From positions 660 through 64,659 of the forward strand of contig JAQVYB010000004.1 of the NCBI GenBank assembly GCA_028708815.1: 64,000 nt of DNA, written 5' to 3'. The position numbers and the translations under genes were made by a program. Within the stretch, counting starts at the first letter, position 1. Each line of letters starts with the position of its first letter. A model generated the notes under the pieces. That model did not search any database and was not told where the DNA came from. It worked only from the letters and a program-made list of their open reading frames with translations. Positions 1 through 64,000 of this stretch are shown here, in pieces. Source of the stretch: Kiritimatiellia bacterium (GTDB lineage Bacteria; Verrucomicrobiota; Kiritimatiellia; RZYC01).

Positions 1-2
1 CC

Positions 3-488
3 GTGCACATGATTGAAACCATCAACAAACTCATGCGCATTCAGAAGCAACTCGTGCAGGAACTCGGACGCGAACCCACCCCGGAAGAAGTCTCCGAGGA
101 AATGAGCCTCCCGCTCGACCGGGTGCGCGCCGTCCTTAAAATTGCCCAGCAACCCATCTCCCTGCAAAGCCCCGTAGGCGACAGCGACGACACCCACTTC
201 GGCGATTTCATCGAAGATAAATCCGCCGAAAATCCCGCCGAAATGACCGCCTACAGCCTGCTTAAAGACCGCATCGGCGAGGTGCTCACCACCCTGACCG
301 AACGCGAGCAGGAAGTGCTGAACCTACGCTTCGGACTGGCCGATGGCTACTCGCGCACCCTCGAAGAGGTCGGGCGAAAATTCAACGTCACCCGCGAGCG
401 CATTCGGCAGATCGAAGCCAAGGCCCTCCGGAAAATGCGCCACCCCACCCGCATCCGCAAACTCGAAGGCTTCCTCGAAAACGAGTAA
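3..488 (+). CDS. RNA polymerase sigma factor, sigma-70 family (RpoD-like), C-terminal part (regions 3-4); 5' end outside window
   Basis: Translation carries sigma-70 region 3/4 motifs ([12 protein letters not shown]..., [29 protein letters not shown]); ORF runs off the window start; followed by a hairpin terminator. Confidence 0.85.
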
Positions 489-569
489 GCCTCTTTTCGC
501 CCGATGCGGTGGAAAAAGATACGCGCCCATCCGGGCGTAAGACACGACAAAGACAAGCTGGTTTTAGTC

Positions 570-599
570 ACGTGGCGCTGTTTTAGCGCCACGTTTTTT
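570..599 (+). terminator. Rho-independent terminator downstream of sigma factor gene
   Basis: Perfect 10-bp stem ACGTGGCGCT/AGCGCCACGT with 5-nt loop followed by TTTTTT. Confidence 0.6.
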
Positions 600-668
600 C
601 CCACTCCTCATCCACACGGCGAACGACCGGCGGCAAGTCATCGCTCTGCCGTTTTTTTCACGTCATCG

Positions 669-697
669 TTGACCAGACCAGGGCTTACAGGTATATT
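669..697 (+). promoter_or_regulatory. Putative sigma-70-type promoter (TTGACC-17 bp-TATATT) upstream of the C25 peptidase gene
   Basis: Hexamers at 669-674 and 692-697 with 17-bp spacer; RBS-like AGGAGGA at 727-733 before ATG 741. Confidence 0.4.
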
Positions 698-740
698 TTT
701 CACCTATAATCGGCATTCAAGCTGATCAGGAGGATGACTC

Positions 741-3700
741 ATGCGCATGATGGTATGGACGACTATATTTTCTGCTCTTCTTTCTTCGATGCTTGCAGCG
801 GAAACCATCGAAACCACCCTTCACATTCCCCCTTCCGAACTGCTCTTGTACGAGGCGCAGGGCTACACCCGGGTCGAACTCGAAGGGGCGCCCGTCCCCG
901 ATCTCACCCCGGGCGAACCGCGTCTGCCCGTCCTGGTGCGCAGTTTTCTCCTCCCGGCAGGCAGCACGCTGCTCCGCGTGGACGTGACCGCCTCCGAAGA
1001 AACCGTACAGGAAAACCTCCTCCTCCTGCCCGCTCAACCCATCACCTCGATCAATGCCGCACCGCGCCCGCTGACTCCGCCCGACCCGGCGATCTACGCC
1101 TCCACGGCTCCCTGGCCCACTCAGAACCACGGCAAACCCATCATCCAACAAATGCGCGGGCGTACCCTCGTCAGCCTGCGCCTGCATCCCCTGCGCTATC
1201 TCCCGGCACAGCGAACCCTCCTGCTCGCCCATGAAATGCACATCACCCTGCATCACACCGCCCCCGCACGGCAGGCAACTGAACCTGCTCTCTCCCCTCT
1301 CTTTGCCGGACTGATCAACTCCCTCGTGGTTAATCCCGAAGCCGTACCGCGAACACACGCCCTCGGCACCAATCAAACCCCTTACATCATCATCACCTCC
1401 ACCCAACTCGCCCCCGCATTCCAGCCGCTTGCCAATCTCCGCACCAACTCCTTCGCAGCCACCGCCGTCCTCACCCTCGGAAGCCTCCTCGCAGAAACAC
1501 CCGGCATCGATAACCCCGACCGCCTCCGCAACGCCATCCGCAACCTCGTCGCATCCAACGCCGCCGAATACATCGTCCTCGGCGGCGACGACACCATCGT
1601 GCCCGTACGCGGATGCTTTGCCATCGACGGCGATGGCGATGAGGACCCCGCCATCCCCACCGACCTCTACTACGCCGGACTCGACGGCAACTGGGATGCC
1701 AACGGCAATCACATCTACGGCGAAATCGACGACAACGTCGACATGCTCCCCGATGTCATCGTCTCCCGCATCCCCGTACGCACGTCCGCCGACACCGCCG
1801 CCTACATCCAAAAACTCGCCGCATGGGAAAACGGCGACTTCGAATCCCTCGAAAACAAACTCCTCCTCAGCGGAACCAAAGGATGGAACCTCTGGTACGG
1901 AACCGCACGCTCCTCCGACTACATGGGCGACGGCTACACCCCCTTCCGACAGCACCAACCCGTCAGCGACGTGGAAGAATGGGTACGCCGAGTCCATCAA
2001 AACATGATTCAGCCCGGCTGGTCCGCCGCAGACATCACCATCTACTTCGACACCCTCACCTCCTGGGACGCCCAACAGGCAGGCGACTACCAACAAACCG
2101 CCGACCGCTTCGCCGAAGCCTACAACCTCGGATGGGAACACTACTACTACCTCACCCACGGCGACAACACCGGCTTCGCCATCGAAATGGTGGACGGAAA
2201 CGACATGTTCACCAACGAAAACCTCGACGCCGTCACCAACATGGTCCCCTTCATCGCCACACCCGCCTGCCAAACCGCCCACTTCGACGGCACCCCCGAC
2301 CCCTGCTTCGCCGAAGCCTTCCTGCGAAAACCCCACTCCGGCGCACTCATCTACTATGCTCACGCACGAAACGGACAAGGCGACCAGCTCTCCACCTACG
2401 GCGGACCAACCCCCGAATTCATCGCCTACTATTACCAGCGCCTCTTCAACGGCGTCAGCACCACCTTCGGCGAAGCATGCGCCGCCGGAAAAGCCGACCT
2501 CATCGCCCTGTGCAATTCCAACGGCGCCTGGCGATGGACCCAGTTCGGACTGAACCTCCTCGGTGACCCCGCCATACAAATCCGCCAAAGCCCCATCCCG
2601 CACCCCCCCATTCTCGAAAGCGCCGTCTCCACCAACACCCCCGCTCTCGCCATCCTTCTCGAATGGTCCGACGCCTCCACCAACGAAACCGGATTCGAAA
2701 TTCAGCGCCGAATCCCGCCGAACGACTGGTCCTCCCTGACCTCCACCGCCGCAGGCGTCACCCAATATCTGGACACCTCCGTCCTCTCCAACACCTTCCA
2801 TTTCTACCGCCTTCGCGCCGTAAACAACGAAGGTGCCTCCCTCTTCTCGAACGAAGGCGGACTCCTCGCCGGCATCATCGCCCCCGATTCCTGGGATCCC
2901 GCCGACAACACCCCCGCCGGCGCCACCATACTGACCAACCTCACCGAAACCGACCAGGCGCACGGACCGCATACCCTCTCCATCAACGACACCAACGACT
3001 GGTTTGCCTTCGAGGTCGAAGCCGGCATGGCCTACTGGTTCTCCACCTATGCCGAGGAAAACGCAGGCGGACTCTACGCCCGCGTCTACGACACCAACGC
3101 AACACTCATCGCCGAGGATGGCGATCCAAACGGTCTCGGACACTTCGCCTTCTTCCTCACCCCGGAAGAGGACTCCACCTATCTCCTCCAAATCGAACCC
3201 AACAACGATCGCGACTCCGCCTTCTACAACCTCTATTCCCGAGCCGCCGTCAACACCAGCAGCTCCGAGGCCCTCGGCGAAGCCCTCGACGCCCCCGACC
3301 TGCCATGGCTCACCAGCACACAAACCGGCGACCCCTGGTACGCCCAGACCAATGTCACACACGGCACTCCCTCCGCCGTCCGCTCCGCACAGGTCTACTA
3401 CAACGAAACATCCTGGATACAGACCATCGTCCCCGAAAACGCAAACCTCCACTTCTGGTTCAAAACCGATACCCTCGAAAATCACGATTACATGACCATA
3501 TACGTCGCCGGCATGAACATCGCCACCTACTCCGGACAAAACGACTGGACCCTCTTCTCCACCTACGCCGAAGCCGGCTCGACCGTGCGCGTGGAATACG
3601 CCCGCTCTTCCGCCGGAAGCTCCGGCGAAAATGCCGTATGGCTCGACCAGTTCTCTCTTTCCAAACCCGAACAGCTCGCCATGAATACGCCCTTCGAAGG

Positions 3701-4787
3701 TTATCTCGCCGATGGGGCCTCCCTGTTCCTCACCACAACCATCACCGTCCCCGGAAAAGCCCAGATCCTCTTTTCCAAATCCTTCACCGGCCTCACCCCC
3801 TCCCTCTTCGACGCCGAAGATCAACCGATCGAATTCACCATGACCCCCTTCGGCATCGAATGGGACTGCCGGCAGCCCACCACCTGCGGCATTCTGCTCA
3901 AAGCCGTAGAAGGAAACGGCGACTTCAGCCTCTTTCTGCGCCAACGCCACGAACCCATCAATGACTACGACGGAGATTCCGTCACGGACCTCGCCCTCTA
4001 CTATGCCGAACAGGGTCTCTGGTGCATCGGAGGGTCCGCGGGCGAAACGGAAACCATCAGCTGGGGCTGCAATGCCGCCATCCCCGCCGCAGGCGATTAC
4101 AATGCCGACGGAGAGGCCGACATCGCCGTCTACTTCCCTGAAACCGGCGCCTGGGTGACGCTCCTCGACCAGGCCGCACGCACCATCAACTGGGGATGGA
4201 ACGAAGCCATCCCCGTCCAAGCGGACTACCATGGCGACGGCATCACCGATCCCGCCGTCTACCACCCCGAAACCGGCACCTGGTACATCCATGCCGCCAA
4301 ACAACAAAATCAGCGAACCCAGGCCTGGGGATGGAGCGAAGCAATCCCCGTCCCCGGCGATTTTGACGGCGACGGACGGGCCGACTTCTGCGTCTACTGG
4401 CCCGCGAAGGGGCACTGGTACATTCTGTATGCCTCCGGCCGGTCCACCCTCAACGTCATGGGTTGGACCGAGACCATCCCGATGGCAGCCGATGTGGATG
4501 GCGACTTCGCCGACGACCTCCTTCTCTACTGGCCCAAAGGCGGCATGTGGTACATCCTTCCCAGCAGTACCGGCGTGCTCTCCACCCGTTTCTTCGGATG
4601 GTCCGAGGCCCTTCCCGTACCTGGACGATACTTCAGCAACCAGCCCGACAAACTGGCCCTCTACTGGCCTGCCGGAGGCGCCTGGTACCTTCGCAACACC
4701 GCACAGGGAAGCACGGAAACCCGCCTCTTCGGATGGCCCCAGGCCTTCCCCGTCTATCCACAGCACTGGATTCAACAAAAATACTGA
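741..4787 (+). CDS. Secreted multidomain peptidase C25 (gingipain-like) with propeptide, FN3-like and pre-peptidase C-terminal-like domains plus C-terminal Trp-rich DxDGDG repeats
   Basis: Signal peptide MRMMVWTTIFSALLSSMLAAE; C25-family catalytic-domain motifs (YIIITS, VLGGDDTIVPVRG, LYYAGLDGNWDANGN, VIVSRIPVRT, THGDNTGF, ATPACQTAHFDG); FN3-like segment (LEWSDASTNETGFEIQRR...YRLRAVNNEG); C-terminal ~40-aa repeats (GDFDGDGRADFCVYWPAKGHWYI, ADYHGDGITDPAVYHPETGTWYI). Confidence 0.75.
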   Translation: MRMMVWTTIFSALLSSMLAAETIETTLHIPPSELLLYEAQGYTRVELEGAPVPDLTPGEPRLPVLVRSFLLPAGSTLLRVDVTASEETVQENLLLLPAQPITSINAAPRPLTPPDPAIYASTAPWPTQNHGKPIIQQMRGRTLVSLRLHPLRYLPAQRTLLLAHEMHITLHHTAPARQATEPALSPLFAGLINSLVVNPEAVPRTHALGTNQTPYIIITSTQLAPAFQPLANLRTNSFAATAVLTLGSLLAETPGIDNPDRLRNAIRNLVASNAAEYIVLGGDDTIVPVRGCFAIDGDGDEDPAIPTDLYYAGLDGNWDANGNHIYGEIDDNVDMLPDVIVSRIPVRTSADTAAYIQKLAAWENGDFESLENKLLLSGTKGWNLWYGTARSSDYMGDGYTPFRQHQPVSDVEEWVRRVHQNMIQPGWSAADITIYFDTLTSWDAQQAGDYQQTADRFAEAYNLGWEHYYYLTHGDNTGFAIEMVDGNDMFTNENLDAVTNMVPFIATPACQTAHFDGTPDPCFAEAFLRKPHSGALIYYAHARNGQGDQLSTYGGPTPEFIAYYYQRLFNGVSTTFGEACAAGKADLIALCNSNGAWRWTQFGLNLLGDPAIQIRQSPIPHPPILESAVSTNTPALAILLEWSDASTNETGFEIQRRIPPNDWSSLTSTAAGVTQYLDTSVLSNTFHFYRLRAVNNEGASLFSNEGGLLAGIIAPDSWDPADNTPAGATILTNLTETDQAHGPHTLSINDTNDWFAFEVEAGMAYWFSTYAEENAGGLYARVYDTNATLIAEDGDPNGLGHFAFFLTPEEDSTYLLQIEPNNDRDSAFYNLYSRAAVNTSSSEALGEALDAPDLPWLTSTQTGDPWYAQTNVTHGTPSAVRSAQVYYNETSWIQTIVPENANLHFWFKTDTLENHDYMTIYVAGMNIATYSGQNDWTLFSTYAEAGSTVRVEYARSSAGSSGENAVWLDQFSLSKPEQLAMNTPFEGYLADGASLFLTTTITVPGKAQILFSKSFTGLTPSLFDAEDQPIEFTMTPFGIEWDCRQPTTCGILLKAVEGNGDFSLFLRQRHEPINDYDGDSVTDLALYYAEQGLWCIGGSAGETETISWGCNAAIPAAGDYNADGEADIAVYFPETGAWVTLLDQAARTINWGWNEAIPVQADYHGDGITDPAVYHPETGTWYIHAAKQQNQRTQAWGWSEAIPVPGDFDGDGRADFCVYWPAKGHWYILYASGRSTLNVMGWTETIPMAADVDGDFADDLLLYWPKGGMWYILPSSTGVLSTRFFGWSEALPVPGRYFSNQPDKLALYWPAGGAWYLRNTAQGSTETRLFGWPQAFPVYPQHWIQQKY

Positions 4788-4854
4788 CCCACCCCTCATT
4801 CAGGCAAACCGCAACAGCCAACCGCTTACCGAGTGGATAGAAAACAGACGCCAC

Positions 4855-4882
4855 ACGATAAAAAACAACCGGGCTTCCGGTT
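4855..4882 (-). terminator. Hairpin (AACCGG-GCTT-CCGGTT) flanked by A/T runs; likely terminator for the minus-strand 550-aa gene, possibly bidirectional
   Basis: On the minus strand the stem is followed by GTTTTTT; lies between convergent genes. Confidence 0.5.
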
Positions 4883-4927
4883 TGATTGAGCAGCAGGTTG
4901 ACGCGCTTTGCCCCGCCGGGCTGCCTG

Positions 4928-6580
4928 TTACGGATCGAAGGCTTTCAACGCCTTTTTCAGCTTTTGCGCCTGATCCGAAAAGGCGGAAAGATACTCGTTG
5001 GAGGAATCGGCCCGGGTGATGGGAATGGTCCATGCGCCGGAAGAGGCGCCGGGCCACGTCGTGGGCATCACGTAGGCTTTTTCATTGGAAATCATCAAGC
5101 CGATGAACAGGCCTGTCTCGGAGAGCAGGTAATCGCCCTGCCGAAGTTCTCGACGGCTGAAAAACCCCTTGGCCTGCGCCGGCTTGACGGTAAGAAAGCG
5201 CTCATCCAACGTGGGCGTCAGATGAACCCGCACGCTGGCATCGGGATTAACGGGGCTGAACGCCAACGCCTCCTGAATCCGTTCCTGTTTGAGACGACTG
5301 ATTCCGCAGATCGTCAGACCGGGCGCCAAAAGGTTGGTCGCGTCAACCGGCAGGTAACACACGCTGGGCGCCTGCGAATCCGAAAGAAGGGGCGCCGTCA
5401 ACCGCGTTCGGGCGGCATTGGTGGTTGGACTGAAGAGCGTATAGGCCACCTCATTGATGCTGTCACCATACTGCACATGCCACCAGGAAAGTCCGAGCGC
5501 ATCAAAATCCGCCGCCAAACAGGCCTGCGTTCCCACCTGAATCACTGGAACATAAATCTCCTCCTGATACAGCGCCCGCTCCCCCGAATGCCGATGGCGC
5601 GACGATATGGAAATGGAACAACCAACCAAAGCCTGATCGCGCTGAACCCAGACGGATTGATTCTTTTCCGACTCCAGCTCATCGAGGCGCTCTTTCAGTT
5701 CTTCGCGCTGTTCCTCCACCTGCTGAAGTTTGATCTGCGTCTCCTGCTCGGAAAGCTTGGTGCTGACAATCCGCTCACGCAGCGCGGAAATATAGTGTTG
5801 CGACGATTCAACCCGCGCCTGCGCATCCTGGGCCTGCGACTCCGCCAAACGCGCCTGCACCAGCAATTCCTCCGCCTTTTTCCGCTCGGCTTCAATCTGC
5901 TCCAGGGCCGCCTTCTCGCGCGCGCTCAACTCATCTTTTGCTTCAAGCAGACGGTGGAGTTCCGCCTGCGTCACATCCCGATCATGTCGCGCATCCTGGA
6001 GCAGCTTGCTCGTCTGTACGCTTTGATCCAGCAGCGTGGTCGACTCCTCCTGCATGGCGGCTATTCGTTTCTTCACCTCCTGCTCGCGCTCGCGGGAGGT
6101 GGCGGCCTGACGCTCCGCCTCGGCGGCGGCCTTCTCCGCCTGACGCACCAGACGTTCCGCATCCTTCCGCTGCGCCTCGGCCTGCTTGCGGGCCTCCTCG
6201 GCGTATTTTTTCTGCTCCTCGGCCACACGCGCCTGCACCTCGGCTTCGCGCGCCCTTTGATCGGCCTCCTGCATCTTCCTGTAGGCCTCCGCCTCACGGC
6301 GGGCGAGTTCCCCGGCCTGCTGCGCGGCGGTATCGTTCAGCTCTTTGTGCAGTCCGATCAGGCCATCGGCCTCTTTCGCCTGCCTCTCCGCCTGTTCCGC
6401 GCGCCTCTTCAGCTCCTCGATCCGTTGCTGAAATTCCTTTTCGCGCTCCATGCCTTTCTGGATGATGCTGTTCCACTGGTAAACCGGAAGCAGAAACGAG
6501 GCGGAACCCCGCCCCACGTTCAGCGAAAGGGCTGAAAGCACCATCACATCAATCATCACAATCAGTATGGAACGTTTCAT
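4928..6580 (-). CDS. ExbD/TolR/MotB-like membrane protein with ~300-aa coiled coil and an uncharacterised C-terminal globular domain
   Basis: N-terminal single TM helix with an Asp (SILIVMIDVMVLSALSL) resembling the ExbD/TolR IDVM helix; long E/A/Q/R/K-rich heptad region; ~230-aa C-terminal domain of unknown type; directly downstream of the MotA/ExbB-like gene. Confidence 0.6.
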   Translation of the reverse strand: MKRSILIVMIDVMVLSALSLNVGRGSASFLLPVYQWNSIIQKGMEREKEFQQRIEELKRRAEQAERQAKEADGLIGLHKELNDTAAQQAGELARREAEAYRKMQEADQRAREAEVQARVAEEQKKYAEEARKQAEAQRKDAERLVRQAEKAAAEAERQAATSREREQEVKKRIAAMQEESTTLLDQSVQTSKLLQDARHDRDVTQAELHRLLEAKDELSAREKAALEQIEAERKKAEELLVQARLAESQAQDAQARVESSQHYISALRERIVSTKLSEQETQIKLQQVEEQREELKERLDELESEKNQSVWVQRDQALVGCSISISSRHRHSGERALYQEEIYVPVIQVGTQACLAADFDALGLSWWHVQYGDSINEVAYTLFSPTTNAARTRLTAPLLSDSQAPSVCYLPVDATNLLAPGLTICGISRLKQERIQEALAFSPVNPDASVRVHLTPTLDERFLTVKPAQAKGFFSRRELRQGDYLLSETGLFIGLMISNEKAYVMPTTWPGASSGAWTIPITRADSSNEYLSAFSDQAQKLKKALKAFDP

Positions 6581-6601
6581 ACAGCACCCGGGGATGGACG
6601 T

Positions 6602-7120
6602 TTACGATAACTCAAGCGCCGTGCGGCCCGCATCTTCCTGAATCAGACGCTGACGATACGGCGTCAGATATACCAGACGCAACGTGACCGAAACAATTAT
6701 GCCGAAACCCGTCGAAACATAGGCAAACATCAGCCCCGCATCCGGAAATACCGTAATCAGAATAAACGACAGCACGGTGCCCAGCAGCCCGAAATACAGC
6801 GGCAAATCGAAATACACCTCGCAATTCTCCAACTGCCGGATTTTCTCGCCGGCAGCCCCCGCCATGCCCTTGATGGCCTTCAACCGGCGGCAGGCCGCCG
6901 CCCAGGCGGACAGCTGCATCACCACCGAGGCCGCAATCACCCCCCACGAAAGATACCCACCAATCGTTTCCGCATTCTGCCGAAGCTGACCCAGGGTGGT
7001 CGCATCAATCGCGGGAACCGCCTCCCCTTCCGCCGAGGGACCCGACGCCGTATGCTTCAGCAGAGCCAACCCGACAATAAACACCAACAGAATCGTAATC
7101 AAAACCATAGCCGTTTTCAT
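6602..7120 (-). CDS. MotA/TolQ/ExbB-family proton-channel protein (short, ~172 aa)
   Basis: 3-4 predicted TM helices; LYFGLLGTVLSF motif typical of MotA/TolQ/ExbB; ATG at 7120 preceded by AGGAGAGG RBS (the ORF-track start at 7189 lacks one). Confidence 0.65.
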   Translation of the reverse strand: MKTAMVLITILLVFIVGLALLKHTASGPSAEGEAVPAIDATTLGQLRQNAETIGGYLSWGVIAASVVMQLSAWAAACRRLKAIKGMAGAAGEKIRQLENCEVYFDLPLYFGLLGTVLSFILITVFPDAGLMFAYVSTGFGIIVSVTLRLVYLTPYRQRLIQEDAGRTALELS

Positions 7121-7369
7121 AAATGCTCCTCTCCTGCAAAAAAAGAGTTCAATAACGCATAGGCGGAAAGAGTAGAGTCTGGACGGCAAAGGTCAATACC
7201 GCTGTGCAAGTTTCGGACCCGCTCAACAAGCTGCGGCAGGGCGAACCGTCACGGTGAGCCGCATTTGCGCTACAGCGGAACCATAGGGACAACCCACGTC
7301 CACGGCTCAGCCGGAGGCTTCGCCCTACCTCTGCCGAAAATCCGCAACCCGGCGGGGATATGCCGACTC

Positions 7370-9112
7370 TTACATCCCCGGCACAGCCTGGACCGGCGGC
7401 GCATAGGAGGTCGGGCCATTCGTCCACTCACACAGGTCATACCAGGCCTTCGGGTAGCCCACTTCCTGCGCCATCTTGCCGGGTTCGTTCACATACCCAT
7501 CGGAATATTTTGCAATGAGCAGGCCGGCGAAACTCCACCAATCCTTCACGATCTGATCGGCCTGCGTTTCGCAATAGGTGGTCAACAGTTGTCGTGCCTT
7601 TTCGGGATTCTCTTTGTAGATTTCCGCGGCCTGTCCATCCATATGTTGAATGCCGTCCACCAGCGCCGTTTCGAATTCGCTCTGTTTCTGCTGAATATCT
7701 TCGATGATATAGCAGAACTTGAGACCGGCCCAGTTGGCCACAAAGTTGAACACCCACCAGGCGCTGTCGAGATCGAACCGCTCGGTATCGCAGGTATAAT
7801 ACGCCTTGGAAATGTTCGTCACGCCTGCGTAGAATGGAACGTAACAGGTACTGAGCGGCTCGTTGGGCCCAAACCAGCACACGCCGCCGATCGGATCAGG
7901 CAGCCGGCTGCGCCCCTGGCACACGTAGGAATAGTCACACCGATAGATGGAAATCGTCCGTTCCCAGGCGCCTTTCAGCTTCGCATGAGGATCCCCGGTA
8001 TCGTTTCCGGCATCCATCGGCCCGGGATAACGGTATGGGCAGCCGAAGGGCCCGGCCGTCAGACCCTTGGACTGGTCAAACTCCGTGCCCTGATAGTAAT
8101 CGCGATACAGGCTCATCACGCCCCGCACATCCACCTTCTCGTCGGGCTTGACGGAAAAGGGGTACGCCTTCGTAAAACCATCCTCCACCCACGGCGAAAA
8201 GTTCGAAGAAGGCGAAAGGCGGTCCATCAGTCGCCACACCCGACGCAGAGAATAATACGGATGACTGTATTCTCCCTCACTCACCGTACGCAGCCAGTCC
8301 AGCTTGCCGTCCTCCGGCTTCCACCAACCGGCAGCCTCTGCCACGGCGTGCAGATTGGAACTGAACAGCATGTCCGGATCATCCGGGTCCACCTCGCGAA
8401 TACGAAATTCATTGGCCGCAACAAAGACCTCGCCATCAGGCACTTTTTTGGCCACCCACAGACCACCGGTTCCCTCAGGGCTCGGGGCCATTTCAATGAC
8501 CCAGCCCTCGTTCGGATCACCCACCGGAAGCGTCTCGCCGGTGCCGTAATAACCATAGGTTTCAATCAGGTGGCCGATCAACTCCACCGCTTCGCGTGCG
8601 GTGGTACAACGGTCCAGAGCCACGCGGCTGAGTTCAGCGCTGTAGAAAATCAGTTTGCCCGGGACAGGCTCGGCCTGCACCTTCGCGCCATCGGTACATT
8701 CACCAAACATAAGCTGATGCTCATTCATAATGCCGTAGCCGCCATCAAAATAGGCATAGGTATGCTCCACCTGAGGAATAAATCCAAGCGGAAGGCTCTG
8801 CGGCAGGTTCGGCTCATCATAGGCTTCACTCCGGCTTTTCCCTACGTAGCGGTGAATGCTTTCCCCATGGAAGGCCGGGCGCTCACCCACCGAATTCGCA
8901 TCGAAATACACCGGACGCAACGTGCCGGGCTCATAGTCCTTCGCCGGAACATACACCATCCGCGGATCCCCCATCTCACCATCATCCGAATGCGCCACGA
9001 AAACCGAACCATCCTTCGATGCGCCCTTCGTCACCAGCATCGTTGTACAGGCCGATGCATCCAGTGCAAAAGCCAACACGGCCAACCAAACAATGAATAA
9101 ATATCTTTTCAT
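7370..9112 (-). CDS. Peptidase C69 family dipeptidase (secreted)
   Basis: Signal peptide followed by N-terminal nucleophile Cys in ASACTTMLVTKGASKDGSVFVAHSDD, characteristic of C69 dipeptidases. Confidence 0.85.
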   Translation of the reverse strand: MKRYLFIVWLAVLAFALDASACTTMLVTKGASKDGSVFVAHSDDGEMGDPRMVYVPAKDYEPGTLRPVYFDANSVGERPAFHGESIHRYVGKSRSEAYDEPNLPQSLPLGFIPQVEHTYAYFDGGYGIMNEHQLMFGECTDGAKVQAEPVPGKLIFYSAELSRVALDRCTTAREAVELIGHLIETYGYYGTGETLPVGDPNEGWVIEMAPSPEGTGGLWVAKKVPDGEVFVAANEFRIREVDPDDPDMLFSSNLHAVAEAAGWWKPEDGKLDWLRTVSEGEYSHPYYSLRRVWRLMDRLSPSSNFSPWVEDGFTKAYPFSVKPDEKVDVRGVMSLYRDYYQGTEFDQSKGLTAGPFGCPYRYPGPMDAGNDTGDPHAKLKGAWERTISIYRCDYSYVCQGRSRLPDPIGGVCWFGPNEPLSTCYVPFYAGVTNISKAYYTCDTERFDLDSAWWVFNFVANWAGLKFCYIIEDIQQKQSEFETALVDGIQHMDGQAAEIYKENPEKARQLLTTYCETQADQIVKDWWSFAGLLIAKYSDGYVNEPGKMAQEVGYPKAWYDLCEWTNGPTSYAPPVQAVPGM

Positions 9113-9311
9113 GATACAACTCCTCCTTCAATGGTGGGACTATCCTCTGAACCTGATAAGGCCCCATCCGCTACCCCTTGCACAGCGCCGGATGCCTTGG
9201 GAAGGAAGCTACAAAAGACACGGCGGCTTGTCCATGAAAACAGCAAGATCGGAAAAGCATACCCGCAGGGGATATGGTATACCACTGCACAACAAATGGA
9301 GCAAAACGACG

Positions 9312-10178
9312 ATGAGAGCATCCAGCATCAAAGACTACCAGGAACGCATCAACCGCGTGTGCCTCTTCATCCAGGAGCATTTGGCCGAACCCATGAGGCT
9401 GGCGGACCTCGCGGCCTGCGCGTGTTTTTCCCCCTTCCACTTCCACCGCATTTTCCTGGCTCACACCGGCGAAACGCTCAACGCACATATACGCCGCCTA
9501 CGCCTCGAACGCGCCGCCCAGCACCTCCTTCACTCCTCCAACGCCATCACCGATATCGCCCTCGACGCCGGCTACGAAACACCCTCCGCCTTCAACAAAG
9601 CCTTCGCCCAGCACTTCAATTGCACCCCCTCCCATTTCCGGAAAGCAAAAAACAACCACCTGTTGCTGCAGCAGCGGATGGTCATTGTTCAAACCAGAAA
9701 GGAAATAAAACCCATGAAACCAGAACTGAAAACAACCGAGCCGACCCAGGTGCTCTATGTGAGAAAAACCGGGAAATACAGCGACAGCGCCATGCAGGCC
9801 TGGCAGGCCCTTTGTGCATTTGCCGGGCCTAAAGGACTCCTCGGCCCCGGCGTGGACTGCATCGGTATCTCCCACGACGACCCCTGCATAACCCCTGAAG
9901 ACAAACTGCGCTACGACGCCTGCATCACAATGAAAGCCGAGGTGCAACCCGAGGGGGAAGCCGGCGTTCAAACCATACCGGGCGGACGCTATGCTATCTT
10001 CATGCATAAGGGCTCCTACGATACATTGCTCGAGACCTACGGGTTCATCTTCGGCCAATGGCTGCCCGAGTCCGGCGAAAAACTGCGGGACTTCCCCTCC
10101 TTCGAGAAGTATCTGAACGACCCGCATTCCACACCCCCCGAGCAGTTGCTCACGGAAATTCACGTGCCCCTGCAATAG
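9312..10178 (+). CDS. AraC-family transcriptional regulator with C-terminal GyrI-like effector-binding domain
   Basis: AraC HTH region (RLADLAACACFSPFHFHRIF...ITDIALDAGYETPSAFNKAF) followed by a GyrI-like domain; start moved to ATG 9312 (RBS GGAG), since the ORF-track start at 9093 overlaps the dipeptidase gene. Confidence 0.8.
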   Translation: MRASSIKDYQERINRVCLFIQEHLAEPMRLADLAACACFSPFHFHRIFLAHTGETLNAHIRRLRLERAAQHLLHSSNAITDIALDAGYETPSAFNKAFAQHFNCTPSHFRKAKNNHLLLQQRMVIVQTRKEIKPMKPELKTTEPTQVLYVRKTGKYSDSAMQAWQALCAFAGPKGLLGPGVDCIGISHDDPCITPEDKLRYDACITMKAEVQPEGEAGVQTIPGGRYAIFMHKGSYDTLLETYGFIFGQWLPESGEKLRDFPSFEKYLNDPHSTPPEQLLTEIHVPLQ

Positions 10179-10349
10179 ACGCATTTCCGCACATACGAAA
10201 AAACGGCGGCCTGCTGCATTGCTGCGTGGCGGGCCGCCGGCCTCCGGCAAAAGTGAGCCCGGGGTTGAGCTTGACCTGACCGGGGAATTGAAGGTACTTT
10301 TTCCTTTTCCTTGAAGGTCGGCTGAATAACCTTTGCTCGAGGACAAACT

Positions 10350-11246
10350 ATGCGCAAATACTTGATGGGATGGGTTGTGTTGCTCCTGCTTGGCACCACC
10401 AACGGCTTCGCCCGGGAAGGCTTTGTCGAGGTGACCCACCAGGACTTACTGGACTATCCCCAGAAATACTGGTCACAAAGTATTATCTTTCAGGACGAAC
10501 TGCTCTCCGCCCCGCAGGGCGATACCATCACCATCGCCTCCAAGCGCTACGATACCTTCCAAACCGCCAACCTGGGAAACTGTTATGCCGAAGAGGATCT
10601 CGTCCCCGAGCTGCAACGCGGCGAACCGGGCGCGCAATACCTTTTCCAGGGCACGGTCCTTCACCAACCCTCTTCCTTCTTCAGCCGAAGCCCATCCTTC
10701 TACGTGGTCGTGCAGCGAATGTCCCGCGTAGTCAATGCCGCCGGACAGGTCCAGGACGTCTTCAGCAGCGAACAAAAAACCCTGTCCCCCGACTCCGAAG
10801 CGCTCATGCGCCGCATTCAGCAGGATCTCATTAACTATGCCCGAAAAAATAAAGTAAGCATGGGCGAACTCTTTGCCCCCGATTTTCCCCAACGCGAGAT
10901 GGTATACAATATTATTTATTCAGGCGTATCGGCCGTGGAACAGCAGTACAACACCAATGCTCGAAAAATGCTCGGCGATTTCGTGGCCGAAGTCTTTGAA
11001 CTTGAATTCGGAAAGGCAGATCGGATCTACGTCTCGCAAACGATGCCCGCCCCGGAAGCCGGCGCCCAACCCGAACCCCTCCTTCCCGGACTCGACCAAA
11101 CGTTCGCCCCATCACCCGAACCCAAACCAACCACGGCGCCCGACACCGAAGATCACACCGAAGCACTCCGGCGCCGGGCCGCCGCCATGCTGAAACCAGG
11201 CCTTCGACCACTCCCGACTCCGGCACCTGAATCCAATCTGCCCTGA
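10350..11246 (+). CDS. Secreted hypothetical protein with Pro-rich C-terminus
   Basis: N-terminal signal peptide (MRKYLMGWVVLLLLGTTNGFA); no recognisable domain; PEP/PT-rich tail. Confidence 0.5.
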   Translation: MRKYLMGWVVLLLLGTTNGFAREGFVEVTHQDLLDYPQKYWSQSIIFQDELLSAPQGDTITIASKRYDTFQTANLGNCYAEEDLVPELQRGEPGAQYLFQGTVLHQPSSFFSRSPSFYVVVQRMSRVVNAAGQVQDVFSSEQKTLSPDSEALMRRIQQDLINYARKNKVSMGELFAPDFPQREMVYNIIYSGVSAVEQQYNTNARKMLGDFVAEVFELEFGKADRIYVSQTMPAPEAGAQPEPLLPGLDQTFAPSPEPKPTTAPDTEDHTEALRRRAAAMLKPGLRPLPTPAPESNLP

Positions 11247-11353
11247 CCCACGCGCGAGGGCTCCAGATACCGAACAAAACAGAAGGCGAGCGGCCTGCTA
11301 ACCGAGCAACCGGCACTTATTCAGCCTCGAACAGCGTAAAGACGGGGCACTGT

Positions 11354-14300
11354 TTATTTGCTCGTTTCCTGAATCCGGTAGAAGCGGTAGGCATCCAGCG
11401 CGGGCGGATTGGTGTAGCTGTTCAACAGGTCCAGAGCGGGCAGATTGGTCACCACCGACACAAAGGCATCGGAATCGGTCAGATCTTCCGCGCTTTCGAC
11501 ATCGACGGAATGATCCGCGGGCCCCTGCCAGATCAGGGCCGGACAACCATCCGGCATGTTTATGGCACGCACAAGCAGCGGAATACTGAAGGCAATTTCA
11601 TACTGACCGGTCTGAACGCCATCGACGTCGGGAAAAATGGAGAGATAAAGCGGCGCGGCCCCGGATGGCACATCGAGGGCCCCATTTCCCTGCCGTTCGG
11701 CCAGGAGCGAGGCATCGGTCGAGTCGCACACGCACATCCGGAAATTCGTCGGCGCGCCGGAGAGGGTCGCTTCGTAAACCACATTGGAAATACCCCCCAC
11801 AGGCGCTCCGGGAAGGTCGGGCTGAATTTCATACCACTGCGCAATGCCCGCGCGGCTGACGGTTCCGGTGAGCGAAGCTTCGACCGGCAGCGCGGCCGCA
11901 TTGGTCGACCAGGGAGACGGGTAGTCGAGTGTCATATTGGTCAGGCAGGATGGCACGGGGTTTTGGTTGGGGTTCGCCAAGAAGTTGCGAACGGTCTGGA
12001 GAGGGCAGTCACCGCCGAACAGGACGCCATGACCCACGGTGGGGACGATGACCAGCCAGCCGTTCGGCAGGTGCGAAGCGACTTCGGCGGCCCAGTTGGT
12101 ACCGGTCTGCGTGTCGTAGGTTCCGTTGATGACCAGGGTGGGCATGTTGACGGTGACCGGATTGGTGAAGGAGGAATCGGCTTGTCCGAGGGGGTCAAAC
12201 AAGGCGGCCGCATCCACGACATCCTGCATAAAATTGAGGTTGAGTTGGCGCAGAAGCGGGGGCAGGTCGGCACATGCATTGGAGGCGGCTTCCATGGAGT
12301 CGAACGGCAGGATGTCGTGCTTGAATATCATCATTTGCATTCCCGCGCTTTGGACGCCAGAGATAAAGACATTGGTGTCCGCGTGGATATCGGTGTGCAG
12401 TTCGGAAAGCGCGGCGGTTTCCCCGGCGGAAGCTCGCCAGGTGATGTTGGGAATTCGTTCGCGGCTGCCAATATCGGATAGGGTCATTTGGTTCAGAACG
12501 GCATTGAGATAGTCCAGCCCATTCATTTCGTTGGTGATGCCGGAGTATTGGAGGGTGACGGGATGGTTTTGCAGATTGGTGGCGAGGGTGTATAAGGTCG
12601 TCGAGAAGCTGGGATACCAGACGGAGGCGCTGGGATGCGCGGCGATGTCGGCAAAGAGGGCGTTGAGGGCGTCGTTGCGGATGGGGCCGCGTTGACTGAG
12701 AAACGGGATGTTTGCGGCCACAACGCCGTCCAGGATCACAGCGCGGAGCCAGGCGGGTTCGCGGCGCATGAGGGTTTGAGCGAGCAGGGTGCCGTAGGAT
12801 ACGCCATGCAGATTGACGTTGGTAAGGGCAAAGACGGCGGCGAGGTTGTCGAGGTCGTAGGTGGATTCGCTGGTGTTGATGGCGGAGAGGTCGGCGTCTT
12901 GCAGCATGATGAGGCGGTATTGCATGGCGGCGGGGGCTTCCTGTTCGCCAAAATTCACGTCGGGCTGAGAATAGCCGATGCCGCGCTGATCGATCAGGTA
13001 CACATCATAATCGTTGGTTAAGGATTTAAGGAAATACTGATAGGCGCATCGGATCCCGCTGTCGCCCGGTCCGCCGTTGCAGAAGAAAAAGGGCTGGGCG
13101 TCAGGATTGGGCGATTTCATGCAGGCGACGGCGATTTTAAGGAGATTGCCGGTCTGATTGGTCCGGTTCTCGTGAACGAATACATGTCCGAAATCGAGGT
13201 CGCCGTAGAGAGCCGCTTTTTCGATGAGATCGTCGGGCCAATCCTGCGCTGCGAGTTGCTGATAGAAGGGAATGGTGTTCGTGTGCAGGGTCAGGCTCCA
13301 TGGGCCGACGTTGGTTCCGTTGCGCACGACGCCGGCCATAAGCGGAGCGGGTTGGTCGGGATCATGCTGGAACGCATGAGCACTGTTGGCCTGACCGATG
13401 TACGCGAAGTTGGTGTCGTAGAGGTAGGTGGTCAGATCGCACGACGAGGCCAGATCAATCGTCAGGGACTGATTGGTCGCGGACGGAATCTGAAACCAAT
13501 ACACTTCATCGCCGGCAGTCACTCCGTTCGTGGAGGTGCCGGGCGTGAGAACAGGAATGCCTTCCTGGGAGCGATAGTGAACGCCCATGAAAGCGAGGGT
13601 GTCGCCATTCGCCTGGAGGGCGGAGCCTTTGTTGCGTCCGAGTCCGGCGGCAAAAGCGAGTGAATCATTGGTGGCAACCATAACATAGACTTCTTCTGCC
13701 AGGAGAAGGAGCAAGTTGTCTTTGGTGAACAGCTCCATGATGGGGACGGTGAGTTCGCCGGGGAAAAGCCAGGAAATGTCGTCGGGATACATATCGGTGG
13801 CCCACCAGGTTCCGAGGCGATTGGACCAGGCGGAGTCGAAGCCGTTGATATCGGCAGCGCGTTCGCCGCGTATCATCGTATTGGCCACACCGTCGGAAAA
13901 ATATTTCATCACGCAGAGGGTGCGCCCCACGGTTTGTGTGAACAAAAGCTGTGTGCTGTAATCATTGGTGGGGGTGAACCATCCGTTATCGCGATAGACC
14001 AGCACTCGATCATTGACATCGTCATTCTGTTTATCGAGGTGTCCGACCAGCCCAACCGCATTGGTTTCGAAGACGTCATATCCCGAACCGGTCACGAAAA
14101 CGCCGCCTGTGGCCAGGGCGATGATTTCCGGCGGAGCAACAGCGGCGGCGGGCGTTCCGGGATCGCAGGAGTCCGGCGGGGGAATACCGGTTTTTTCTTC
14201 GTAGGCCCACTTCAGCGTGCTGTCCACGATTTGCCCGTTGAACGCGACGGCCTCGGCGGTATTCCAGGAGATGAAGCAACCGAGCTGCGCCTCCGACGCC

Positions 14301-16804
14301 ACGCGCATGAGCGTACGGAAATAGAGGGTTCCCCCATCATGCCAGCAGACCTTCCCCAGATAAGAGAGCCAGGGCGGATCAAGAACAAAACCAATCCCCA
14401 TGTTCATCATGGTGAAAAACTGATCGAGCGAGATATCGGCGTTTTGTTTGACCCACATGGTTTGCAGCGTGGCATTGGAAATGATGCGGCCGTTTTCCCC
14501 CAGGCCGCCCGCCAGGAGCATTTTCATGTAGCGGGCCATATCGGACGACGTGGTAAGAATGGACCCGGCAATATCGAGATTGCAAAACTCATCGGGTTTC
14601 TTTAGGCCGTCCATGTACGGGCGGGCGATTTTCTGGAAATCATAATCGGCGGATCGGCGCAGCGTGGAATTGGTCATGCCCATGCGCAAAAACAGATTGG
14701 AACTTACATACTCCGCCGCATTCATGCCGGAAAGATGTTCGATGGCCAAATCCATCATGACCAGACCGCTGTTGTTATACGACCAGTAGGTGTTCGTCGG
14801 CATGAGTGTGTATTCGGCGGCCAGCAGCATCTCGACCTGTTCAGGCGCGTCGACATGGGGCCGCACGGTAAAGCCGCCATTGAACACATCGCCGGGAACG
14901 CCCGAATGATGCGTCAGGATCGTGCGCGGCGTAATCACGTTGTCCGCAAAACGCTGATGAATCGAGAAAGACGGCAATGCATTTGTGAGCGGAGCATCCA
15001 GATCCAGCAGCCCCTGCTCCACCAGTTGCATAGAAGCAATCGCTCCAAACGTTTTGGAGCAGGAGCCGATCATAAAGACGGTGTCTTTTGTGGCGACGAT
15101 TTGGTTTTCGCGATCGGCATACCCAAAACCGGTTTCCAGAACCGTATGCGGACCGTCCACGAAAGAAAACCCGCATCCCACCAGATCGTTTTCGGCCATC
15201 AGATTCGTGACGAGTGCGGTTACACGGGCGATGGTGTTGGTATAATTGTAGAGGCGAATGCTTGCCGGGGTGTCGGTTTCGGAAGAAATACACAGCCGGT
15301 AGGTGCCGGGGGAGGAACAGGTCCAACCCAGACTGTTGGTAAAAGCCTGCCCTGCGGCGGGGTCAACGGCAGGAGAAAGTTCAAGCCGAATATCGGCGAT
15401 TGCATTGCTGATGAAGACGCCGTAATAGACCTCTTTCGTAGCCGTGAAATAAAAAACATTCGTTTCATGGGCGGACAAGGTGAGGTTGGTGGTTGTTCCG
15501 TTGGCCAGTGTGGGCGTCGTGGGATAGCCCAGCGCTTCCAGGGAACGACTGGCCGCATTATACATCCCGTAAAAGCAGATCATGAAAGAAGTCATCAGAT
15601 CGCTGTAATCCACCAGCGGCAGATAGACGGCCACCGAAACATCCGTGTCCGGATTGTAAGCCATGAACGATAAATTGCCGACCCGGCAGCCGTTGTGGCC
15701 GAAACCGATATCTCTCGTAAACACACAACCGAAACCGTAATCGGCGTTGTCAGGCGAAGTGCAGGTTTGCATCAAATGCACCGATTCATTACTCAGTACG
15801 CCTTCGCCTTTCATGTTGGCGCGAATGAAACGGTTCATGGCGGGCAGCGTACCATACCCGTTTCCCTCACCCACCTGCGCGCTCATGTTGCAGTTGGAAA
15901 CAATCAGCGTGATGTTCGTCGGACGCCGCTCCGTCCCCCACATGAATGGTTCGGGCAGCGCGGTATCGGTGGCGAGATTTGGAAAACGGATTTCCGGAAA
16001 TGCCTGCGGAGCATCGCCGCCGATGACGTGGTCATAGAGATAATCCGTCAGCGTTTTATTGGTTCCACAGTGCAGCGAATAGACCCGACCAACAATCTCT
16101 GCCAGCATGGCATATCCCGTGTTGCTGTAATGATAGCCCTTGTCCGGCGAAAAATACGAAAGCTGATACACGGCATTCTGCGCGACCATTTCCTCGACCG
16201 TGAACTGATGCGTCGGATCGAGCGCGGTGATATAGTCCGTATAACTGTCGCCGCCGCACCCCGGCACCGTGTCGTTATCCACGTCGTACACCCCTGCACT
16301 GTGGCGCAAAAGCTGTTCGATGGTGATTAGATCTTTGTTCGGAATCGCCCAATTCGTCCCGGTCGGGATGTACGGTTCTGAAAATTCAGGCATACCATTT
16401 GTGATCGGATCGGTGACGTTCAGCCATCCTCGCTGCTGCATATCCAGCACGGCAGTCGCCGTGAAATTCTTGGTGTTGCTCGCGAAACGAAACGTCATGT
16501 TGGTCGTCAGCGCCAACTCCGGCGTTTCGGACGACGAAGCAAAAAAGGTCTCGTTCGAGGTCTGCAGGCAGATGCTCAGCGATGGCACGGAATTAGAAAG
16601 CGACGCCTTCATCTCCAACCACACGGCATGCACGGCATTTGAAACCTTTTCGCTGTCTGTTTGCGCCCAAACAGGCGGCAAAACGACGCAATGCATTGCC
16701 AGAAACAACGTGCCCATCATTGAGCGTCCGCGGATGCGTGAGCATCGGGGAAAAATGGCGTTAAACACGATGCGAATAGAAGAAAACACAGCATTCATAT
16801 TCAT
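11354..16804 (-). CDS. Giant secreted multi-hydrolase: two beta-lactamase/transpeptidase-like domains plus an alpha/beta-hydrolase (peptidase S33 / TAP-like) domain
   Basis: Signal peptide; S-x-x-K motifs ASNTKNF and GSCSKTF with downstream YSNTG (beta-lactamase class); S33-like region FFFCNGGPGDSG ... GVSYGTLLAQ (GxSxG nucleophile); strong RBS AAGAGGAG before ATG 16804. Confidence 0.75.
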   Translation of the reverse strand: MNMNAVFSSIRIVFNAIFPRCSRIRGRSMMGTLFLAMHCVVLPPVWAQTDSEKVSNAVHAVWLEMKASLSNSVPSLSICLQTSNETFFASSSETPELALTTNMTFRFASNTKNFTATAVLDMQQRGWLNVTDPITNGMPEFSEPYIPTGTNWAIPNKDLITIEQLLRHSAGVYDVDNDTVPGCGGDSYTDYITALDPTHQFTVEEMVAQNAVYQLSYFSPDKGYHYSNTGYAMLAEIVGRVYSLHCGTNKTLTDYLYDHVIGGDAPQAFPEIRFPNLATDTALPEPFMWGTERRPTNITLIVSNCNMSAQVGEGNGYGTLPAMNRFIRANMKGEGVLSNESVHLMQTCTSPDNADYGFGCVFTRDIGFGHNGCRVGNLSFMAYNPDTDVSVAVYLPLVDYSDLMTSFMICFYGMYNAASRSLEALGYPTTPTLANGTTTNLTLSAHETNVFYFTATKEVYYGVFISNAIADIRLELSPAVDPAAGQAFTNSLGWTCSSPGTYRLCISSETDTPASIRLYNYTNTIARVTALVTNLMAENDLVGCGFSFVDGPHTVLETGFGYADRENQIVATKDTVFMIGSCSKTFGAIASMQLVEQGLLDLDAPLTNALPSFSIHQRFADNVITPRTILTHHSGVPGDVFNGGFTVRPHVDAPEQVEMLLAAEYTLMPTNTYWSYNNSGLVMMDLAIEHLSGMNAAEYVSSNLFLRMGMTNSTLRRSADYDFQKIARPYMDGLKKPDEFCNLDIAGSILTTSSDMARYMKMLLAGGLGENGRIISNATLQTMWVKQNADISLDQFFTMMNMGIGFVLDPPWLSYLGKVCWHDGGTLYFRTLMRVASEAQLGCFISWNTAEAVAFNGQIVDSTLKWAYEEKTGIPPPDSCDPGTPAAAVAPPEIIALATGGVFVTGSGYDVFETNAVGLVGHLDKQNDDVNDRVLVYRDNGWFTPTNDYSTQLLFTQTVGRTLCVMKYFSDGVANTMIRGERAADINGFDSAWSNRLGTWWATDMYPDDISWLFPGELTVPIMELFTKDNLLLLLAEEVYVMVATNDSLAFAAGLGRNKGSALQANGDTLAFMGVHYRSQEGIPVLTPGTSTNGVTAGDEVYWFQIPSATNQSLTIDLASSCDLTTYLYDTNFAYIGQANSAHAFQHDPDQPAPLMAGVVRNGTNVGPWSLTLHTNTIPFYQQLAAQDWPDDLIEKAALYGDLDFGHVFVHENRTNQTGNLLKIAVACMKSPNPDAQPFFFCNGGPGDSGIRCAYQYFLKSLTNDYDVYLIDQRGIGYSQPDVNFGEQEAPAAMQYRLIMLQDADLSAINTSESTYDLDNLAAVFALTNVNLHGVSYGTLLAQTLMRREPAWLRAVILDGVVAANIPFLSQRGPIRNDALNALFADIAAHPSASVWYPSFSTTLYTLATNLQNHPVTLQYSGITNEMNGLDYLNAVLNQMTLSDIGSRERIPNITWRASAGETAALSELHTDIHADTNVFISGVQSAGMQMMIFKHDILPFDSMEAASNACADLPPLLRQLNLNFMQDVVDAAALFDPLGQADSSFTNPVTVNMPTLVINGTYDTQTGTNWAAEVASHLPNGWLVIVPTVGHGVLFGGDCPLQTVRNFLANPNQNPVPSCLTNMTLDYPSPWSTNAAALPVEASLTGTVSRAGIAQWYEIQPDLPGAPVGGISNVVYEATLSGAPTNFRMCVCDSTDASLLAERQGNGALDVPSGAAPLYLSIFPDVDGVQTGQYEIAFSIPLLVRAINMPDGCPALIWQGPADHSVDVESAEDLTDSDAFVSVVTNLPALDLLNSYTNPPALDAYRFYRIQETSK

Positions 16805-17138
16805 ACTGAGAGCACTCCTCTTATGTCATAAGTAAATAGACCTCTGGCACCATATTTTCAGCGACTTCGGAACGACCAGGAAATACTACACCATTCAAGA
16901 ATAAAATGTGATTTGTATACGCCAAGCACTGACATCCTAGTCTCCTGTATTGGCCTGACAAACTAAATATGAATCATAATTGAGGGGTGACGAATGAAAA
17001 GACCACTGCTCTAACGGCAAGAAGTTATGTCATCGGTTGATAAAGATGGGCCGGGAACACTTCCCCTTGTTTTCGATCCTGTTCACCCCCATCTTTTGCT
17101 TGCATAACACCCCCAACCCCTGCAAGCTTCGCCCAACC

Positions 17139-17588
17139 ATGACAACACAACCAAAAGACCAAGATAAGTCCATGATTCCCGACCTGCAATCCAGCGTTAT
17201 CTGCGATGATGTCCGCCAGGAACGGAACGGAAAATTCATGCTGATCGGCCTCTTTGATGCCATTGGCGCACCCGAACTGCCCCTCCGCTATCCCCGCCTC
17301 TTTGCGGTCACCCGCTGGTGCAGCGGTGAAGGAAATTTCATCCAGCACACCCGCATACTCCAACCGGACCAAAGCAACGTGCTGATTGAAGGCAAGGACA
17401 TACCCGTCACCCTCAACAATCCCGAATCCTCCGCCACCAATGTCGAGGTGTTCGTCAATGTCACCTTCGAGCAGGAAGGAACCTACTGGATCGAAATTCT
17501 GCTGGATGGCGATATTAAAATACGCTATCCCTTGCGCGTTGGAAAGGTTCAGCCACAACCCGGGCAACCCCCTTTCCCCCCGGCCTGA
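17139..17588 (+). CDS. Hypothetical protein
   Basis: Coding-like ORF upstream of and co-oriented with ETF-QO; start set at the internal ATG 17139 (the ORF-track start at 17037 lies in AT-rich spacer); no recognisable domain. Confidence 0.4.
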   Translation: MTTQPKDQDKSMIPDLQSSVICDDVRQERNGKFMLIGLFDAIGAPELPLRYPRLFAVTRWCSGEGNFIQHTRILQPDQSNVLIEGKDIPVTLNNPESSATNVEVFVNVTFEQEGTYWIEILLDGDIKIRYPLRVGKVQPQPGQPPFPPA

Positions 17589-17619
17589 CAGACCGGACAA
17601 ACGGCAGGAATAACGCATC

Positions 17620-19269
17620 ATGAGCGACGAAACACAACGCGACATACTGGACGTGGACGTGGTTTGCGTGGGAGCCGGCATCGCCTCCCTGAGCACCGCC
17701 CTGCAGTTTCTGAAAAGAGCCGCCGCCGAACCCGAATCCGAGCCGCCGACCGTCCTCATCCTGGAAAAAGGGCTCTATCCCGGAGCGCACATCCTATCCG
17801 GGGCCGTGGTGGATTCCGAGCCGCTCAAACGCCTCCTCTCCGAAGACGAATTCAACGCCCTGCCCTTCTACGATTCCGTTCGATCGGAGAAATTCGCCTA
17901 TCTTACACCCCGTCATGCGCTGAATCTTCCGCTAACGCCCCCCCCCATGAAGGCCCTGGGCCTTCCGATCGCATCCCTTTCGGACCTCACCCGCCATCTC
18001 GCCGAACTCTGCGAGGCGCACGGCGCGGAAGTCTATTCTGAAATGCCGGTCGCCTCGCTGCTGGAAAAAGAAGGCCGCATCATCGGCGTACGCCTCGGTG
18101 ACAAAGGGGTGGACAAAGAAGGCCACCCAAAAAGTAATTTTGAACCGGGCGCGGACGTACACGCCCACATGGTCATCCTCGGCGAAGGGGCGCAGGGCGT
18201 ACTCACCAGCCAACTGATCGAACAGCAGGGACTCGACGCGGGCACCAACGAACAAGCCTATGCCATCGGCCTAAAGGAAGTCTTCGAAATCCCCGCCGCG
18301 CCCGAGCGCGTCGGCCACATCATGCACACCTTCGGCTACCCGCTCCCGCAGGATATGTACGGCGGTGGATTTCTGTACTGTCTCGACGCCACGCATGTAG
18401 CCGTCGGACTCGTCATCGCCCTCGATTACCGTCGCCCCGAAATCAATCCCCACGAACTCTTTCGCGCCTACAAGGCACATCCCCGAATCAACGCCTTTCT
18501 CACCGCCGGGAAACCGGTGAGCTACGGCGCAAAAATTCTACCCGAAGGCGGACTCTACGCCCTCCCGCGTCTCATCACCGAGGGAGCCATGATTGTGGGT
18601 GATGCCGCAGGTCTGCTCGACGCCGTTCGCCTCAAAGGGGCCCACCTGGCCGTCGAATCCGGCCTCGCAGCAGGCAACGCACTCTATGCCTGCCGGGAGA
18701 ACAACGACTGGTCGTGCACGCAGGCCGCCGCCTATCCCGAAGCCCTGCAAAAAAGCCCCGGCTGGAAAAAAATGCGTCAGTATCGAAACGCGCGCCAATG
18801 GTTTGACTGGGGCCTCCTGCCCGGCATGGCCGCCATCGGCGCCGCCTTCTTCACCGCCGGAATCCTCCCACCCGGACGCAAGGCCAAAGCCCAAGATCAT
18901 CCCGTGCAACCCGCCGGAAAGAAAAAACCCGTGGCGCTCCCCACCCTCGAACGGCATGTGGAAAAATCACACCGCCTCGATATTCTATCCGACCTGTATC
19001 TCTCCGGTACCGAACATGAAGAGGACCAACCCGGCCACCTGATCATCAACAATCCCGAAATCTGCCGCGACTGCATTGAGCTTTATCAGGCCCCCTGCAC
19101 CCGCTTTTGCCCCGCGCAGGTCTATGAACTCCCCGAAGGCACCGAACGCATCACCATCCAACCCGCAAACTGCCTGCATTGCAAAACCTGCCAAATCAAA
19201 TGCGCCATGCAGAACATTGAATGGAAACTCCCCGAAGGCGGAGGAGGACCGCGCTACAAAAACATGTAG
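17620..19269 (+). CDS. Electron-transfer flavoprotein-ubiquinone oxidoreductase (ETF-QO, FixC-like)
   Basis: N-terminal FAD fold DVVCVGAGIASLS; C-terminal 4Fe-4S ferredoxin-like region CRDCIELYQAPCTRFCPAQVY...CLHCKTCQIKC; length ~549 aa typical of ETF-QO. Confidence 0.9.
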   Translation: MSDETQRDILDVDVVCVGAGIASLSTALQFLKRAAAEPESEPPTVLILEKGLYPGAHILSGAVVDSEPLKRLLSEDEFNALPFYDSVRSEKFAYLTPRHALNLPLTPPPMKALGLPIASLSDLTRHLAELCEAHGAEVYSEMPVASLLEKEGRIIGVRLGDKGVDKEGHPKSNFEPGADVHAHMVILGEGAQGVLTSQLIEQQGLDAGTNEQAYAIGLKEVFEIPAAPERVGHIMHTFGYPLPQDMYGGGFLYCLDATHVAVGLVIALDYRRPEINPHELFRAYKAHPRINAFLTAGKPVSYGAKILPEGGLYALPRLITEGAMIVGDAAGLLDAVRLKGAHLAVESGLAAGNALYACRENNDWSCTQAAAYPEALQKSPGWKKMRQYRNARQWFDWGLLPGMAAIGAAFFTAGILPPGRKAKAQDHPVQPAGKKKPVALPTLERHVEKSHRLDILSDLYLSGTEHEEDQPGHLIINNPEICRDCIELYQAPCTRFCPAQVYELPEGTERITIQPANCLHCKTCQIKCAMQNIEWKLPEGGGGPRYKNM

Positions 19270-19303
19270 TCCTGCCGCAATCCGTCGGATGCTGCACGCA
19301 GAC

Positions 19304-20173
19304 CTACCCCATCGAAATTTTGCGCAGGCTGCGAATGAAAATGCCATCCACCAGACCCGCCGGGGCAAAACGCCGGAGAAACGCGCCCAGATGCGCCGGA
19401 ATCGTGACGCAACTGCGCTTCGGCGGGTGCGCCGATTCCAGACAACGCAGAATCTTTTCCGCCACGGCTTCGGGCGGTTTTCGGAAATAATCGTTCATCG
19501 TGTGCGACCTCTCCGGCCCACGCGCCAGGCGCTTCCTGTATACCTTCTCAAAAACGCTCCGCTCCATATCCAAACCCGACCGGCCTTCCTGCGCGGCTGT
19601 GTCGCCAAAGGACGTGGCAATCGGCCCCGGCTCAATCAGACATACCGCAATCCCCGATCCATCGAGTTCCACACGCATCACATCCGAAATCGCCTCCACC
19701 GCGAATTTCGACGCGGAATAAATCCCCATGAAAGGCAGTGCCACCCGCCCCACCACGGAACTCACATTCACAATGCGTCCATACCCCTGTTTTCGGAACA
19801 CGGGAATAAACCCATTGGTCAGCTCCTGAAGACCGAACAGATTCGTTTCAAACTGCGCGCGCATGGCGTCACGCGTCAGGTCTTCCATCGCGCCGGGTTG
19901 ACCATAGCCCGCATTGTTCACCAAGGCCCCGAGCCGGCCAGCAAACCGTTCTAAAACGTCTTGAACAGCGGCGCGGATGGAAGCGGAATCGTTCATGTCC
20001 AGCGCCAGCGGCGAAAACCCTTCCGCACTCAGGCGATGGAGGTCTCCCTCTTTCCGGGCGGTCGGAATGACCTGCCAACCGCGCTGCTTGAGCAGGCACG
20101 CCGTGGCCAACCCGATGCCCGAGGAACAACCGGTGACCAGGACGGTTTTTTCTGACACAAGGGGAAATTTCAT
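19304..20173 (-). CDS. Short-chain dehydrogenase/reductase (SDR) family oxidoreductase
   Basis: TVLVTGCSSGIGLA NAD(P)-binding motif, NNAG, and YSASK catalytic motif; start at ATG 20173. Confidence 0.85.
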   Translation of the reverse strand: MKFPLVSEKTVLVTGCSSGIGLATACLLKQRGWQVIPTARKEGDLHRLSAEGFSPLALDMNDSASIRAAVQDVLERFAGRLGALVNNAGYGQPGAMEDLTRDAMRAQFETNLFGLQELTNGFIPVFRKQGYGRIVNVSSVVGRVALPFMGIYSASKFAVEAISDVMRVELDGSGIAVCLIEPGPIATSFGDTAAQEGRSGLDMERSVFEKVYRKRLARGPERSHTMNDYFRKPPEAVAEKILRCLESAHPPKRSCVTIPAHLGAFLRRFAPAGLVDGIFIRSLRKISMG

Positions 20174-20303
20174 AGTGCGACGAGTATGAATACACCCCCT
20201 TGATGCAATCAAGCCCTGTTTTTAGCAAAAAGATTGAACTTACCGGACCCCTTCCGGTATATTCCTACAGCTCCATCAATCACAATGACTATGGCGGACT
20301 AAC

Positions 20304-23162
20304 ATGACAAAACGAATGCTGACTCGCTGGATGGGACTGGCCTGCATGGCGGTTATCCCGGGAATCCTTGCCTCCGCCCACGCCCAGTATATCACGGATC
20401 TGGCGGCGGGACCTTACCCCTGGTATCGGGGCATCAATGTGCCGGTGGCCGTGCATACCAATAACATGACCTTCTTCACCTTCCACGGCGGACAGCCCGC
20501 CTGGCTGGATCCGCTGGTTATGAAGTATGATCACACGACCGGCCTCATCGAAGGGCCCGTGAAGGTGGGCGACAATCAATTGGCTCCGGAAAACGATACG
20601 CACGGGGCACCCGCCATTCAGGTGGATCGTGACGGATATATTCATGTCATCTACGGCGGACATGGCTACTGGAGAAGTTACATGCACCATGCCATTTCAC
20701 AAAGGCCGTTCGACATCACGGCCTGGAATGATCTGAGCAACATCGAGTCCAACGCCACCTACCCGACGCTCTATAACATCCCCGATGATCAAATGTTCTA
20801 TTTCTACCGGGAAGGCAACTACGCCTGCAATCACCGCACCAATTGGGTGTTTACCTGCTCTACGAACAACGGCCACACCTGGTCCACCCCCGAAAAACTA
20901 CTCCTGGGCGGCGCTCAGCGAACCGATGGCGTGTATTTCGTTACCAACACCTATTACGATGGCTGGTACGGCAACATGTGGGAAATCGACGGTGAGCTTC
21001 ATTATGTGGCCCAGTATCACCCCTGCATCTGCGGCCAAACCACGAACGAAGTTCAGGAAGAGCGACGCCGCCTGCACATTTACTATCTCTGGCGCGACAC
21101 CAACGGAATTTGGCGCGCTCCAAACGGCACCGAGCATACCCCGCCCTTCTCACTTGAAAATATGGATGAATGGTTCCGTATCGTGACCTCCGAGCCCTAT
21201 AAAGGCATGTCCAACGAATTTCAATCCATTACCCCCCGCGACTTCAAGCTTACCTGCGCGGGCGAACCGTTGGTTTTGTACCGCTCCGGACATTACGAGG
21301 AAGGTAATGACAAAGAGATAGCCAAGTGCCTGTTGGCCTGGGGCGATACTAACGGCAACTTCTCAGTAACCAATGCCCCATACACCTGGTTCATGCGTCC
21401 GTCTGCAACAGACACGAACGCGATCGATTTTTATGGAGACTGGGGCATCTACCGCACCACCAACCGCGGCCAAACCACCAACCAGATTGCCGATCCGTTT
21501 TCATCTGAAAGAACGGTCAACATGATCGAAATTCAGGGGGCCCCGGATAGTGCCTTCATTTTGTCTATGCAACAAATCACGACCAACAAAACCATTTGCA
21601 ACACCAACGCCCTTAAACTCTACCTCTGGGGAACGAATGGCTATATCTCACCGATCACCGCCAACCAGCAGCCGCATGTGCCCGGAACACCGAATATGAG
21701 CGTTGTTGGATTTGATGCTGCTGTTTCGTGCAGCAATACGATGGTCTGTGTGTACGGCACTCGTACGAATGTTCTGTTCCAGGAATATGATCCGGTTCGT
21801 AACGAATGGTTTAATCTTGAATCCATTCACGGCGGCAACAATCCCGGCTGTATTACCGACTCCAACCTGGTTCGTGCCGGCGGCGTGTCGATTGCCGCTG
21901 CAACCAACGGCATGTATCATATTCTCTGGAATGAAGCCCCGGAAGTCGGCGCCGGAAACAATAACCTGGTATGGATGAAAGGCAACCCCGGCAACTGGGA
22001 AAATGCACAACGGGTATTGCGCTCCGCCACCATTCCGAACAACCGTTTTCCCCGTTTGCTGTATGATAAAATACGTGATGTAATTGTTGCGACATGGATT
22101 GCCACCGGCACCAACAGCCAGTTCATCGCGGAATGGGCACCCGATGCCGATGCTGCAACGGTCAGCAACGCCATGCATACAGCAACGATCTACGCCTTTG
22201 AAGCCGCCACCTGGGCGCCCTGTATCGCCTGGAACCCTGAAACCAATTTGCCAGGCACCGTGATACAGGCCAAAGACAGCACCGACAAGGCGGACATCCA
22301 GTTTGCCCAGCGCTTGACAAGCGGCTGGCCCTCCTCTCCACAGGCCGTTGCGGTAACCACAAATGCAAACGACTCGTACCCAACACTGACGTATCTTTCC
22401 GACGGAACCGCCTGCGTTGCCTACCACACGGATTCACCAACAACCGGACTTGTCTTTTCCATCCAAACAGATGCAGGCTGGACCAATTACCTCACCACGT
22501 TCGATGCCTATGCGCTGGATATCGCCTCAACCACCCGTTCCAACACACTCTTTGCACTTGTTATGACCGCTTCGGGTCTTGATCTGATCCGCTTTAATAC
22601 AGATACGGGAACCATTCTGGATTCCTGCTGTCTTGGCGGAACACCACCGGATTGGATGGGCGGTCATCTTGAATCCTTTACCAACGGGACAATCTTTGCC
22701 ATTTGGCAGTGTATAGATTCTATTGGCGGAAAGACCCTGTTTTACAGCCGCCTTCTCCCCTGCGGCGCCGCCGACAACGACTCCGACCAACTCCCCGACA
22801 CCTGGGAAATTGAATATGGCGGCATGACCAACCTGCAAAGCGGCGCCCATGATCTCGACACCGACGGACTAGCCGACACGGCCGAATACGTGGCCGGCAC
22901 GGCACCCAATGATCCCACCTCCCTCTTCCAGCTCGCACCCGCCGAAACGGAAGAAAGTGAAGAGGGATTCCAAATCAAATGGAACGGGCTCGCCGGACGC
23001 CTGTATACGCTCCATGCCGCCACCAATCTGACAGACACACCCGCCTGGACCACTCTGCCCGACGCCACCGATCTGCCGGGCGTCGACGGCCTCATGACCC
23101 ATACGGATGCCACCGCACAGACCGTCTCGTATTACCGTATTCACGTGGAGATGGATGACTGA
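20304..23162 (+). CDS. Secreted BNR/sialidase-like beta-propeller protein with C-terminal Ca-binding-like D-rich segment
   Basis: Signal peptide; Asp-box-like motif STNNGHTW; repeated aromatic/Gly-rich propeller-like segments; C-terminal DNDSDQLPDTWE...DLDTDGLADTAEY. GC visibly lower than the flanks. Confidence 0.55.
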   Translation: MTKRMLTRWMGLACMAVIPGILASAHAQYITDLAAGPYPWYRGINVPVAVHTNNMTFFTFHGGQPAWLDPLVMKYDHTTGLIEGPVKVGDNQLAPENDTHGAPAIQVDRDGYIHVIYGGHGYWRSYMHHAISQRPFDITAWNDLSNIESNATYPTLYNIPDDQMFYFYREGNYACNHRTNWVFTCSTNNGHTWSTPEKLLLGGAQRTDGVYFVTNTYYDGWYGNMWEIDGELHYVAQYHPCICGQTTNEVQEERRRLHIYYLWRDTNGIWRAPNGTEHTPPFSLENMDEWFRIVTSEPYKGMSNEFQSITPRDFKLTCAGEPLVLYRSGHYEEGNDKEIAKCLLAWGDTNGNFSVTNAPYTWFMRPSATDTNAIDFYGDWGIYRTTNRGQTTNQIADPFSSERTVNMIEIQGAPDSAFILSMQQITTNKTICNTNALKLYLWGTNGYISPITANQQPHVPGTPNMSVVGFDAAVSCSNTMVCVYGTRTNVLFQEYDPVRNEWFNLESIHGGNNPGCITDSNLVRAGGVSIAAATNGMYHILWNEAPEVGAGNNNLVWMKGNPGNWENAQRVLRSATIPNNRFPRLLYDKIRDVIVATWIATGTNSQFIAEWAPDADAATVSNAMHTATIYAFEAATWAPCIAWNPETNLPGTVIQAKDSTDKADIQFAQRLTSGWPSSPQAVAVTTNANDSYPTLTYLSDGTACVAYHTDSPTTGLVFSIQTDAGWTNYLTTFDAYALDIASTTRSNTLFALVMTASGLDLIRFNTDTGTILDSCCLGGTPPDWMGGHLESFTNGTIFAIWQCIDSIGGKTLFYSRLLPCGAADNDSDQLPDTWEIEYGGMTNLQSGAHDLDTDGLADTAEYVAGTAPNDPTSLFQLAPAETEESEEGFQIKWNGLAGRLYTLHAATNLTDTPAWTTLPDATDLPGVDGLMTHTDATAQTVSYYRIHVEMDD

Positions 23163-23327
23163 CCCTTTCCCGATCCACAAGGAAGTATATACATCTTAAT
23201 ATCAGATAGAGTTTGCATATTGAAATGAACAGGGTATAGACGCACCCGCATCTTGATATGGATTCAGGGAAACCACACAAACCGTTCGGCTGCGCCGGAC
23301 GGTTTTTTCATTAGAGGGAAGAGGACC

Positions 23328-25079
23328 ATGGGCTTTACAACACTGGGATTGAAAACGGAACTGCTGCAGGCGATTACGGATATGGGGTTTGAACTCCCCA
23401 TGCCCATCCAAAAGGAAGCCATACCGGTTCTCCTGAAAGGCGAGCGCGACTTCATTGGTCTCGCCCAGACCGGCACCGGTAAAACAGGCGCTTTCGGACT
23501 CGCCCTCCTGCAGCATATCGACACCGAAACCAGCCGAACACAAGGCCTGGTCATCTGTCCCACCCGCGAACTCTGTATGCAGATCACCGAAGAATTAAAG
23601 ACCTTTTCGGCCCGGCTGCCCCGGGTGCGTGTCACCGCCGTCTACGGCGGCGCATCCATTGCCGTGCAGATCAATCAGATCAAGCGCGGGGCACATATCG
23701 TCGTCGCCACACCCGGACGACTGCTCGACCTGATCCGCCGAAAAGCCGTACTCCTCGGAGAGGTCTCGCGCGTCGTCCTTGATGAAGCCGATGAAATGCT
23801 CAACATGGGATTCCAGGAGGACATCGACGCCATTCTCTCGCAGATCCCCGAACACCGCCGCATCTGGCTCTTCTCCGCCACCATGCCACGTGAAGTCGCC
23901 CGCATCGCGCAAACCTATCTCACCGATCCCGCCGAAATCACCGTCGGAAACCGCAATCAGGGCGCGGAAAACATCCGTCATCTCTATGGCATGATGCATG
24001 AAAAAGACCGCTATCAGGCCCTGCGACGCCTGATCGACTTCACCCCGGACATCTTCGGCCTCGTCTTCTGTCGAACCCGGCAGGAGACTCAGACCGTGGC
24101 TGAAAACCTCATGCACGACGGGTATATGGCCGATGCCCTGCACGGCGATATGTCCCAGGCCCAGCGCGATTATGTCATGCGCAAATTCCGCCAGAAAACC
24201 ATTCGGATGCTCGTGGCCACCGATGTCGCCGCACGGGGTCTCGATGTGAACGACATCACTCACGTCGTTCATTACCGCCTCCCCGACGAACCCGCCATCT
24301 ACACCCATCGCAGCGGACGCACCGCGCGCGCCGGAAAGTCCGGGGTATCACTCGCTCTGATCAACATGCGCGAACTGCGCCGCATACGCGAACTCGAGCA
24401 GCGAGGCAAATTCCGCTTTGAACAGATGAAATTCCCCTCCGGACGAGCCATCTGCGAAAAACAACTCTTTGCCCTGATGACGCGCCTCGTGGAAACCAAA
24501 GCCAATCAGGAGGACATCGCCCACTACCTGCCGCCCGTCTATGACCTGCTCAACGATCTCTCCAAAGAGGAACTCATTCAGCGTCTCATCGCCGTGGAAT
24601 TCACCCGTTTTCTTCATCACTATCGCGACGCCGCCGACATCAATGCCACACATCACAACGAACCTGAACGCAGGCGCTTCGGCGCCGACCGCGCAAGTCG
24701 TGGCGAACGACGCGCCCCGCGCGACGGACAAGCCGACGGCTTCCGCCGCTCGGAACGCGGAAGAGCCCCGGCCAACACCAAGCGCTTCAGCCTTTCGGCC
24801 GGCGGACAGGATTACGTCAACAAAGGCGCCGTGGTCCGACTGATCTGCGAAAAAGCCGGCATTGAATCCACCATGATCGGAAGCATTGAAATCAAACCGG
24901 ACCGCACCTACTTCGAAGTGGAGGGAGCCGCAGCTTCACGCGTACTCAAATACGCGCGATCCGCCTCGCTCGACGGACGTTCCGTTCGGGTGGATCCCGC
25001 CGAGGCCCCGCCACGCGGCAAACAACGCCCCCACCCCGCCCGACGCAACAAGAAGCGGCCTCCCCGCGGCGAGGGGTAG
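23328..25079 (+). CDS. DEAD-box ATP-dependent RNA helicase (DeaD/CsdA/DbpA-like, with C-terminal RNA-binding domain and R/G-rich tail)
   Basis: Q-motif/Walker A (AQTGTGKT), DEAD (VLDEADEM), SAT, HRSGRTARAG motifs; DbpA-like RNA-binding segment near the C-terminus; start at ATG 23328 after a GGGAAGAGG RBS. Confidence 0.9.
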   Translation: MGFTTLGLKTELLQAITDMGFELPMPIQKEAIPVLLKGERDFIGLAQTGTGKTGAFGLALLQHIDTETSRTQGLVICPTRELCMQITEELKTFSARLPRVRVTAVYGGASIAVQINQIKRGAHIVVATPGRLLDLIRRKAVLLGEVSRVVLDEADEMLNMGFQEDIDAILSQIPEHRRIWLFSATMPREVARIAQTYLTDPAEITVGNRNQGAENIRHLYGMMHEKDRYQALRRLIDFTPDIFGLVFCRTRQETQTVAENLMHDGYMADALHGDMSQAQRDYVMRKFRQKTIRMLVATDVAARGLDVNDITHVVHYRLPDEPAIYTHRSGRTARAGKSGVSLALINMRELRRIRELEQRGKFRFEQMKFPSGRAICEKQLFALMTRLVETKANQEDIAHYLPPVYDLLNDLSKEELIQRLIAVEFTRFLHHYRDAADINATHHNEPERRRFGADRASRGERRAPRDGQADGFRRSERGRAPANTKRFSLSAGGQDYVNKGAVVRLICEKAGIESTMIGSIEIKPDRTYFEVEGAAASRVLKYARSASLDGRSVRVDPAEAPPRGKQRPHPARRNKKRPPRGEG

Positions 25080-25132
25080 GGCGAGGCTCTCCGAGCGCTC
25101 TGGGGCATAAGCCATGCGCTCTCCAAAAACCA

Positions 25133-25277
25133 TTTTCCAATCATTGGAAACTTTTCACACCGTTTTTCCAATCATTGGAAACTTTTTCAGCGATTTTTCC
25201 AATCATTGGAAACTTTTCACACCGTTTTTCCAATCATTGGAAACTTTTTCAGCGATTTTTCCAATCATTGGAAACTG
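25133..25277. repeat. Tandem array of 5 copies of a 31-bp unit containing the inverted repeat TTCCAATCATTGGAA
   Basis: Core 15-mer at 25135, 25166, 25197, 25228 and 25259 (exact 31-bp phasing); alternate 31-bp units differ, giving a 62-bp dimer repeated 2.5x; sits between convergent genes. Confidence 0.9.
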
Positions 25278-25293
25278 TTCAACCGGGAGGATC

Positions 25294-26538
25294 TCAGCGT
25301 ATTTCGGCGAAGAGGGGTGGACCGGCGGGAGGAGGCTGGTCATCGCCGGCAGCGATGGGGAGTTCCACGATAAACCGCGCGCCGCCCGTGTCGCTGTTTT
25401 CAGCCCGTATTTTCCCGAGATGATCCTGAATAATTCCCCGACTGATGGAGAGGCCCAGCCCGGTCCCCTCCTCCGATGGTTTAGTGGTATAGAACGCCTC
25501 CCAAATAACATCCAGCTTATCCTGCGGAATCCCCGGCCCGTTATCCTCCACCACAATCCGCAACATCTCTGCATCGGCTTCTCCGCGAATATGCAAGAGG
25601 CCGCGGCGGGCCTTTCGCTGCGGCTCCATGGCCTGCGCGGCATTGTGAAACAGATTGATGAAGACCTGTTCAATCTGTCGGGAAATGCCGGCAAAACAAG
25701 GCAGATTCTCCGGAAGATCCAGCTTCACCTCGGCCACATACTTCAGCTCATTACTGCACAGCTTCAGGGCATCGCTGATGCACGGGCCAAGAGCACAGTG
25801 CTGTTTCTCTTCCGCATCCCGACGCGAAAAGTTTTTCATGGATTTCATGATGCCGGTCACCCGCTCAACGCCTTCGCTCATCGTGGTCATGAAGTTCTGC
25901 GCATTGCGCAGAAAGCTCAACATATCCTCCGTGGCTTCGGCCTGGCCCTCCACGGCCTGTATCAGCGAGGGGAAGCACGTATCCAACTCACGCTGCATCA
26001 TCTCCGCTGAGAGGGAGATGTAGGCCAGCGGATTGTTGATTTCGTGGACGATCCCGGCGGAGAGCGAACCGAGGGTAGCGAGCCGTTCGGCATGAATGAG
26101 CTGTTGCGCACGCGCCTCGGCCAGGGCTTCCAGATGATCGCGGTGTTTTTTCAGTTCCATCTGCATCTGTACCCGGGCGCGCACCACCGCCGGGCTGAAC
26201 GGCTTGGTGATGTAATCCACTGCACCAAGCTCAAATCCACGCGTTTCATCTTCTTCGTCGCTGAGCACGGTGATGAAAATCACGGGAATGGCCGCGGTTC
26301 GGGCGTTCGCTTTGAAGTTCGCGCAGGCTTCATAGCCGCTCATCACCGGCATCTGCACATCCATCAGGATCAGGTCCGGACACTTTTCTCCCGCCGCGCG
26401 TTCCAGTGCTTCGCGTCCGTTTTTGGCAATAATCAGATCGCAAAAGTCCTGCAGTGTTTCGATCAGAATGGCCAGGTTGGCGGGTTCATCATCCACCAGC
26501 AGCACCACAGGATTTTCTTCAACTGGATTCATAAGCAA
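25294..26538 (-). CDS. Hybrid response regulator / histidine kinase (REC-HisKA-HATPase_c)
   Basis: N-terminal receiver (VLLVDDEP...[10 protein letters not shown]), HisKA H-box (HEINNPLAYI), HATPase_c G-boxes (DNGPGI, GTGLGLSIS). Confidence 0.85.
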   Translation of the reverse strand: MLMNPVEENPVVLLVDDEPANLAILIETLQDFCDLIIAKNGREALERAAGEKCPDLILMDVQMPVMSGYEACANFKANARTAAIPVIFITVLSDEEDETRGFELGAVDYITKPFSPAVVRARVQMQMELKKHRDHLEALAEARAQQLIHAERLATLGSLSAGIVHEINNPLAYISLSAEMMQRELDTCFPSLIQAVEGQAEATEDMLSFLRNAQNFMTTMSEGVERVTGIMKSMKNFSRRDAEEKQHCALGPCISDALKLCSNELKYVAEVKLDLPENLPCFAGISRQIEQVFINLFHNAAQAMEPQRKARRGLLHIRGEADAEMLRIVVEDNGPGIPQDKLDVIWEAFYTTKPSEEGTGLGLSISRGIIQDHLGKIRAENSDTGGARFIVELPIAAGDDQPPPAGPPLFAEIR

Positions 26539-26547
26539 CTCCCTGCG

Positions 26548-29500
26548 TCATACACCGGAGGCATCCCACTGTGTATATATCTTTTTCAGTGAAGTCCGTG
26601 CCTCTTCAAAATCATAATCCATCACCTGGCGATAGAGCGCTTCGGCCATCTGTTCTCCCGAGAAGGCCTGAACATCCTTATGAAGGTGTTCCATCAGGCG
26701 GGAAGCGCCGGCACTGCCGACCGCGAGCATCTGATCCAGCTCCGCGAGTTTTTTCTGATACTCCGCCATCGTGAGCGAAGAGACCCCCGCATGAGCACGT
26801 TGTTCGGTTTGTTCCTGACCTTTTCTGGCAAAGGTCTCTATGGCACGAACGCAGTCGGAGAGAACGGTTCTGAACACTTCGCAGTTTTGCTGCGCCTCGG
26901 CCAACCGCCCGGCCTTGGCATCGCGTTCGAGCTGTTCAGCCACCCGCTGCAAACGCAGGAGCGAAAGGTTTCCGGCGGCACCCTTGACCGAGTGAGCAAT
27001 GCGCCCGGCCTCTCCGGCATCCCCTTCCGACAAAGCCTGCTCCAAATCCCGCAGCAAATCCGGCGCGCTGCGCATGTAGTCGGCCAGCAACCGACGATAA
27101 AGGGCTTCATTGCCATTGACACGTCGCAGGCCTTTGGCCTCATCGAGCAACACATCAACCAAAGCATCTGCCGGAGCACCCGCATCCTCCAAGGGCGCCT
27201 TCTTCGAGTCCATGGGTTTTTCAGGGAAACGCGGGCGAATGTGGCGGGCCAGCGCCTGAAAGAGCAGATCCGGCTCAATCGGTTTGGTGACATAGTCATC
27301 CATCCCCGCTTCCAGACATTTTTCCATATCGCCTTTCATGGCGTGCGCCGTCATGGCGATAATCGGAATACCGGCGCTCTCATCGGGCCGTTGGCGTACC
27401 AGGCCGGTGGCGATGAAGCCGTCCATCTCCGGCATCTGCACATCCATCAGGATGCCGTCATAGCGATTCTGATCAAGCAGGGCGAGCACCTCGGAACCGG
27501 TCCGCGCTACATCTGCCGTCATACCCATGGCCAACAGATTTTCCAGGGCCACTTCCTGATTGATCGGATTGTCCTCCGCCAAAATCAGGCGCACCCCTCT
27601 GAAACGATCCGGCGCGAATCCTCCGCCCCCCTCCAACGACTCGCCGGGCTTTGCCGACGCCCGCACGGCGTCGAAAGCGACGGCTTCCTCTTCCGCCGTA
27701 AGCACGCCGAACGGAAGCAACACCGTGAAGGTCGACCCCTTGCCGACTTCACTGCTCACCGTAATGTCTCCTCCCATCCGTTCGGCCAACTGTTTCGAGA
27801 TGGCCAACCCCAACCCCGTTCCGCCGAATTGGCGCGAGGTGCTTCCATCCACCTGCGTAAAGGAGGTGAAGAGTTTTTTCAAACTCTCGGGCGGAATGCC
27901 CATTCCGGTGTCGGTGACTTCGAACAGCAGGCGGATCGTGGACGGGCAGGCACCGGGCGCAATCGGATTTTCCGGGCGAATGTTCAGGGTGACCCCGCCC
28001 TGCATCGTGAATTTGAGTGCATTACCGGTCAGATTCACCAGAATCTGGCGCAGCCGTACGGGGTCGCCCAGCAGGATGCCCGGGAGAGAAGGCGCCGTCT
28101 CCACGCGCAATTCGAGTTGCTGCTGAGCGGCTTTTTCCACAAACAGATCATTCAATTCCGTCACCACATCGCCGAGGCGAAAGGGAATCCACTCCACCTC
28201 CAACTTGCCGGCCTCGATTTTGGAAAAATCCAGAATATCGTTAATGATTCGCAACAGGGCACGTGCCGAGACACTGATTTTTTCCAGGTAGTGATGCTGT
28301 TTCGGATTGAGATCCGTTTTCATCGCCAGATCGGTCATGCCGATCACGCCGTTCATCGGCGTGCGGATTTCATGCGACATGTTGGCCAGGAACAGGCTCT
28401 TGGCCTCGGCGGCGGCTACGGCGGCATTCCGCGCAGAGAAGAGTTCTTCTTCCGCCTGTTTGCGTGTGACGATCTCCCGCTCGAGTTCCTCGTTGATGGC
28501 ACGCAGGCGGACATTGAATTCACCGACCAATTCCTTTTGCCGGTATTTCACAATCGTCACCGCCAGGTAGGTCAACAGCCAGGCGATCATGGCCGGTACC
28601 GGCACCACCACCAGATAAAAGAGGCGCAGAAACAGCAGGCTGAGCAAGACCGGATAAACCACGCAAAAGACCATCACCAACAGCGAAATCAGAGAGCGGG
28701 TATGAATCACCACAAAAATCAGGAGCAGGCCCCCTACCAGCATCCCCAGCAGATTGGCAAAGACCAGCCAGCGCGGCTCGCGGAGCATGTCGCCCGCCAG
28801 CATATTGTCCAGAGCCGTGGCCTGAATCTCCACCCCGGAAATATCCTTGTGAAACGGGGTGTTGCGCATATCGTGCAGACCGGCGGCAGACGCGCCGATC
28901 AGCACCACCTTATCCCGCACCAGGGCGGGATCAAACCGATTTGCAAGCACCTCGGAGGCGGGAATGGAGGGGAATCCGCCGCGACGGAAGTTCAGCACAA
29001 GCATCCCGGTGGAATCGGTCGGAATGAGCGTATCGCGCAGTTCGATGGCCTTCACGCCGCGAATGCCTTCGTCATCATATATCAGCGTCATCATCCGCTG
29101 GTTCAGGTACAGCCGCAAGGCCTGCAGAGAAAGTGCCGCGTACATACGGTACGGGCCGGCGGCAATCACCAACGGCGTCCGGCGGATGATATCGTCCTGA
29201 TCCTTCACGGTATTGAAAAATCCGGTCTGCGCCGCCGCCACCAGATTGGACAGCGAAATTTCCAGGTCTAAGGCATTAAGAAGGTACTGATTCTCCGGCA
29301 CACCCCGAATGAGAAACTGACCGCGATAAAAGGGATCACGCTCGTTGAACCGCTCAATGCTTTCCGACGTGGACGACTCGCCACTGCCGCCCAGATGCAT
29401 GTAACACCCCAATACCGAGCGGCCCCTGGACAGGGACAAGGCCAGCATTCCGTCAAAACCCGGACATGGATTCGGCAAGTCCTTCACCACGGGACGCACC

Positions 29501-29898
29501 CCATAGGCCTGCTGCCAGGTTTCCAGAATCTCGCCGGGGGTGGTGCGATCCCGTTCCGGAAACACGACATCAAATGCCACCACAGCAGCACCCGCCGCCC
29601 AGAGATGATCCACCATTCGCGCGACCTGATAACGCGGCCAGGGCCACTGCCCCGTGGAACGGATGCTTTCGTTGTCGATATCAACAATCACCACTTTTCC
29701 GCTTTGCGGGGGCGAGGCCATCAGGCGCGTCATGGTATCATAGGATTGGAGCGAAACCGCCCGAAGAAAGCGCGGGTTCATGATGGCAATCAGCATGCAC
29801 AGCAGCAAAACCGCTACGCCGGCCACGATCGCGGGCAATCCACGCTCCTGACGAAATCCCGCTTCGGCCACTGGTTTCTTTTCCTTTGTTCGGGTCAC
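26548..29898 (-). CDS. CHASE2-domain hybrid sensor histidine kinase (CHASE2-TM-HisKA-HATPase_c-REC-HPt)
   Basis: CHASE2-like region ([19 protein letters not shown]), multiple TM helices, H-box [17 protein letters not shown], HATPase_c, receiver ([12 protein letters not shown]), C-terminal HPt ([11 protein letters not shown]). Confidence 0.85.
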
Positions 29899-29921
29899 CC
29901 TTTCGCCTGCTTCCCGTTTAT

Positions 29922-31535
29922 CTACGGATCCAGATTGGCGCCGTAGGATCCGGTCACAAAAGGCCCCTCCGGCTGGCCGCTGTCCAACTCATAATTTCCG
30001 GCCGCACCGCTGATCGGCGCAACGGCTCCGGGACCCACAAGATGGCCATCCACATGCCGATCGGGGAAATCGGCGGTAGTGAAAGATTCACCCCGACTGT
30101 TCAGCATGATATCGGTAGGCGTACCCGACAACCGCTGATCGGCATCCAGCGTGCCGTGCAACACGTTGAAATAAAGGGTATCAGCGGAGGCGGTGTCGGT
30201 ATCGTACAGGCTGAAACTGGCGTTCCAGTCAACTGGAGAGGGACCCCCGATCTGGATATCCATGGTGCAGTAACCGCGCAGATAATGGGTGCTGTCTTCC
30301 CGGATAACCAAGGCGCCACTGCTGCCGCTGCCGCTCAGATTGTAGGCCACGGTACCGGCGGCAATCGCGGCCACGCTTTCGGGCGTGAGGGCCTGCCCGG
30401 CGGAATAGGTGCCGGCAATCTTGTCGTCCTGCGGGTTGATCCAAACCCCCCAGGACCAGTTATTGCCGCTATCCTCCTCGTGCTTCACATAAGGGATTGG
30501 CGTGGGTGTGGGAAGCGGAGTGGGTCGAGGCGTCGGATCGGGATCGGGTGTCGGATCGGGAGGAGTCGGAAAGGGCTCGGGTGTCGGATCGGGATCGGGA
30601 TCGGGTTCGGGTTCGGGTTCGGGCATTTCCACTTTGTCGGACTGCGGAACAATGTCGTCATTAAAGAAATCGACATCATTCCGCAACGGGTCATCCGCGA
30701 ACGGCAATAAGGAGGAATCCTGGCGCGAGTCGTCGCCGCCATCCGCTCCGCCCGAAAACTCACTGGGGCCTCCGCCAGGCCCTTCTTCCGCACCACCATC
30801 GGACCCGCCATCGTCTGCTCCGCCATCGGCTTCCGCACCACCGGCGTCGGCTCCTGATGAGGCCGGCGCGCCGACTTCATTCAGGATGCCCCTGATTTCT
30901 TCCAAGGAGAACAAACGCTCTTCCATCCGCCCGCCAACATCCACCGTGACCAGCGTTCCGGGCTCCACGATGTTTAACACACGCGAACCCTCATCGCCGA
31001 TCACCACCCCTTCCACTGGACCGTTCGCTTGAATATGTATCGTTCTCCCTGACGAAATTTCGACAATGTAAAATTTGTCACTTCGTCCTCCGAGGAGAAA
31101 CAGCACCTCACACCCACGGATGCCAATCACCGCCTTGCCGGTTTCCACCCTGAATCCCTCCTGATTCAACTCCACGATTTTTCCGGTTACGGCGCGGAAC
31201 ACGCCTTTGATCAATTTGAAAAAAGCCTTATTGTCGGACTTGTTCGACGGGTTATAGATGTAGTCATCCACCACCATCTCGCTGCGTTCGCCCTGTACAA
31301 TGACCGAATCGTCATCGAACATAATCTGGGCCTTTGCGCCCGGACCCGTCACGATACGATCATAGGAATACACCGGCGATTGCAGCGAAAGAGCCCGCTG
31401 AATACCATCCTGCGAAACCGCATGCACGCCGCCTTCCAGCGCAACCACCAGCCCTATCGGATCCTCGGCACGCGCCCCCGCGCAAAAATACGCCACACTC
31501 AGCAACAATCCTGCCAACCAACTCACCTTTTTCAT
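29922..31535 (-). CDS. Secreted FecR-domain protein with Pro/Asp/Thr-rich linker
   Basis: Signal peptide; FecR-like N-terminal domain ([25 protein letters not shown]); [17 protein letters not shown] linker; immediately upstream of the CHASE2 kinase, as often seen for FecR/CHASE2 pairs. Confidence 0.7.
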
Positions 31536-31550
31536 AACGTTCCCCCTCCC

Positions 31551-32960
31551 CTAGAATGTGCAGGATGTACTCACGGTGAATACATTCCGTTCATATGTAT
31601 ACAGATCAAAATTGGAATTGTTTCGGGTAAACCGATAACTTAAATCAACGTTCCACCGATCATTCAATCGCCGGCTCACTCCGCAGGCGATAATGCCCTG
31701 CTTATCATCGCGGTCATCGGCCGACAATGGCGGGCGTTCATCGTATTTCGACCAGCGCCCCTGAAGCAGCCCGTACAGCGAGGTGTGGGAGAACAACCGG
31801 TAATCCGCCGAGAGGCTCCCTTCGACGCCCCAATTCGCATACATCTCCTCCCGGGCCTCTTCACGAATCAGGCGCGCACCCAACGACACACTGTTGCGGT
31901 CACGCCCCCAGAGCCAACGCAGCGTTTCACCCAGCGATCCCGTCATGCCGGTATAATCGGAATCATGCACGTAATCCCGATACTCCAGCGTACCCAGCGT
32001 CAACAGATGCATATTGGCCCTTAATGCATACACCAGGGAGGGGCTCGTCCCGTAGATACGCGCCAGCGCCTCATGCCCGCGCAGCACATACTCCAATCGC
32101 AGCGGCCAGTGCAAAGCATGCCGAACACCCGTATGCTTCAGTCCGATGGCCGCATTATAATAGCCCATTTCGTATTCATTGTGGTCATCCAGCACCGACT
32201 GGTAAGCACCCAGCCAGCCGTATCCCTTCCAAAAGCCCTTGCGCCCAAGTTCCACTTCCGCCGCCGTGCTCAGGGATCCATACATCCCCCAGGCCTCCTG
32301 GGGTTTCGATTCCGGATCCACCGCCAGCGTATCAATCCAAAAACTCCCGCTGCGGATCGGCTCGATGCTGATCAAGGCATCTGCCGGCCCCACATTCACG
32401 TTGTCATCATGAAAACCACCCACATCCAACCTCAGCGACCAATGCCAGGCCTGCTCCTCCGCCACCATCGCCTCCAAACGACGGTTGATGCTTTCGCGCA
32501 CGCCTTCGGGCGGGCTCTCCGCCAACACCAGAGCAAACTGCTCGCGCGCGAGATCATTCTGCTGCATCAAGACATAAACATCCGCCAGTTCCAGCCGCGC
32601 ACGCAAATGGTCCGGCTGCACCGACAGCACCCGCTCCAACGCCAAGGCCGAATGAGAATACTTCCCCGCCCGCTTCGCCGCGAGGGCATACGCCAGATTG
32701 ATCTGCACATCCGAAGGATTTTCCCGAAACAATTGGGAAAAGGCTCCGCAGGCTTCCGGATAGCGCCCCGCTTCGTAGTCCTTCCAGGCCGATGCAAAGG
32801 CCGGGTTCACCAGCTTCGCGGAAAACATGGAACGGTCATCGGCGGATCTCTCCGCTCCCGACGCGCACGGCAGGAACAAAAGACCCGCCGGCAAAAACAG
32901 CAGCATCAACAGGCGTCCACTCAACACGCTATCCTCCTGTCCGATCGTACGACGCCTCAC
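31551..32960 (-). CDS. TPR-repeat outer-membrane beta-barrel protein (DUF560/Slam-like architecture)
   Basis: Signal peptide, N-terminal TPR-like helices, C-terminal alternating amphipathic strands ending in a terminal Phe (…VSTSCTF). Confidence 0.55.
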   Translation of the reverse strand: MRRRTIGQEDSVLSGRLLMLLFLPAGLLFLPCASGAERSADDRSMFSAKLVNPAFASAWKDYEAGRYPEACGAFSQLFRENPSDVQINLAYALAAKRAGKYSHSALALERVLSVQPDHLRARLELADVYVLMQQNDLAREQFALVLAESPPEGVRESINRRLEAMVAEEQAWHWSLRLDVGGFHDDNVNVGPADALISIEPIRSGSFWIDTLAVDPESKPQEAWGMYGSLSTAAEVELGRKGFWKGYGWLGAYQSVLDDHNEYEMGYYNAAIGLKHTGVRHALHWPLRLEYVLRGHEALARIYGTSPSLVYALRANMHLLTLGTLEYRDYVHDSDYTGMTGSLGETLRWLWGRDRNSVSLGARLIREEAREEMYANWGVEGSLSADYRLFSHTSLYGLLQGRWSKYDERPPLSADDRDDKQGIIACGVSRRLNDRWNVDLSYRFTRNNSNFDLYTYERNVFTVSTSCTF

Positions 32961-33052
32961 CCTGAAGGTTCCGCGCCTTTAGTAACCAATGAAGTGAAAG
33001 TGTAGAACAACCAAACGACCTCGGCAACATTAACTTTCCCATAGCGGGATTT

Positions 33053-33140
33053 TTCCAATCGTTGGAAACTTTTTTCCGCGTTTTTCCAATCGTTGGAAAA
33101 AGGGCAAGAGGATCGGCACGACCCTTTCCAATCATTGGAA
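33053..33140. repeat. Three copies of the TTCCAATC(A/G)TTGGAA inverted-repeat element (spacing 31 and 42 bp)
   Basis: Cores at 33053, 33084 and 33126; same motif as the arrays at 25.1 kb and 49.7 kb. Confidence 0.85.
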
Positions 33141-33147
33141 AAAGCAG

Positions 33148-33178
33148 AAAGCCCGTGCGGACGCACGGGCTTTCTTTT
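33148..33178 (-). terminator. Strong hairpin terminator (12-bp stem AAAGCCCGTGCG/CGCACGGGCTTT) downstream of the M20 hydrolase gene
   Basis: Perfect 12-bp stem with 2-nt loop flanked by A-run and T-run (potentially bidirectional). Confidence 0.65.
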
Positions 33179-33203
33179 GGTTTTCGCTTTTTGGAATGGT
33201 TGA

Positions 33204-34421
33204 TTATCCGTTCTTCACGCGCTCACAGTAGAGCGAGGGAATGGCGGCATACATGGCGGCAGCCTGCACCAACTCGGATTTCCAGGTCAGTTCGTTCGGA
33301 GCGTGGGCCTGATCTTCATGGCCCGGCCCAAAACCGACCACCGGAATGTCGTGCATCCCCATGATCGCCACGCCATTCGTGGAAAACGTCCACTTATCCA
33401 CTACCGGCTCCTTATTGAAAAGCCCCTGGTAGGCGGACACGAGCGACTGGGTCGGCGCGGCATCCTCGGGAATGACCCAGGTCGGGAAATATTTTTTCGT
33501 GGGATAAACCAGGCCGGTATAGGCCGCGCGTTCATAGGTGAGCACCTCGACCGTTGCATCCGGATAGCCCGCGCGTGCGGCGGCATCCTTGAGTTCGGCA
33601 CAGGCGATTTCCTCGGTTTCACCCACGGTCAGACGGCGGTCCACCTGGATCGTGGCCGAATCGGGCACGGCGCACTGCGAGGGCGAGGAGAAAAAGAACT
33701 GGGTAGCCGTAACGGTGCCTTTGCCAAGAAATTCGTCATCGGCCAGACGCTCGTTCAGCTTTTCGATTTCCAGGGCAATACGCGCCATTTTATAGATCGC
33801 ATTGTCACCGCGTTCGGGCGCCGAACCGTGGCAGGACAACCCCTTAATGCTGACCGTCATTTCCATACGCCCGCGATGGCCCCTGTAAATCCGGCACGAG
33901 GTGGGCTCGGTGGAAACCACGAATTCCGGACGGATTCCGCTTTCCTTGATAATGTATTGCCAGCACAGTCCATCGCAATCCTCTTCCATCACCGTGCCGG
34001 TCACCAACAGCGTGAACTCATCCTCCAACTTCAAATCCTTGATGATCTTTCCGGCGTAGACCATGGAGGCCATCCCGCCTTCCTGATCGGACCCGCCGCG
34101 CCCGCCAATCGCATCTCCTTCTTCCATGCCCTGATAGGGGTCAAATTTCCAGAGACTGCGATCGCCGATACCCACGGTGTCAATATGGGCGTCCATGGCA
34201 ATCAGATGTTTTCCCTTGCCGATCCAGCCGAGAATGTTCCCCATGCCATCCACTTCCACCTTATCAAATCCCACGGCTTCCATTTCCTGCCGAATACGCT
34301 CCACCACCGCACGCTCCTCGCAGCTTTCGCTCGGAATGGCAATCATGTCACGAAGGAAACGGGTCATTTGCGGTTTGTATTCTTCGGCTTTGTTCAGAAT
34401 GGCCTTGAAATCAACACTCAT
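33204..34421 (-). CDS. Peptidase M20-family metallohydrolase (YgeY/ArgE/DapE-like)
   Basis: M20 signatures ([17 protein letters not shown], metal-binding D/E/H pattern, dimerisation insert); ATG 34421 has a strong AGGAGAAG RBS; alternative start 34445. Confidence 0.8.
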
Positions 34422-34554
34422 GTTCTTCTCCTGCTTGCTGTTCATGGTGCGGCTCCGTTCGGGAAGCCGGGGACGGCCTTGCTGCCGGCCAATGGGAGTG
34501 AATATACACCAGAGTGCCCGATCATGAATGGGAAATCAGCTTTTATTTTCCTGA

Positions 34555-34830
34555 TTACGCCGGAGGAAAATCAAATTCCGTTTCAAAAAGATCGGCCAGT
34601 TTACGGCAGAAGGCTTCTTCCCCCTCCCCTTCCACACGAATGACGATCTGCGCCCCCTGTTCGAGACCCATGGAGATCAGATCGAGCACCGAACGCAGCG
34701 TACAGGTGCCATGCCCCGGCGATTCCACCTGAATGGTACCCGAATAGGATGCGGCCGCCTTGATAATCAGGGCGGATGGCCTGCAATGAATGCCTGCGCT
34801 GTTCTTGATGGTTGCGTTGAGTTCTATCAT
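34555..34830 (-). CDS. HPr-family phosphocarrier protein
   Basis: Active-site region NSAGIHCRPSALIIKAA (His15 context) and regulatory Ser region; ~91 aa; start at ATG 34830. Confidence 0.75.
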   Translation of the reverse strand: MIELNATIKNSAGIHCRPSALIIKAAASYSGTIQVESPGHGTCTLRSVLDLISMGLEQGAQIVIRVEGEGEEAFCRKLADLFETEFDFPPA

Positions 34831-34947
34831 GGACCTCTGCCTGCCGGGACGAAACAACATCCGCCCCAAAAGGCCCTATATCTAGGCATCGACATCCTGA
34901 AATGCAATCTCTTTGTAGCACTTTCGCAGCCGGCGGAAATAGACCTG

Positions 34948-34976
34948 TTGACAGATCGCGTGTTAAGAACTATGAT
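34948..34976 (+). promoter_or_regulatory. Sigma-70-type promoter TTGACA-17 bp-TATGAT for FG-GAP gene copy A
   Basis: Near-consensus -35 and -10 hexamers with 17-bp spacer; same architecture conserved upstream of the paralogue at 38469-38497. Confidence 0.55.
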
Positions 34977-35048
34977 CCGATTATCATTGGTGCCAAGTGT
35001 AATATCCATGGGGGGGTTGCAGGAAGGGTGCCGCAAAGGAGGTTATTT

Positions 35049-38000
35049 ATGCGCTCAATTCACGTCCTTTTCATTGCTGTTGCTTTCACCCTGTTTCTAT
35101 TCACCCCAATCGCTCCGGCCGTCACACCGCTTTCCGATCCGGCGGCACTGACGGCCAATCTGTATACCAACCCCGCTCCGACCGTGAATGCCCGGCTCGG
35201 TTCCGCTGCAGCTGTTCACGGCAATTACCTGCTGATGGGTGCGCACAGGCACAACAACGACAAAGGGGCATGCCATCTGTACAACAAGACCCCGGACAAC
35301 CGTTGGGAACTGGAAGAAACAAAAACGTTTTCCCTGGGTTCCGCACAATTCGGCGGTTCGGTGGCCATTAACGATACTTATTTTTTTGTAGGCGGGATGT
35401 ATTATGATAACGGGGCCTACTCAGATGCCGGCGCCGTGGCAATGTATGGCAAGAACGCCCTCGGGAACTGGAAGAGTCTTGGGATGCTGTATCCAGGGGA
35501 CCTCTCCGCTCAAGCCTATTTCGGCAACAGCCTTGCCCTGCATGAACACTATCTGGCGGTCGGCTCATTCGGACATAACGGCAAACGCGGGGCCGTATAT
35601 ATTTTCACCAATTCCGCCGGAACCTGGACGCAAACAGCCCGCCTGGCCCCCGGCGACCTGGCCGCCAACAACTGGTTCGGGGACGCCCTGGCCATGAATA
35701 ATCAGTACCTTGCAATAGGTGCTCCCTATCAAAGTGCCAACGGCATAGCCTCCTCAGGAGCCGTATACCTTTACAAGAACATCAACGGCACCTGGACCTA
35801 TCAGAAAAAACTGACCGGCGGAAATATGGCCAACGCTTACTTCGGCTCATCCGTGGCCCTTTCAGACAAATTCCTGTTGATCGGCTCTCCATATGAACCC
35901 ATCGACGGAATCAACCCCGGTGCGGTGTATGTATATGACCTCAGCCAAAGTTCCACGCCGGTGAAATGCCTGCTCACAGCCATCACCCCTCAGGATGACG
36001 CGGCCTTCGGCAGCGCCGTGGCTCTGGATGGAAATGCCGCCATTGTCGGCGCGCCTCTTTATGACGACGACGCCACGACACATGCCGGACTGGTAACCTT
36101 GTACCAATATGACGAATCCGCCGGTTCATGGTACACCATTCGCGATCTTCCCACCCAATCCCTGAGCGCAGAAGATCGTTTCGGCGATCATCTAGCCATG
36201 TACCGCAACACCCTCGTCTGCACGGCCCCCTATGCCGACCAGGACGTTCTATCCAATGCCGGAAACTTCTACGTCTACGATCTCAACCAGACTTGGTTTA
36301 GCGAAGGCAAAGCCGCAGGCGACCAGTCGGGCTCCCGCGTAGGACTCAACGGCACCCGCCTCGCCGCTTCCGCACCCTATCGAAACGCAAACGGCCTCAA
36401 CAGCTCAGGTGCCGTGGATATCTTCCGCAAACATGGACGCGATTGGACCCTCGAACAAACGCTGACCGAGCCCGTAGGCTCGCGGGCGGCCAACAACTAC
36501 TTCGGCTACGGAATGGCCCTCGGGCGTAACGCATTGATCGCCGCCGCCGACTTGGGCGACTATGGTTATTCAAACAACGGGAAAATCTACATCTATGAAC
36601 GCTCCGGCAACACTTGGAATGCGGTCTATTCACGCACGGGACAAGGCGATAATTGGAAGTACGGTAACAACGTCGCCATGGGCGAAACACACGCCGCCGC
36701 CACCCGCTACAATTCCGGAAATCTGGCCACCTACATCGACACCTTCACACGTGCGGGAAATGGCACCTGGTCGCTGGACCCCACCTCCGTCTCCCCCAAA
36801 TTCGGGTCAGGCGACATTGACTTCGGATGCGACATCGCCATCGATGGCGACTGGATGCTTGTCGGTTCAAGCGCCTATGACTCCGACAGAGGCGGCATCC
36901 ACCTCTACCAATGGGATGGCAATCGGTGGGTTGGGAAGTATGGAGCACTCGGGCTTCCCGGGTCCCTCTTTGGTGCCGGCGTGGACGTCTGCGGCAATCT
37001 CTTTGCGGCAGGACGCCCCGGCGTTGATGAGCAACGCGGTAGCGTTAGGCTTTACGGCGTCAATGGAGATTCCTTCGTCTATTACGCCACACTAACCGCA
37101 CCCGACGGCGTCGCCGGCGACCGCTTCGGCTGGTCCGTCGCCTTTGCCAAACAGGGGAACACCCTTCTCGTCAGTGCCTACAAAAAACACCTCGGTTCCC
37201 TAAGCGATGTGGGCGCAATATACGTCTACCGAAAGGGTGCCAATAACTCCAACTGGACCTATGACGGCATCATCTATCCACCTGATAACGGGTCCCTTTC
37301 AGCATCTGACTACTTTGGAAAAGATATCGCCGCCGCAGGCAACTCGCTCGTCGCCGGACTCTACAGCTACGACGGCGAAGCCGGCAATAGCGCCGGCGCC
37401 GTGGCCCAAATTCAGATCACCCCCTTCACCACCCCAGCCGATTTTGATGGCGATGGCATCACCGATTTCGGATGCTACCACCCCCCCTCCGGCGGGTGGT
37501 ATGTCTACAAAAGCCGCGAGGGATACTGGGAAAACCATTTCGGCTACGAAGGAACCCTCCCCTTTGTGATGGACTGCGACGGCGACTGGAAGGTCGACTT
37601 CGGATGCTACCACTCCGCCTCCGCAAACTGGTACGGCTACGGCACCGTCAAAAAATTCTGGACCTCTGCTTTCGGAAACCCCAACACCCAATCCATCACC
37701 GGTGACTTCGATGGCGACGGCGTGGTTGACCTGGGATTCTTTGATTCCTCCATTCCCAAGTTCTACTTTATGTGTTCCACGCGGGGCTACAGAGACGACC
37801 AATTCGGTTTGACCGACACCGTGCCCATCACCGGCGATTTCGATGGCGACGGAATCGACGACTACGGCACGTACTACGACGTGACCGGCGCCTGGAACAT
37901 CCGCCGAAGCCGCGACGGCGACTGGGCCAACAACTTCGGCTACGAAGGCACCCTCCCCGTCACCGGCGATTTCGATGGCGACAACATCATGGACTTCGGA

Positions 38001-38231
38001 TGCTACCATCCCCCCAGCGGCGGATGGTATATCTATAAAAGCACCGACGGCTACTGGGAAAACTACTTCGGATTCGAAGGCACTCTCCCCGTCACCGGCG
38101 ATTTCGATGGCGATGGAATCGAAGACTTCGGATGCTACCATCCGCCGACGGGCGCCTGGTACGTCTACAAAAGCAACGAAGGATTCTGGGAAAACTACTT
38201 CGGTTACGAAGGCACGATCCCGATGAATTGA
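35049..38231 (+). CDS. Secreted FG-GAP repeat beta-propeller protein with C-terminal Trp-rich DFDGDG repeats (paralogue A)
   Basis: Signal peptide MRSIHVLFIAVAFTLFLFTPIAPA; ~14 FG-GAP-like repeats (FGGSVAI.., FGNSLAL.., FGDALAM..); 8 C-terminal ~40-aa repeats (GDFDGDGITDFGCYHPPSGGWYVYKS); RBS AAAGGAGG. Confidence 0.8.
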   Translation: MRSIHVLFIAVAFTLFLFTPIAPAVTPLSDPAALTANLYTNPAPTVNARLGSAAAVHGNYLLMGAHRHNNDKGACHLYNKTPDNRWELEETKTFSLGSAQFGGSVAINDTYFFVGGMYYDNGAYSDAGAVAMYGKNALGNWKSLGMLYPGDLSAQAYFGNSLALHEHYLAVGSFGHNGKRGAVYIFTNSAGTWTQTARLAPGDLAANNWFGDALAMNNQYLAIGAPYQSANGIASSGAVYLYKNINGTWTYQKKLTGGNMANAYFGSSVALSDKFLLIGSPYEPIDGINPGAVYVYDLSQSSTPVKCLLTAITPQDDAAFGSAVALDGNAAIVGAPLYDDDATTHAGLVTLYQYDESAGSWYTIRDLPTQSLSAEDRFGDHLAMYRNTLVCTAPYADQDVLSNAGNFYVYDLNQTWFSEGKAAGDQSGSRVGLNGTRLAASAPYRNANGLNSSGAVDIFRKHGRDWTLEQTLTEPVGSRAANNYFGYGMALGRNALIAAADLGDYGYSNNGKIYIYERSGNTWNAVYSRTGQGDNWKYGNNVAMGETHAAATRYNSGNLATYIDTFTRAGNGTWSLDPTSVSPKFGSGDIDFGCDIAIDGDWMLVGSSAYDSDRGGIHLYQWDGNRWVGKYGALGLPGSLFGAGVDVCGNLFAAGRPGVDEQRGSVRLYGVNGDSFVYYATLTAPDGVAGDRFGWSVAFAKQGNTLLVSAYKKHLGSLSDVGAIYVYRKGANNSNWTYDGIIYPPDNGSLSASDYFGKDIAAAGNSLVAGLYSYDGEAGNSAGAVAQIQITPFTTPADFDGDGITDFGCYHPPSGGWYVYKSREGYWENHFGYEGTLPFVMDCDGDWKVDFGCYHSASANWYGYGTVKKFWTSAFGNPNTQSITGDFDGDGVVDLGFFDSSIPKFYFMCSTRGYRDDQFGLTDTVPITGDFDGDGIDDYGTYYDVTGAWNIRRSRDGDWANNFGYEGTLPVTGDFDGDNIMDFGCYHPPSGGWYIYKSTDGYWENYFGFEGTLPVTGDFDGDGIEDFGCYHPPTGAWYVYKSNEGFWENYFGYEGTIPMN

Positions 38232-38270
38232 GCGCCCCGACAACCCGTTCGGATTCGGTATCGGACAGTA

Positions 38271-38396
38271 TTACGGGTCCTCGCCGAGGCCCACCAGAGT
38301 GGCGAGGCCTCCCGCAGCCGTTTCCCGGTACTTCGGATTCATATCGCGCCTGGCTTCCACCATGGCCCGAATGGTTTTATCGAGGTCCACCCGTAG
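38271..38396 (-). pseudogene. Duplicated 3'-terminal fragment (~42 codons) of L-serine dehydratase sdaA
   Basis: Near-identical at nucleotide level to the 3' end of the intact sdaA at 41803-41930, including the stop codon; no upstream coding continuation. Confidence 0.6.
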
Positions 38397-38468
38397 GTCG
38401 GCAGCGCTGCGGACATACTGAAGGGCAACCTCTTTGCAGCACTTTCGCAACCGGAAAAAATGGACATA

Positions 38469-38497
38469 TTGACAGACAGCGTATTCAAGACTATGAT
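38469..38497 (+). promoter_or_regulatory. Sigma-70-type promoter TTGACA-17 bp-TATGAT for FG-GAP gene copy B
   Basis: Conserved duplicate of the promoter at 34948-34976. Confidence 0.55.
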
Positions 38498-38571
38498 TCG
38501 ATCAGTGTTGGTGCCGGGGTCAATACCCATGGGGGGGCTTGCAAGGCAGGCACTGCTAAAGGAGGTTATTT

Positions 38572-41500
38572 ATGCGCTCAATTCACGTCCTTTTCATTGC
38601 TGTTGCTTTCACCCTGTTTCTATTCACCCCAATCGCTCCGGCCGTCACACCGCTTTCCGATCCGGCGGCACTGACGAGCATCCTCTACGAAAACCCGGCA
38701 GCCATTGCCAACGATTATTTCGGATACGGCCTGGCCATTGACGGAAATTACCTGCTGGCGGGCGTTCCGGGAAGATCAACATACAAAGGAGGCTACAACC
38801 TCTACGGAAAGACGCCGGACAACCAATGGGAACTACTGCGTACGCACACCTACAGTCAAAACGGCGCCGGGTTCGGCGGGGCCGTGGCCATCAATGAAAA
38901 CAACCTTCTGGTCACCGCCGATCGATACGATCACGAAGGCTATACCGATGCCGGAGGCGTATCCGTCGAAACAAAAAGTGCGATGGGCTTATGGGAGGAA
39001 CAACCCATGCTCGTCGCAAGCGACCCACGCAACAATGCACGCTTCGGCGCGGCGCTCTGTCTGCATGAATCGCTTTTGGCGGTCGGCGCGAATGAGTATA
39101 ACAATGGCCGAGGAGCGGCCTATCTCTTCACCAACACCAACGGAGCCTGGACCCAGATAGACCGCATCGTCCCCAACGACCTAAGCGAAAACGATAAGTT
39201 CGGCTCGGCCCTGGCCGTGAATAATCAGTTTCTGGCCATCGGCGCCCCACAACAGGATCTCAACGCAATCGCCGATTCAGGAGCCGTATATCTCTATGAA
39301 AACAACAACGGAACCTGGACCTATTGGAAAAAGCTGGACGGCGGAAACGCCGCCGGGGCGAAATTCGGCTCGGCCATCGCCCTCTCCGGAAACGTCCTGA
39401 TGATCGGCGCACCCTCCGCGCCCATTGGCGGCGTCGCCGTCGGTTTGGTCTATGTGTACGATCTCGGCCAAGACAGCACACCGATCTCCCACGTGCTCGC
39501 CGGCGCCAACCCACAACTCAACGCATCCTTTGGCTCCACAGTGGCGCTGGACGGGAATCTGGCCGTTGTGGGCGCCCGATTCTACGATGGCGATGCCAAC
39601 AGCTCCGGACGGGCCACGCTGTATCAGTATGATAAAACAAGAAACATCTGGTATGCGATCCGCGAACTGCCCACCCAAACCCTGAACGCAAGCGACCGCT
39701 TCGGCACGTCCATTGCCGTCTACCGAAACCAAATAGCCTGCGCCGCACCATTCGCCCTCCAGGGCGCGGCGACAAGCTGCGGAAACTTCTATGTCTACGA
39801 CCTCAATCAAACCTGGTTTCGTGCCGGGCAAACCGCGGAGGACTACTACGGCCACCGCGTCGGACTGAATGGAACCCGCCTGGCCGCCTCCGCTCCCTAT
39901 CGAGACGCGAACGGCATCAACAACTCCGGGTCCGTGGAACTCTTCCGCAAGCGTGGGCGCGACTGGACGCTCGAACAAAACCTGACCGAAGACGCCTCCT
40001 CGCGCGCGGCAAACAACCGGTTCGGCTACGGGATGGCCCTCGGGCGCAACACACTGATCGTCTCCGCCCCCGGGGGTGACTATGATTATGTCAACAACGG
40101 GAAAATATACATCTATAAACGCACGGGGAACGCCTGGAATGCAGTCTATTCACGTACGGGGCAAGGCGACAACTGGCAGTACGGAACCACTGTCGCGCTG
40201 AACGACTCCCACGCCGCCGCCACCCGCTACAACCCCGGCAACGGAGCCACCTACATCGACACCTTCACTCGCGCGGGAAACGGCACTTGGTCCAAGGATG
40301 CCTTTTCCGTGTCGCCGTACTTCGGCGCGGACGCGGGCGCCATAGGCTTCGGCTGCGACATTGCCATCGACGGAAACTTCATGGTGGTAGGTTCGAGCAG
40401 CTACCTCCTCAATCAGGGAGGCTTCCATATCTACAAATGGCAGACCGACCGCTGGCGCGGTGTTGCCGGAACATACAGCATGATTGCAGACGATTTGACG
40501 GGCACCAGTGTGGACCTTTGCGGAAACCTCATTGCGGCAGGCTCCCCCGGTCGAAGCAGCAGCCAGGGAATCGTCAAGCTCTACGGCCTCGGTGATGAGA
40601 CCCTCCTGTTTTACGCCACTCTATCCGCACCCGACGCAAAAGACGGTGACCGCTTCGGCTACTCCGTCGCCTTTGCCAACCAGGGAAACACCCTCCTGGT
40701 CGGCGCCTACAAAAAACACATGGGCGACCTGCAGGATGTCGGCGCCGTATACGTCTACCGAAAGGGCGCCAACAATTCCACCTGGACCTATGACGGAACC
40801 ATCTATCCGCCCGACAACGGATCCCTCACTCACCTCGACTACTTCGGCAAGGACATCGCCGCATTCGGCAACTCCGTGGCCGCCGGACTCTACGGCTTCA
40901 ACAGCGAAGACGACGGTGACCGTGCCGGCGCCGTGGCCCAAATTCAAATCACCCCCTTCACCGCACCCGCCGATTTCGATGGCGACGGCATTACCGACTT
41001 CGGATGCTACCATCCCCCATCCGGCGGATGGTACGTATACAAAAGCCGCGAGGGATACTGGGAAAACCATTTCGGCTATGAAGGAACCCTCCCCTTTGTG
41101 ATGGACTGCGACGGCGACTGGAAGGTCGACTTCGGATGCTACCACTCCGCCTCCGCAAACTGGTACGGCTACGGCACCGTAAAGAAATTCTGGACCTCTG
41201 CTTTCGGAAACCCCAACACCCAATCCATCACCGGTGACTTCGATGGCGACGGCGTGGTTGACCTGGGATTCTTTGATTCCTCCATTCCCAAGTTCTACTT
41301 TATGTGTTCCACGCGGGGCTATACAGACGACCAATTCGGCTTTACTGATACCGTACCCATCTCCGGCGATTTCGATGGCGACGGAATCGACGACTACGGC
41401 ACCTACTACGACGTGACCGGCGCCTGGAACATCCGCCGAAGCCGCGACGGCGACTGGGCCAACAACTTCGGCTACGAAGGCACTCTCCCCGTCACCGGCG

Positions 41501-41763
41501 ATTTCGATGGCGACGGAATCATGGACTTCGGATGCTACCATCCCCCCAGCGGCGGATGGTATATCTATAAAAGCACCGACGGCTACTGGGAAAACCACTT
41601 CGGATTCGAAGGCACTCTCCCCGTCACCGGCGATTTCGATGGCGACGGAATCGAAGACTTCGGATGCTACCATCCGCCGACGGGCGCCTGGTACGTCTAC
41701 AAAAGCAACGAAGGATTCTGGGAAAACTACTTCGGTTACGAAGGCACCATCCCGCTGAATTGA
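38572..41763 (+). CDS. Secreted FG-GAP repeat beta-propeller protein with C-terminal Trp-rich DFDGDG repeats (paralogue B)
   Basis: Identical signal peptide to copy A; diverged FG-GAP propeller half; C-terminal ~350 aa nearly identical to copy A. Confidence 0.8.
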   Translation: MRSIHVLFIAVAFTLFLFTPIAPAVTPLSDPAALTSILYENPAAIANDYFGYGLAIDGNYLLAGVPGRSTYKGGYNLYGKTPDNQWELLRTHTYSQNGAGFGGAVAINENNLLVTADRYDHEGYTDAGGVSVETKSAMGLWEEQPMLVASDPRNNARFGAALCLHESLLAVGANEYNNGRGAAYLFTNTNGAWTQIDRIVPNDLSENDKFGSALAVNNQFLAIGAPQQDLNAIADSGAVYLYENNNGTWTYWKKLDGGNAAGAKFGSAIALSGNVLMIGAPSAPIGGVAVGLVYVYDLGQDSTPISHVLAGANPQLNASFGSTVALDGNLAVVGARFYDGDANSSGRATLYQYDKTRNIWYAIRELPTQTLNASDRFGTSIAVYRNQIACAAPFALQGAATSCGNFYVYDLNQTWFRAGQTAEDYYGHRVGLNGTRLAASAPYRDANGINNSGSVELFRKRGRDWTLEQNLTEDASSRAANNRFGYGMALGRNTLIVSAPGGDYDYVNNGKIYIYKRTGNAWNAVYSRTGQGDNWQYGTTVALNDSHAAATRYNPGNGATYIDTFTRAGNGTWSKDAFSVSPYFGADAGAIGFGCDIAIDGNFMVVGSSSYLLNQGGFHIYKWQTDRWRGVAGTYSMIADDLTGTSVDLCGNLIAAGSPGRSSSQGIVKLYGLGDETLLFYATLSAPDAKDGDRFGYSVAFANQGNTLLVGAYKKHMGDLQDVGAVYVYRKGANNSTWTYDGTIYPPDNGSLTHLDYFGKDIAAFGNSVAAGLYGFNSEDDGDRAGAVAQIQITPFTAPADFDGDGITDFGCYHPPSGGWYVYKSREGYWENHFGYEGTLPFVMDCDGDWKVDFGCYHSASANWYGYGTVKKFWTSAFGNPNTQSITGDFDGDGVVDLGFFDSSIPKFYFMCSTRGYTDDQFGFTDTVPISGDFDGDGIDDYGTYYDVTGAWNIRRSRDGDWANNFGYEGTLPVTGDFDGDGIMDFGCYHPPSGGWYIYKSTDGYWENHFGFEGTLPVTGDFDGDGIEDFGCYHPPTGAWYVYKSNEGFWENYFGYEGTIPLN

Positions 41764-41802
41764 GCACGCCGACAACCCGTTCGGATTCGGCATCGGACAG
41801 TA

Positions 41803-43182
41803 TTACGGTTCCTCGCCGAGGCCCACCAGAGTGGCGAGGCCTCCCGCAGCCGTTTCCCGGTACTTCGGATTCATATCGCGCCCGGTTTCCACCATGGCCC
41901 GAATGGTTTTATCGAGGTCCACCCGGTGGAAGCGCGAGATTTCCGCGCCGGCGATAAGATAGGCCGTATAGGCCTTCACCGCACCCATCGCGTTACGCTC
42001 GATGCACGGAATCTGCACATAGCCACACACCGGATCGCAGGTCATGCCCAGATGATGTTCCAACGCCGTCTCCGCCGCATTTTCCACCACGCGCATCTCG
42101 GAGGTGTTTGCATAGGTCAGCAGCGCCGCCGACATACTCGAAGCCACCCCCACCTCCCCCTGACACCCCACCTCCGCACCCGCGATACTCGCATTGTGCT
42201 TCGCCAAAAAACCAATCACCGCCGCCGCCATCAGCCCGTCCTGCAAGGTCACGTGTTCCATCTTCATGTAGTGCTTCATGAAATAATACGTCGCAGCCAT
42301 AACCCCGGCCGAACCGCACGTGGGCGAAGTCACCACCGGTTGCCCCGCCGCATTCTCTTCCGCCACGGCAAAGGCATACGCACACAGATACAAGAGAAAA
42401 TGATCGCTGCGCCCGGCCAAACGTTTCGCGCGACGATAGATCCCAGGCGCCTTGCGGTAATAGTTGAGCGGGCCGGGCAGCATCCCCTCCACCTCCAGAC
42501 CATGCTCCACCGAACGTTCCATTACCGAAAATAAATAATCCACCTTCGCATAGATTTCCTCCTCCGTTGCGCCGGTAATCGCCCGCTCATTATCAATCAC
42601 CAGCTCCACCAAACGAAGATTCTTTGTTTCCATCAGCTTTTTCAGCTCGCGCATGGTGGTGAAAGGGTGCACCGGATCGCCACGCTCCGGCGCCACATAG
42701 CCGTCCCACTGCAGAAAACCCCCGCCCACCGAATAGTATTCCCGCTCCGAAAGCACCCCGCCCTGCGCATCAAGCAGACGAATACGAAGCGTATTGCTGT
42801 TGGGCAGATTCGTCCGCTCCAGGTCAAAGATAATATCTGCCTCGCGGAAGCTGATCGAACCCGGACGAAGCTCGATTTTCCATGTACCCTCAGGACTATC
42901 CAGCAGACCATCCAGATACCCCAGCGGACACTGCTCCGGCGCCACACCCAGTAACCCGCCGAGCACCGCCTTGTCCGTGCCATGCCCTTTGCCGGTGGCG
43001 CTCAACGAACCATACAGCGTCACCTCCACCCGCGCAGCCTGACGTTTCTTTTCCGCCGACAGCCCGCGAATCTGCTGCAAAAAATGATAGCCCGCCTTCA
43101 TGGGGCCGATCGTATGCGAACTCGAGGGCCCCGGCCCCACCTTGAACAAATCAAAAACCGATGTCACGATCCCGCCGCTCAT
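41803..43182 (-). CDS. sdaA: L-serine dehydratase (L-serine ammonia-lyase), single-chain iron-sulfur type
   Basis: N-terminal FDLFKVGPGPSSSHTIGPM motif and full-length similarity pattern to SdaA-type enzymes (459 aa). Confidence 0.9.
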   Translation of the reverse strand: MSGGIVTSVFDLFKVGPGPSSSHTIGPMKAGYHFLQQIRGLSAEKKRQAARVEVTLYGSLSATGKGHGTDKAVLGGLLGVAPEQCPLGYLDGLLDSPEGTWKIELRPGSISFREADIIFDLERTNLPNSNTLRIRLLDAQGGVLSEREYYSVGGGFLQWDGYVAPERGDPVHPFTTMRELKKLMETKNLRLVELVIDNERAITGATEEEIYAKVDYLFSVMERSVEHGLEVEGMLPGPLNYYRKAPGIYRRAKRLAGRSDHFLLYLCAYAFAVAEENAAGQPVVTSPTCGSAGVMAATYYFMKHYMKMEHVTLQDGLMAAAVIGFLAKHNASIAGAEVGCQGEVGVASSMSAALLTYANTSEMRVVENAAETALEHHLGMTCDPVCGYVQIPCIERNAMGAVKAYTAYLIAGAEISRFHRVDLDKTIRAMVETGRDMNPKYRETAAGGLATLVGLGEEP

Positions 43183-43205
43183 AAACGCCTCTCCTTTTCC
43201 GCCAC

Positions 43206-45296
43206 TCAGGCGCGGCGCGTGCCCGCTGCGTCCGTTCGGCCAAGCGCTTCGTGAAGATCGGAAGCCACCACGTTGGCAATCTTCTCGGAGACGCCTTTGT
43301 TCTCCATCAGTTCTCCGAGGGTTCTCATCTCCAGAATAAGCCCGAGTCGTCGAATGGCCGACTCCTGCAAAGCCCGTAGTGCAGAATCGTAGTGAGTGGA
43401 GAGCGACTGCAGGTTTTGCGAAGCCGTCTCATGCAGCGCACGAAAGAACAACTGACAGAACATCAGCGCATCCTCGTCCGCCCCGCTCAGCTCTGCGAGG
43501 CGCGGCAGCACCTGCTCGGTATGCCGGTTCGCCTCCGACATCGCCAGGCAGATCGAATAGTCCAGTTTCAGCTTCCACTTGCGTACCTGGGCGGCAGGCG
43601 CACTGTTCGGGGCCACCCGGTCCAACAGGCGCACCAGGGCGTTATTACATCGCTCTTCAAGAGAAAGCACGCGCCGCACGCGCGGAGGAATCACCGCTTG
43701 AGCCACATCCTCCCGACACATATCCAGAAAATGCTCCAGTTCCCGCAGCACCGATTCCCGGATGAACCCCAGCTCATACATCTTGGTCCAAACTCCATCC
43801 GTTGAATTAAACGCCTGCTCCCAGAGCATCCGCGTACAAACGGCCGCAGGCAGTGGATTCCCCGAGCTCATTTGTTTTTCTGCCGCATCCACCTCCGCCC
43901 GGTAAACGGTCATGCTCCGCTGAAGCAATTCGCGATCCGGCATCTTCCAACCGCTTTCAATAGCGGTCAGCTCCTTCAGACTCTCACGCCTGATCGCCAG
44001 TTCCGTATTTGTTTTTTCATACCTATCGAGCAGCGAAAGCCGATCCAACCGCATCCAGTGCATAAAGCGATTGATGGACATCCCCTGAATAATCAGCGTG
44101 AACATCACCACGCCAAGGGTGAAATCCAGAATCAGCAACCGGTTCATCTCGCCGCCCACCTGCGCCGCCGTCAGGCTCATCGCCAACCCGATCGGAAGCG
44201 CGCCGCGCAAACCGCCCCAGAACATCAACACCTGGTACGGCACGCGAATCGGACGCTGTTTGCCGAATCGGTTCATCAGCGGGACAATGCCGAAGATCAC
44301 CACAGCCCGGGCAAACAGCACCGTCAAAACCGCCAGTGCCACATATTTCCCAACCTGGGTTATATGGGTGGCATCGCGCGTCAGGTAATCCTCGGTCAAA
44401 CCCAGCAGCAGAAAAATGTAGCTGTTGGCGGCAAACGAGGCGAATTCCCAGAACTGCTTGATGTATGTACGCGCCGTCGGCGTAAAACGGGTCGGGCGGT
44501 AATAACCCACCACGAGACCTGCGCCCACCACGGCCATGACACCCGACAAATCCAGATAAAACTGCGCCAAAATAAAGGCCGCATAGGCCACCACCGTGGT
44601 TATGCCGATTTCAATCAGTGGTTCTTCGCGGGCAAGCGAAAGGAGCTGCACCATCACAAAGCCCACCAGAGCGCCCACCAGCGTCCCCCCCGCAAACACC
44701 GTCACAAACTGAAGCCCCGCCTGAAACAGCGTTGCCGCGCCCAACGCCACCCCGCTCGTGAGAAGCCCCAGGACAATATTGAACATCACAATGGCCGTCG
44801 CATCATTAAAGAGACTTTCCCCGTCCACCAGCATCGTCAGGCGTTTGGGCGCACCCAGCTCCTTGAACATGGCAATCACCGCCACCGGATCCGTCGCGGA
44901 AATCAGGCCGCCGAACAACATCGCAGCGCCCAGCGAAAGCGGCGTCCAGCGGGCGGTCAGCAGGCCGGTGATGACCGTGGCAATCACCAAACCAGGCGCT
45001 GCCAGAATCAACACCGGGCGCAGATTCTTGATCAACAGCCGCGCATCCATATTCACCGCCGCGTCAAACACCAGAGTCGGCAGCAGGATGTAGAGAATGA
45101 TATTGGGAGTCAGATGAATATGCTTCATGGGGCCGAGCCAGTGATAGTGATTTCCCAGCACCCCCAGCAACAAGCCGATCAGCACCAATCCAACCGTATA
45201 GGGAAACTTGATGCGCTTGAAAAATATCGCCGCCAGGCAGGAAAACAGCAGCATCAATACCAGGCAACTAATCACCGAAACCGGAATATCAGCCAT
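43206..45296 (-). CDS. Na+/H+ antiporter, CPA1/NhaP family, with C-terminal cytoplasmic regulatory domain
   Basis: ~12 TM helices with the CPA1 motif region (ATDPVAVIAMFKELG, ESLFNDATAIV); ~250-aa soluble C-terminal domain. Confidence 0.85.
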   Translation of the reverse strand: MADIPVSVISCLVLMLLFSCLAAIFFKRIKFPYTVGLVLIGLLLGVLGNHYHWLGPMKHIHLTPNIILYILLPTLVFDAAVNMDARLLIKNLRPVLILAAPGLVIATVITGLLTARWTPLSLGAAMLFGGLISATDPVAVIAMFKELGAPKRLTMLVDGESLFNDATAIVMFNIVLGLLTSGVALGAATLFQAGLQFVTVFAGGTLVGALVGFVMVQLLSLAREEPLIEIGITTVVAYAAFILAQFYLDLSGVMAVVGAGLVVGYYRPTRFTPTARTYIKQFWEFASFAANSYIFLLLGLTEDYLTRDATHITQVGKYVALAVLTVLFARAVVIFGIVPLMNRFGKQRPIRVPYQVLMFWGGLRGALPIGLAMSLTAAQVGGEMNRLLILDFTLGVVMFTLIIQGMSINRFMHWMRLDRLSLLDRYEKTNTELAIRRESLKELTAIESGWKMPDRELLQRSMTVYRAEVDAAEKQMSSGNPLPAAVCTRMLWEQAFNSTDGVWTKMYELGFIRESVLRELEHFLDMCREDVAQAVIPPRVRRVLSLEERCNNALVRLLDRVAPNSAPAAQVRKWKLKLDYSICLAMSEANRHTEQVLPRLAELSGADEDALMFCQLFFRALHETASQNLQSLSTHYDSALRALQESAIRRLGLILEMRTLGELMENKGVSEKIANVVASDLHEALGRTDAAGTRRA

Positions 45297-45422
45297 GAAG
45301 CACCTCCCAGGGTTAAAACGACGCGACAGATAGTATCAGGAGATTCTTTTTATTCAAGCAATTGCACGGCGTGCCCCCCCCCTCCTCCTTCTTTCCCTTT
45401 TTTGAGCCGCAAAAAAGCCCGT

Positions 45423-46913
45423 TCACCGGCCAACGCGGCACGCGTTCAGCCGATGTTCTTCCGCCAACTCGACCAGATAGCGCGGGGGTTTGCTGCGCCT
45501 GCCGTCGTGCAGAAAATCGGACAACAGGGCGCGGGCGGCTTCCGGGGCGCTCCATCCCGATGCGGTCAGATGCTCCAGCACACCGCGAATCAAATCGAGC
45601 ATCGGGATGCCGTGCGTGCGTTGAAAGCGGGCGGAAAGCGCGTCGGAAAGCTCCATGAAAAGGGTGAAGAGGGAGTCGCCGCGGGCGGTGATGAGCGCCA
45701 TGGTTTGCGGGAATTGACGGCGGTTGTGCAGGAGTTCCCAGAAGTCGGCGAATTGTTTGAGGCGGCGGATATCGGACGGCGTGAGAGTGGAAGTCTGCAA
45801 CACATCATAAGGGGGAGCGGGCGCATAACGCATGCCCCACGCCTCGGTATGGCGGCCCATCGGGACGCCGTGCAGCTTCTTCAAAATGCCCACCTGAACT
45901 TCCTGCGCGCCAATGCGGGCGAGACGATCGAAGCCTGCGGCAAACCCCTCGAACGTTTCACCGGGAAGACCCACAATGAGATCTGCATGAACCACTGCGC
46001 CGGCCTGTATAAGGTGGCGGAGATTGGTGTCGGCGACATCGACGGCGCATCGGCGCCGAATGCGTTCAGCCACATCAGGGGCATACGTTTGAATACCGGC
46101 CTCGATGTGAAGAGCGCCCGGCGGAAACGCGCGCACCATTTCAAGAAAAGCCGGGCTGATGCGATCGGGGATCACTTCAAGGTGAAGGATCATCCCCTCC
46201 GGTTTTCGCTCCAGGAAAAACTGCAGGATGGCCAGGGCCTCTTCGTCCCGAATATTGAAGCAGCGGTCCAGAAATTTGAAACGCCGCGCACCGCGCTCGA
46301 GCAGCGCCTCGAACGCAGGTAGGAGCCGGTCCAACGGAAAAAAACGGACGCCGGCATCGAGCGAAGAGAGACAGTAGTCGCATTGAAAGGGACACCCGCG
46401 CGAGGCTTCCACATAAAGCATGCGATGCGCAAGATCGGCATCCGCATATTCGGCGTATGGCAAGGTGATGTGCGTCACATCCGGTGGTTCCGCCGCATGG
46501 TGTTTTCCCTCCGGCGGGTCGCCGGAAAGAATACGGCGGCACAGCTCCGGGAAAAGCACCTCCCCTTCTCCACATACCCGATAATCCACCTGCTCAATCA
46601 GGGCATGCGATGCCGGCAAATACCCCGCCTCCGGACCACCGCAAAGGATGTGCCCGGCAAATCCAGCCCGACGCAGGCGGCGGACCACCTCCTCCATCAG
46701 GGTCACATTCCAAATGTAGACGCTGCATCCGAGAATGTCGGGCGGTTCGTCGAGAATACGGGCGACGATCTGTTCAGGGGCGGCATGCAGATCAAACTCC
46801 AGCAGGCGGGTGATATCCCGCAGCTCGCCCATATTGGCCGCCAGCGAACGAATCCCGTGCGCCGTATGGCTGTACCGGGCATTTACCGCCAGAAGGACGA
46901 TGCGGCGGGACAT
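45423..46913 (-). CDS. B12-binding domain-containing radical SAM protein (with C-terminal DUF4080-like region)
   Basis: N-terminal cobalamin-binding-like fold (RIVLLAVNARYSH), radical SAM CxxxCxxC (RGCPFQCDYC), class-B radical SAM architecture. Confidence 0.85.
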   Translation of the reverse strand: MSRRIVLLAVNARYSHTAHGIRSLAANMGELRDITRLLEFDLHAAPEQIVARILDEPPDILGCSVYIWNVTLMEEVVRRLRRAGFAGHILCGGPEAGYLPASHALIEQVDYRVCGEGEVLFPELCRRILSGDPPEGKHHAAEPPDVTHITLPYAEYADADLAHRMLYVEASRGCPFQCDYCLSSLDAGVRFFPLDRLLPAFEALLERGARRFKFLDRCFNIRDEEALAILQFFLERKPEGMILHLEVIPDRISPAFLEMVRAFPPGALHIEAGIQTYAPDVAERIRRRCAVDVADTNLRHLIQAGAVVHADLIVGLPGETFEGFAAGFDRLARIGAQEVQVGILKKLHGVPMGRHTEAWGMRYAPAPPYDVLQTSTLTPSDIRRLKQFADFWELLHNRRQFPQTMALITARGDSLFTLFMELSDALSARFQRTHGIPMLDLIRGVLEHLTASGWSAPEAARALLSDFLHDGRRSKPPRYLVELAEEHRLNACRVGR

Positions 46914-46915
46914 GG

Positions 46916-47656
46916 CTACTCCGCCGGGGCGTTCTTGCTCTTGAGTACGCGTGCAGGCACGCCGGCGGCCAGCGAATAATCACCCACATTCTTATGCACC
47001 AGCGCACAGGCCGCAATCACGCAACGCCGGCCGATCGTCACCCCGTCGAGCACGGTCACACGCGCTCCGAGCCAGCAATCCTCTCCGATGCGGGTGGGGC
47101 CCTTCGTACACATGCCCGACTGCTCCGCATAGGGCGTCGGATCCGTCTGATCATACTCACCCCCACTCAGAAAATAGGAGTAAGCACCGATCATGGTGCC
47201 CGCGCCGATCGAGAGATCCCGACACGAAAATATCTGGCAATTCGAGGAGAGATTGACCTTCTGCTCCAGGGTGATATTCCCCCCCTTGCAATACACAATG
47301 GAATTGCGCCCGATATACACGTGATCGCCCAGCACAATGCCTTCATTACCATCGCCCTTGGCATCGATCACGGCATTGTCATCGATGATGACATGGTCCC
47401 CGATCCGGATTTTGTGCGGATGCCGAATGGTGACATCCCGTCCGAAAACCACCTTTTTTCCAATGGTTGGAAAGATCAGCGGATAGAACATCGAACGCAG
47501 ACCGAGACCGAGCAACCCCGGAATCCAGCCAAAGAGCGTGATGACCGCCTCGGCAAGCAAAACACGCCCGAGCGATAACTCCCCATACATCATCGCCCGA
47601 TACTTCGAAAAGGCATTCTTTTTGGCAATGGATTTTACCTTGTAGTCTATGGTCAT
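46916..47656 (-). CDS. Hexapeptide-repeat (left-handed beta-helix) acyl/acetyltransferase
   Basis: Repeating [LIV]-G-x4 hexapeptides (IGDHVIIDDNAVID, IVLGDHVYIGRNSIV, IGAGTMIGA, LGARVTVLDGVTIG); start at ATG 47656; 2-nt gap to the rSAM start. Confidence 0.75.
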   Translation of the reverse strand: MTIDYKVKSIAKKNAFSKYRAMMYGELSLGRVLLAEAVITLFGWIPGLLGLGLRSMFYPLIFPTIGKKVVFGRDVTIRHPHKIRIGDHVIIDDNAVIDAKGDGNEGIVLGDHVYIGRNSIVYCKGGNITLEQKVNLSSNCQIFSCRDLSIGAGTMIGAYSYFLSGGEYDQTDPTPYAEQSGMCTKGPTRIGEDCWLGARVTVLDGVTIGRRCVIAACALVHKNVGDYSLAAGVPARVLKSKNAPAE

Positions 47657-47715
47657 ATGGTCCCCGTCCCTGTTTACTCTTTTTGCGCGGGCCAAGCCCG
47701 CAATCAGCACACGCC

Positions 47716-49590
47716 TTACGATTGCTCCAGAAACCGTCGGTGCCAGATGGCGGTGTGAATCAGCCCCCACAGCACATGGTTGTGATTATGCTTCATGGCG
47801 AGATGCTCGTCAATCAGTTGATTCACATAGGGCAGGTTCATGTTCTCACGAATGACGGGCGACTCATTGAGCAGACTGATCATAAAACCCTTGAGTTGGG
47901 TGCGCAGGAAATTTTTGACCGGCAGGCTGTAGCCCTGTTTTCCCCGGTAAATAATCGAATTCGGGAGCATGCCTTCGAGCGCCTTGCGGAAGATATACTT
48001 CGTCTGCATACCCTTGAGCTTCCAGTCACCCGGCAGGAGCGCGAGATATTCGAGCAGACGATGATCCAGCAGCGGCACCCGTATCTCAAGGGAATTGGCC
48101 ATGCTCATGCGGTCCACCTTCATCAGCACGCTGTCGGTCATCTGATAGCGCGTATCCAGATACGCCTCCCGATTCACCCGGTCGCGGGTGCGACATTTGA
48201 GATCATACTCATGCAGCCGCGCAAAACCATCCAGATTCACGTCGCCGCGAAACGACTCATTGAAGAGCGCCGCATCCTGCCGCGCGTTCGAAAAATACTG
48301 CCAACGAAGGTGCCGTCCCTCTTCGGGCAGACAGGATCCCTCGATGAACCGCTTCAGCATGTTGATGGCGCCCTTCTTCTGCGGCTGATCCGGAAGCAGC
48401 CCGACCAACCCCGAAATCACCGGCTGACGCAGCGGTCTCGGCAGCAGGCTGTACCAACTGTTCATCTTACTGGCCTTGAAACGGTCGTAGCCCACGAACA
48501 CCTCGTCGCCGCCCTCCCCGCTCAGACACACCGTAATATCCTTCTTCGCCTCCTGACAAATCAGCATCAGCGGAATCGAGGAAAGGTCCGTCATGGGTTC
48601 ATCAAAGTGCCAAAGCGATTTTTCGATCAGCTCCTCGGTCATCTCATCAATCATCAGCACATGATGTTCGGTTCCGAACTGATCGGCAACGATCTGCGCA
48701 TATTCCAACTCGCTGAACGTCTTGTCTTGGTAACCAATGGTAAAGGTACGCAGCGGCCCGGTCACATGACGGCGCATCATGGCCACAATGGTGCTGGAGT
48801 CCAGCCCGCCGGAAAGAAAGGCGCCCAACGGCACATCGGAGACCAACTGACTGCGCACCGCATCATCCAGCAGCCCGCGAATCCGCTCAATCGCCTCTCC
48901 CTCGGTAATATCCCGCGACGGCTCTTCCGGAAATTCCAGATCCCAATACTCCCGAATTTCCGTCTTGCCGCCGCGACGGATCAGATAGTGCCCCGCCGGA
49001 AGCTTCATAATATGCCGAAACATCGTTTCCGGCGCCGGCACAAATTCGCACCCAATGTAGGCAAAGAGCGCCTGCCGGTTCAGCTCGCGCGGCACGCACG
49101 GCGCCTCCAGCATGGCCTTGATTTCCGAGCCGAACACAAACCGCCCATCCCGCTCATAATAATAAACCGGCTTCACCCCGATATGATCACGCGCCATCAG
49201 AAAAGTCCCGCTCCGCGCATCCCAAATCGCAAACGCAAAAATGCCGCGCAGCTTCGGAATAATTTCTTCGCCGTATTCCTCATAGCCATGCACAATCACT
49301 TCGGTATCGCTGTGGCTGGCGAACACATGCCCCTTGCCAACCAGCTCCTCGCGCAGCTCCTGAAAATTATAGATCTCCCCGTTGAAGACAATCTGCACCG
49401 AGCCATCCTCATTGCCCATGGGTTGGCGCCCGTGTTCGCTCAGGTCAATGATGCTGAGCCGACGATGCGCAAAACTCCAATCCCCGCAGGCAAACACGCC
49501 CTCCTGATCCGGCCCCCGGTGCGCAATCGTCAACGCCATCCGACGCGCCAGTTCCGCATCATTCCAATTAAACCCGCAAATCCCGCACAT
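47716..49590 (-). CDS. asnB: Asparagine synthase (glutamine-hydrolysing) family amidotransferase
   Basis: N-terminal Ntn Cys (MCGICGF), glutaminase domain, PP-loop SGGLDSS in synthetase domain; 624 aa. Confidence 0.9.
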   Translation of the reverse strand: MCGICGFNWNDAELARRMALTIAHRGPDQEGVFACGDWSFAHRRLSIIDLSEHGRQPMGNEDGSVQIVFNGEIYNFQELREELVGKGHVFASHSDTEVIVHGYEEYGEEIIPKLRGIFAFAIWDARSGTFLMARDHIGVKPVYYYERDGRFVFGSEIKAMLEAPCVPRELNRQALFAYIGCEFVPAPETMFRHIMKLPAGHYLIRRGGKTEIREYWDLEFPEEPSRDITEGEAIERIRGLLDDAVRSQLVSDVPLGAFLSGGLDSSTIVAMMRRHVTGPLRTFTIGYQDKTFSELEYAQIVADQFGTEHHVLMIDEMTEELIEKSLWHFDEPMTDLSSIPLMLICQEAKKDITVCLSGEGGDEVFVGYDRFKASKMNSWYSLLPRPLRQPVISGLVGLLPDQPQKKGAINMLKRFIEGSCLPEEGRHLRWQYFSNARQDAALFNESFRGDVNLDGFARLHEYDLKCRTRDRVNREAYLDTRYQMTDSVLMKVDRMSMANSLEIRVPLLDHRLLEYLALLPGDWKLKGMQTKYIFRKALEGMLPNSIIYRGKQGYSLPVKNFLRTQLKGFMISLLNESPVIRENMNLPYVNQLIDEHLAMKHNHNHVLWGLIHTAIWHRRFLEQS

Positions 49591-49665
49591 AACCCATTCC
49601 CATCCTTTTTACTCAGCCCGACGAATTCCAACATTTCCAAGCAGTGGAAAGGTATTTCCCAGTTT

Positions 49666-49774
49666 TTCCAATCATTGGAAAGTTTTTTCCCGGTTTTTCC
49701 AATCATTGGAAACTTTTTTCCCGGGTTTTCCAATCATTGGAAACTTTTTGTTTCGTAATTTCCACGGATTGGAA
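49666..49774. repeat. Three to four copies of the TTCCAATCATTGGAA inverted-repeat element at 31-bp phasing
   Basis: Cores at 49666, 49697 and 49728 (31-bp spacing) plus a degenerate copy TTCCACGGATTGGAA at 49760 and half-site remnants at 49626-49650; located in the divergent asnB / STAS-gene intergenic region. Confidence 0.85.
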
Positions 49775-49806
49775 TATACTGGTCTTCAAATCGGAGTTGA
49801 CCCATT

Positions 49807-50130
49807 GTGAAGCTCGACCTGGTACATAAGAACAGCGGCGTAATTCTGCGTGTGGACGGTGCGCTGGACCATGCCACCGCACAGAAATTCGCCAAGAAAT
49901 GCTACGAGCTGCTCTCCCTGAATGCCGCCAAAATCGCCATTGATTTGCGCAAGGCTGATTTTGTGGGCAGCGCGAGCGTCTGCACGATTGTGGCGGTCGG
50001 GAAAAAAATTCAGGCCCGCCAGGGGGAATATTATCTCTCCCTCAGCAGTCCGGCGGAACAGGCCTTGGAATTCAGCGGTTTTAAATCCGTCTTTTCCATT
50101 GTGGACGATCCGGAGGCCGTCATTGATTAA
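49807..50130 (+). CDS. STAS-domain anti-sigma-factor antagonist (RsbV/SpoIIAA-like)
   Basis: STAS fold with conserved phosphorylatable Ser context (DFVGSASVCTIV); GTG start. Confidence 0.8.
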   Translation: MKLDLVHKNSGVILRVDGALDHATAQKFAKKCYELLSLNAAKIAIDLRKADFVGSASVCTIVAVGKKIQARQGEYYLSLSSPAEQALEFSGFKSVFSIVDDPEAVID

Positions 50131-50551
50131 CCGGCTGAATGAGTTCAACTTCATACCGATTCCAGCGGATGAAAAAGCCCTGGAAACCGCACGCCAATTC
50201 GTGCTCGAACAGGCCGAGCGCCTGAACCTGCCCGCGCCCATCATTTTCAAAATCGAACTGGCTCTGGAGGAAATTCTCGTCAATGTGGTTCATTATGCCT
50301 ATCCGCCCGGAACAACCGGCGTGGTGGATGTCGGCTGCCTGACGGATGAAGCCGGCATCTCCCTGTGTATTGCCGACAGCGGTCGCCCCTTCAACCCTCT
50401 CGAAAAGGAAAAACCCGATTTGGACATCGAACTCGAAGAGCGGCAAATCGGCGGGTTGGGCATTTTTCTGACACGCGAGATGGTGGATGCCATCGAGTAC
50501 CGCCGGGAGCAGGACCGCAACATCATCACCTTCACCATCCGCAAACCCTAG
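50123..50551 (+). CDS. Anti-sigma regulatory factor Ser/Thr kinase (RsbW/SpoIIAB-like GHKL ATPase)
   Basis: HATPase_c N-box (ELALEEILVNVVHYAY) and G-boxes (DSGRPFNP, GGLGIFL); likely TTG start at 50123 overlapping the STAS stop by 8 nt, RBS CGGAGG. Confidence 0.7.
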   Translation: MINRLNEFNFIPIPADEKALETARQFVLEQAERLNLPAPIIFKIELALEEILVNVVHYAYPPGTTGVVDVGCLTDEAGISLCIADSGRPFNPLEKEKPDLDIELEERQIGGLGIFLTREMVDAIEYRREQDRNIITFTIRKP

Positions 50552-50675
50552 CAATCCGGTGGTCGTTCGGTGTTTTCATACACGACCACACAGCTCTGCG
50601 CTAATGACTTCGACCTGCTCCAACCCGTGATAGCGTCCGTTTAAAAAAACGCCGGGGACACGAACCCGCCTGAAC

Positions 50676-51857
50676 TCACACAAACCGAATACGCATCATC
50701 GAGAAATCGTCCTCCAGATATTCCGCCGCGTGCATGGCAAACACATGCCGATGCAACTCGTCAATCACGCCGGCTTGTTCGCCGAGTGCCGCGCAGCGTT
50801 CGATCAGAAATTCGGTCAGTCCCTCCAGCGACCACATGGTTCCATCGCTCATGGAAACCTCGTAGACGCCATCCGAAAAGACAAACAACGACGCACCCTT
50901 CGGCACGGGGGTCTCCGCCGTGACATACACCATGTCAGGCATGCCGCCCACGATCATGCCGGGCGTCTTCAACTCCTCCGCCTTCCCTTCTGAAATCAGC
51001 AGAGAGGGCGGATGCCCGCCCGATGAATAACGCAGCACTGCCGTTTTCACGTCATACACCCCATACCACATGGTGAAATACAAATCGTTGTTCTTTTCCA
51101 TCTGAAAGGTGTCATTCATCGCAACCAGCACCGCCGACGGATCCAGAAAATCCACCTGCGGCAGACTTTGCGACCGCAGCACATTGATCGCGGAAACAGA
51201 AAGCAGCGCCGGCCCGACCCCATGATCGCACACATCGAGCAAATAAATCGCCAGATGGTCGGCATCCACCCAGTGATAGCCGAATGAATCCCCACCCAGA
51301 CGCGCCGACGGGATATACGTCCATTCCGTCCGCAATCCCTTTTCATCCATGGGCGCAGGCAGGATCGACATAACGTAATCCGCCGCAATCGCCAATTCCT
51401 CCGCCAGCTTTTCCTGGCTTGCCTTTAAGGCATCATAGGCCTCATTGCGCTCCAACAGATTGATATAGCCCTTGGAGTGATAACGTATGCGTGCCACCAG
51501 CTCGAGGCGGTCGGGCAGCTTCACCAGATAATCGTTCGCGCCCGCCGCAAAGGCATCCGCCTTTGTCTTCGGCTCCTCCTTGGTTGAAAGCACAATCAGC
51601 GGAACTTCCTTCAGCGCAGAATGACCCCGGAAAAAGCGTACCAAGGTCATCCCGTCAATCTCCGGCATCACCAAATCCTGCAGGATAACCGTTGGATTGA
51701 ATTCGGCGGCCAGGGTGAGCGCCTGCGCGGGATCCTGACAATGAATAAACTGAATATCCTGCTCCGGGGCCAGCATGCGCCGCACCTGCTCGCCGACAAT
51801 CGCCTGATCATCCACCAGAAATACCCGGATATCGTGATGCTGCAATTCGTTGATCAT
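50676..51857 (-). CDS. Response-regulator receiver fused to PP2C-type (SpoIIE/RsbU-like) phosphatase
   Basis: REC domain (VFLVDDQ...VILQDLVMPEIDG...K) followed by a PP2C/SpoIIE domain with metal-binding Asp residues (GGDSFGY, DVCDHGVG, FVFSDGVYE). Confidence 0.85.
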   Translation of the reverse strand: MINELQHHDIRVFLVDDQAIVGEQVRRMLAPEQDIQFIHCQDPAQALTLAAEFNPTVILQDLVMPEIDGMTLVRFFRGHSALKEVPLIVLSTKEEPKTKADAFAAGANDYLVKLPDRLELVARIRYHSKGYINLLERNEAYDALKASQEKLAEELAIAADYVMSILPAPMDEKGLRTEWTYIPSARLGGDSFGYHWVDADHLAIYLLDVCDHGVGPALLSVSAINVLRSQSLPQVDFLDPSAVLVAMNDTFQMEKNNDLYFTMWYGVYDVKTAVLRYSSGGHPPSLLISEGKAEELKTPGMIVGGMPDMVYVTAETPVPKGASLFVFSDGVYEVSMSDGTMWSLEGLTEFLIERCAALGEQAGVIDELHRHVFAMHAAEYLEDDFSMMRIRFV

Positions 51858-51982
51858 GGTTATTTATCCTCTGCTTTACGCGAACAATAACAAAAAACAT
51901 CCCCCGGACGAACTGTTTTTTTTTGACGCCGCGCCCAATTCTTCCCATGCTCCCATGCAACATCACAGGAAAACAACGGAAC

Positions 51983-52702
51983 ATGACCAACCTCACGCCT
52001 CATCCTCAACCACGCGCCCAGGGAAACGACCGTCAGATCCGTCTCGATCTCGACCGCCTGCAACGTCAGGGCTTTCCCGAGACCGTCTTCTGCCCCGGAA
52101 AAACCACCGAACAACTGCGCGAAATCTTCCGCACAATGACCCAGGCCCGGCAGAACGTCATGGCCACCCGCGCCACACCGGACCTCCATGCCGAATTGGT
52201 CCGTTTCTTCCCCGAGGCCGTCTACCATACCGATGCACACCTCATCACGCTGGACGTGGTTCCCCTTCCCGAACCGCGCGGGCAAATCAGCATCATCTGC
52301 GCAGGCACCGCCGATGTGCCCGTGGCCGAAGAGGCCCGCATCACCGCGATGCGCTTTGGTGCGAAAACCCACACCATCTATGATGCCGGCGTGGCCGGAC
52401 TGCACCGTCTGACCTCGGCCATCGACGAAACAGCCTCCTCCAATGCCGTCATCGTGGTCGCCGGCATGGAGGGCGCCCTCCCCTCCGTGGTGGGCGGGCT
52501 GATTGATCTACCTCTCATCGCCGTGCCCACCAGCGTGGGATACGGCTGGAACCTGGAAGGTCTCTCCGCGCTGCTGGCCATGCTGAATTCCTGCGCCGCA
52601 GGCGTAACCGTGGTGAACGTGGATAACGGCTACGGCGCAGGCGTAGCCGCCGCACGAATCAACCGTCGGGTAACCACTTCCACCAAATCCCCCGCAGCCT
52701 GA
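51983..52702 (+). CDS. larB: LarB-like PurE-family protein (nickel-pincer cofactor biosynthesis, P2CMN synthase homologue)
   Basis: LarB-specific N-terminal region (RLDLDRLQRQGFPETVFCPGKT) plus PurE-like C-terminal domain (ICAGTADVPVAEEA, VVAGMEGALPSVVGG); start at ATG 51983. Confidence 0.65.
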   Translation: MTNLTPHPQPRAQGNDRQIRLDLDRLQRQGFPETVFCPGKTTEQLREIFRTMTQARQNVMATRATPDLHAELVRFFPEAVYHTDAHLITLDVVPLPEPRGQISIICAGTADVPVAEEARITAMRFGAKTHTIYDAGVAGLHRLTSAIDETASSNAVIVVAGMEGALPSVVGGLIDLPLIAVPTSVGYGWNLEGLSALLAMLNSCAAGVTVVNVDNGYGAGVAAARINRRVTTSTKSPAA

Positions 52703-52779
52703 GAATCCGATTGCTTCATACAAACGCCTCGCCTCTGGTCTTCCGGCATTTTAAACAGACCATCAGCCGTCATTCCGGC

Positions 52780-54291
52780 TTACAATCCTGAATCAAAAAG
52801 GAGCGTTTGGCCTTCTTCTATCACCAATTCCTCCGCGACCGGCAAAGGCTCATCCATTCCTTCAACATATACTATAAGCCGGTAGGTTCCCGCCGGGACA
52901 ATATAGGGCGTCCATAACGTCGATTTATTGCCGGAAGGCGGGCGCGCCTGTAACAGGGGCGAAGCCGTTATAGGAGCGCCTTCATCTTCCGCCTCGTCGG
53001 CTATCGCCTGCGAGGAAAGTGGAATCAAATCCCAGCCGGAAATATCTGTATTCGCGACCTCTTGAAAAACGATACCGGAATCCAATGTCACCACCGTTTC
53101 TTCCCCGGGCTTAACAAGCACATCGGTTGCAACCGGCGTGGGATTGGGACTGTGGGAATAGTGAATAAGAATGTCATACTTTCCCGGAAGAACGGCTTTT
53201 GGAACAAAATTATAATAGCCGTTATTGTTATCGTTTACCACCACGACCGGTTTATCTGAACCGGATTCAGCGATAATGACCTGTTCGACAGAGGCGTCCT
53301 CTTGCAGGAGATCGGCGATGTTGAAGACAATCCCCCCCAGCGGGATATTCTTCGTTTCCCCTCCTGTTGCGGTTACCTTCCCAAGGGGGGTTACGGTAGG
53401 CGCTCCATAGTTCGGCGTCGCAAACAGGTATTCAAGTGCGTATTCGCCGGCGATGACAGGATGGGTTGTCTCGGCCTTTAACCGTTCGGTCTCTTTGACG
53501 GTCTTGCCATCGGAAACCCTGATGATTTTCAGCCCGGCCATTCCTTTTGTTGTGCTTTCCGGCATGCTTAACTTGATTTTACCAAGCCCTGTGGCGGACT
53601 TCACCTGAACGGACTTCGCCTTTTCCACCGTCACCTTTTTCTCAAGCTCCGTGCTCACGCTATTCAGTGCATTAAGAAGAGACGGCACATCATTCGCCAT
53701 TAGGTAGGTTCCGCCACCGGCCTCGGCCAGGCAACGTAACTGCTCACTGTCTTCTTCGAAGACGCCAAACCCCACAACATGCATCACAAACTTAATGCCG
53801 GTGGCCTTCAAATCCCGCACAGCCTGGCAGGGATCAACGGCACAGGTTTCAATGCCGTCGCTGATTAACACGATGGTCGTTTCATTTTCTTTTGTCTTGA
53901 GTTGTTCCACCACAATGCCGATTGCATCACTGATTGGTGTTTTCCCTTTAGGCTGAAGGGCCTGAACTTTTTCGATCAGGGCGACGCGATCATCACTGCC
54001 GGAGGGAATAAGCACTTCAATATCCTTGCAGTCACCTTTCCGGCGGTGCCCATAAGCAACAAGACCAACCTTTACCTCTGCGGGTAAACCAGGAACAATC
54101 TCAGACATAACGGCTTTTGCCGCCTCGATTTTTGTGGTGTCGCCCGCCGGCCCCCACATACTCCCGGAGGCATCAACGATAAAAGTGACTTCAGGATAAG
54201 AGGAAGCATTTACGGTGATCGTGGAATACCCCATTAAAAGAATCAACACGGGATAAAGCATCATTTTGAAAAATGGACACAACACTCTCAT
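52780..54291 (-). CDS. Secreted von Willebrand factor type A (VWA) domain protein with C-terminal beta-rich extension
   Basis: Signal peptide; VWA MIDAS motif (FIVDASGSMWG...T..ISDG); strong RBS AAAGGAGG; noticeably lower GC than flanking genes. Confidence 0.7.
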   Translation of the reverse strand: MRVLCPFFKMMLYPVLILLMGYSTITVNASSYPEVTFIVDASGSMWGPAGDTTKIEAAKAVMSEIVPGLPAEVKVGLVAYGHRRKGDCKDIEVLIPSGSDDRVALIEKVQALQPKGKTPISDAIGIVVEQLKTKENETTIVLISDGIETCAVDPCQAVRDLKATGIKFVMHVVGFGVFEEDSEQLRCLAEAGGGTYLMANDVPSLLNALNSVSTELEKKVTVEKAKSVQVKSATGLGKIKLSMPESTTKGMAGLKIIRVSDGKTVKETERLKAETTHPVIAGEYALEYLFATPNYGAPTVTPLGKVTATGGETKNIPLGGIVFNIADLLQEDASVEQVIIAESGSDKPVVVVNDNNNGYYNFVPKAVLPGKYDILIHYSHSPNPTPVATDVLVKPGEETVVTLDSGIVFQEVANTDISGWDLIPLSSQAIADEAEDEGAPITASPLLQARPPSGNKSTLWTPYIVPAGTYRLIVYVEGMDEPLPVAEELVIEEGQTLLFDSGL

Positions 54292-54445
54292 GGTCTCTTA
54301 CCTCCTTTGACGACATTAAATCACTCACGATGTGACGTATGGATCGAACCACTCTGAATTGACCCATTTGACCGTTACTTTTGTCAAGGTAAAAGACCTC
54401 GACCATTAAAGCATCGTTGGTCTCACCGCCCTTTATTCTCTCAAA

Positions 54446-56044
54446 CTACAAACGAATGCCCATCACCAGCACGTCGTCAATCTGCGCCTGGGAACCACGC
54501 CATTCCTCGAAGGACTGATTCAGCAGGCGGGCTTGCTCATCCATACTTTTTCCAGAGATCTTCTGCAGCAGAGACAAAAATCCCGAACGCATCAGTTTTT
54601 TTCTTTCCGGGCCGCCAAACTGATCCTGGAATCCATCCGTGGCCAGATAGAACACATCGCCGCGTTTGGCAGGAAAGAGCTGCACATCGAATGGGACAGT
54701 ACGCCTTCGGGCCCGTTCGCCAATGGCGCGGGGCGTCCCTTTGACGAGGCGAACAGCCCCCGCATCCAAACGATACAACGGCAACCGGGCCCCGGCATAG
54801 CGCAGGGTTTCGGCGTGTGCATCCAGCACACATACAGCCATCTCCATGCCTTCCTGCAACCCCCGCTCACCTTCGACATTCAGCAATCGCTTCAACCGCT
54901 CATCCACCTGCTCCAGAATTTTGCCCGGATCATCGGATTGCTCCTCATTCACCACATGATGAAGCACTTCATTGCCCAGCAGCGTCATGAAAGCCCCCGG
55001 CACGCCGTGCCCCGTACAATCCGCACACACCACCACCTGCCGTCCGGATACCTGGCCGAACCAGTAGAAATCGCCACTCACAATGTCACGCGGACGCAGA
55101 TAAATCATGGCATCGGGAAATTGCCGTATAATGCGCCGGGTATCGGCCAGAATACCGTTCTGAATACGCTGCGCGCAGTGGATGCTGTCGGTGATTTCCC
55201 GGTTTTTATGCGCGGACTTCTGTTGCGACGCCTCGGCCTGAATCCGCGCCTCATCCAGCGCCGCATTCATTTTCCGCTGTGCGGTGACGTCAATCAGCAC
55301 CCCGTTGAAAATCACTTCGTCCTCGGTGATTTCACCGGGACGGCTCAAATCCCGTATCCAGCGGATTTTCCCGTCGGCACCGGTCAGCGAACGTTCAAAG
55401 GACCAATCCACCGAGGCATCAGCGGCACTCCGCAAGGCCTCCTCCCATTGGGCGCCTCCTCGCGCGGGCAGCCGGGGCACATGCCAGGACGCCTTCAACT
55501 GCTCGGTCGATTGCTGAAGCAACTCCTCGCAGCGCGGACTCATGTAGCGATAGCCGCATTCCCCGTTGGATCGCTCGTACCACTGATAAATCACCCCCGG
55601 TACATTAGCCGCCATGGACTGAAAGCGCTCCTCCTGCCGGCGCAGATCGCGTTCCAGTGTTTTCCGCTTCGTGATGTCGCGCAGCAGCAACAGATGGCAG
55701 GCCTGCCCAAACCAGGGCAGCGGTCCCTTGCGGATTTCCAGTATGCGCGATTCCCCTTTTTCATTCTGCACGGTGATTTCGGTGGTGGCGGAACAGGCCT
55801 CCGGCGCCATGAAAAGGTGCCCCATCAACTTCCGCCCGGACCGATGCAGCAATTCCGGCGCGGCACGATTCACATACAGCACGATTCCGCTCCGGTTGAC
55901 GATGACCATGCCATCCACACTATGCCCATGCAGCGCCTTCACCAGGGCGTGCTCACGACGGTACAAACGCAACAGGACCGATAAAACCAGCGCGGCAATC
56001 AACCCGCAGAGAAGCAGCCACGCCATAGGCACTTCCACCATCAT
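54446..56044 (-). CDS. Membrane-anchored PAS-domain PP2C-type Ser/Thr phosphatase (SiaA/RsbU-like)
   Basis: N-terminal TM helix, two PAS-like segments, C-terminal SpoIIE/PP2C domain (SGDFYWF, DCTGHGV, LATDGF); ATG overlaps upstream HK stop (ATGATGG). Confidence 0.8.
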   Translation of the reverse strand: MMVEVPMAWLLLCGLIAALVLSVLLRLYRREHALVKALHGHSVDGMVIVNRSGIVLYVNRAAPELLHRSGRKLMGHLFMAPEACSATTEITVQNEKGESRILEIRKGPLPWFGQACHLLLLRDITKRKTLERDLRRQEERFQSMAANVPGVIYQWYERSNGECGYRYMSPRCEELLQQSTEQLKASWHVPRLPARGGAQWEEALRSAADASVDWSFERSLTGADGKIRWIRDLSRPGEITEDEVIFNGVLIDVTAQRKMNAALDEARIQAEASQQKSAHKNREITDSIHCAQRIQNGILADTRRIIRQFPDAMIYLRPRDIVSGDFYWFGQVSGRQVVVCADCTGHGVPGAFMTLLGNEVLHHVVNEEQSDDPGKILEQVDERLKRLLNVEGERGLQEGMEMAVCVLDAHAETLRYAGARLPLYRLDAGAVRLVKGTPRAIGERARRRTVPFDVQLFPAKRGDVFYLATDGFQDQFGGPERKKLMRSGFLSLLQKISGKSMDEQARLLNQSFEEWRGSQAQIDDVLVMGIRL

Positions 56045-57453
56045 GGAGTCGCCGCTCCGGGCTGTCGAAGCCCACGCCGAATCGCCGACGCCAGTTTTTC
56101 ACGATTGATCGGTTTGGCCACATAGTCATTCAGGCCATGCCGACGGCACAGGGCAATGAACTCGTCCCCGGCGTGAGCCGTCATGGCAACGATCGGAATC
56201 GCAGAACACCCGCCGGACGCCTCATCCGCCCGGACAAAATCCGCGACCGTCAATCCATCCACCTTCGGCATCTGCACATCCAGCAAAAGCAAATCATACG
56301 GCACCGGGCAACCATCCGGCATCCGTTTTCCGGCGGCATCAAGCCCCAGTTTCGCCAGCGCCTCCTCCCCGTCGCCGACCAGATCATGGGCATAACCCAG
56401 GCGCTTCAGCAGCAGAGAAATCACCTTCTGGTTCACGGCATTATCCTCCGCCACCAACAGGCGAAACGCCCCCGAATGCGGCGCTTCATCGAGCGAACCG
56501 TGCTCGGCGCAAGTATCGGTTTTCCGGGGTTCATCAACGGAATGATCTTCCGCCACCAACACCGTAAACCAGAAGTCGGAGCCGTGACCCTCCTCGCTGC
56601 TCAACCCCATTTTACCACCCATCAAGCCGGCAAGGCGCTTGCAGATCGAAAGGCCAAGTCCTGTTCCTCCGAAAATTCGAGAGGTGGATTCATCGGCCTG
56701 AGAGAACGGCTCAAACAGCTGCTTCTGGCGCTCAGCCGGGATGCCGATGCCCGTATCCCGAACATGAAAGATCAGATGAATCGCCTCCGGGCCGGAGGGA
56801 CGTGCGCCGACGGTCAACCGCACCTCGCCCGCCGGGGTGAACTTCACCGCATTGGAAAGCAGGTTCAACAGGATCTGTCGAATGCGCCCCGCATCGGCAC
56901 GCACCCGGATCGGTACGGCGGAATCCACCTCGGCCGCGAGGTGCAGGCCCGACTCTTCGGCGCGCGGCTTCATCAAACGAATCACTGACGCAACCATTTC
57001 GTGCAAATCAAAGGGCCGCACTTCGACATCCATTTTACCCGCCTCGATTTTGGCCAGGTCCAACGCTTCATTGATTAAATCCAGCAGAAGATGCCCGGAC
57101 GAAAGAATATCCTCCACCCATTCCCGCTGCATCTCCTGGAGACCCGATTCCTTCAGCAGGTCCGTCAGGCCGAGTATCCCGTTCAACGGCGTACGCAATT
57201 CGTGACTCATGCCCGCCACAAAGGCGCTTTTCGCCTCCGTGGCTTTCTTCAGGGCCTGCTGCGCGGTCAGGAGTTTGTTCTGGATGGCATCGCTGATGTG
57301 CACCAACTTGTCTGAGATATCCACGAGACACGCATAGTGCTGAAGCAAACCCAGATAATCTTCGACCGTGATTTTCCCGCTGCGCGCCAGTGCACGCGCC
57401 TTGGCCACATGCTCGTGGTCCTGAAAAAACAGGCTGATTCGCTCCTCGTGCAT
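56041..57453 (-). CDS. Soluble hybrid histidine kinase lacking a sensor domain (coiled-coil-HisKA-HATPase_c-REC)
   Basis: H-box FVAGMSHELRTPLNGILG, HATPase_c (DTGIGI, GGTGLGLSI), receiver (LLLDVQMPKVDG); no TM or sensor domain; start chosen at ATG 57453 (alternative 57474). Confidence 0.8.
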   Translation of the reverse strand: MHEERISLFFQDHEHVAKARALARSGKITVEDYLGLLQHYACLVDISDKLVHISDAIQNKLLTAQQALKKATEAKSAFVAGMSHELRTPLNGILGLTDLLKESGLQEMQREWVEDILSSGHLLLDLINEALDLAKIEAGKMDVEVRPFDLHEMVASVIRLMKPRAEESGLHLAAEVDSAVPIRVRADAGRIRQILLNLLSNAVKFTPAGEVRLTVGARPSGPEAIHLIFHVRDTGIGIPAERQKQLFEPFSQADESTSRIFGGTGLGLSICKRLAGLMGGKMGLSSEEGHGSDFWFTVLVAEDHSVDEPRKTDTCAEHGSLDEAPHSGAFRLLVAEDNAVNQKVISLLLKRLGYAHDLVGDGEEALAKLGLDAAGKRMPDGCPVPYDLLLLDVQMPKVDGLTVADFVRADEASGGCSAIPIVAMTAHAGDEFIALCRRHGLNDYVAKPINREKLASAIRRGLRQPGAATP

Positions 57454-57460
57454 AAACGGC

Positions 57461-57844
57461 CTACGCTTCCTCATCCATTACCAGATGAAATGGAAAAGAG
57501 ACGCCATCGGCCAGCTCCTTTCCGCTTTCGAGCAGATCCTCATCGCCCTCGGCATAATGCCACCAAAGCATGACCGAAGCACCCTGGCGGGCGTACTCAT
57601 CCAACCGTTCCACCACATCCAGCAGACACTTGGACGAGCTTGAATTAAAATACGAGAGCGACACCTCCACCTTCAGCGGACGATGCCTGCCATCCATATA
57701 TTCATCCAACCACTGAAACACCGGACGGAAAAATTCCACCGCATTTTCCGGATAACATTCTCCGGTCAACCGCATGGCGCCGCTGTCTGCGCTCAGCAGA
57801 ACGCCGGGAGTGGATACACCGGATTCCAGATTCAGCTCATTCAT
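57461..57844 (-). CDS. DUF1987 / SiaC-like partner-switching phosphoprotein
   Basis: Pattern ECYPENAVEFF...LSYFNSSSSKCLLDVVERL...WWHY...FPF closely resembles the SiaC family; ATG 57844 with GGGAG RBS (ORF-track start 57862 is TTG). Confidence 0.75.
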   Translation of the reverse strand: MNELNLESGVSTPGVLLSADSGAMRLTGECYPENAVEFFRPVFQWLDEYMDGRHRPLKVEVSLSYFNSSSSKCLLDVVERLDEYARQGASVMLWWHYAEGDEDLLESGKELADGVSFPFHLVMDEEA

Positions 57845-58391
57845 GGTCGGCTCCCGTCTCAAGAATGGCGGTAATCACCACAAAATCATACCGGTCACTC
57901 ACGGTTTCGAAATTCACATAAAAACGCCCGCCGGTTTTAACGGCCAATTCGGCCAGGCCCAATCCGGCGTGCGGGCCGTGGCGCGGCGCCTTTCGCTGCC
58001 GGTCCTGACGCCGCTTCCGCTCTTCCGCCTCACACGAAGTCCACCAGTCAACCTGCTCCGCCAGGCGCAACGATTCATCCCGAAGAATCAGATTGCCTGA
58101 CTGCACCTTAATTCGGCCCTCCTCTTCGCTGATTTCCATCATCCCCACCCCGCACGGCGTTCCGCCTTCCCCGGCATCCGCCTTTTCCGCGGAATGATGC
58201 AGAACATTCTGGGCCATTTCCACAAAAACGGCCTGCAACCGCCCCGCATAAAGCTTCTTCGGCCCCCACTGCTCCTTGATCGTCTGCGCCAGGCGCTCAA
58301 TCAAAGGCTGGGAAACCACGGTTTTAAAAGTGATCAGCATCCGGTTGTGTCCGGACCGCGTATACACCCGATGCATGCGCTTCGTATCCAC
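57837..58391 (-). CDS. SiaB-like GHKL-type protein kinase (anti-sigma-factor-like)
   Basis: N-terminal MLITFKTVVSQPLIERLAQTI...VFVEMAQNVLHHS resembles SiaB; C-terminal region with GLGLAEL G-box-like motif; start GTG 58391 or ATG 58376. Confidence 0.65.
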   Translation of the reverse strand: MDTKRMHRVYTRSGHNRMLITFKTVVSQPLIERLAQTIKEQWGPKKLYAGRLQAVFVEMAQNVLHHSAEKADAGEGGTPCGVGMMEISEEEGRIKVQSGNLILRDESLRLAEQVDWWTSCEAEERKRRQDRQRKAPRHGPHAGLGLAELAVKTGGRFYVNFETVSDRYDFVVITAILETGADHE

Positions 58392-58531
58392 AAACTACTC
58401 CTGGGTTGGAGGGCCGATGAGAAGAGTACCCCGCCCACGCAAAGGTGGCAATGCCGGAATGGGAAATCTTCCCTCCCGAACAACCCGCCGGAGAGTCTTC
58501 GCGCACTACTGATATGCACCGAATATGATGT

Positions 58532-59299
58532 TTATTTCATCCGCGCAATCGTGTACGGGGATTTCCAGGCGAAGCAAAGATTCATGGCCCAGCGAATGAG
58601 GGCGGGCAGGGCGTTTTCCATCGTCTCGGGCTTCAGTCCGCCCGATTCGATGGCACGCGCCATACGGACGCCGAGAGCACGGGCCTCTTCGAGCTGAGTC
58701 ATACTCAAGCGGCGCAGGGTATAGAGGCGTTTCCAGTCGCGATCGTTTTCCGGGAGACGCTCCAACTCGGCGGCGGCATACATATCGCCGATCCACTGCC
58801 CATTCAATTCGAGCGGAGTATTGCTCTTCATCCAGCGGGTCCCGTCATCGCAGAACCGACGCAACAGGCCGGGGATTCCGCCCGCCGTAACAATCGAGGC
58901 CAGCGCACGCACCTTGTCGCCCAGACGCGTTTCCAGGTTGAAGCAGTGATTGAGCGGCGGACCGGGGCGCATCGCACGCCAGGCCAGACGATCCATGAAC
59001 GTGGTCATCAGGCTGGTCACAAATCCGCAGTGAACGGACGAGGCAAAGCAGACGCCATCCGCCGATACTATCTCCGCAAGAACCGCATCCATGTCGTCCT
59101 GCAAACTGCACGGCGCGACCCCCTCGCCTTCATACGCATAACAGTGGAGGCAATTCGTGCAATGGGCAATGTGTTTCTCGCGCAGCAGGATCAAATTCGT
59201 TTCGGCACCGAGAGACTGCGCGCCTTCGATAAAGGCGCGGACGAGTTGCGTGGTCGTCCCCTCGGCACGCGGACTTCCATGAATTACGAGTATCTTCAT
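58532..59299 (-). CDS. Flavodoxin-like fold NAD(P)H-dependent FMN reductase / iron-sulfur flavoprotein family
   Basis: MKILVIHGSPRAEGTT flavodoxin-like N-terminus, Cys cluster CTNCLHC; start at ATG 59299 (the long ORF-track N-terminal extension has no support). Confidence 0.65.
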   Translation of the reverse strand: MKILVIHGSPRAEGTTTQLVRAFIEGAQSLGAETNLILLREKHIAHCTNCLHCYAYEGEGVAPCSLQDDMDAVLAEIVSADGVCFASSVHCGFVTSLMTTFMDRLAWRAMRPGPPLNHCFNLETRLGDKVRALASIVTAGGIPGLLRRFCDDGTRWMKSNTPLELNGQWIGDMYAAAELERLPENDRDWKRLYTLRRLSMTQLEEARALGVRMARAIESGGLKPETMENALPALIRWAMNLCFAWKSPYTIARMK

Positions 59300-59649
59300 C
59301 GCGTTCCTTTCCCGTTTTCCAACGATCCGGCCATCTGCCGAACATTGGATACAGCCACAACCGATTGAGGCGATCCGCAATAACGGCCGGGCCGCAACCA
59401 ACTTCAAATGAAACCACGCAATAGTATACCGTCCGCCCCGCCCAACGAAAAGAGAGATTCCCTCTGAATATTCCGATCCACACGTCCCGCTGTAATGCCT
59501 TTCCTGCCGGCGGAAAACACCCATACCACCCTCACCGCAACCGCCGAAGGCCCGTATTTCTACCGCGTTCTCGTAGAATAATTTCATTTTTTACAAGCCT
59601 TGCCCACCCCTGATACGATAGGCTTCCACCGAGTCTAGGGGTGAAAAGC

Positions 59650-62600
59650 ATGATGCAGGGCGACAACCAACTCAACCGGGATCCGGCGGATCGGGAACGA
59701 AAGAGAATTTCGAACCCACCCATCCTTAGCCCACCCCGAATTCGCATCGTCCGCTTCGGCCTGCTTTGCACCGCTTTGCTACTGGCCGGCATGCTGCTCT
59801 CAATCTGGTCGGTGCGCGAGTCGCTCGATGAAATGCACAAGGACATGCGCAATCAGATCGGACTGGTGATGGAAACCGCCAATCGAAACCTGTTTCAGAA
59901 GGCCCTGAAGCAGAACATGGACCCTCAATCCAAGATCGGACAACGCATCCTTGCCACCGGGAAAATGCTGCGCATGGCAAATCCGGACTGGCTTTCCCTC
60001 TTTGTCGTTGGACGCCTGCACGATGGCACCCCGTATTCCGTGGCAGACGAGAGTGGCCTCGCCACCAACCAACCCGTGCCAACCGCCTGGATGGAAGCCT
60101 TTGACCGCAACGAATCGCGCCTCTCCCTCCGTGCCGCCGACGCGCTGCTCGGCAGGCCCGCCACCATGCTGATCCCCCTCGGCGATGCAAACCGTCACAC
60201 GCCGCTCGCCCTGATCGGCGTAACATTTGACACACACGAATGGCATCCACGCCTGCTGCGCAACATGCTCATCCCCCCCGCCGCCATGCTGGCGCTTATC
60301 CTGATTCTTGCACTCGGGCGCACCCTTCTACCCCGTTGCGAAGATCCCGCACGCCGTAAATACAAACGCCTGATTGTTCTGGTCAATACGTCCGCCTGCG
60401 GTCTCATCCTCACCCTTCTGCTCGCCTTTTTCATCTACGAACAGGAACGCCAAACCCAACGCGACATCTTCACTCACCTGGCCAATTCAAAGACCTTCTC
60501 CGTGTTGCAAACCATACGCAATCTCCGCGACTTCGAGATGAAAAGCCTGGTCTCCTTTTTTGAAAACAGCGAGCACATCGCCCGCGACGAATTCACCGCT
60601 TACGCTGAATTCCTCGGCATTGAAAAAGCCGTATGGGCCTGGGCCTGGGCGCCCGCCGTAAACCAAACCGAAAAAGAGCGCTTCGAACAGGACGTGCGCA
60701 AGGCCGACGACAGGCCCGACTTCCACATCTGGGAACGCGACGAAACCGGCCAACCCATCCCCGTCCGACCCCGCGAAATCTATTATCCCGTGCGCTATCT
60801 TATCCCCGCCGCAACCAATCAGATACCGTATGGCTTCGACCTCGGTTCCGACCCCCGGCGCAGGGAAGCCCTGGAAACCGCCCTGCAAAGCAGGCTCATC
60901 GCCGCCACCGCACCCATCCCCCTCCTCATCGGCGCCAACAACGAAACGGGCATCCTGCTGGTCCAGTCCGTCTTTCATCCAAACCAACCCAACGAGGCCA
61001 GAGGCGTTGTTACGGCGGCACTCCGGCCCGAAGCCCTGCTTATGGCACACATTCACGAAGCCACCGCACCCATCTACTCCTCCTCCATGGGAATGGCCCT
61101 TCACCAACTCCGCAACAATCAACCCCCACTCCTCCTCGCGGCATACCCGGACAACGCGCAATGGAAAACGCGTTATTCCCGCCACCCCGTCATCTCCCGC
61201 CCGATCTCCGCATTCAACAAATTATACACCGTCACCGCATACCCCACGGAAGACTATCTGCGCGCCAACCCCATCCTCTCCACCTGGTTCGTCCTCCTTG
61301 CAGGATTCGTCATGACCCTCTCCATCACCCTCGCCACCTATGCCATCGACCTCCGACGCGAAGAACTCGAATTCCTCGTGACCGAACAAACGGAAAGCCT
61401 GCGAAACAGCGAAGAAAAATTCCGACTCATCGCCGAAAACTCCAGCGATGTCATCTGGCAGATGGACCGCGACTACCGCCTCACTTACGTCAGCCCCGCC
61501 GACTTTAAACTGCGCGGCTTCTCCCCTGAAGAAACCATCGGACACTCCGCCTGGGAATTCCTCTCCCCCGAAAGCAACTCCCGGATACAGGCCACACGGG
61601 AAAAAAGCCTCGAGCACCTGCTCCTGGAAACCCCCGAAACCGTCCTGACCTTCGAACTCGAACAACTCCGAAAAGACGGCTCATCCATCTGGACCGAAGT
61701 CAGCATCACCCCCCTCTGCGACCACCACGGCACACGCATCGGATTCCAAGGCATCTCCCACGACATCTCCCGACGGAAACGGCAGGAACACTACCGCGAA
61801 TTGACCGTCACCGTTCTTCAGCTCCTCCACGCCACCCCCGACCTCCAGCAGGCCCTCCAGCATATCCTCGCCGAAATCAAACGCCACACCGCCTGTGATG
61901 CCGTCGGCATGCGCCTGCAACAGGGCGAAGACTTCCCCTACGCCACCCAGGACGGCTTCTCCCCCGAATTCCTCCGCACCGAAAACTCACTCATCACCCG
62001 CGGCCAACATAACGACATCTGCCGCAATCCCGACGGGACCCCGAACCTCGCCTGCACCTGCGGCCTCGTCCTCTCCGGAAAAACAGACCCCGCCAACCCC
62101 CTCTTCACCCCCGGCGGAAGCGCCTGGACCAACAACGCCTACCCCTTCCTCGAACTCCCCGAATCCGACGACCCGCGCAGCAAGCCCCGCAACAAATGCA
62201 TTCACAGCGGGTATGCATCCGTCGCCCTCATCCCCATCCGCAAACAGCAGCAAATCATCGGGCTCATTCAACTCAACAGCCGAAAAACCGGGCACTTCAG
62301 CCTGGATCTGATCCAGGCCCTCGAAAACATGGCCAATCACATCGGCGAAACCCTCGCCCAGCGCCAGGCCGAACAGGAAATCAAGGAAACCAACCGCCAA
62401 CTGGAAGCCGCCATAGAACGCGCCAACACCATGACCCTCCGCGCCGAAGCCGCCAACCAGACCAAATCCGAATTCCTCGCCAACATGAGCCACGAAATCC
62501 GGACCCCCATGAATGCCATTATTGGATTTGCCGATCTCCTCGCCACCTCCCTGCAAGACAAACGCGAACGAGAGCACGCCGCCATCATCCTGCAATCCGC

Positions 62601-63975
62601 ACGAGCCCTCCTCCACCTCATCAACGACATCCTCGACCTCTCCAAAATCGAAGCCGGAAAAATCAACCTCCAGCCCACAACCTTCTCCCTCTCCGAATTG
62701 CTCCGCGAAATGGCTTCTGTCTTCGCAAAAAAAATCGACGACAAACACCTATCCCTTCACCTCGAAATCACCCCGGACATACCCGACAGGCTCATCCTCG
62801 ACGCCACCCGCCTGCGGCAAATTCTCCTCAACCTGCTCGGCAATGCCGTTAAGTTCACCGAGACAGGCGATATTACCCTCGCCGCCTGCGCAACCCAACG
62901 GTCCGAACCTCATCGCTGCGACGTCACCCTCTCCGTGGCCGACACAGGAATCGGCATCCCCGATACGTTTAAAACGCTCCTCTTTGATCCCTTCGAGCAA
63001 CCACCCGGACAGGACCATGCCAAATACGGAGGGACCGGGCTCGGATTGGCCATCTCCCAACGCCTCGCCAAAATACTCGGTGGGCAGATCACGGTTGAAG
63101 ACAACCCCGCCGGTCAGGGCGCCCTCTTCACCCTTCACCTCCCCTCCGTACCTATTGCCCCTGAAGCCGACACCCCGAACGAGAACGAGAAAAAGGCCAA
63201 ACACATGGTCTTCAACCAACCCGCCACCCTCCTGATCGCCGCTGAAACAGAAACCGATCAACACCTACTGACCAGTTATCTCGAACCCTTTGGCTTCACC
63301 CTCTCTGCAACCACCAACGCCGCCCAACTCATCGAGCTGATCAGGCAACACCGACCCGCCCTGGTTCTGGCCGACATTCAAATCACTCAGACGCTCTCCC
63401 CAACCCAACTGAATCGTGCCTGCAAAGGCACGCCACCCAAAACACAACGCATTCCCCTCATCGCCATCACCGCAGCCGCCACGAATGGAGAACTCGAGGC
63501 TCTTCCCGCCATTTTCGATGCCATCCTGGTCAAGCCCATACTGCGGGAGGACCTCCTGCACGCCCTCGCCGCCTTTCTCCCCCACACCCTTCAGGAGTCA
63601 TGCCTCCTCCCCAAAGAGAACTCCTCCCCCGCGCCGAACACCCTCTCCGACGCCATCACCGAGCGCTCCGCTCTCCTGGAAAAACTCGCCGAACACTTCC
63701 CCGAACGCCTCGCCACGATACGCCGAACCCTCCGCATCAACCAGGTCAAGCCCCTCGCCACCGAACTCCGAGCCATCGCCGCCGAACACGGCGCGCACCG
63801 CATGCGTCTCTTGTGCGACGACCTCCTGCTCGCCGCCGAATCCTTCCGTATCGACCGCATGAAAAGCATTCTCCTCGACCTGGAAAACGATGTCGCCCGC
63901 CTGCAATGCGGTAAGGACCAAAAGCCATCTAACCAAACCGAAAAAAGTATCCTGCCGGAAAAGGATCCGTCATGA
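59650..63975 (+). CDS. Giant CHASE-domain hybrid sensor histidine kinase (TM-CHASE-TM-PAS-PAS-GAF-HisKA-HATPase_c-REC-HPt-like)
   Basis: CHASE-like periplasmic region ([22 protein letters not shown]...FHIWERDE...[10 protein letters not shown]...[15 protein letters not shown]), PAS segments, GAF-like segment, H-box [17 protein letters not shown], HATPase_c, receiver and C-terminal helical HPt-like region; ATG 59650 after an AGGGG RBS (GTG 59641 alternative). Confidence 0.85.
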
Positions 63976-64000
63976 ACCCACCTGAAAACCGACCCCTGCC
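63972..64000 (+). CDS. Start of an ORF translationally coupled to the sensor kinase (ATGA overlap); product unknown, truncated by window end
   Basis: ATG at 63972 overlaps the kinase stop codon; only 9 codons visible. Confidence 0.25.

Follow-up and report, generated by a model that had tools for sequence, protein, structure and literature searches.

In a 64-kb stretch of DNA from a Kiritimatiellia bacterium (the window), a short palindrome recurs in intergenic arrays whose neighbouring copies lie whole helical turns apart. We propose, at a probability of about one half, that these repeats are the recognition sites of a putative sequence-specific dimeric DNA-binding protein that would be arrayed cooperatively along one face of the helix, and not an operator of asnB or rsbV. 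The sequences themselves establish the motif, how over-represented it is, where it occurs among genomes, its quantised spacing and its lack of gene association and polarity; protein binding, cooperativity and a function for the complex are what we infer.

The motif and its arrays in the window

The palindrome TTCCA-N5-TGGAA occurred 14 times in the window, mostly as TTTCCAAT-S-ATTGGAAA, against an average of 0.05, and never more than one, in 100 dinucleotide-preserving shuffles. It was exact in all 14 sites, and rescanning the window with up to three mismatches allowed added none. The dyad had a 5-5-5 layout, in which the half-sites TTCCA and TGGAA flanked an AT-rich centre (ATSAT), and the form with S at its middle extended it to 17 bp; a position matrix confined the information to positions -8 to +8. 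At edge sites and coding sites the central 5 bp varied and both half-sites were kept, the pattern to expect from two recognition helices that contact the outer major grooves. No Rfam family scored above threshold in the whole window, and literature searches by sequence, by half-site and by Kiritimatiella or Pontiella repeats returned no account of the motif.

The window held three intergenic arrays (five, three and five sites, spaced at 31, 32 and 42 bp) and one intragenic site, none of them assigned to a strand. Array 1 (25135..25273) consisted of five perfect copies of TTCCAATCATTGGAA starting at 25135, 25166, 25197, 25228 and 25259, a period of exactly 31 bp. Its spacers alternated between ACTTTTCACACCGTTT and ACTTTTTCAGCGATTT, giving a 62-bp dimer that Tandem Repeats Finder reported at 2.5 copies and a 97% match; these results bear out an earlier note on this DNA, which had described five strictly phased sites and a 62-bp dimer at 25.1 kb. 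The array occupied a 215-bp gap between the facing 3' ends of a DEAD/DbpA helicase gene (stop at 25079) and a response-regulator/histidine-kinase hybrid gene (stop at 25294). Of 80 metagenome loci with relatives of the helicase, most were distant, belonged to other phyla, were not syntenic and lacked the motif.

Array 2 (33053..33140) comprised TTCCAATCGTTGGAA, a variant with CG at its centre, at 33053 and 33084, and TTCCAATCATTGGAA at 33126, with the spacings of 31 and 42 bp that had been noted before. On one flank stood a strong GC-rich terminator hairpin (~33146-33176) following an M20 peptidase gene, and on the other a Slam-like TPR gene whose 5' end faces the array (ORF start at 32960, or ~32927 in the public gene call). 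Array 3 (49635..49774) lay in a 217-bp divergent gap between asnB (start 49590, minus strand) and a STAS gene (start 49807, plus strand) that is part of a STAS/anti-sigma-kinase pair. Three of its five sites were perfect (49666, 49697 and 49728), and the edge sites at 49635 (TTCCAAGCAGTGGAA) and 49760 (TTCCACGGATTGGAA) had intact half-sites around a degenerate centre; the spacings were 31, 31, 31 and 32 bp. For this locus, at 49.67-49.77 kb, the earlier note had given three to four sites with spacings of 31, 31 and 32 bp; the array has five sites, the two edge sites having been half counted. Its description of the three gene contexts (convergent ends, beside a terminator, and the divergent asnB/STAS gap) was accurate.

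The isolated site (47458..47472; TTCCAATGGTTGGAA) was the sole coding copy in the window, read as FPTIGK in a hexapeptide-repeat transferase ORF (46916-47770, minus strand). Two short contigs from other assemblies of the source organism were identical to the window across the shared array regions.

Distribution among Kiritimatiellia

When species-representative genomes were scanned, the exact 17-mer turned up in about 43 with a G+C content of 50-70%, the majority of them labelled Kiritimatiellia or Verrucomicrobiota; the remaining 12 matches of the scan were single, chance-level occurrences in other phyla. The 17-bp core was common to rumen MAGs, sediment MAGs and Pontiellaceae isolates, and was present across several orders of the class Kiritimatiellia, with a patchy pattern among genomes. 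Samples of 10-190 kb from other genomes contained 3-126 sites, compared with an expectation of at most 0.05. Arrays occurred at a density of ~0.25-1.7 per 10 kb in the sampled loci, which by extrapolation would amount to tens to hundreds of arrays per genome, and in some genomes a large fraction of the intergenic gaps sampled held a site pair.

This abundance sits poorly with the labels operator, iteron and centromere that had been offered for the arrays. Plasmid or phage iterons or a centromere would form one or a few arrays beside a rep or par gene of their replicon; the window has three arrays in 64 kb, many more are implied per genome, and no rep or par gene was adjacent to any of the three.

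Spacing is quantised in helical turns

Across 26 genomes, 185 spacings between neighbouring sites were almost confined to three classes: 20 fell at 20-23 bp, 156 at 30-33 bp and five at 41-43 bp (181 of 185 together), with three more at 62-64 bp and one off phase, at 59 bp. None of the 185 measured 24-29 or 34-40 bp. In assembly CAIVKH01, 57 of 65 spacings were 32 bp, and the middle 9 nt of these 32-bp spacers were near random (identity of 0.54 versus 0.45 for shuffles). Spacer length is fixed and spacer sequence is free, a combination that requires a constraint acting on double-stranded DNA. The suggestion in the earlier note that the geometry suits a cooperative dimer with all palindromes on the same face is strongly reinforced by spacings of two, three and four turns in 26 genomes with differing spacers.

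Units also resembled one another outside the core. Spacer identity was 0.60 within genomes, 0.52 between genomes and 0.34 for shuffles. A directional flank (site plus ACTTT) was common to units of the window, assembly RZZM01 and assembly CAZBEO01, and units with the same directional flank turned up both in separate arrays within a genome and among related genomes. Judged by the centre base, neighbouring units had the same orientation in 129 cases and were flipped in 53. Within a lineage, the constancy of the period (31 or 32 bp) may in part be a legacy of unit duplication.

A putative dimeric protein on one helix face

In the proposed arrangement, one dimer would occupy each dyad, and because array sites are two, three or four helical turns apart, all dimers would come to lie on one face of the duplex. 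Dimers on the same face could touch, which would either make binding cooperative or wrap ~60-150 bp into a single nucleoprotein complex. In this reading the family is genome-wide, occupies intergenic gaps of every orientation and expands as units of 31 or 32 bp, particular to each lineage, are duplicated in tandem. Since the family is not tied to the gene pairs of the window and is found in all gap orientations, an architectural or global role (in nucleoid organisation, or as a mark or insulator of intergenic DNA) is more likely than a gene-specific one.

Such geometry is that of the Lrp family, whose sites are semi-palindromic, with an AT-rich centre and a length of 13 bp in the FL11 co-crystal, and whose clusters bind cooperatively on one helix face at two or three turns centre to centre, wrapping ~100 bp (PMC2995911). 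The Kiritimatiellia motif matches the Lrp/AsnC pattern of a 13-15 bp dyad with two half-sites and an AT-rich centre (TTCCA-ATSAT-TGGAA), and also the same-face clustering at two or three turns, which accounts for 20 + 156 of the 185 spacings. It departs from that pattern in being near-perfect, high-copy, placed in any gap and even intragenic, whereas Lrp sites in nature are degenerate and belong to particular promoters. Lrp-family proteins typically have autoregulatory sites at their own gene. One candidate Lrp/AsnC protein (159 aa) had homologues of at least 73% identity among the matches listed, several of them labelled Kiritimatiellia, and in one genome its gene had a site pair ~125 bp upstream. 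This conserved gene did not have a consistent upstream site: none was found upstream of it in six of seven genomes, and some genomes with the gene lacked the motif in 20 kb.

It is unusual for a regulator or a nucleoid protein to have near-perfect sites in such high copy. Together with copies in housekeeping genes, these sites count against a protein reading, being more typical of a copying or transmission bias, and two forms of such bias are considered below.

Comparison with mobile repeat families

One form is a selfish or mobilised family like REP/BIME or NIME, in which a dedicated transposase or recombinase would copy the units, with little or no host function. The word is dispersed and high-copy at the array densities given above, it shows tandem duplication in its 62-bp dimer and in the excess of same-orientation neighbours, its directional flanks recur and its spacers are more alike within genomes than between them; its presence is patchy, and arrays coincide with assembly breaks. 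We nevertheless consider this origin unlikely. A single 17-bp core extends through about 43 genomes, the hairpin is weak and AT-rich, coding copies arose by substitution, and quantised spacing with free spacer sequence calls for a constraint on the duplex. Plasmid and phage collections gave no blastn match to array 1. In a weak test, an approximate query detected no IS200/RAYT-type ORF among 7,084 six-frame ORFs from ~0.9 Mb of motif loci, representing a small part of each genome.

REP and BIME elements are described as high-copy extragenic palindromes whose composite arrays are regularly spaced and bound by host proteins (PMC2817692). The motif resembles them in its high-copy palindrome arrays and its tandem amplification. 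REPs are GC-rich, imperfect palindromes that form stable hairpins, alternate in orientation, are linked to RAYT genes and usually differ between species or genera. The Kiritimatiellia dyad, in contrast, is AT-rich and nearly perfect with a fold of only -4.8 kcal/mol, its neighbours are mostly not flipped, its spacing follows whole helical turns and many genomes of the class share one core. Nor is it consistently extragenic: sites were intergenic in the window and in most genomes of the array type, but about half of the isolated sites were intragenic in Pontiellaceae and some other Kiritimatiellales. The structured REP-like family that had been proposed for these repeats therefore survives in part, in that they are dispersed and amplify like REP/BIME; the weak hairpin, the AT-rich near-perfect dyad, the spread over several orders and the intragenic sites in some lineages do not fit it.

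In the neisserial intergenic mosaic elements (NIME), the dRS3 repeats (ATTCCC-N8-GGGAAT) have conserved arms, and their arrays are proposed binding sites for a protein, namely a recombinase (PMC1797815). Short-dyad arrays with a variable centre, sequence-variable spacers and dynamic copy number are shared with the Kiritimatiellia motif. The NIME spacers, however, are repeat-sequence elements of 19-214 bp without helical phasing, 20-bp dRS3 copies typically flanking elements of ~50-150 bp (PMC1797815), whereas the spacers here are 5-27 bp, non-repetitive and quantised. Furthermore, dRS3 repeats are phage integration targets, and no recombinase or phage link was seen for the Kiritimatiellia motif.

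Isolated sites and hyper-abundant words

Genomes of Pontiellaceae and several other Kiritimatiellales carried isolated sites at ~0.4-0.5 per kb. About half of these lay deep in housekeeping genes (QueA, FolC, SbcC and GspF) and were read in all three frames; the sites in QueA arose by substitution and not by insertion, and centre variants differed between lineages. The earlier note had held that ubiquity in coding sequence would point to compositional bias, a rule that fails here, as coding copies in some lineages exceed the composition-based expectation more than 100-fold.

Such sites recall the DNA uptake or 'self' words of Pasteurellaceae (USS) and Neisseriaceae (DUS), and the second form of transmission bias would be a word of this kind, with a surface or periplasmic receptor of the transformation machinery that prefers DNA carrying the dyad, and with biased uptake and recombination (molecular drive) spreading the word, genes included. 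What has been published on USS and DUS is similar: they and the dyad are lineage-specific words at ~0.5-1 per kb, with coding copies in every frame, made by substitution where tested, and with variants that differ between lineages. Drive also suits a near-perfect, high-information and very high-copy word better than site-by-site selection does. The helical-turn quantisation is not predicted by uptake, though. A density near 1 per kb that includes coding sequence agrees with the Pontiellaceae-type genomes (~0.4-0.5 per kb, half of the sites in genes) but not with the genome of the window, which is nearly without coding sites, with one in 64 kb. Known uptake sequences are, to our knowledge, not dyad-symmetric, and we know of no USS or DUS arrays spaced in whole helical turns. 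Motif sites were present in phage-like contigs as well (with terminase, portal and head genes), although prophages could gain them in the same manner. An uptake word is accordingly one we doubt as the explanation.

A further hyper-abundant word is HIP1 of cyanobacteria (GCGATCGC), 15- to 300-fold over-represented with no evident gene-level role and a suggested role in nucleoid structure (PMC5861425). Like HIP1, the Kiritimatiellia palindrome exceeds expectation both inside genes and between them across a lineage of high rank (PMC5861425). HIP1, however, is a GC-rich word of 8 bp that overlaps orphan methyltransferase sites and forms no short-range phased arrays, and the motif is AT-rich with a length of 15-17 bp. 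Tentatively, TTTCCAAT-S-ATTGGAAA may be the word of an undescribed Kiritimatiellia system, either a nucleoid or insulator protein with phased arrays or a signal for uptake or recombination of self DNA, which in some lineages was written by substitution into genes of housekeeping function and of prophages, and in others was amplified to intergenic arrays of two to seven sites.

A near-identical palindrome, ATCCAATCATTGGAA, was repeated three to four times inside a replication-initiator gene, adjacent to a DnaB-like helicase gene, in an AT-rich phage contig (L128), and three other loci had the same repeat pattern. Repeats inside the initiator gene are a known arrangement for winged-helix initiators, and the repeats in L128 are like phage origin iterons. 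They abut at ~15-16 bp and occupy one locus per genome, unlike the several arrays of the window; their likeness to the array motif may be a coincidence of the seeded search.

Gene context and RNA-level readings

Gene neighbourhoods were assessed with codon-model calls and 5' trimming, and many arrays that seemed to be coding lay in ORFs extended too far through repeats free of stops. In one of two gene-calling passes, arrays occupied 54 tandem, 19 divergent and eight convergent gaps. Polarity relative to genes was absent (42:41 downstream and 40:46 upstream), arrays in tandem gaps were no nearer to start than to stop codons, and clustering of neighbour proteins from 43 genomes revealed no recurrent gene family beside arrays.

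These results argue against gene-specific operators, under which asnB, the rsbV/rsbW-like operon and a Slam/FecR operon would form a regulon. Arrays 2 and 3 do lie 40-130 bp upstream of start codons, and the excess of divergent over convergent gaps in that pass is in its favour. It is very improbable, however, given that array 1 and at least eight other arrays stand between convergent 3' ends, that tandem-gap arrays are no closer to starts than to stops, that a regulon would have to embrace the tens to hundreds of arrays implied per genome without a recurrent neighbour, and that isolated sites fall inside genes. The doubt previously expressed about a simple regulatory explanation was well placed, with no recurrent neighbour, no transcriptional polarity and arrays in convergent gaps.

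At the RNA level, the hairpin of a single unit had a z of -1.3 to -2.1, and the fold of array 1 as a whole reached -38.6 kcal/mol (z = -5.7). Promoter and terminator scans of arrays 1 and 3 found no match inside either array. A terminator, mRNA-stabilising hairpin, sRNA or protein-sponge RNA would draw on the pairing of palindromes within and between units and on a T-run that follows the hairpin on one strand in the lineage of the window, but is the least credible reading of all, as single units fold weakly, the scans and Rfam were empty, the T-run is limited to that one lineage, orientation is unbiased with respect to the flanking genes, some arrays stand in divergent promoter gaps and folding leaves the restriction of spacings to 22, 31-32 and 42 bp unexplained.

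Three other candidates were set aside. An intrinsic terminator, with a GC-rich stem and then a U-tract in the direction of the upstream gene, is at odds with the negative scan of arrays 1 and 3 and the 42:41 orientation, and the true terminator near array 2 is a GC-rich hairpin distinct from the array. At a 31-bp period, TTGGAA-17 nt-TCCAAT mimics a sigma-70-like -35/-10 pair, but the promoter scan was negative, the conserved A at position 2 is missing from the second hexamer, and spacings of 22 or 42 bp and arrays in convergent gaps would go unexplained. A CRISPR array, which has repeats of 23-47 bp, unique spacers of about that length and cas genes close by, does not agree with a core of 15-17 bp and partly duplicated spacers of 5-27 bp, and Pfam annotation of the window contained no cas domain.

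Implications

If one protein reads the word, it would be a major and unstudied organiser of Kiritimatiellia chromosomes, and the helical-turn quantisation makes the protein-binding hypothesis directly testable. As the word of an undescribed system of either kind outlined above, the motif would rank with USS/DUS and HIP1 among hyper-abundant words specific to a lineage, and we know of no earlier such word that combines a long dyad with arrays in whole helical turns. Lineages with intergenic arrays and lineages with isolated intragenic sites offer a natural experiment on whether selection or molecular drive makes hyper-abundant words arise and persist, which is unsettled for HIP1 and a matter of debate for USS/DUS.

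The arrays also have practical consequences. They break short-read assemblies and could mark the lineage in metagenomes. They create spurious ORFs that yield FPIIGNF, FQSLE and SNHWK peptides; the in-frame ORFs of the FPIIGNF type remarked on earlier are real in the window, where the frame across the repeats reads FQSLETF / FPIIGNF / FSNHWKLF.

Phased palindromes in the window

The near-perfect palindrome TTCCA-N5-TGGAA was exact in all 14 sites of the window, where shuffled sequence is expected to hold 0.05, and a scan of the window allowing up to three mismatches returned no site beyond these 14. An earlier note had described phased arrays of this palindrome at three loci, which was borne out: array 1 comprised five exact copies of TTCCAATCATTGGAA at a 31-bp period (25135, 25166, 25197, 25228 and 25259), array 2 had three sites (33053, 33084 and 33126) spaced by 31 and 42 bp, and array 3 had five (49635, 49666, 49697, 49728 and 49760) spaced by 31, 31, 31 and 32 bp, the outer two (49635, 49760) keeping both half-sites intact around a degenerate centre. 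A single site within a gene lay at 47458. Because two spacers alternate, array 1 forms a 62-bp dimer (97% match, Tandem Repeats Finder), which points to a recent tandem duplication. The stop-free repeats read as FQSLETF, FPIIGNF and FSNHWKLF, and the same note was right to call the resulting open reading frame spurious.

A DEAD/DbpA helicase gene and a response-regulator/histidine-kinase hybrid gene converge on array 1, which takes up the gap between their 3' ends. Array 2 is flanked on one side by a strong GC-rich terminator hairpin 3' of an M20 peptidase gene and on the other by the start of a Slam-like TPR gene, after which comes a FecR-domain gene, and array 3 separates the divergent asnB and a STAS/anti-sigma-kinase pair. 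The remainder is ordinary chromosome, encoding signalling proteins, peptidases and FG-GAP surface proteins, with no rep, par, cas or transposase genes in the 64 kb. An Rfam search of the window found no family, and simple promoter and terminator scans gave no match inside arrays 1 and 3. The hairpin abutting array 2 (33146-33176) is separate from the repeat family; its perfect 13-bp GC-rich stem (AAGCCCGTGCGGACGCACGGGCTT), U-rich downstream on both strands, suggests a bidirectional intrinsic terminator. A degenerate GGATCG / 18-bp / 33-bp tandem repeat (30527-30623) within the FecR-domain gene at 29922-31535 (- strand) presumably encodes a low-complexity protein linker. In two neighbouring FG-GAP-repeat paralogues (34902-38231 and 38572-41763), a 132-bp coding repeat is present three times at the end of the gene (37817-38215 and 41356-41747). 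Close to the 5' end, both also have a 14-bp tandem duplication in common (35077-35106 and 38600-38629), which suggests a recent gene duplication. A dense partner-switching/phosphorelay cluster at 49807-59587, resembling Rsb- and Sia-type signalling modules, encodes STAS, anti-sigma-type kinase, RR-PP2C (SpoIIE), PAS-PP2C, HK-RR hybrid, SiaC-like, DUF6272 and VWA proteins.

Distribution across Kiritimatiellia

The 17-mer TTTCCAATCATTGGAAA, scanned in one genome per species, matched at least 117 stretches. At least about 105 of these came from at least about 43 genomes of 50-70% G+C, labelled in their sequence records as Kiritimatiellae/Kiritimatiellia, Kiritimatiellales, Pontiellaceae, Pontiella, Tichowtungia, 'Verrucomicrobiota' or similar; the other 12 among the matches listed were single occurrences in unrelated phyla, agreeing with chance. 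Alignment between the window and the matched genomes was restricted to the repeats, and the source genome was absent among the matches listed. Information content was limited to positions -8 to +8, with C or G at the centre base in 429 of 440 sites. Excluding the array that seeded each locus (loci were chosen from the at least 117 stretches listed by presence of the exact 17-mer), other arrays occurred at 0.5-1.7 per 10 kb in motif-rich genomes, and the window held three arrays and one isolated site per 64 kb; copy numbers extrapolated from such densities are based on samples of 8-20 kb. Of six motif-blind 20-kb samples, anchored on a conserved Lrp gene, three contained no site and the others held a single pair, a 3-site array and a 5-site array, respectively. 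Genomes that have the family thus have it in abundance, but its distribution within the class is uneven. Short-read MAG contigs often start or stop at or near arrays (short contigs L004, L085 and L092, and GCA_028681075.1 contig JAQUJH010000342.1, which starts ~130 bp outside an array matching array 3 of the window), so that assemblies seem to break at the repeats, whose number in MAGs may be underestimated. A search of the literature for the sequence, or for any such repeat in Kiritimatiellota, found no mention.

Spacing rule and predicted binding protein

Sites were located independently in all loci, giving 185 neighbour spacings in 26 genomes. Three helical turns (30-33 bp) accounted for 156 of them, two turns (20-23 bp) for 20, four turns (41-43 bp) for five and six turns (62-64 bp) for three; one (59 bp) was off phase and none fell at 24-29 or 34-40 bp. 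These spacings are partly non-independent owing to tandem duplication, yet 26 of 26 genomes conform. The preferred value was 32 bp in assembly CAIVKH01 and 31 bp in the window and assemblies RZZM01 and CAZBEO01, and rumen MAGs alternated 22 bp with 30 or 31 bp. Spacers in CAIVKH01 were fixed at 17 nt with a middle nearly random in sequence. Since spacings vary by ±1 and ±10 bp and intermediate values are absent, the rule bears the mark of a constraint acting on the DNA duplex, one that keeps sites on one helix face.

Dyad symmetry, invariant half-sites, a tolerant AT-rich centre and whole-turn spacing argue for helically phased recognition sites of a predicted dimeric DNA-binding protein, a reading to which we give about even odds (roughly 0.5). 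In the simplest model, a dimeric helix-turn-helix-type protein would read each dyad, and dimers would contact one another along one DNA face.

Among documented systems, Lrp/AsnC-family regulators come nearest in geometry; a review describes their sites as semi-palindromic with an AT-rich centre, spanning 13 bp in the FL11 co-crystal (PMC2995911). That the arrays would work like an Lrp-type cluster stands as an analogy. Among the loci analysed, one (L035) carried an Lrp/AsnC gene (3359-3838, - strand), with a site pair ~125 bp upstream. Its 159-aa product has more than 120 homologous cluster representatives (P0001-P0120 among them) at 73-100% identity, nearly all of 159 aa and several labelled Kiritimatiellia, and in all six homologue loci inspected an aminotransferase gene follows the Lrp gene within one operon. 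No site was found upstream of the Lrp gene in six other genomes, three of whose 20-kb samples lacked any site. The protein is thus a candidate binder that these results neither favour nor disfavour, and to call the arrays Lrp operators would go beyond the analogy. This unusually conserved protein is plausibly a global regulator of the class, irrespective of any binding to the dyad. In motif-free genomes, the corresponding position upstream of the operon is occupied by long inverted repeats of another kind, composed of heptad units, CACGGAT(GAA/AGA) in L232 (about 9740-9900) and L235 (about 9820-9900) and CGTAATC in L236 (about 9830-9930). These look like a different composite-palindrome family, and none occurred in the window.

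Array growth, sites within genes and alternative readings

Neighbouring units shared orientation in 129 cases and differed in 53. Spacers across genomes run from an A/T run through a GC-rich core to an A/T run, with an identity of 0.61 inside an array, 0.60 among arrays of the same genome and 0.52 from genome to genome, compared with 0.34 in shuffles, and a directional unit, 'site + ACTTT', is common to the window, RZZM01 and CAZBEO01 and absent from other lineages. Together with the 62-bp dimer, these features show that the arrays are partly copied lineage-specific units, besides independently evolved sites.

Phased intergenic arrays hold nearly all sites in the window's genome, CAIVKH01, RZZM01, CAZBEO01, rumen MAGs and many others. 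Pontiellaceae isolates and several other Kiritimatiellales MAGs have scattered isolated sites at a density of ~0.4-0.5 per kb with as many as two mismatches allowed, against a shuffle expectation of 0.05 per 40 kb. About half lie deep within real housekeeping genes (QueA, FolC, SbcC, GspF and a homocitrate-synthase-like gene), in all three frames, translated FPxIGK, SNxWK or FQxLE. Alignment of one QueA to solved structures placed replaced residues and no inserted ones at the site, so this copy was made by substitution and not by mobile-element insertion.

A mobilised REP/BIME- or NIME-like repeat family would account for dispersal, duplication and patchiness, but leaves unexplained the weak hairpin (-4.8 kcal/mol for a single unit), the recurrence of one core throughout the class, the coding copies that arose by substitution and the spacing rule, and we consider it unlikely; no Y1 transposase was seen in motif-bearing loci, a weak test given the approximate query and partial genomes. 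The most interesting rival, and a slightly less probable one, is an uptake word of USS/DUS type spread by transmission bias, which has been argued to generate uptake sequences. Near-perfect, very high-copy coding sites are hard to keep by site-by-site selection and are the kind of outcome that a transmission bias yields, but helical quantisation is not what this reading predicts. These readings are partly compatible with a predicted dimeric binder, since an uptake receptor or a recombinase is a dyad-binding protein too. The motif shares dispersed arrays with REP/BIME, a dyad of conserved arms and variable centre with NIME/dRS3 (PMC1797815), density and copies within genes with USS/DUS, and with HIP1 hyper-abundance of a palindrome across a high-rank lineage, there also without evidence of a gene-level role (PMC5861425), but in every case lacks one or more of the defining features. 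It is a lineage-specific hyper-abundant genomic word, set apart by its long dyad and whole-turn arrays.

Gene-specific operators are very improbable, because multi-site arrays occupied tandem, divergent and convergent gaps alike (46/11/12 by initial and 54/19/8 by refined calls, gene calls in these loci coming from a codon-model heuristic), tandem-gap arrays lay no closer to stop than to start codons, the slightly asymmetric unit was unbiased relative to the upstream (42:41) and downstream (40:46) gene, and clustering of all proteins encoded near sites gave no family recurrent across genomes except generic ABC ATPases and amino-acid biosynthesis enzymes. RNA elements are the least credible reading; this unbiased orientation, the low stability of the hairpin and the phased spacing all speak against them.

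Sites in phage DNA

Three GC-rich IMG/VR contigs had about three isolated sites each, one of them in a head-protein gene. Two of 56-57% G+C were L140 (sites 7593, 8674 and 8944), encoding terminase, portal and major head proteins, and L146 (6165, 8818 and 10470), encoding a major head protein. The motif also builds up in (pro)phage DNA, the hosts presumably being Kiritimatiellia; beyond a handful of such contigs, the viral collection gave single chance-level matches only. A near-identical palindrome, ATCCAATCATTGGAA, occurred in 3-4 copies offset by about 15-16 and 31 bp in four IMG/VR contigs of 32-34% G+C (L128, 2169-2229; L144, L145 and L148), whose hosts are clearly not Kiritimatiellia, and the seeded search may have picked up the resemblance by chance. 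The L128 repeats lie within a replication-initiation ORF (HTH_36, O-like and DnaD-like PHROG matches) that immediately precedes a DnaB-like helicase gene. Iterons inside the initiator gene are a classic phage-origin layout, and the dyad copies in this winged-helix initiator gene are likely its iterons.

Follow-up and report, generated by a model that had tools for sequence, protein, structure and literature searches.

An old tandem pair of secreted FG-GAP propeller genes in a Kiritimatiellia bacterium, with both gene ends homogenised, probably by gene conversion

The window, a stretch of 64,000 nucleotides from a Kiritimatiellia bacterium, contains two head-to-tail copies of a segment of about 3.52 kb, repeated with a period of 3521–3532 nt. 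Unit A (34873–38393; forward strand, as are all features below unless stated otherwise) starts with 'TAGG...' at 34873, which is homologous to 38394, and comprises a promoter region, gene A (35049–38231), a 39-nt spacer and a 3' fragment of sdaA, the gene for L-serine ammonia-lyase. Unit B (38394–41925) consists of a promoter region, gene B (38572–41763), a 39-nt spacer and the first 123 nt, the 3' end, of the intact sdaA. The HPr gene (34555–34830, reverse strand), divergent from gene A, forms the left boundary of the unit, and the homology between the units ends at 38393 and 41925. The last 123 nt of sdaA are present in both units, at 38271–38393 and 41803–41925, and only the second occurrence runs on into the intact gene (41803–43182, reverse strand, 459 aa, with matches to SDH_alpha and SDH_beta), which is convergent with gene B. 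The first one is a pseudogene relic of the last 41 codons (reverse strand), showing three differences from the real gene, all of them non-synonymous (97.6% identity). A novel joint, 38393|38394, is found where the end of this relic abuts the left end of unit B. The adjacent head-to-tail copies together with the joint identify a tandem segmental duplication. The first-pass annotation had already described a 3.5-kb duplication in which each unit carries the last ~130 bp of sdaA and only the distal copy is followed by the intact gene, and this description holds.

Each unit contains a sigma-70-like promoter candidate of the form TTGACA-17-TATGAT with an 11/12 match, at 34948–34976 for gene A and at 38469–38497 for gene B. 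The region 34500–42100 holds just these two matches, and their 17-nt spacers differ at 6 of the 17 positions. The ribosome-binding site, AAAGGAGG, is the same in both units, and the first 35 codons, which encode the signal peptide plus the beginning of the mature protein, are identical, so that the shared promoter, RBS and signal peptide claimed initially are confirmed. Gene A really starts with MRSIHVLF at 35049 and not with the ATG at 34902. Its product is secreted and 1060 aa long; it has a signal peptide, followed by 14 FG-GAP_2 blades and by a C-terminal block of six 44-aa FG-GAP_3 repeats of the DxDGDG type. The paralogue encoded by gene B measures 1063 aa, and its amino-acid identity to A is 72% over the whole length and 63% across the propeller. 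Both proteins match PF14312 (FG-GAP_2; A: E 1e-69, 230.7 bits; B: E 1e-65, 217.7 bits; cut-off 23), and the C-terminal module matches PF13517 (FG-GAP_3) with 35.2 bits (cut-off 26.9) and PF01839 (FG-GAP) with 31.7 bits (cut-off 22.1). The AF2 model of the gene B entry predicts an all-beta structure for residues 32–792 (pLDDT ~90), for which the best PDB matches in Foldseek are integrin alpha propellers (E ~1e-17; TM 0.6 to the 452-aa alphaIIb propeller). The C-terminal 270 aa have a pLDDT of ~30, and the structure is unusable there. By profile matches and predicted fold, the two proteins are members of the FG-GAP / integrin-alpha-like beta-propeller class. The likeness to integrin alpha lies in the FG-GAP repeats and in the best structural match of the model; integrins, however, share only 10–17% sequence identity with the gene A and B proteins, which come without beta subunit, thigh/calf domains or membrane anchor. 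A homologue of gene B, P0001, originates from a Kiritimatiellae MAG. No record matched the exact protein sequences encoded by the window's gene A, gene B or sdaA.

A second conspecific MAG (GCA_028681075.1), which differs from the window by ~1%, was reached through the homologues P0002 and P0121. Its contig L001 aligns gap-free to 32656–37747 (99.45% identity), and its contig L086 aligns gap-free to 37832–44300 (99.04%) and contains the joint, the whole of gene B and sdaA. An 84-nt gap separates the two contigs, both of which end within the 3' stretch of near-identity described below, as expected of a repeat. Because the joint and both genes were assembled in this second MAG as well, an error in one assembly does not account for the duplication.

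Along the unit, the identity between A and B is strongly mosaic and by no means uniform. It amounts to 69.4% in the promoter region (34880–35034), 100% over the 119 nt from 35035 to 35153, 66.4% in the propeller (35154–37391) and 96.1% in 37392–38393, where we count 39 differences in 1002 nt. The 5' tract (copy A, 35035–35153; copy B, 38558–38676, the same in the second strain) spans the RBS, the start codon and the first 35 codons and is bordered on both sides by 50–70% identity. The 3' tract (copy A, 37392–38393; copy B, 40924–41925) contains the C-terminal FG-GAP_3 module, the stop codon, the spacer and the sdaA fragment, the latter two being 96.3% identical between the units. Its differences are patchy, with an 80%-identity patch at 37790–37830 inside a tract of 97–99%. 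The tract boundaries are discrete and the differences clustered: the maximum chi-square breakpoint falls at 37396 with a value of 306, compared with a permutation maximum of 16, and the longest identical run measures 137 nt, compared with a permutation maximum of 52. The substantial propeller divergence noted at the outset was thus confirmed at 66% nucleotide identity. The sharp transition that had been placed near 37.5 kb is real, but it begins at ~37.39 kb and has a shoulder of 89% identity up to 37.505 kb; likewise, the near-identical C-terminal part exists but covers ~280 codons (37392–38231) and not ~350.

The 119-nt tract is a second, separate island of identity, which had not been singled out earlier. 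The window offers as a third copy or other donor only one candidate, a 28%-identical module at ~3798–4754. For GC-biased conversion we found no clear signal (GC3 of 0.73–0.76 in the tract, 0.66–0.72 in the propeller and ~0.70 in neighbour genes). Micro-conversion between the internal 132-nt repeats was considered as a source of the differences within the tract and discarded, as no consistent match was obtained.

Orthologues were compared with one related species, represented by the loci L003 and L082. A metagenome scan with the propeller alignment gave four loci only, among them L082, which is 100% identical to L003 and therefore adds no lineage. A genome scan returned mostly unrelated Acidobacteria proteins whose common part is the C-terminal module only. 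The locus L004, from the same MAG as L003, was set aside as uninformative, being a distant paralogue in a non-syntenic position. The FG-GAP gene of L003, gene C, is the syntenic B-type orthologue: the dS of the B–C propellers (0.69–0.75) is about that of the flanking genes between the window and L003 (M20 0.74, HPr 0.60, Slam-like 0.70), which indicates orthology. The A–B propeller dS of 1.09 overall, and of 1.6 for codons 36–280, exceeds these flank values, so the duplication is older than the speciation. In the C-terminal module, the A–B dS falls to 0.16 and locally to 0.03–0.06, whereas the values to C are 0.65–0.85; in the 5' tract, A and B show zero differences and a dS of 2.5 to C. From these low tract values it follows that homogenisation took place after the speciation.

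The same reversal is seen in nucleotide identity and in topology. In the comparison of A, B and C, codons 1–20 are 92% identical between A and B, and C is 58–60% identical to either copy; for codons 821–900 the values are 98% and 86–88%. Over codons 41–270, B and C share 72–82% and A and B only 49–72%. Four-point bootstrapping with 500 replicates groups A with B in codons 1–35 (498/500) and 821–915 (489/500), and B with C in codons 36–280 (500/500) and 281–470 (459/500). Inside the tracts the paralogues are hence closer to each other than to the orthologue, and outside them the reverse is true. These data establish the order duplication, speciation, homogenisation. They also show that the homogenisation reaches synonymous, non-coding and pseudogene positions, with a tract dS of 0.03–0.16 set against 1.1–1.6 in the propeller and 0.6–0.75 for the speciation. 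The sdaA fragment had been proposed to date the duplication. Indeed, sdaA was already adjacent when the duplication occurred, but the 97.6% identity of the fragment is a product of conversion and cannot serve as a clock.

Gene C is itself a mosaic, being A-like at codons 601–680 (dS 0.63), so the history of the three genes is more complex than one duplication and two tracts. Just downstream of HPr, L003 and L082 retain 64 promoter-proximal nucleotides (89% identical), to which the terminal 73 nt of an FG-GAP gene with the A-type ending ...PMN* are joined. This arrangement is the deletion scar of a copy in the A position. In the spacer between the scar and gene C of L003, neither the sdaA fragment nor a homologue of the gene B promoter region is recognisable, and the age of the joint relative to the propeller divergence is accordingly only inferred. 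A more distant array, L002, has at least three copies and repeats the mosaic pattern, with a propeller dS from 1.3 to saturation and a C-terminal dS of 0.5–0.8.

The two conspecific strains differ most within the tracts. All sequences are short-read MAG consensus, in which bubble-popping and repeat resolution may over-equalise the tracts or mix A and B variants. Read in this way, the window and the second strain show 6 differences in 35035–35108 and none in 35109–37150, and the 3' tract of copy A carries 23 differences in 562 nt (4.1%) compared with 0.4–0.75% elsewhere. This is a 5–10 fold enrichment in consensus sequences whose variants are interleaved. At 9 of the 23 positions, the second strain has the B base where A of the window differs, and one variant private to the A copy of the second strain matches the L003/L082 scar. 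Since the variants are interleaved and form no clean blocks, accounting for them takes mismatch repair in patches, more than one event, or noise in the consensus.

The first-pass annotation had further suggested diversifying pressure on the ligand-facing propeller, which finds no support at the level of region and window averages over the three sequences A, B and C. The Nei–Gojobori (NG86) dN/dS between A and B is 0.28 for codons 36–790, with a range of 0.25–0.30 in the propeller; the maximum in 60-codon windows is 0.6–0.7, and no window exceeds 0.7. For the propellers of B and C and of A and C we obtained 0.27 and 0.20, and for the C-terminal module 0.05–0.08. The propellers thus differ because the duplication is old (dS 1.1–1.6) and not because of fast evolution by positive selection. 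Programmed cassette-based antigenic variation of the pilE/pilS or vlsE type was rejected as well: both copies are full-length ORFs with their own promoter-like site, RBS and signal peptide, and the homogenised part comprises the conserved ends and not the variable part.

Several other histories could lead to a similar pattern. If the whole unit had been duplicated recently, and the propeller and promoter of one copy had later been replaced by an imported divergent allele via the conserved ends, identical ends and a diverged centre would likewise result, and an exchange of propeller segments is seen in gene C of L003. Nevertheless, the B propeller stands at speciation-level dS to the syntenic gene C (0.69–0.75, flanks 0.60–0.74), and A-type sequence is found in the related species too, in the scar and in codons 601–680 of gene C, so that both propeller types were vertically inherited. 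Two imported patches (34873–35034 and 35154–37391) would moreover have to spare exactly 119 nt, and we regard such an import as very improbable. Somewhat less remote, though still improbable, is an old duplication homogenised by unequal crossing-over with cycles of partial re-duplication and deletion in place of patch-like conversion. Unequal exchange would readily act on 1-kb direct repeats that share 96–97% identity at a distance of 3.5 kb. Relatives also differ in copy number (L003 has one copy and a scar, L002 at least three), and a different number in the second strain might lie hidden in the 84-nt gap that separates L001 from L086. Exchange within the 3' tract, however, alters the copy number and does not homogenise two retained, distinct genes; it can produce neither the isolated 119-nt tract nor the patchy interior of the 3' tract, and it leaves unexplained why strains that are 99% identical elsewhere differ in their mosaic state. 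The recent partial re-duplication that had been offered as an alternative to conversion becomes less likely on the same grounds.

That an assembler stitched two strain alleles of a single-copy locus in tandem, or expanded a repeat, deserves a thought with short-read MAGs, the more so as the C-terminal repeat is where the contigs of both the second MAG and L003 break off. Yet the joint ties the sdaA fragment to a promoter region only 69% identical to that of gene A, which excludes a single-copy strain allele as source; the second MAG carries the same arrangement at ~1% difference, and A and B are orthologous to different parts of the locus in the related species. We give this explanation slightly less credence than the import of an allele. 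Least credible of all, with hardly any probability, is that selection on the nucleotide sequence itself (a regulatory RNA, the translation-initiation context or an essential module) keeps the ends identical without recombination. Purifying selection on the C-terminal module is indeed very strong, and the 5' tract spans the RBS and signal peptide, but identity is just as high at synonymous sites, in the non-coding spacer and in the dead sdaA fragment; the identity to the related-species orthologue is only 58–60% at the 5' and 87% at the 3' end, and an Rfam search of 33000–44000 found no family. Because the three differences of the relic are all non-synonymous, protein-level selection does not explain its identity either. 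On another reading, the tracts are fixed recombination handles by which propeller cassettes, whole or in part, are swapped between tandem copies and strains, so that cassette shuffling diversifies a secreted binding protein in environmental Kiritimatiellota. The arrays (the A/B pair, the three or more copies of L002, and the chimeric copy of L003 with its scar) would then be more than passively decaying duplicates. This reading we consider doubtful, though less so than any of the foregoing.

We are instead largely confident that an old tandem duplication was followed by recurrent interlocus gene conversion overwriting both ends, and the orthologue, the synonymous divergence and the differences between conspecific strains all support the conversion originally suspected behind the identity switch. 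In the ancestor, a secreted FG-GAP multi-propeller protein was encoded by one gene located between HPr and sdaA. This gene was duplicated in tandem before the species of the window split from that of L003/L082, in a unit that began 43 nt upstream of the HPr start codon and took in 123 nt of the 3' end of sdaA. Purifying selection has since accompanied the divergence of the propellers to ~66% nucleotide identity, while non-reciprocal homologous recombination between the copies, presumably of the RecA type, repeatedly overwrote the unit ends, that is 119 nt with the RBS, signal peptide and 35 codons, and ~1 kb with the C-terminal module, stop codon, spacer and sdaA relic. The C-terminal module probably stays competent for recombination because strong purifying selection (dN/dS 0.05–0.08) preserves long identical stretches, whereas the propellers may be too diverged to pair. 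Genes A and B would each be expressed from their own candidate promoter, and the latest events, at least in the strain of the window, probably ran from B to A.

Concerted evolution by interlocus gene conversion is known from tufA/tufB in Salmonella. Long-lasting concerted evolution has been surveyed in prokaryotes (PMC6053082), and gene conversion is reported for repeat gene families of M. tuberculosis (PMC12046097, PMC13061034). As in the pair studied here, intragenome paralogues in the bacterial cases are closer than interspecies orthologues in part of the gene, the tracts are discrete and include synonymous sites, and homologous recombination is needed. Unlike in those cases, only the two gene ends are homogenised here, and the 2.2-kb centre remains orthologous between species; in addition, the tract passes the stop codon into the relic of a neighbour gene, and the host is an uncultured member of the Kiritimatiellae. 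Like A and B, the bab genes of Helicobacter pylori are paralogues for surface or secreted binding proteins in which nearly identical 5' and 3' ends enclose a ligand-binding middle that diverges; the bab loci are dispersed, and exchange between them is tied to host adaptation and phase variation. Gene-conversion chimeras of these outer-membrane adhesin genes (babA/babB/babC) are reported (PMC4552749). Chimeras by exchange between copies are common to bab and the family of A and B, where gene C of L003 is the example. The A/B pair, in contrast, is in tandem, and we see no evidence of phase variation, silent copies or positive selection (dN/dS 0.25–0.3). Among eukaryotes, partial gene conversion in the mammalian tandem paralogues TLR1/TLR6 (PMC2077338) and the 'mosaic divergence' of HMA4 tandem paralogues (bioRxiv 10.1101/2025.10.29.685298) are reported to resemble our case in that one block is homogenised while the rest diverges, with sharp identity switches and region-dependent topologies. 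Their setting is meiotic or mitotic, however, whereas here a 3.5-kb unit with a candidate promoter per copy lies on a bacterial chromosome.

In summary, the pair adds a further example to a known process, gene conversion in bacteria, and reveals no new mechanism. It is a clean, well-dated case of two tandem bacterial genes that evolve in concert only in part, and the order of events is directly readable. It also illustrates that identity between duplicated segments is no basis for dating duplications and that near-identical 1-kb tracts break short-read MAG assemblies, as two of the three related assemblies end inside the tract. Furthermore, the pattern points to a need for both paralogues to keep the same C-terminal FG-GAP_3 module and export signal, whereas their double propellers may vary freely. 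This may hint at a division of labour within these secreted proteins, with a putative shared function such as anchoring or secretion in the conserved part and a putative specific function, ligand binding, in the propeller.

The window contains a head-to-tail pair of ~3.52-kb units, unit A (34873–38393) and unit B (38394–41925), which ORF listing, repeat finding, BLAST and global alignment all confirmed. Each unit carries a TTGACA-17-TATGAT site matched at 11/12 positions (34948–34976 and 38469–38497), the only two such matches in a consensus scan of 34500–42100. On reading the sequence, we found the ribosome-binding site AAAGGAGG in both units and the identical N-terminus MRSIHVLFIAVAFTLFLFTPIAPA in both proteins, which from its n/h/c-region shape and APA cleavage motif looks like a signal peptide. 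The FG-GAP propeller genes A (35049–38231, 1060 aa) and B (38572–41763, 1063 aa) are both full length; a start at 34902 given for gene A by ORF listing was rejected as upstream read-through, the start homologous to that of gene B being 35049. Both stop codons are followed by a 39-nt spacer and then by minus-strand sdaA sequence, the final 123 nt of that gene (38271–38393 and 41803–41925). The first-pass annotation had thus described the duplicated elements correctly, as well as the fact that only the distal fragment passes into an intact sdaA, which encodes an L-serine dehydratase of 459 aa (Pfam SDH_alpha and SDH_beta). The A/B homology ends exactly at 38393/41925, and unit B opens with TAGG..., the homologue of 34873, itself 43 nt upstream of the HPr start codon. 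The joint at 38393/38394 reads as what a simple tandem duplication should give.

That the duplication is an assembly artefact, a possibility also raised in the first-pass annotation, is unlikely. At the joint, an sdaA fragment abuts a promoter-region copy that has diverged to 69% identity, a combination that stitching two strain alleles of a one-copy locus could not make, and the joint, gene B and sdaA were assembled, at contig level, also in a second conspecific MAG (GCA_028681075.1, the other strain). Its contig L001 matches window 32656–37747 with 99.45% identity and its contig L086 matches 37832–44300 with 99.04%, both without gaps; L086 runs from the last part of gene A through the sdaA relic that closes unit A and across the joint to the B promoter region, all of gene B, sdaA and an antiporter gene. 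Between them the contigs miss only 84 nt, and each stops within the near-identical 3′ tract, as expected of a short-read assembler at an unresolved repeat.

Proteins A and B match Pfam FG-GAP_2 (E 1e-69 and 1e-65), and fourteen FG..A...G blades can be counted by eye from residue ~35 to residue 790. The 279 C-terminal residues that were scanned consist of six 44-aa repeats with the pattern TGDFDGDGxxDFGCYHPPxGxWYxYKS, and this module scores 35.2 bits against FG-GAP_3 (curated cut-off 26.9) and 31.7 bits against FG-GAP (22.1). Long antisense ORFs over the modules (37299–38243, minus, 314 aa; 40621–41793, minus, 390 aa) are, most likely, not genes but frames antisense to the GAC/GGC-rich repeats that are free of stop codons. 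An AlphaFold2 model of protein B, which is identical to NCBI protein PHP44_01035 from a Kiritimatiellae MAG, was built from a 16-sequence alignment; it is all-beta and confident at residues 32–792 (pLDDT ~90) and unusable in the C-terminal module (pLDDT ~30). The best PDB matches of the model are integrin alpha-subunit propellers (E ~1e-17; TM 0.6 to the alphaIIb propeller), and the gene product is predicted to be a secreted integrin-alpha-like multi-propeller protein. A further gene of the window (~3798–4754, plus) has a module that resembles the C-terminal FG-GAP_3 repeats at 28% identity, which is too low for a conversion donor.

In a segment-wise global alignment, the identity between the units is strongly non-uniform. 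In unit A coordinates, the promoter region (34880–35034) is 69.4% identical to unit B, the ribosome-binding site with the first 35 codons (the 5′ tract, 35035–35153) 100% over 119 nt, the propeller (35154–37391) 66.4% and the 3′ tract (37392–38393) 96.1%, with 39 differences in 1002 nt; the spacer and sdaA relic within it are 96.3% identical. The sharp switch seen in the first-pass annotation was recovered by a maximum chi-square scan, with a breakpoint at 37396 (chi2 306 versus no more than 16 across 300 permutations), and the longest identical run measures 137 nt versus at most 52 in 2000 permutations. The near-identical C-terminal part extends over ~280 codons in the alignment, not the 350 estimated before, and the 5′ tract forms a second, separate identity island that had not been singled out. 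The 3′ tract is patchy, with an 89%-identity shoulder at 37415–37505, 3 differences at 37506–37789, 8 at 37790–37830 and 97.3% identity beyond. One whole codon differs within it, AAC (Asn) in A at 37983–37985 versus GGA (Gly) in B at 41515–41517, so that the fifth Ca-binding-type motif, DFDGDG, reads DFDGDN in protein A; AAC is also present here in the A copy of the other strain.

A related species, represented by a Verrucomicrobiota-labelled MAG (L003) and a 100% identical JGI metagenome contig (L082), allowed us to order the events. Upstream of the array it is syntenic with the window at ~80% nucleotide identity, and the flanking orthologues give dS values between window and L003 of 0.74 (M20 peptidase), 0.60 (HPr) and 0.70 (Slam-like). 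The Slam-like gene (window 31551–32960, minus) adjoins the M20 peptidase and HPr genes; its 469-aa product combines TPR repeats at the N-terminus with a beta-barrel domain matching SlipAM (surface lipoprotein assembly modifier; 28.3 bits versus a cut-off of 22); if the match is genuine, such a protein is to our knowledge unusual outside Proteobacteria. The related species has a single full-length FG-GAP gene, gene C (L003 10622–13378). Directly upstream, between HPr and gene C, lies a stretch (L003 9910–10141, the same in L082) that opens with 64 promoter-proximal nt (89% identity to window 34864–34927), continues with 95 unrelated nt and closes with the final 73 nt of an FG-GAP gene, stop codon included. 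Because this remnant ends in ...IPMN*, like gene A (gene B ends in ...IPLN*), the related species must once have held an A-position copy and lost it by deletion, the stretch being the deletion scar. The spacer between scar and gene C (L003 10200–10500) is filled with GC-rich REP-like palindromes, for example GGCCCGTGGGGACACGGGCC and GGCGTCGGAGCCCGACGCC, and has no detectable homology to the window A–B spacer.

In the propeller, dS is 1.09 for A–B, 0.75 for B–C and 1.21 for A–C (codons 36–790), or 1.61, 0.69 and 2.66 in codons 36–280, so B and C are orthologous there. In the 5′ tract (codons 1–35), A and B show no differences (dS 0) versus 2.5 for both B–C and A–C, and in the C-terminal module A–B dS is 0.16 overall (0.03–0.06 in several 60-codon windows) versus 0.65 for B–C and 0.85 for A–C. 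A four-point bootstrap with 500 replicates, rooted on paralogues of the more distant relative L002, groups (A,B) at codons 1–35 (498/500), (B,C) at 36–280 (500/500) and 281–470 (459/500), and (A,B) again at 821–915 (489/500). These dS contrasts and topology switches give the order duplication, speciation, homogenisation of the ends, and it is this order that defines interlocus gene conversion; the comparison with gene C hence supports the conversion that the identity pattern had first suggested.

Could selection on the sequence itself have kept the ends identical? This is excluded, because the homogenisation takes in synonymous sites, the non-coding spacer and the dead sdaA fragment, whose 3 differences from the real gene are all non-synonymous, and because neither tract is conserved between species at the A–B level. 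Homogenisation by unequal crossing-over between the repeats explains poorly that two distinct genes were retained and that a 119-nt tract stands isolated. As to the propeller halves, their divergence had rightly been called substantial; the diversifying pressure proposed for the ligand-facing propeller is not supported by Nei–Gojobori dN/dS, which for the three sequences is 0.28 (A–B), 0.27 (B–C) and 0.20 (A–C) over codons 36–790 and is at most 0.7 in any 60-codon window. The differences appear to stem from age, with both propellers under purifying selection. The C-terminal module is far more constrained (dN/dS 0.05–0.08).

The two conspecific strains differ by 0.4–0.75% in flanking genes and gene B. 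Gene A shows 0 differences over 35109–37150 and 6 in 35035–35108, within the 5′ tract. Here gene B is the same in both strains; the A copy equals B in the window strain and departs from it at 6 positions in the other strain. A B-to-A conversion in the window strain lineage after the strain split would explain this pattern. Where L086 covers the 3′ tract of the A copy, the strains differ at 23 of 562 nt (4.1%). At 9 of the 23 the window A copy departs from B and the other strain has the same base as B; the remaining 14 are private variants, confined to the A copy of the other strain, and the 11 coding ones all fall at third-codon positions. One private variant is also found in the A-type scar of the related species and may be the ancestral A-type state, overwritten by B in the window strain. 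Since the variants within the tracts are interleaved, not blocky, and all sequences are MAG consensus, we consider it likely but not proven that the conversion is, as had been suggested, ongoing.

Gene C is itself a mosaic, B-type in codons 36–470 and A-type in codons 601–680 (dS 0.63 for A–C versus 1.41 for B–C), showing that paralogue exchange reached the propeller too in at least one lineage. In L002 (3–7825, JGI 3300033146), a distant relative by its copies' 41–44% aa identity, at least three tandem paralogues lie 40–75 nt apart and display the same mosaic, with propeller dS from 1.3 to saturation and C-terminal dS of 0.5–0.8 (84–91% nt identity). In a further distant relative (L087 10001–18098, GCA_964542025.1), sdaA is 85% aa identical and is followed by a pyruvate phosphate dikinase-like (PPDK-like) gene, not FG-GAP, so that the sdaA adjacency captured by the duplication is lineage-specific. 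A 488-aa ORF on this contig (16632–18098, minus), near ETF-QO, has a C-terminal module ~72% nt identical to that of the window, where the ETF-QO homologue lies at 17170–19269.

Starting from what is shown, namely how the duplication is built, that it contains two tracts, and that these postdate speciation and do not depend on protein-level selection, we picture RecA-type homologous recombination between the tandem copies that would leave short non-reciprocal patches. Strong purifying selection would preserve long identical stretches in the C-terminal module and keep it a recombination substrate, whereas propellers at ~66% identity would be too diverged to pair, making the mosaic self-reinforcing. 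The sdaA relic, presumably in place since the original duplication, would supply homology on the far side and let the 3′ tract reach the unit end. Unequal crossing-over between these repeats probably also occurs, changing copy number.

The A/B pair is hence best read as bacterial paralogues that evolve in concert through gene conversion. This process is well documented (e.g. PMC6053082), including in M. tuberculosis (PMC12046097), and a similar layout, with a gene only partly homogenised, is reported for the H. pylori bab paralogues (PMC4552749) and for mammalian TLR1/TLR6 (PMC2077338). Cassette-type antigenic variation was rejected: both genes are complete and have promoter-like sites, and the conserved ends are copied, not the variable part. 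It seems rather improbable that propeller cassettes are shuffled within these arrays with the homogenised ends as handles. The pair is a new, cleanly dated case of a known process, from a phylum that has been little studied.

What the first reader, a model, noticed from the sequence alone, without database searches (positions are those of the whole stretch)
54446..58391. SiaB/SiaC/SiaA-like partner-switching module wired to a sensor-less hybrid histidine kinase instead of a diguanylate cyclase
The minus-strand order is a SiaB-like GHKL kinase, a DUF1987 SiaC-like phosphoprotein, a soluble hybrid histidine kinase with only a short coiled-coil N-terminus and no sensor domain, then a TM-PAS-PP2C phosphatase (SiaA-like). 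Consecutive genes overlap or nearly abut, including an ATGATGG stop/start overlap. In the characterised Pseudomonas SiaABCD system, SiaC's partner is the GGDEF enzyme SiaD, and there is no GGDEF protein here. The obvious inference is that the SiaC-like protein gates the hybrid kinase, giving a phospho-Ser/Thr partner switch that feeds a His-Asp phosphorelay.
Basis: partly seen in the sequence, partly recalled or inferred. Interest (0 to 1): 0.7.

Follow-up and report, generated by a model that had tools for sequence, protein, structure and literature searches.

The report
Phospho-switch module wired to a histidine kinase
A four-gene operon pairs a SiaB/SiaC-type serine-phosphorylation switch with a sensor-less histidine kinase whose first 70 residues carry the docking helix that SiaC is known to bind on its usual partner. 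This suggests the switch turns a two-component kinase on or off, rather than a c-di-GMP synthase.

Summary
On the minus strand, 58391 to 54446, four abutting or overlapping genes encode a SiaB-family kinase, a SiaC-family phosphoprotein (Ser68 at the Thr68 phospho-site), a soluble hybrid histidine kinase, and a TM-PAS-PP2C phosphatase. The only solved relative of the phosphatase is SiaA. There is no GGDEF gene in the 64 kb.

The kinase N-terminus is not a generic coiled coil. It is homologous (hhalign 96.4%, E=1e-9) to a ~70-residue stalk domain found next to SiaC genes across phyla. A profile of that domain picks out P. aeruginosa SiaD as its only significant solved structure, at SiaD's two published SiaC-binding motifs (R-I-S-D-x-Y-Q). 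The kinase keeps the contact residues Ser, Asp and Gln (ISDAIQ). AlphaFold places them on one continuous helix with the phospho-His, 29 residues away.

In 80 surveyed SiaC loci the stalk is fused to:
- GGDEF domains (28 loci)
- class III cyclases (15)
- histidine kinases (16)
- PP2C domains (2)

Spacing from the motif to the catalytic domain is heptad-quantised. The arrangement is therefore a recurrent variant that I did not find described. No binding or phosphotransfer was tested, and the downstream Hpt protein and response regulator are unknown.

The parts
57837..58391 (-). SiaB-family Ser/Thr protein kinase (GHKL fold, DUF6272), 184 aa, GTG start with an AGGAG upstream
   Evidence: PF19788 at 70.8 bits. 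NF038262 at 92.3 bits, above its cut-off of 85. 6KKO_A SiaB E=2.6e-9 with the catalytic Glu/Asn and GLGL kept.
57461..57844 (-). SiaC-family regulatory phosphoprotein, 127 aa. The predicted phospho-acceptor Ser68 is the codon at 57641-57643. Its start overlaps the SiaB stop (ATGAATGA).
   Evidence: PF09345 at 123 bits. 6KKO_C E=8e-22 without gaps. Y65, N67, S69, S70 and K72 are invariant and S68 nearly invariant across 42 homologues.
56041..57453 (-). Soluble hybrid histidine kinase, 470 aa: stalk domain, then HisKA, HATPase_c and REC. His84 is the codon at 57202-57204 and the receiver Asp392 is at 56278-56280.
   Evidence: Pfam HisKA, HATPase_c and Response_reg. 100% identical to P0053. No TM segment and all catalytic boxes present. 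AlphaFold pLDDT 80.6.
57238..57435 (-). N-terminal SiaC-receiver stalk domain of the kinase (residues 7-72)
   Evidence: hhalign against 33 stalk domains of SiaC-adjacent DGCs, cyclases and kinases: Prob 96.4%, E=1.3e-9, 66 columns. No Pfam family matches this region.
57280..57297 (-). Putative SiaC-binding motif I-S-D-A-I-Q (residues 53-58), 29 residues before His84 on the same predicted helix (30-101)
   Evidence: It aligns to the R-I-S-D-x-Y-Q motifs of SiaD. With the short motif model alone the score is weak (11.4 bits, E=0.049), but it is the best hit in the window.
54446..56044 (-). Membrane-anchored PAS-PAS-PP2C phosphatase (SiaA-type catalytic domain), 532 aa. Its start overlaps the kinase stop (ATGA).
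   Evidence: SpoIIE at 73.7 bits plus PAS hits. NF038263 at 197 bits over positions 386-656 of 658, below its cut-off of 700. 6K4E SiaA E=1.2e-38. TM segment at about residues 7-27.
58532..59299 (-). FMN-reductase/flavodoxin-like gene 140 nt upstream on the same strand. It is a conserved neighbour, and whether it belongs to the module is uncertain.
   Evidence: PF03358. The same gene sits upstream in L001-L003.

Best explanation
This is a SiaB/SiaC-type partner switch whose output is a histidine kinase.

Proposed mechanism:
1. The membrane-anchored PAS-PP2C phosphatase removes the phosphate from Ser68 of the SiaC-like protein, and the SiaB-like kinase puts it back.
2. Unphosphorylated SiaC docks on the ISDAIQ motif of the dimeric N-terminal stalk of the sensor-less hybrid kinase.
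3. That motif lies on the same continuous helix as the phospho-accepting His84, four heptads plus one residue upstream. Docking therefore sets the conformation of the DHp helix and with it the autokinase/phosphatase balance.
4. Phosphorylation of Ser68 blocks docking.
5. The kinase then passes phosphate from His84 to its own Asp392, and on to an unidentified Hpt protein and response regulator.

Shown here:
- the identity of all four proteins
- the operon-like packing
- homology of the kinase N-terminus to the SiaC-docking stalk
- conservation of the contact residues
- helix continuity in the model
- heptad-quantised spacing

Inferred: binding itself, its sign (activation or inhibition), the signal sensed by the PAS domains, and the downstream partners.
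For: (1) Family assignments come.

(2) In PMC8457831, SiaC Thr68 inserts between the SiaD stalk helices and hydrogen-bonds S82 and Q86 of R-I-S-D-R-Y-Q. A second motif uses S50 and Q54. Phosphorylation of Thr68 abolishes binding.

(3) A motif model was seeded only from SiaC-adjacent DGCs and iterated once. It hits 73 of 2164 ORFs within 3.1 kb of a SiaC gene and 0 of 2100 farther away. Of 80 hit stretches, 73 start by residue 90 of the protein. It hits 20 of 37 histidine kinases, and none of the 17 without a hit lies directly next to a SiaC gene.

(4) The kinase N-terminus (residues 7-72) matches a 33-sequence stalk profile that excludes its own clade: hhalign Prob 96.4%, E=1.3e-9.

(5) That profile's only significant PDB hit is SiaD 7E6G_A (E=5e-6), at exactly the two published motifs.

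(6) The AlphaFold model shows a helix at 2-24, then one helix at 30-101 that holds both ISD/Q and His84.

(7) The distance from the motif Asp to the phospho-His is 29, 36, 36, 36, 43 (five times) and 50 in HisKA-type SiaC-linked kinases, all equal to 1 mod 7. In DGCs the distance from the motif Asp to DxLT is 20 (14 cases, plus L045 after hand correction) or 34 (4 cases).

(8) The same four-gene order occurs in an 87% relative without a GGDEF gene. Pfam confirms 10 other stalk-HisKA-HATPase partners.
Against: - The short motif model alone scores the window kinase weakly: 11.4 bits, E=0.049 against 4264 ORFs. The usual Arg before I-S-D is His here.
- The hhalign query has an effective depth of one sequence, because only two orthologues exist.
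- No Hpt domain or dedicated response regulator lies in or next to the operon, so the 'phosphorelay' half is incomplete.
- Co-transcription is inferred from spacing only, and the promoter/terminator scan was uninformative.
- The survey covers the 80 loci most similar to this SiaC out of 561 or more confirmed. It is not a random sample.
Confidence: 0.68

Rival explanations
1. The kinase is only a neighbour. The SiaC-like protein acts on an unlinked target elsewhere in the genome, such as a stalk-bearing diguanylate cyclase or nucleotide cyclase, and the kinase has an independent input.
For: Some SiaC loci show no adjacent stalk-bearing partner (17 of 80, several on truncated contigs). L004 and L005 have the partner 1-2 kb away or absent. 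The motif score of the window kinase is weak.
Against: No other ORF in the 64 kb matches the stalk model (next best E=1.3), and there is no GGDEF or class III cyclase in the window. The kinase gene is wedged between the SiaC and PP2C genes with a 7-nt gap and a 4-nt overlap. Its N-terminus is homologous to the stalk domain.
Confidence: 0.1
2. Signal flows the other way. The hybrid kinase, through its receiver or an interaction, controls the PP2C or the SiaB-like kinase, so that a His-Asp signal sets the phosphorylation state of SiaC, as in HptB-HsbR-HsbA.
For: Systems in which a phosphorelay feeds a partner switch are established (own knowledge: HptB-HsbR-HsbA). A REC-PP2C of that type lies 3 kb away at 50676-51857.
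Against: The operon's PP2C has PAS inputs and no receiver domain. The kinase has no sensor domain of its own, so it would have nothing to report. The docking motif sits on the kinase, not on the phosphatase.
Confidence: 0.1
3. The N-terminal similarity is a by-product of coiled-coil composition (a generic signalling helix) and does not mark a SiaC-binding site. The kinase is regulated in some other way, for example by the SiaB-like protein.
For: Coiled coils inflate profile scores. Identity in the hhalign match is only 23%.
Against: None of the 2100 ORFs far from SiaC, and none of the 17 other histidine kinases in the same DNA, hits the model. The invariant Asp and the Ser/Gln contact positions coincide with the crystallographic contacts. 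Heptad-locked spacing recurs in two enzyme classes.
Confidence: 0.07

Closest known systems
SiaABCD of Pseudomonas aeruginosa (PP2C SiaA, kinase SiaB, phosphoprotein SiaC, diguanylate cyclase SiaD; PMC7647112, PMC8457831)
   Same: - SiaB-family kinase and SiaC-family phosphoprotein with the same phospho-site position.
- SiaA-type PP2C catalytic domain.
- An output enzyme that starts with a small N-terminal domain plus a long stalk helix carrying an I-S-D-x-x-Q docking motif.
- Operon packing.
   Different: - The output is a hybrid histidine kinase (HisKA-HATPase-REC), not a GGDEF cyclase.
- There is one docking motif instead of two.
- The acceptor is Ser, not Thr.
- The phosphatase input is TM-PAS-PAS rather than SiaA's own N-terminal sensor region.
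- Gene order is B-C-output-A, not A-B-C-D.
- All three equivalog models score below their cut-offs.
RsbRST stressosome modules with variable outputs that carry the RsbU_N docking domain (Pane-Farre et al. 2005 as cited in PMC9237108; Vibrio vulnificus stressosome)
   Same: A Ser/Thr partner-switch module found next to alternative outputs (PP2C, GGDEF, two-component kinases). In some cases a portable N-terminal docking domain on the output marks it as the target.
   Different: - The protein families differ: STAS RsbR/RsbS and kinase RsbT versus DUF1987 and DUF6272.
- The docking partner there is the kinase RsbT, whereas here it is the phosphoprotein.
- That link to kinases is also only genomic, and binding of RsbT to VvD1 was not detected.
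Small-protein control of soluble histidine kinases: PII (GlnB)-NtrB, and Sda or KipI with KinA (own knowledge)
   Same: A sensor-less cytoplasmic kinase whose activity is set by a small protein binding at or near the DHp helices. For PII the small protein's state is set by a reversible covalent modification made by dedicated enzymes.
   Different: The folds and modification chemistry are unrelated (uridylylation versus Ser phosphorylation). No N-terminal stalk docking motif is involved.
Classical RsbU/RsbV/RsbW and HsbR/HsbA partner switches
   Same: The logic of PP2C plus GHKL Ser kinase plus a small alpha/beta phosphoprotein. SiaC is structurally STAS-like (PMC8457831).
   Different: In those systems the output is sequestered by the kinase (a sigma factor) or bound by the STAS protein. 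No sigma factor is present here. Pfam STAS and HATPase_c_2 do not match these two proteins. A separate classical module of that kind lies at 49807-51857.

Membership tests
SiaC family (PF09345 / DUF1987) | Profile match above the Pfam gathering score | tested here: met
   123.1 bits against a cut-off of 24.5, covering profile positions 4-118 of 120.
SiaC family (PF09345 / DUF1987) | Phosphorylatable residue at the position of P. aeruginosa Thr68, within the Y-x-N-T/S-S-S motif | tested here: met
   Gap-free alignment to 6KKO_C places Ser68 at Thr68. Y65, N67 and S69 are invariant in 42 homologues.
SiaC orthologue (NCBIfam equivalog NF038265) | Score at or above the curated cut-off of 150 | tested here: not met
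   102.2 bits. It is a family member but not an equivalog.
SiaB family protein kinase (NF038262) | Score at or above the curated cut-off of 85, with catalytic Glu/Asn and the G-box | tested here: met
   92.3 bits. E58, N62 and GLGL align to SiaB E61 and its N and G boxes. The equivalog NF038264 is not met (53.8 against 225).
SiaA phosphatase (NF038263 equivalog) | Full-length match at or above 700 bits, including SiaA's N-terminal sensor region | tested here: not met
   197.2 bits, covering only profile positions 386-656 of 658. The PP2C domain itself is SiaA-type (6K4E E=1.2e-38, metal-binding Asp/Gly motifs kept).
SiaABCD system | A GGDEF diguanylate cyclase (SiaD) as the SiaC-regulated output | tested here: not met
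   No GGDEF in the operon or in the 64 kb, and none in relative L001 within the 8-kb flanks fetched.
SiaABCD system | An output protein that carries the SiaC-binding stalk motif (R-I-S-D-x-Y-Q, with Ser and Gln contacting SiaC residue 68) | tested here: met
   ISDAIQ at kinase residues 53-58. hhalign Prob 96.4% to the stalk profile, whose only significant PDB hit is the pair of SiaD motifs. The short-motif score alone is weak (E=0.049).
SiaABCD system | Physical, phosphorylation-sensitive binding of SiaC to the output | not testable with these tools
This needs multimer prediction or biochemistry.
Hybrid histidine kinase (HisKA class) | H-box His, N/G1/G2 ATP-binding boxes, and a receiver domain with acidic pocket, Asp, Thr and Lys | tested here: met
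   HisKA 76.2, HATPase_c 105.8 and Response_reg 66.7 bits. SHELRTP, LLSNAVKFT, DTGIGI and GGTGLGL are present, along with D392, T425 and K447.
Complete His-Asp-His-Asp phosphorelay | An Hpt domain and a terminal response regulator linked to the kinase | tested here: not met
   No Hpt in the kinase or in the C-terminus of the divergent CHASE kinase. The nearest Hpt is inside an unrelated CHASE2 kinase at 26548-29898.

The most novel reading that the evidence does not exclude
The ~70-residue N-terminal stalk is a portable 'SiaC-receiver' domain. By fusion at heptad-exact distances, it lets one Ser/Thr phospho-switch gate any dimeric, helix-driven signalling enzyme: diguanylate cyclases, class III adenylate/guanylate cyclases (including a conserved Leptospira operon), PP2C phosphatases and histidine kinases. 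In this Kiritimatiellae genome it makes an otherwise input-less hybrid kinase a slave of a PAS-PP2C sensor. That would be a direct, undescribed bridge from Ser phosphorylation to His-Asp signalling.
Probability: 0.55. Interest if true: 0.75.

Novelty: new variant of a known kind. Interest (0 to 1): 0.62.

Why it matters
SiaC/DUF1987 proteins are widespread, but only one partner, a diguanylate cyclase in Pseudomonas, has been studied. The authors of that work only guessed that family members 'modulate adjacent proteins'.

The present evidence gives a concrete, testable rule. The partner is whichever neighbouring protein starts with the stalk domain, and the docking motif sits at a heptad-locked distance from the catalytic domain.

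For two-component signalling, this offers a natural example of a histidine kinase whose whole input is a phospho-regulated accessory protein acting on the helix that carries the phospho-His. Such a system is a clean model for how helix register controls kinase output. It also flags cAMP/cGMP cyclase versions in Leptospira.

Everything here is sequence-based. The value lies in making the experiments obvious.

Tried and rejected
- A search of the 5.8-billion-protein collection with the stalk alignment returned one hit. A short domain cannot reach E<=0.001 at that database size, so the search was wasted.
- The metagenome scan with the stalk alignment failed for lack of a conserved stretch. With the kinase N-terminus alone it found only the already known JGI contig.
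- The promoter/terminator scan gave no more than the shuffled expectation.
- The search for an Hpt domain near the operon was negative.
- My in-house GGDEF model gave a false hit on an antisense ORF at 26680-29271, because that ORF had entered the seed set through a regex. Pfam rejected it. I then verified 10 DGC and 10 kinase partners with Pfam.
- I considered that the GGDEF gene had simply been lost here. I rejected this because relatives keep the kinase and because the kinase itself carries the docking domain.
- I considered that the kinase N-terminus was a generic coiled coil. I rejected this on the specificity controls.
- Literature searches found no report of a SiaC-kinase or SiaC-cyclase link. 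The library does not cover most subscription journals.

Full report
**What is in the sequence.**

On the minus strand, four ORFs run from 58391 to 54446.
- The first (57837-58391, 184 aa) matches Pfam DUF6272. It also matches the NCBIfam model 'SiaB family protein kinase' at 92.3 bits, above its cut-off of 85. It aligns to P. aeruginosa SiaB (6KKO_A, E=2.6e-9) with the catalytic Glu, the Asn and the GLGL box in place.
- The second matches Pfam SiaC/DUF1987 at 123 bits. It aligns without a gap to P. aeruginosa SiaC (6KKO_C, E=8e-22). Ser68 lies at the position of the phospho-acceptor Thr68, inside YFNSSSSK, a stretch that is almost invariant in 42 homologues. Its probable start is the ATG at 57844 (127 aa).
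- The third is a hybrid histidine kinase with HisKA, HATPase_c and a receiver domain. All catalytic boxes are present and there is no hydrophobic segment. From the ATG at 57453 it is 470 aa and identical to a protein of a Kiritimatiellae MAG (P0053).
- The fourth (54446-56044) has one N-terminal membrane helix, PAS domains and a PP2C domain. The only solved relative of that domain is SiaA (6K4E, E=1.2e-38), and the metal-binding motifs are kept.

The junctions are an 8-nt overlap (ATGAATGA), a 7-nt gap and a 4-nt overlap (ATGA). No GGDEF protein is encoded anywhere in the 64 kb.

**Relatives and context.**

Only two close orthologues of the SiaC-like protein (P0001 99%, P0002 87%) and two of the kinase (P0053 100%, P0054 86%) exist in the large protein collection. 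The 87% relative (L001) has the same order: FMN-reductase-like gene, SiaB, SiaC, hybrid kinase, PAS-PP2C. It also has a divergent CHASE-PAS-GAF kinase upstream, and no GGDEF gene within the 8-kb flanks fetched.

I then fetched 80 SiaC loci, drawn from a collection with one genome per species. These were the best 80 of at least 561 confirmed matches, so they are not a random sample. I mapped domains around each with models built in the sandbox. Many loci have the canonical PP2C-SiaB-SiaC-GGDEF order. Others have a short, sensor-less histidine kinase directly after SiaC (for example L048, L062, L035, L053, L009). Some have hybrid kinases (L075, L079, L068, L070). Others have no recognisable output at first sight, including all Leptospira loci.

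**The key result: a shared docking domain.**

The structure paper on SiaC-SiaD (PMC8457831, read) shows that SiaC binds two near-identical motifs on the SiaD stalk helix. Thr68 of SiaC inserts between the two stalk helices and hydrogen-bonds S82 and Q86 (S50 and Q54 in the other motif). The residues named spell R-I-S-D-R-Y-Q.

The N-termini of the SiaC-adjacent kinases and cyclases in my loci all contain this motif. A model built only from the motif in SiaC-adjacent DGCs, iterated once, gave the following results:
- It hit 73 of 2164 ORFs lying within 3.1 kb of a SiaC gene.
- It hit none of 2100 ORFs farther away.
- Of 80 hit stretches, 73 start by residue 90 of the protein.
- It hit 20 of the 37 histidine kinases in this DNA.

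The hits that had no domain label turned out to be class III nucleotide cyclases, in Leptospira with a GAF domain between stalk and cyclase. Counting every locus with a stalk-bearing protein of each class, so that mixed loci count in each class, the stalk-bearing partner in the 80 loci is:

| Partner | Loci |
|---|---|
| GGDEF protein | 28 |
| Class III cyclase | 15 |
| Histidine kinase | 16 |
| PP2C | 2 |
| Stalk-only protein of about 107-170 aa (no other partner) | 5 |
| None found (several contigs truncated) | 17 |

Pfam confirmed ten DGC and ten kinase partners.

**Does the window's kinase carry the domain?**

With the 32-residue motif model alone the score is weak: 11.4 bits, E=0.049 against 4264 ORFs. 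It is nevertheless the best hit in the whole window, with the next at E=1.3.

The full N-terminal domain gives a clear answer. An alignment of 33 stalk domains from kinases, DGCs, cyclases, stalk-only proteins and one PP2C, none from the window's clade, has the consensus LFxxE..L..A..L, then a loop, then L...Y.KLL.Q..K.TR.GD..Q.KL. Profile-profile comparison with the window clade gives probability 96.4% and E=1.3e-9 over 66 columns, covering kinase residues 7-72. ISDAIQNKL falls on the motif.

Run against all solved structures, the same profile finds SiaD (7E6G_A, E=5e-6) as its only significant hit. It matches in two stretches that are exactly the two published SiaC-binding motifs. The kinase keeps Ser54, Asp55 and Gln58, while the usual Arg before them is His. 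Pfam has no family for this region.

**Geometry.**

The AlphaFold model of the kinase (pLDDT 80.6) has a helix at 2-24, a short loop, and then one uninterrupted helix from 30 to 101. That helix contains both the docking motif and His84. There is no sensor domain.

Across SiaC-linked HisKA-type kinases the distance from the motif Asp to the phospho-His is 29 (window), 36, 36, 36, 43 (five cases) and 50. All equal 1 mod 7. One exception is a weak-motif fusion protein (L066, distance 54). Kinases with two other H-box types give 45, 45 and 52, all equal to 3 mod 7.

In DGCs the distance from the motif Asp to the DxLT start of the GGDEF domain is 20 in 14 cases and 34 in 4. L045 also gives 20 after a hand correction. 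Spacing that changes only by whole heptads is what one expects if the docking site and the catalytic domain are coupled through a rigid coiled coil.

**Most likely mechanism.**

The PAS-PP2C phosphatase, responding to an unknown cytoplasmic or membrane-proximal cue, and the SiaB-like kinase set the phosphorylation state of SiaC Ser68. Unphosphorylated SiaC binds the dimeric stalk of the kinase at ISDAIQ and alters the DHp helix that carries His84. Phospho-SiaC cannot bind.

The kinase then phosphorylates its own receiver (Asp392) and, through an unidentified Hpt protein, a response regulator. By analogy with SiaD the effect may be activation through stabilising the stalk dimer, but the sign is not known.

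The family assignments, the docking-domain homology, the helix continuity and the heptad rule are shown here. Binding, the sign of regulation, the signal and the downstream partners are inferred.

**Rivals.**

- The kinase is a bystander and SiaC acts on an unlinked target. This is unlikely, because no other ORF in 64 kb carries the stalk and the kinase gene sits between the SiaC and PP2C genes.
- Signal flows from the kinase into the switch. This is unlikely, because the PP2C has PAS domains and no receiver, and the kinase has no input of its own.
- The similarity is coiled-coil noise. This is contradicted by the 0-of-2100 control, by the 17 other kinases without a hit, and by the coincidence with the crystallographic contacts.

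**Comparison with what is known.**

The system works like SiaABCD but is not an orthologue of it. The three equivalog models score below their cut-offs, the output is not a GGDEF protein, the phosphatase shares only the PP2C part, and the gene order differs.

The idea that a partner-switch module can be plugged into different outputs through a portable docking domain is known for the stressosome (RsbRST with RsbU_N on PP2C, GGDEF and two-component proteins; PMC9237108). That involves other protein families, and the link to kinases is likewise only genomic.

Functionally the nearest analogy is PII-NtrB (own knowledge). The SiaD structure paper only suggests that DUF1987 proteins 'modulate the activity of adjacent proteins'. 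I found no paper describing a SiaC-kinase or SiaC-cyclase link. The searchable library is incomplete.

**Verdict.**

This is a real feature, correctly read by the first stage. It is a new variant of a known kind rather than a new kind. It is not unique to this genome: kinase-linked SiaBC modules occur in several phyla, and in a rough neighbour-joining tree they arise at seven or more separate places.

Its interest lies in the general rule that emerges, a portable SiaC-receiver stalk with heptad-locked spacing, and in the simple experiments that would test it.

Noticed in passing
window 49807-51857: A second, classical partner-switch set lies about 3 kb from the operon. It comprises a STAS protein (49807-50130, +), an RsbW-like HATPase_c_2 kinase (within 49922-50551, +, true start unclear) and a convergent REC-SpoIIE phosphatase (50676-51857, -). 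The receiver-PP2C is a conceivable acceptor for the hybrid kinase's phosphate, but it is absent from the 16-kb stretch fetched for relative L001.
   Followed up: partly
L019, L022 (L. interrogans), L023, L025, L031, L032, L015, L017, L037, L051: Leptospira and Leptospiraceae loci share a conserved operon: a giant SpoIIE protein of about 1780 aa, then SiaB, SiaC, and a stalk-GAF-class III cyclase of about 481-493 aa. This predicts SiaC control of cAMP/cGMP synthesis in this genus. Pfam was checked only for L015, L031 and L051.
   Followed up: partly
L074:7408-7731, L050:2550-2870, L011:7640-7963, L030:7391-7732, L035:2409-2735: Stand-alone proteins of about 106-113 aa consist of the stalk domain only. 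They lie directly after SiaC, mostly in Bacteroidales MAGs. They could be adaptors or decoys.
   Followed up: no
L066:3994-6987 (Desulfosudis oleivorans MAG): A single 997-aa ORF combines stalk, histidine-kinase core, two receivers and a C-terminal SiaB-family domain. It is followed by SiaC and a stalk-GGDEF protein. It is the one kinase that breaks the heptad rule (distance 54).
   Followed up: no
L047:2726-4378 (Clostridium magnum): The stalk domain is fused to a CheA-like protein (Hpt plus HATPase_c, no HisKA), 2.6 kb upstream of a SiaB-SiaC-stalk-GGDEF set.
   Followed up: partly
L004:4718-5998, L005:4775-5962; L007:7410-8354: Two tandem DUF6272 (SiaB-family) paralogues lie upstream of one SiaC. 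In L007 the in-house models see an apparent SiaB-SiaC fusion ORF next to a separate SiaC.
   Followed up: no
window 58532-59299 and L001-L003: An FMN-reductase/flavodoxin-like gene lies 140 nt upstream of the SiaB-like gene on the same strand, and is conserved in all relatives of the operon. This hints at a possible redox link to the PAS-PP2C sensor.
   Followed up: no
window 726-4799, 47683-49758 and elsewhere; 59500-64000: Very long antisense ORFs shadow real genes. For example, a 691-aa ORF lies opposite the asparagine synthase gene, and 1348-aa and 1357-aa ORFs lie on both strands at 726-4799. The + strand has a strongly negative GC skew (to -0.36) over the CHASE kinase gene. Naive ORF calling is misleading here.
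   Followed up: partly
window 25294-29898 and 59641-63975: The window is rich in orphan-looking hybrid kinases. These are CHASE2-HisKA-HATPase-REC-Hpt (26548-29898, -), REC-HisKA-HATPase (25294-26538, -) and CHASE-PAS-GAF-HisKA-HATPase-REC with an unassigned 135-residue C-terminus (59641-63975, +).
   Followed up: partly
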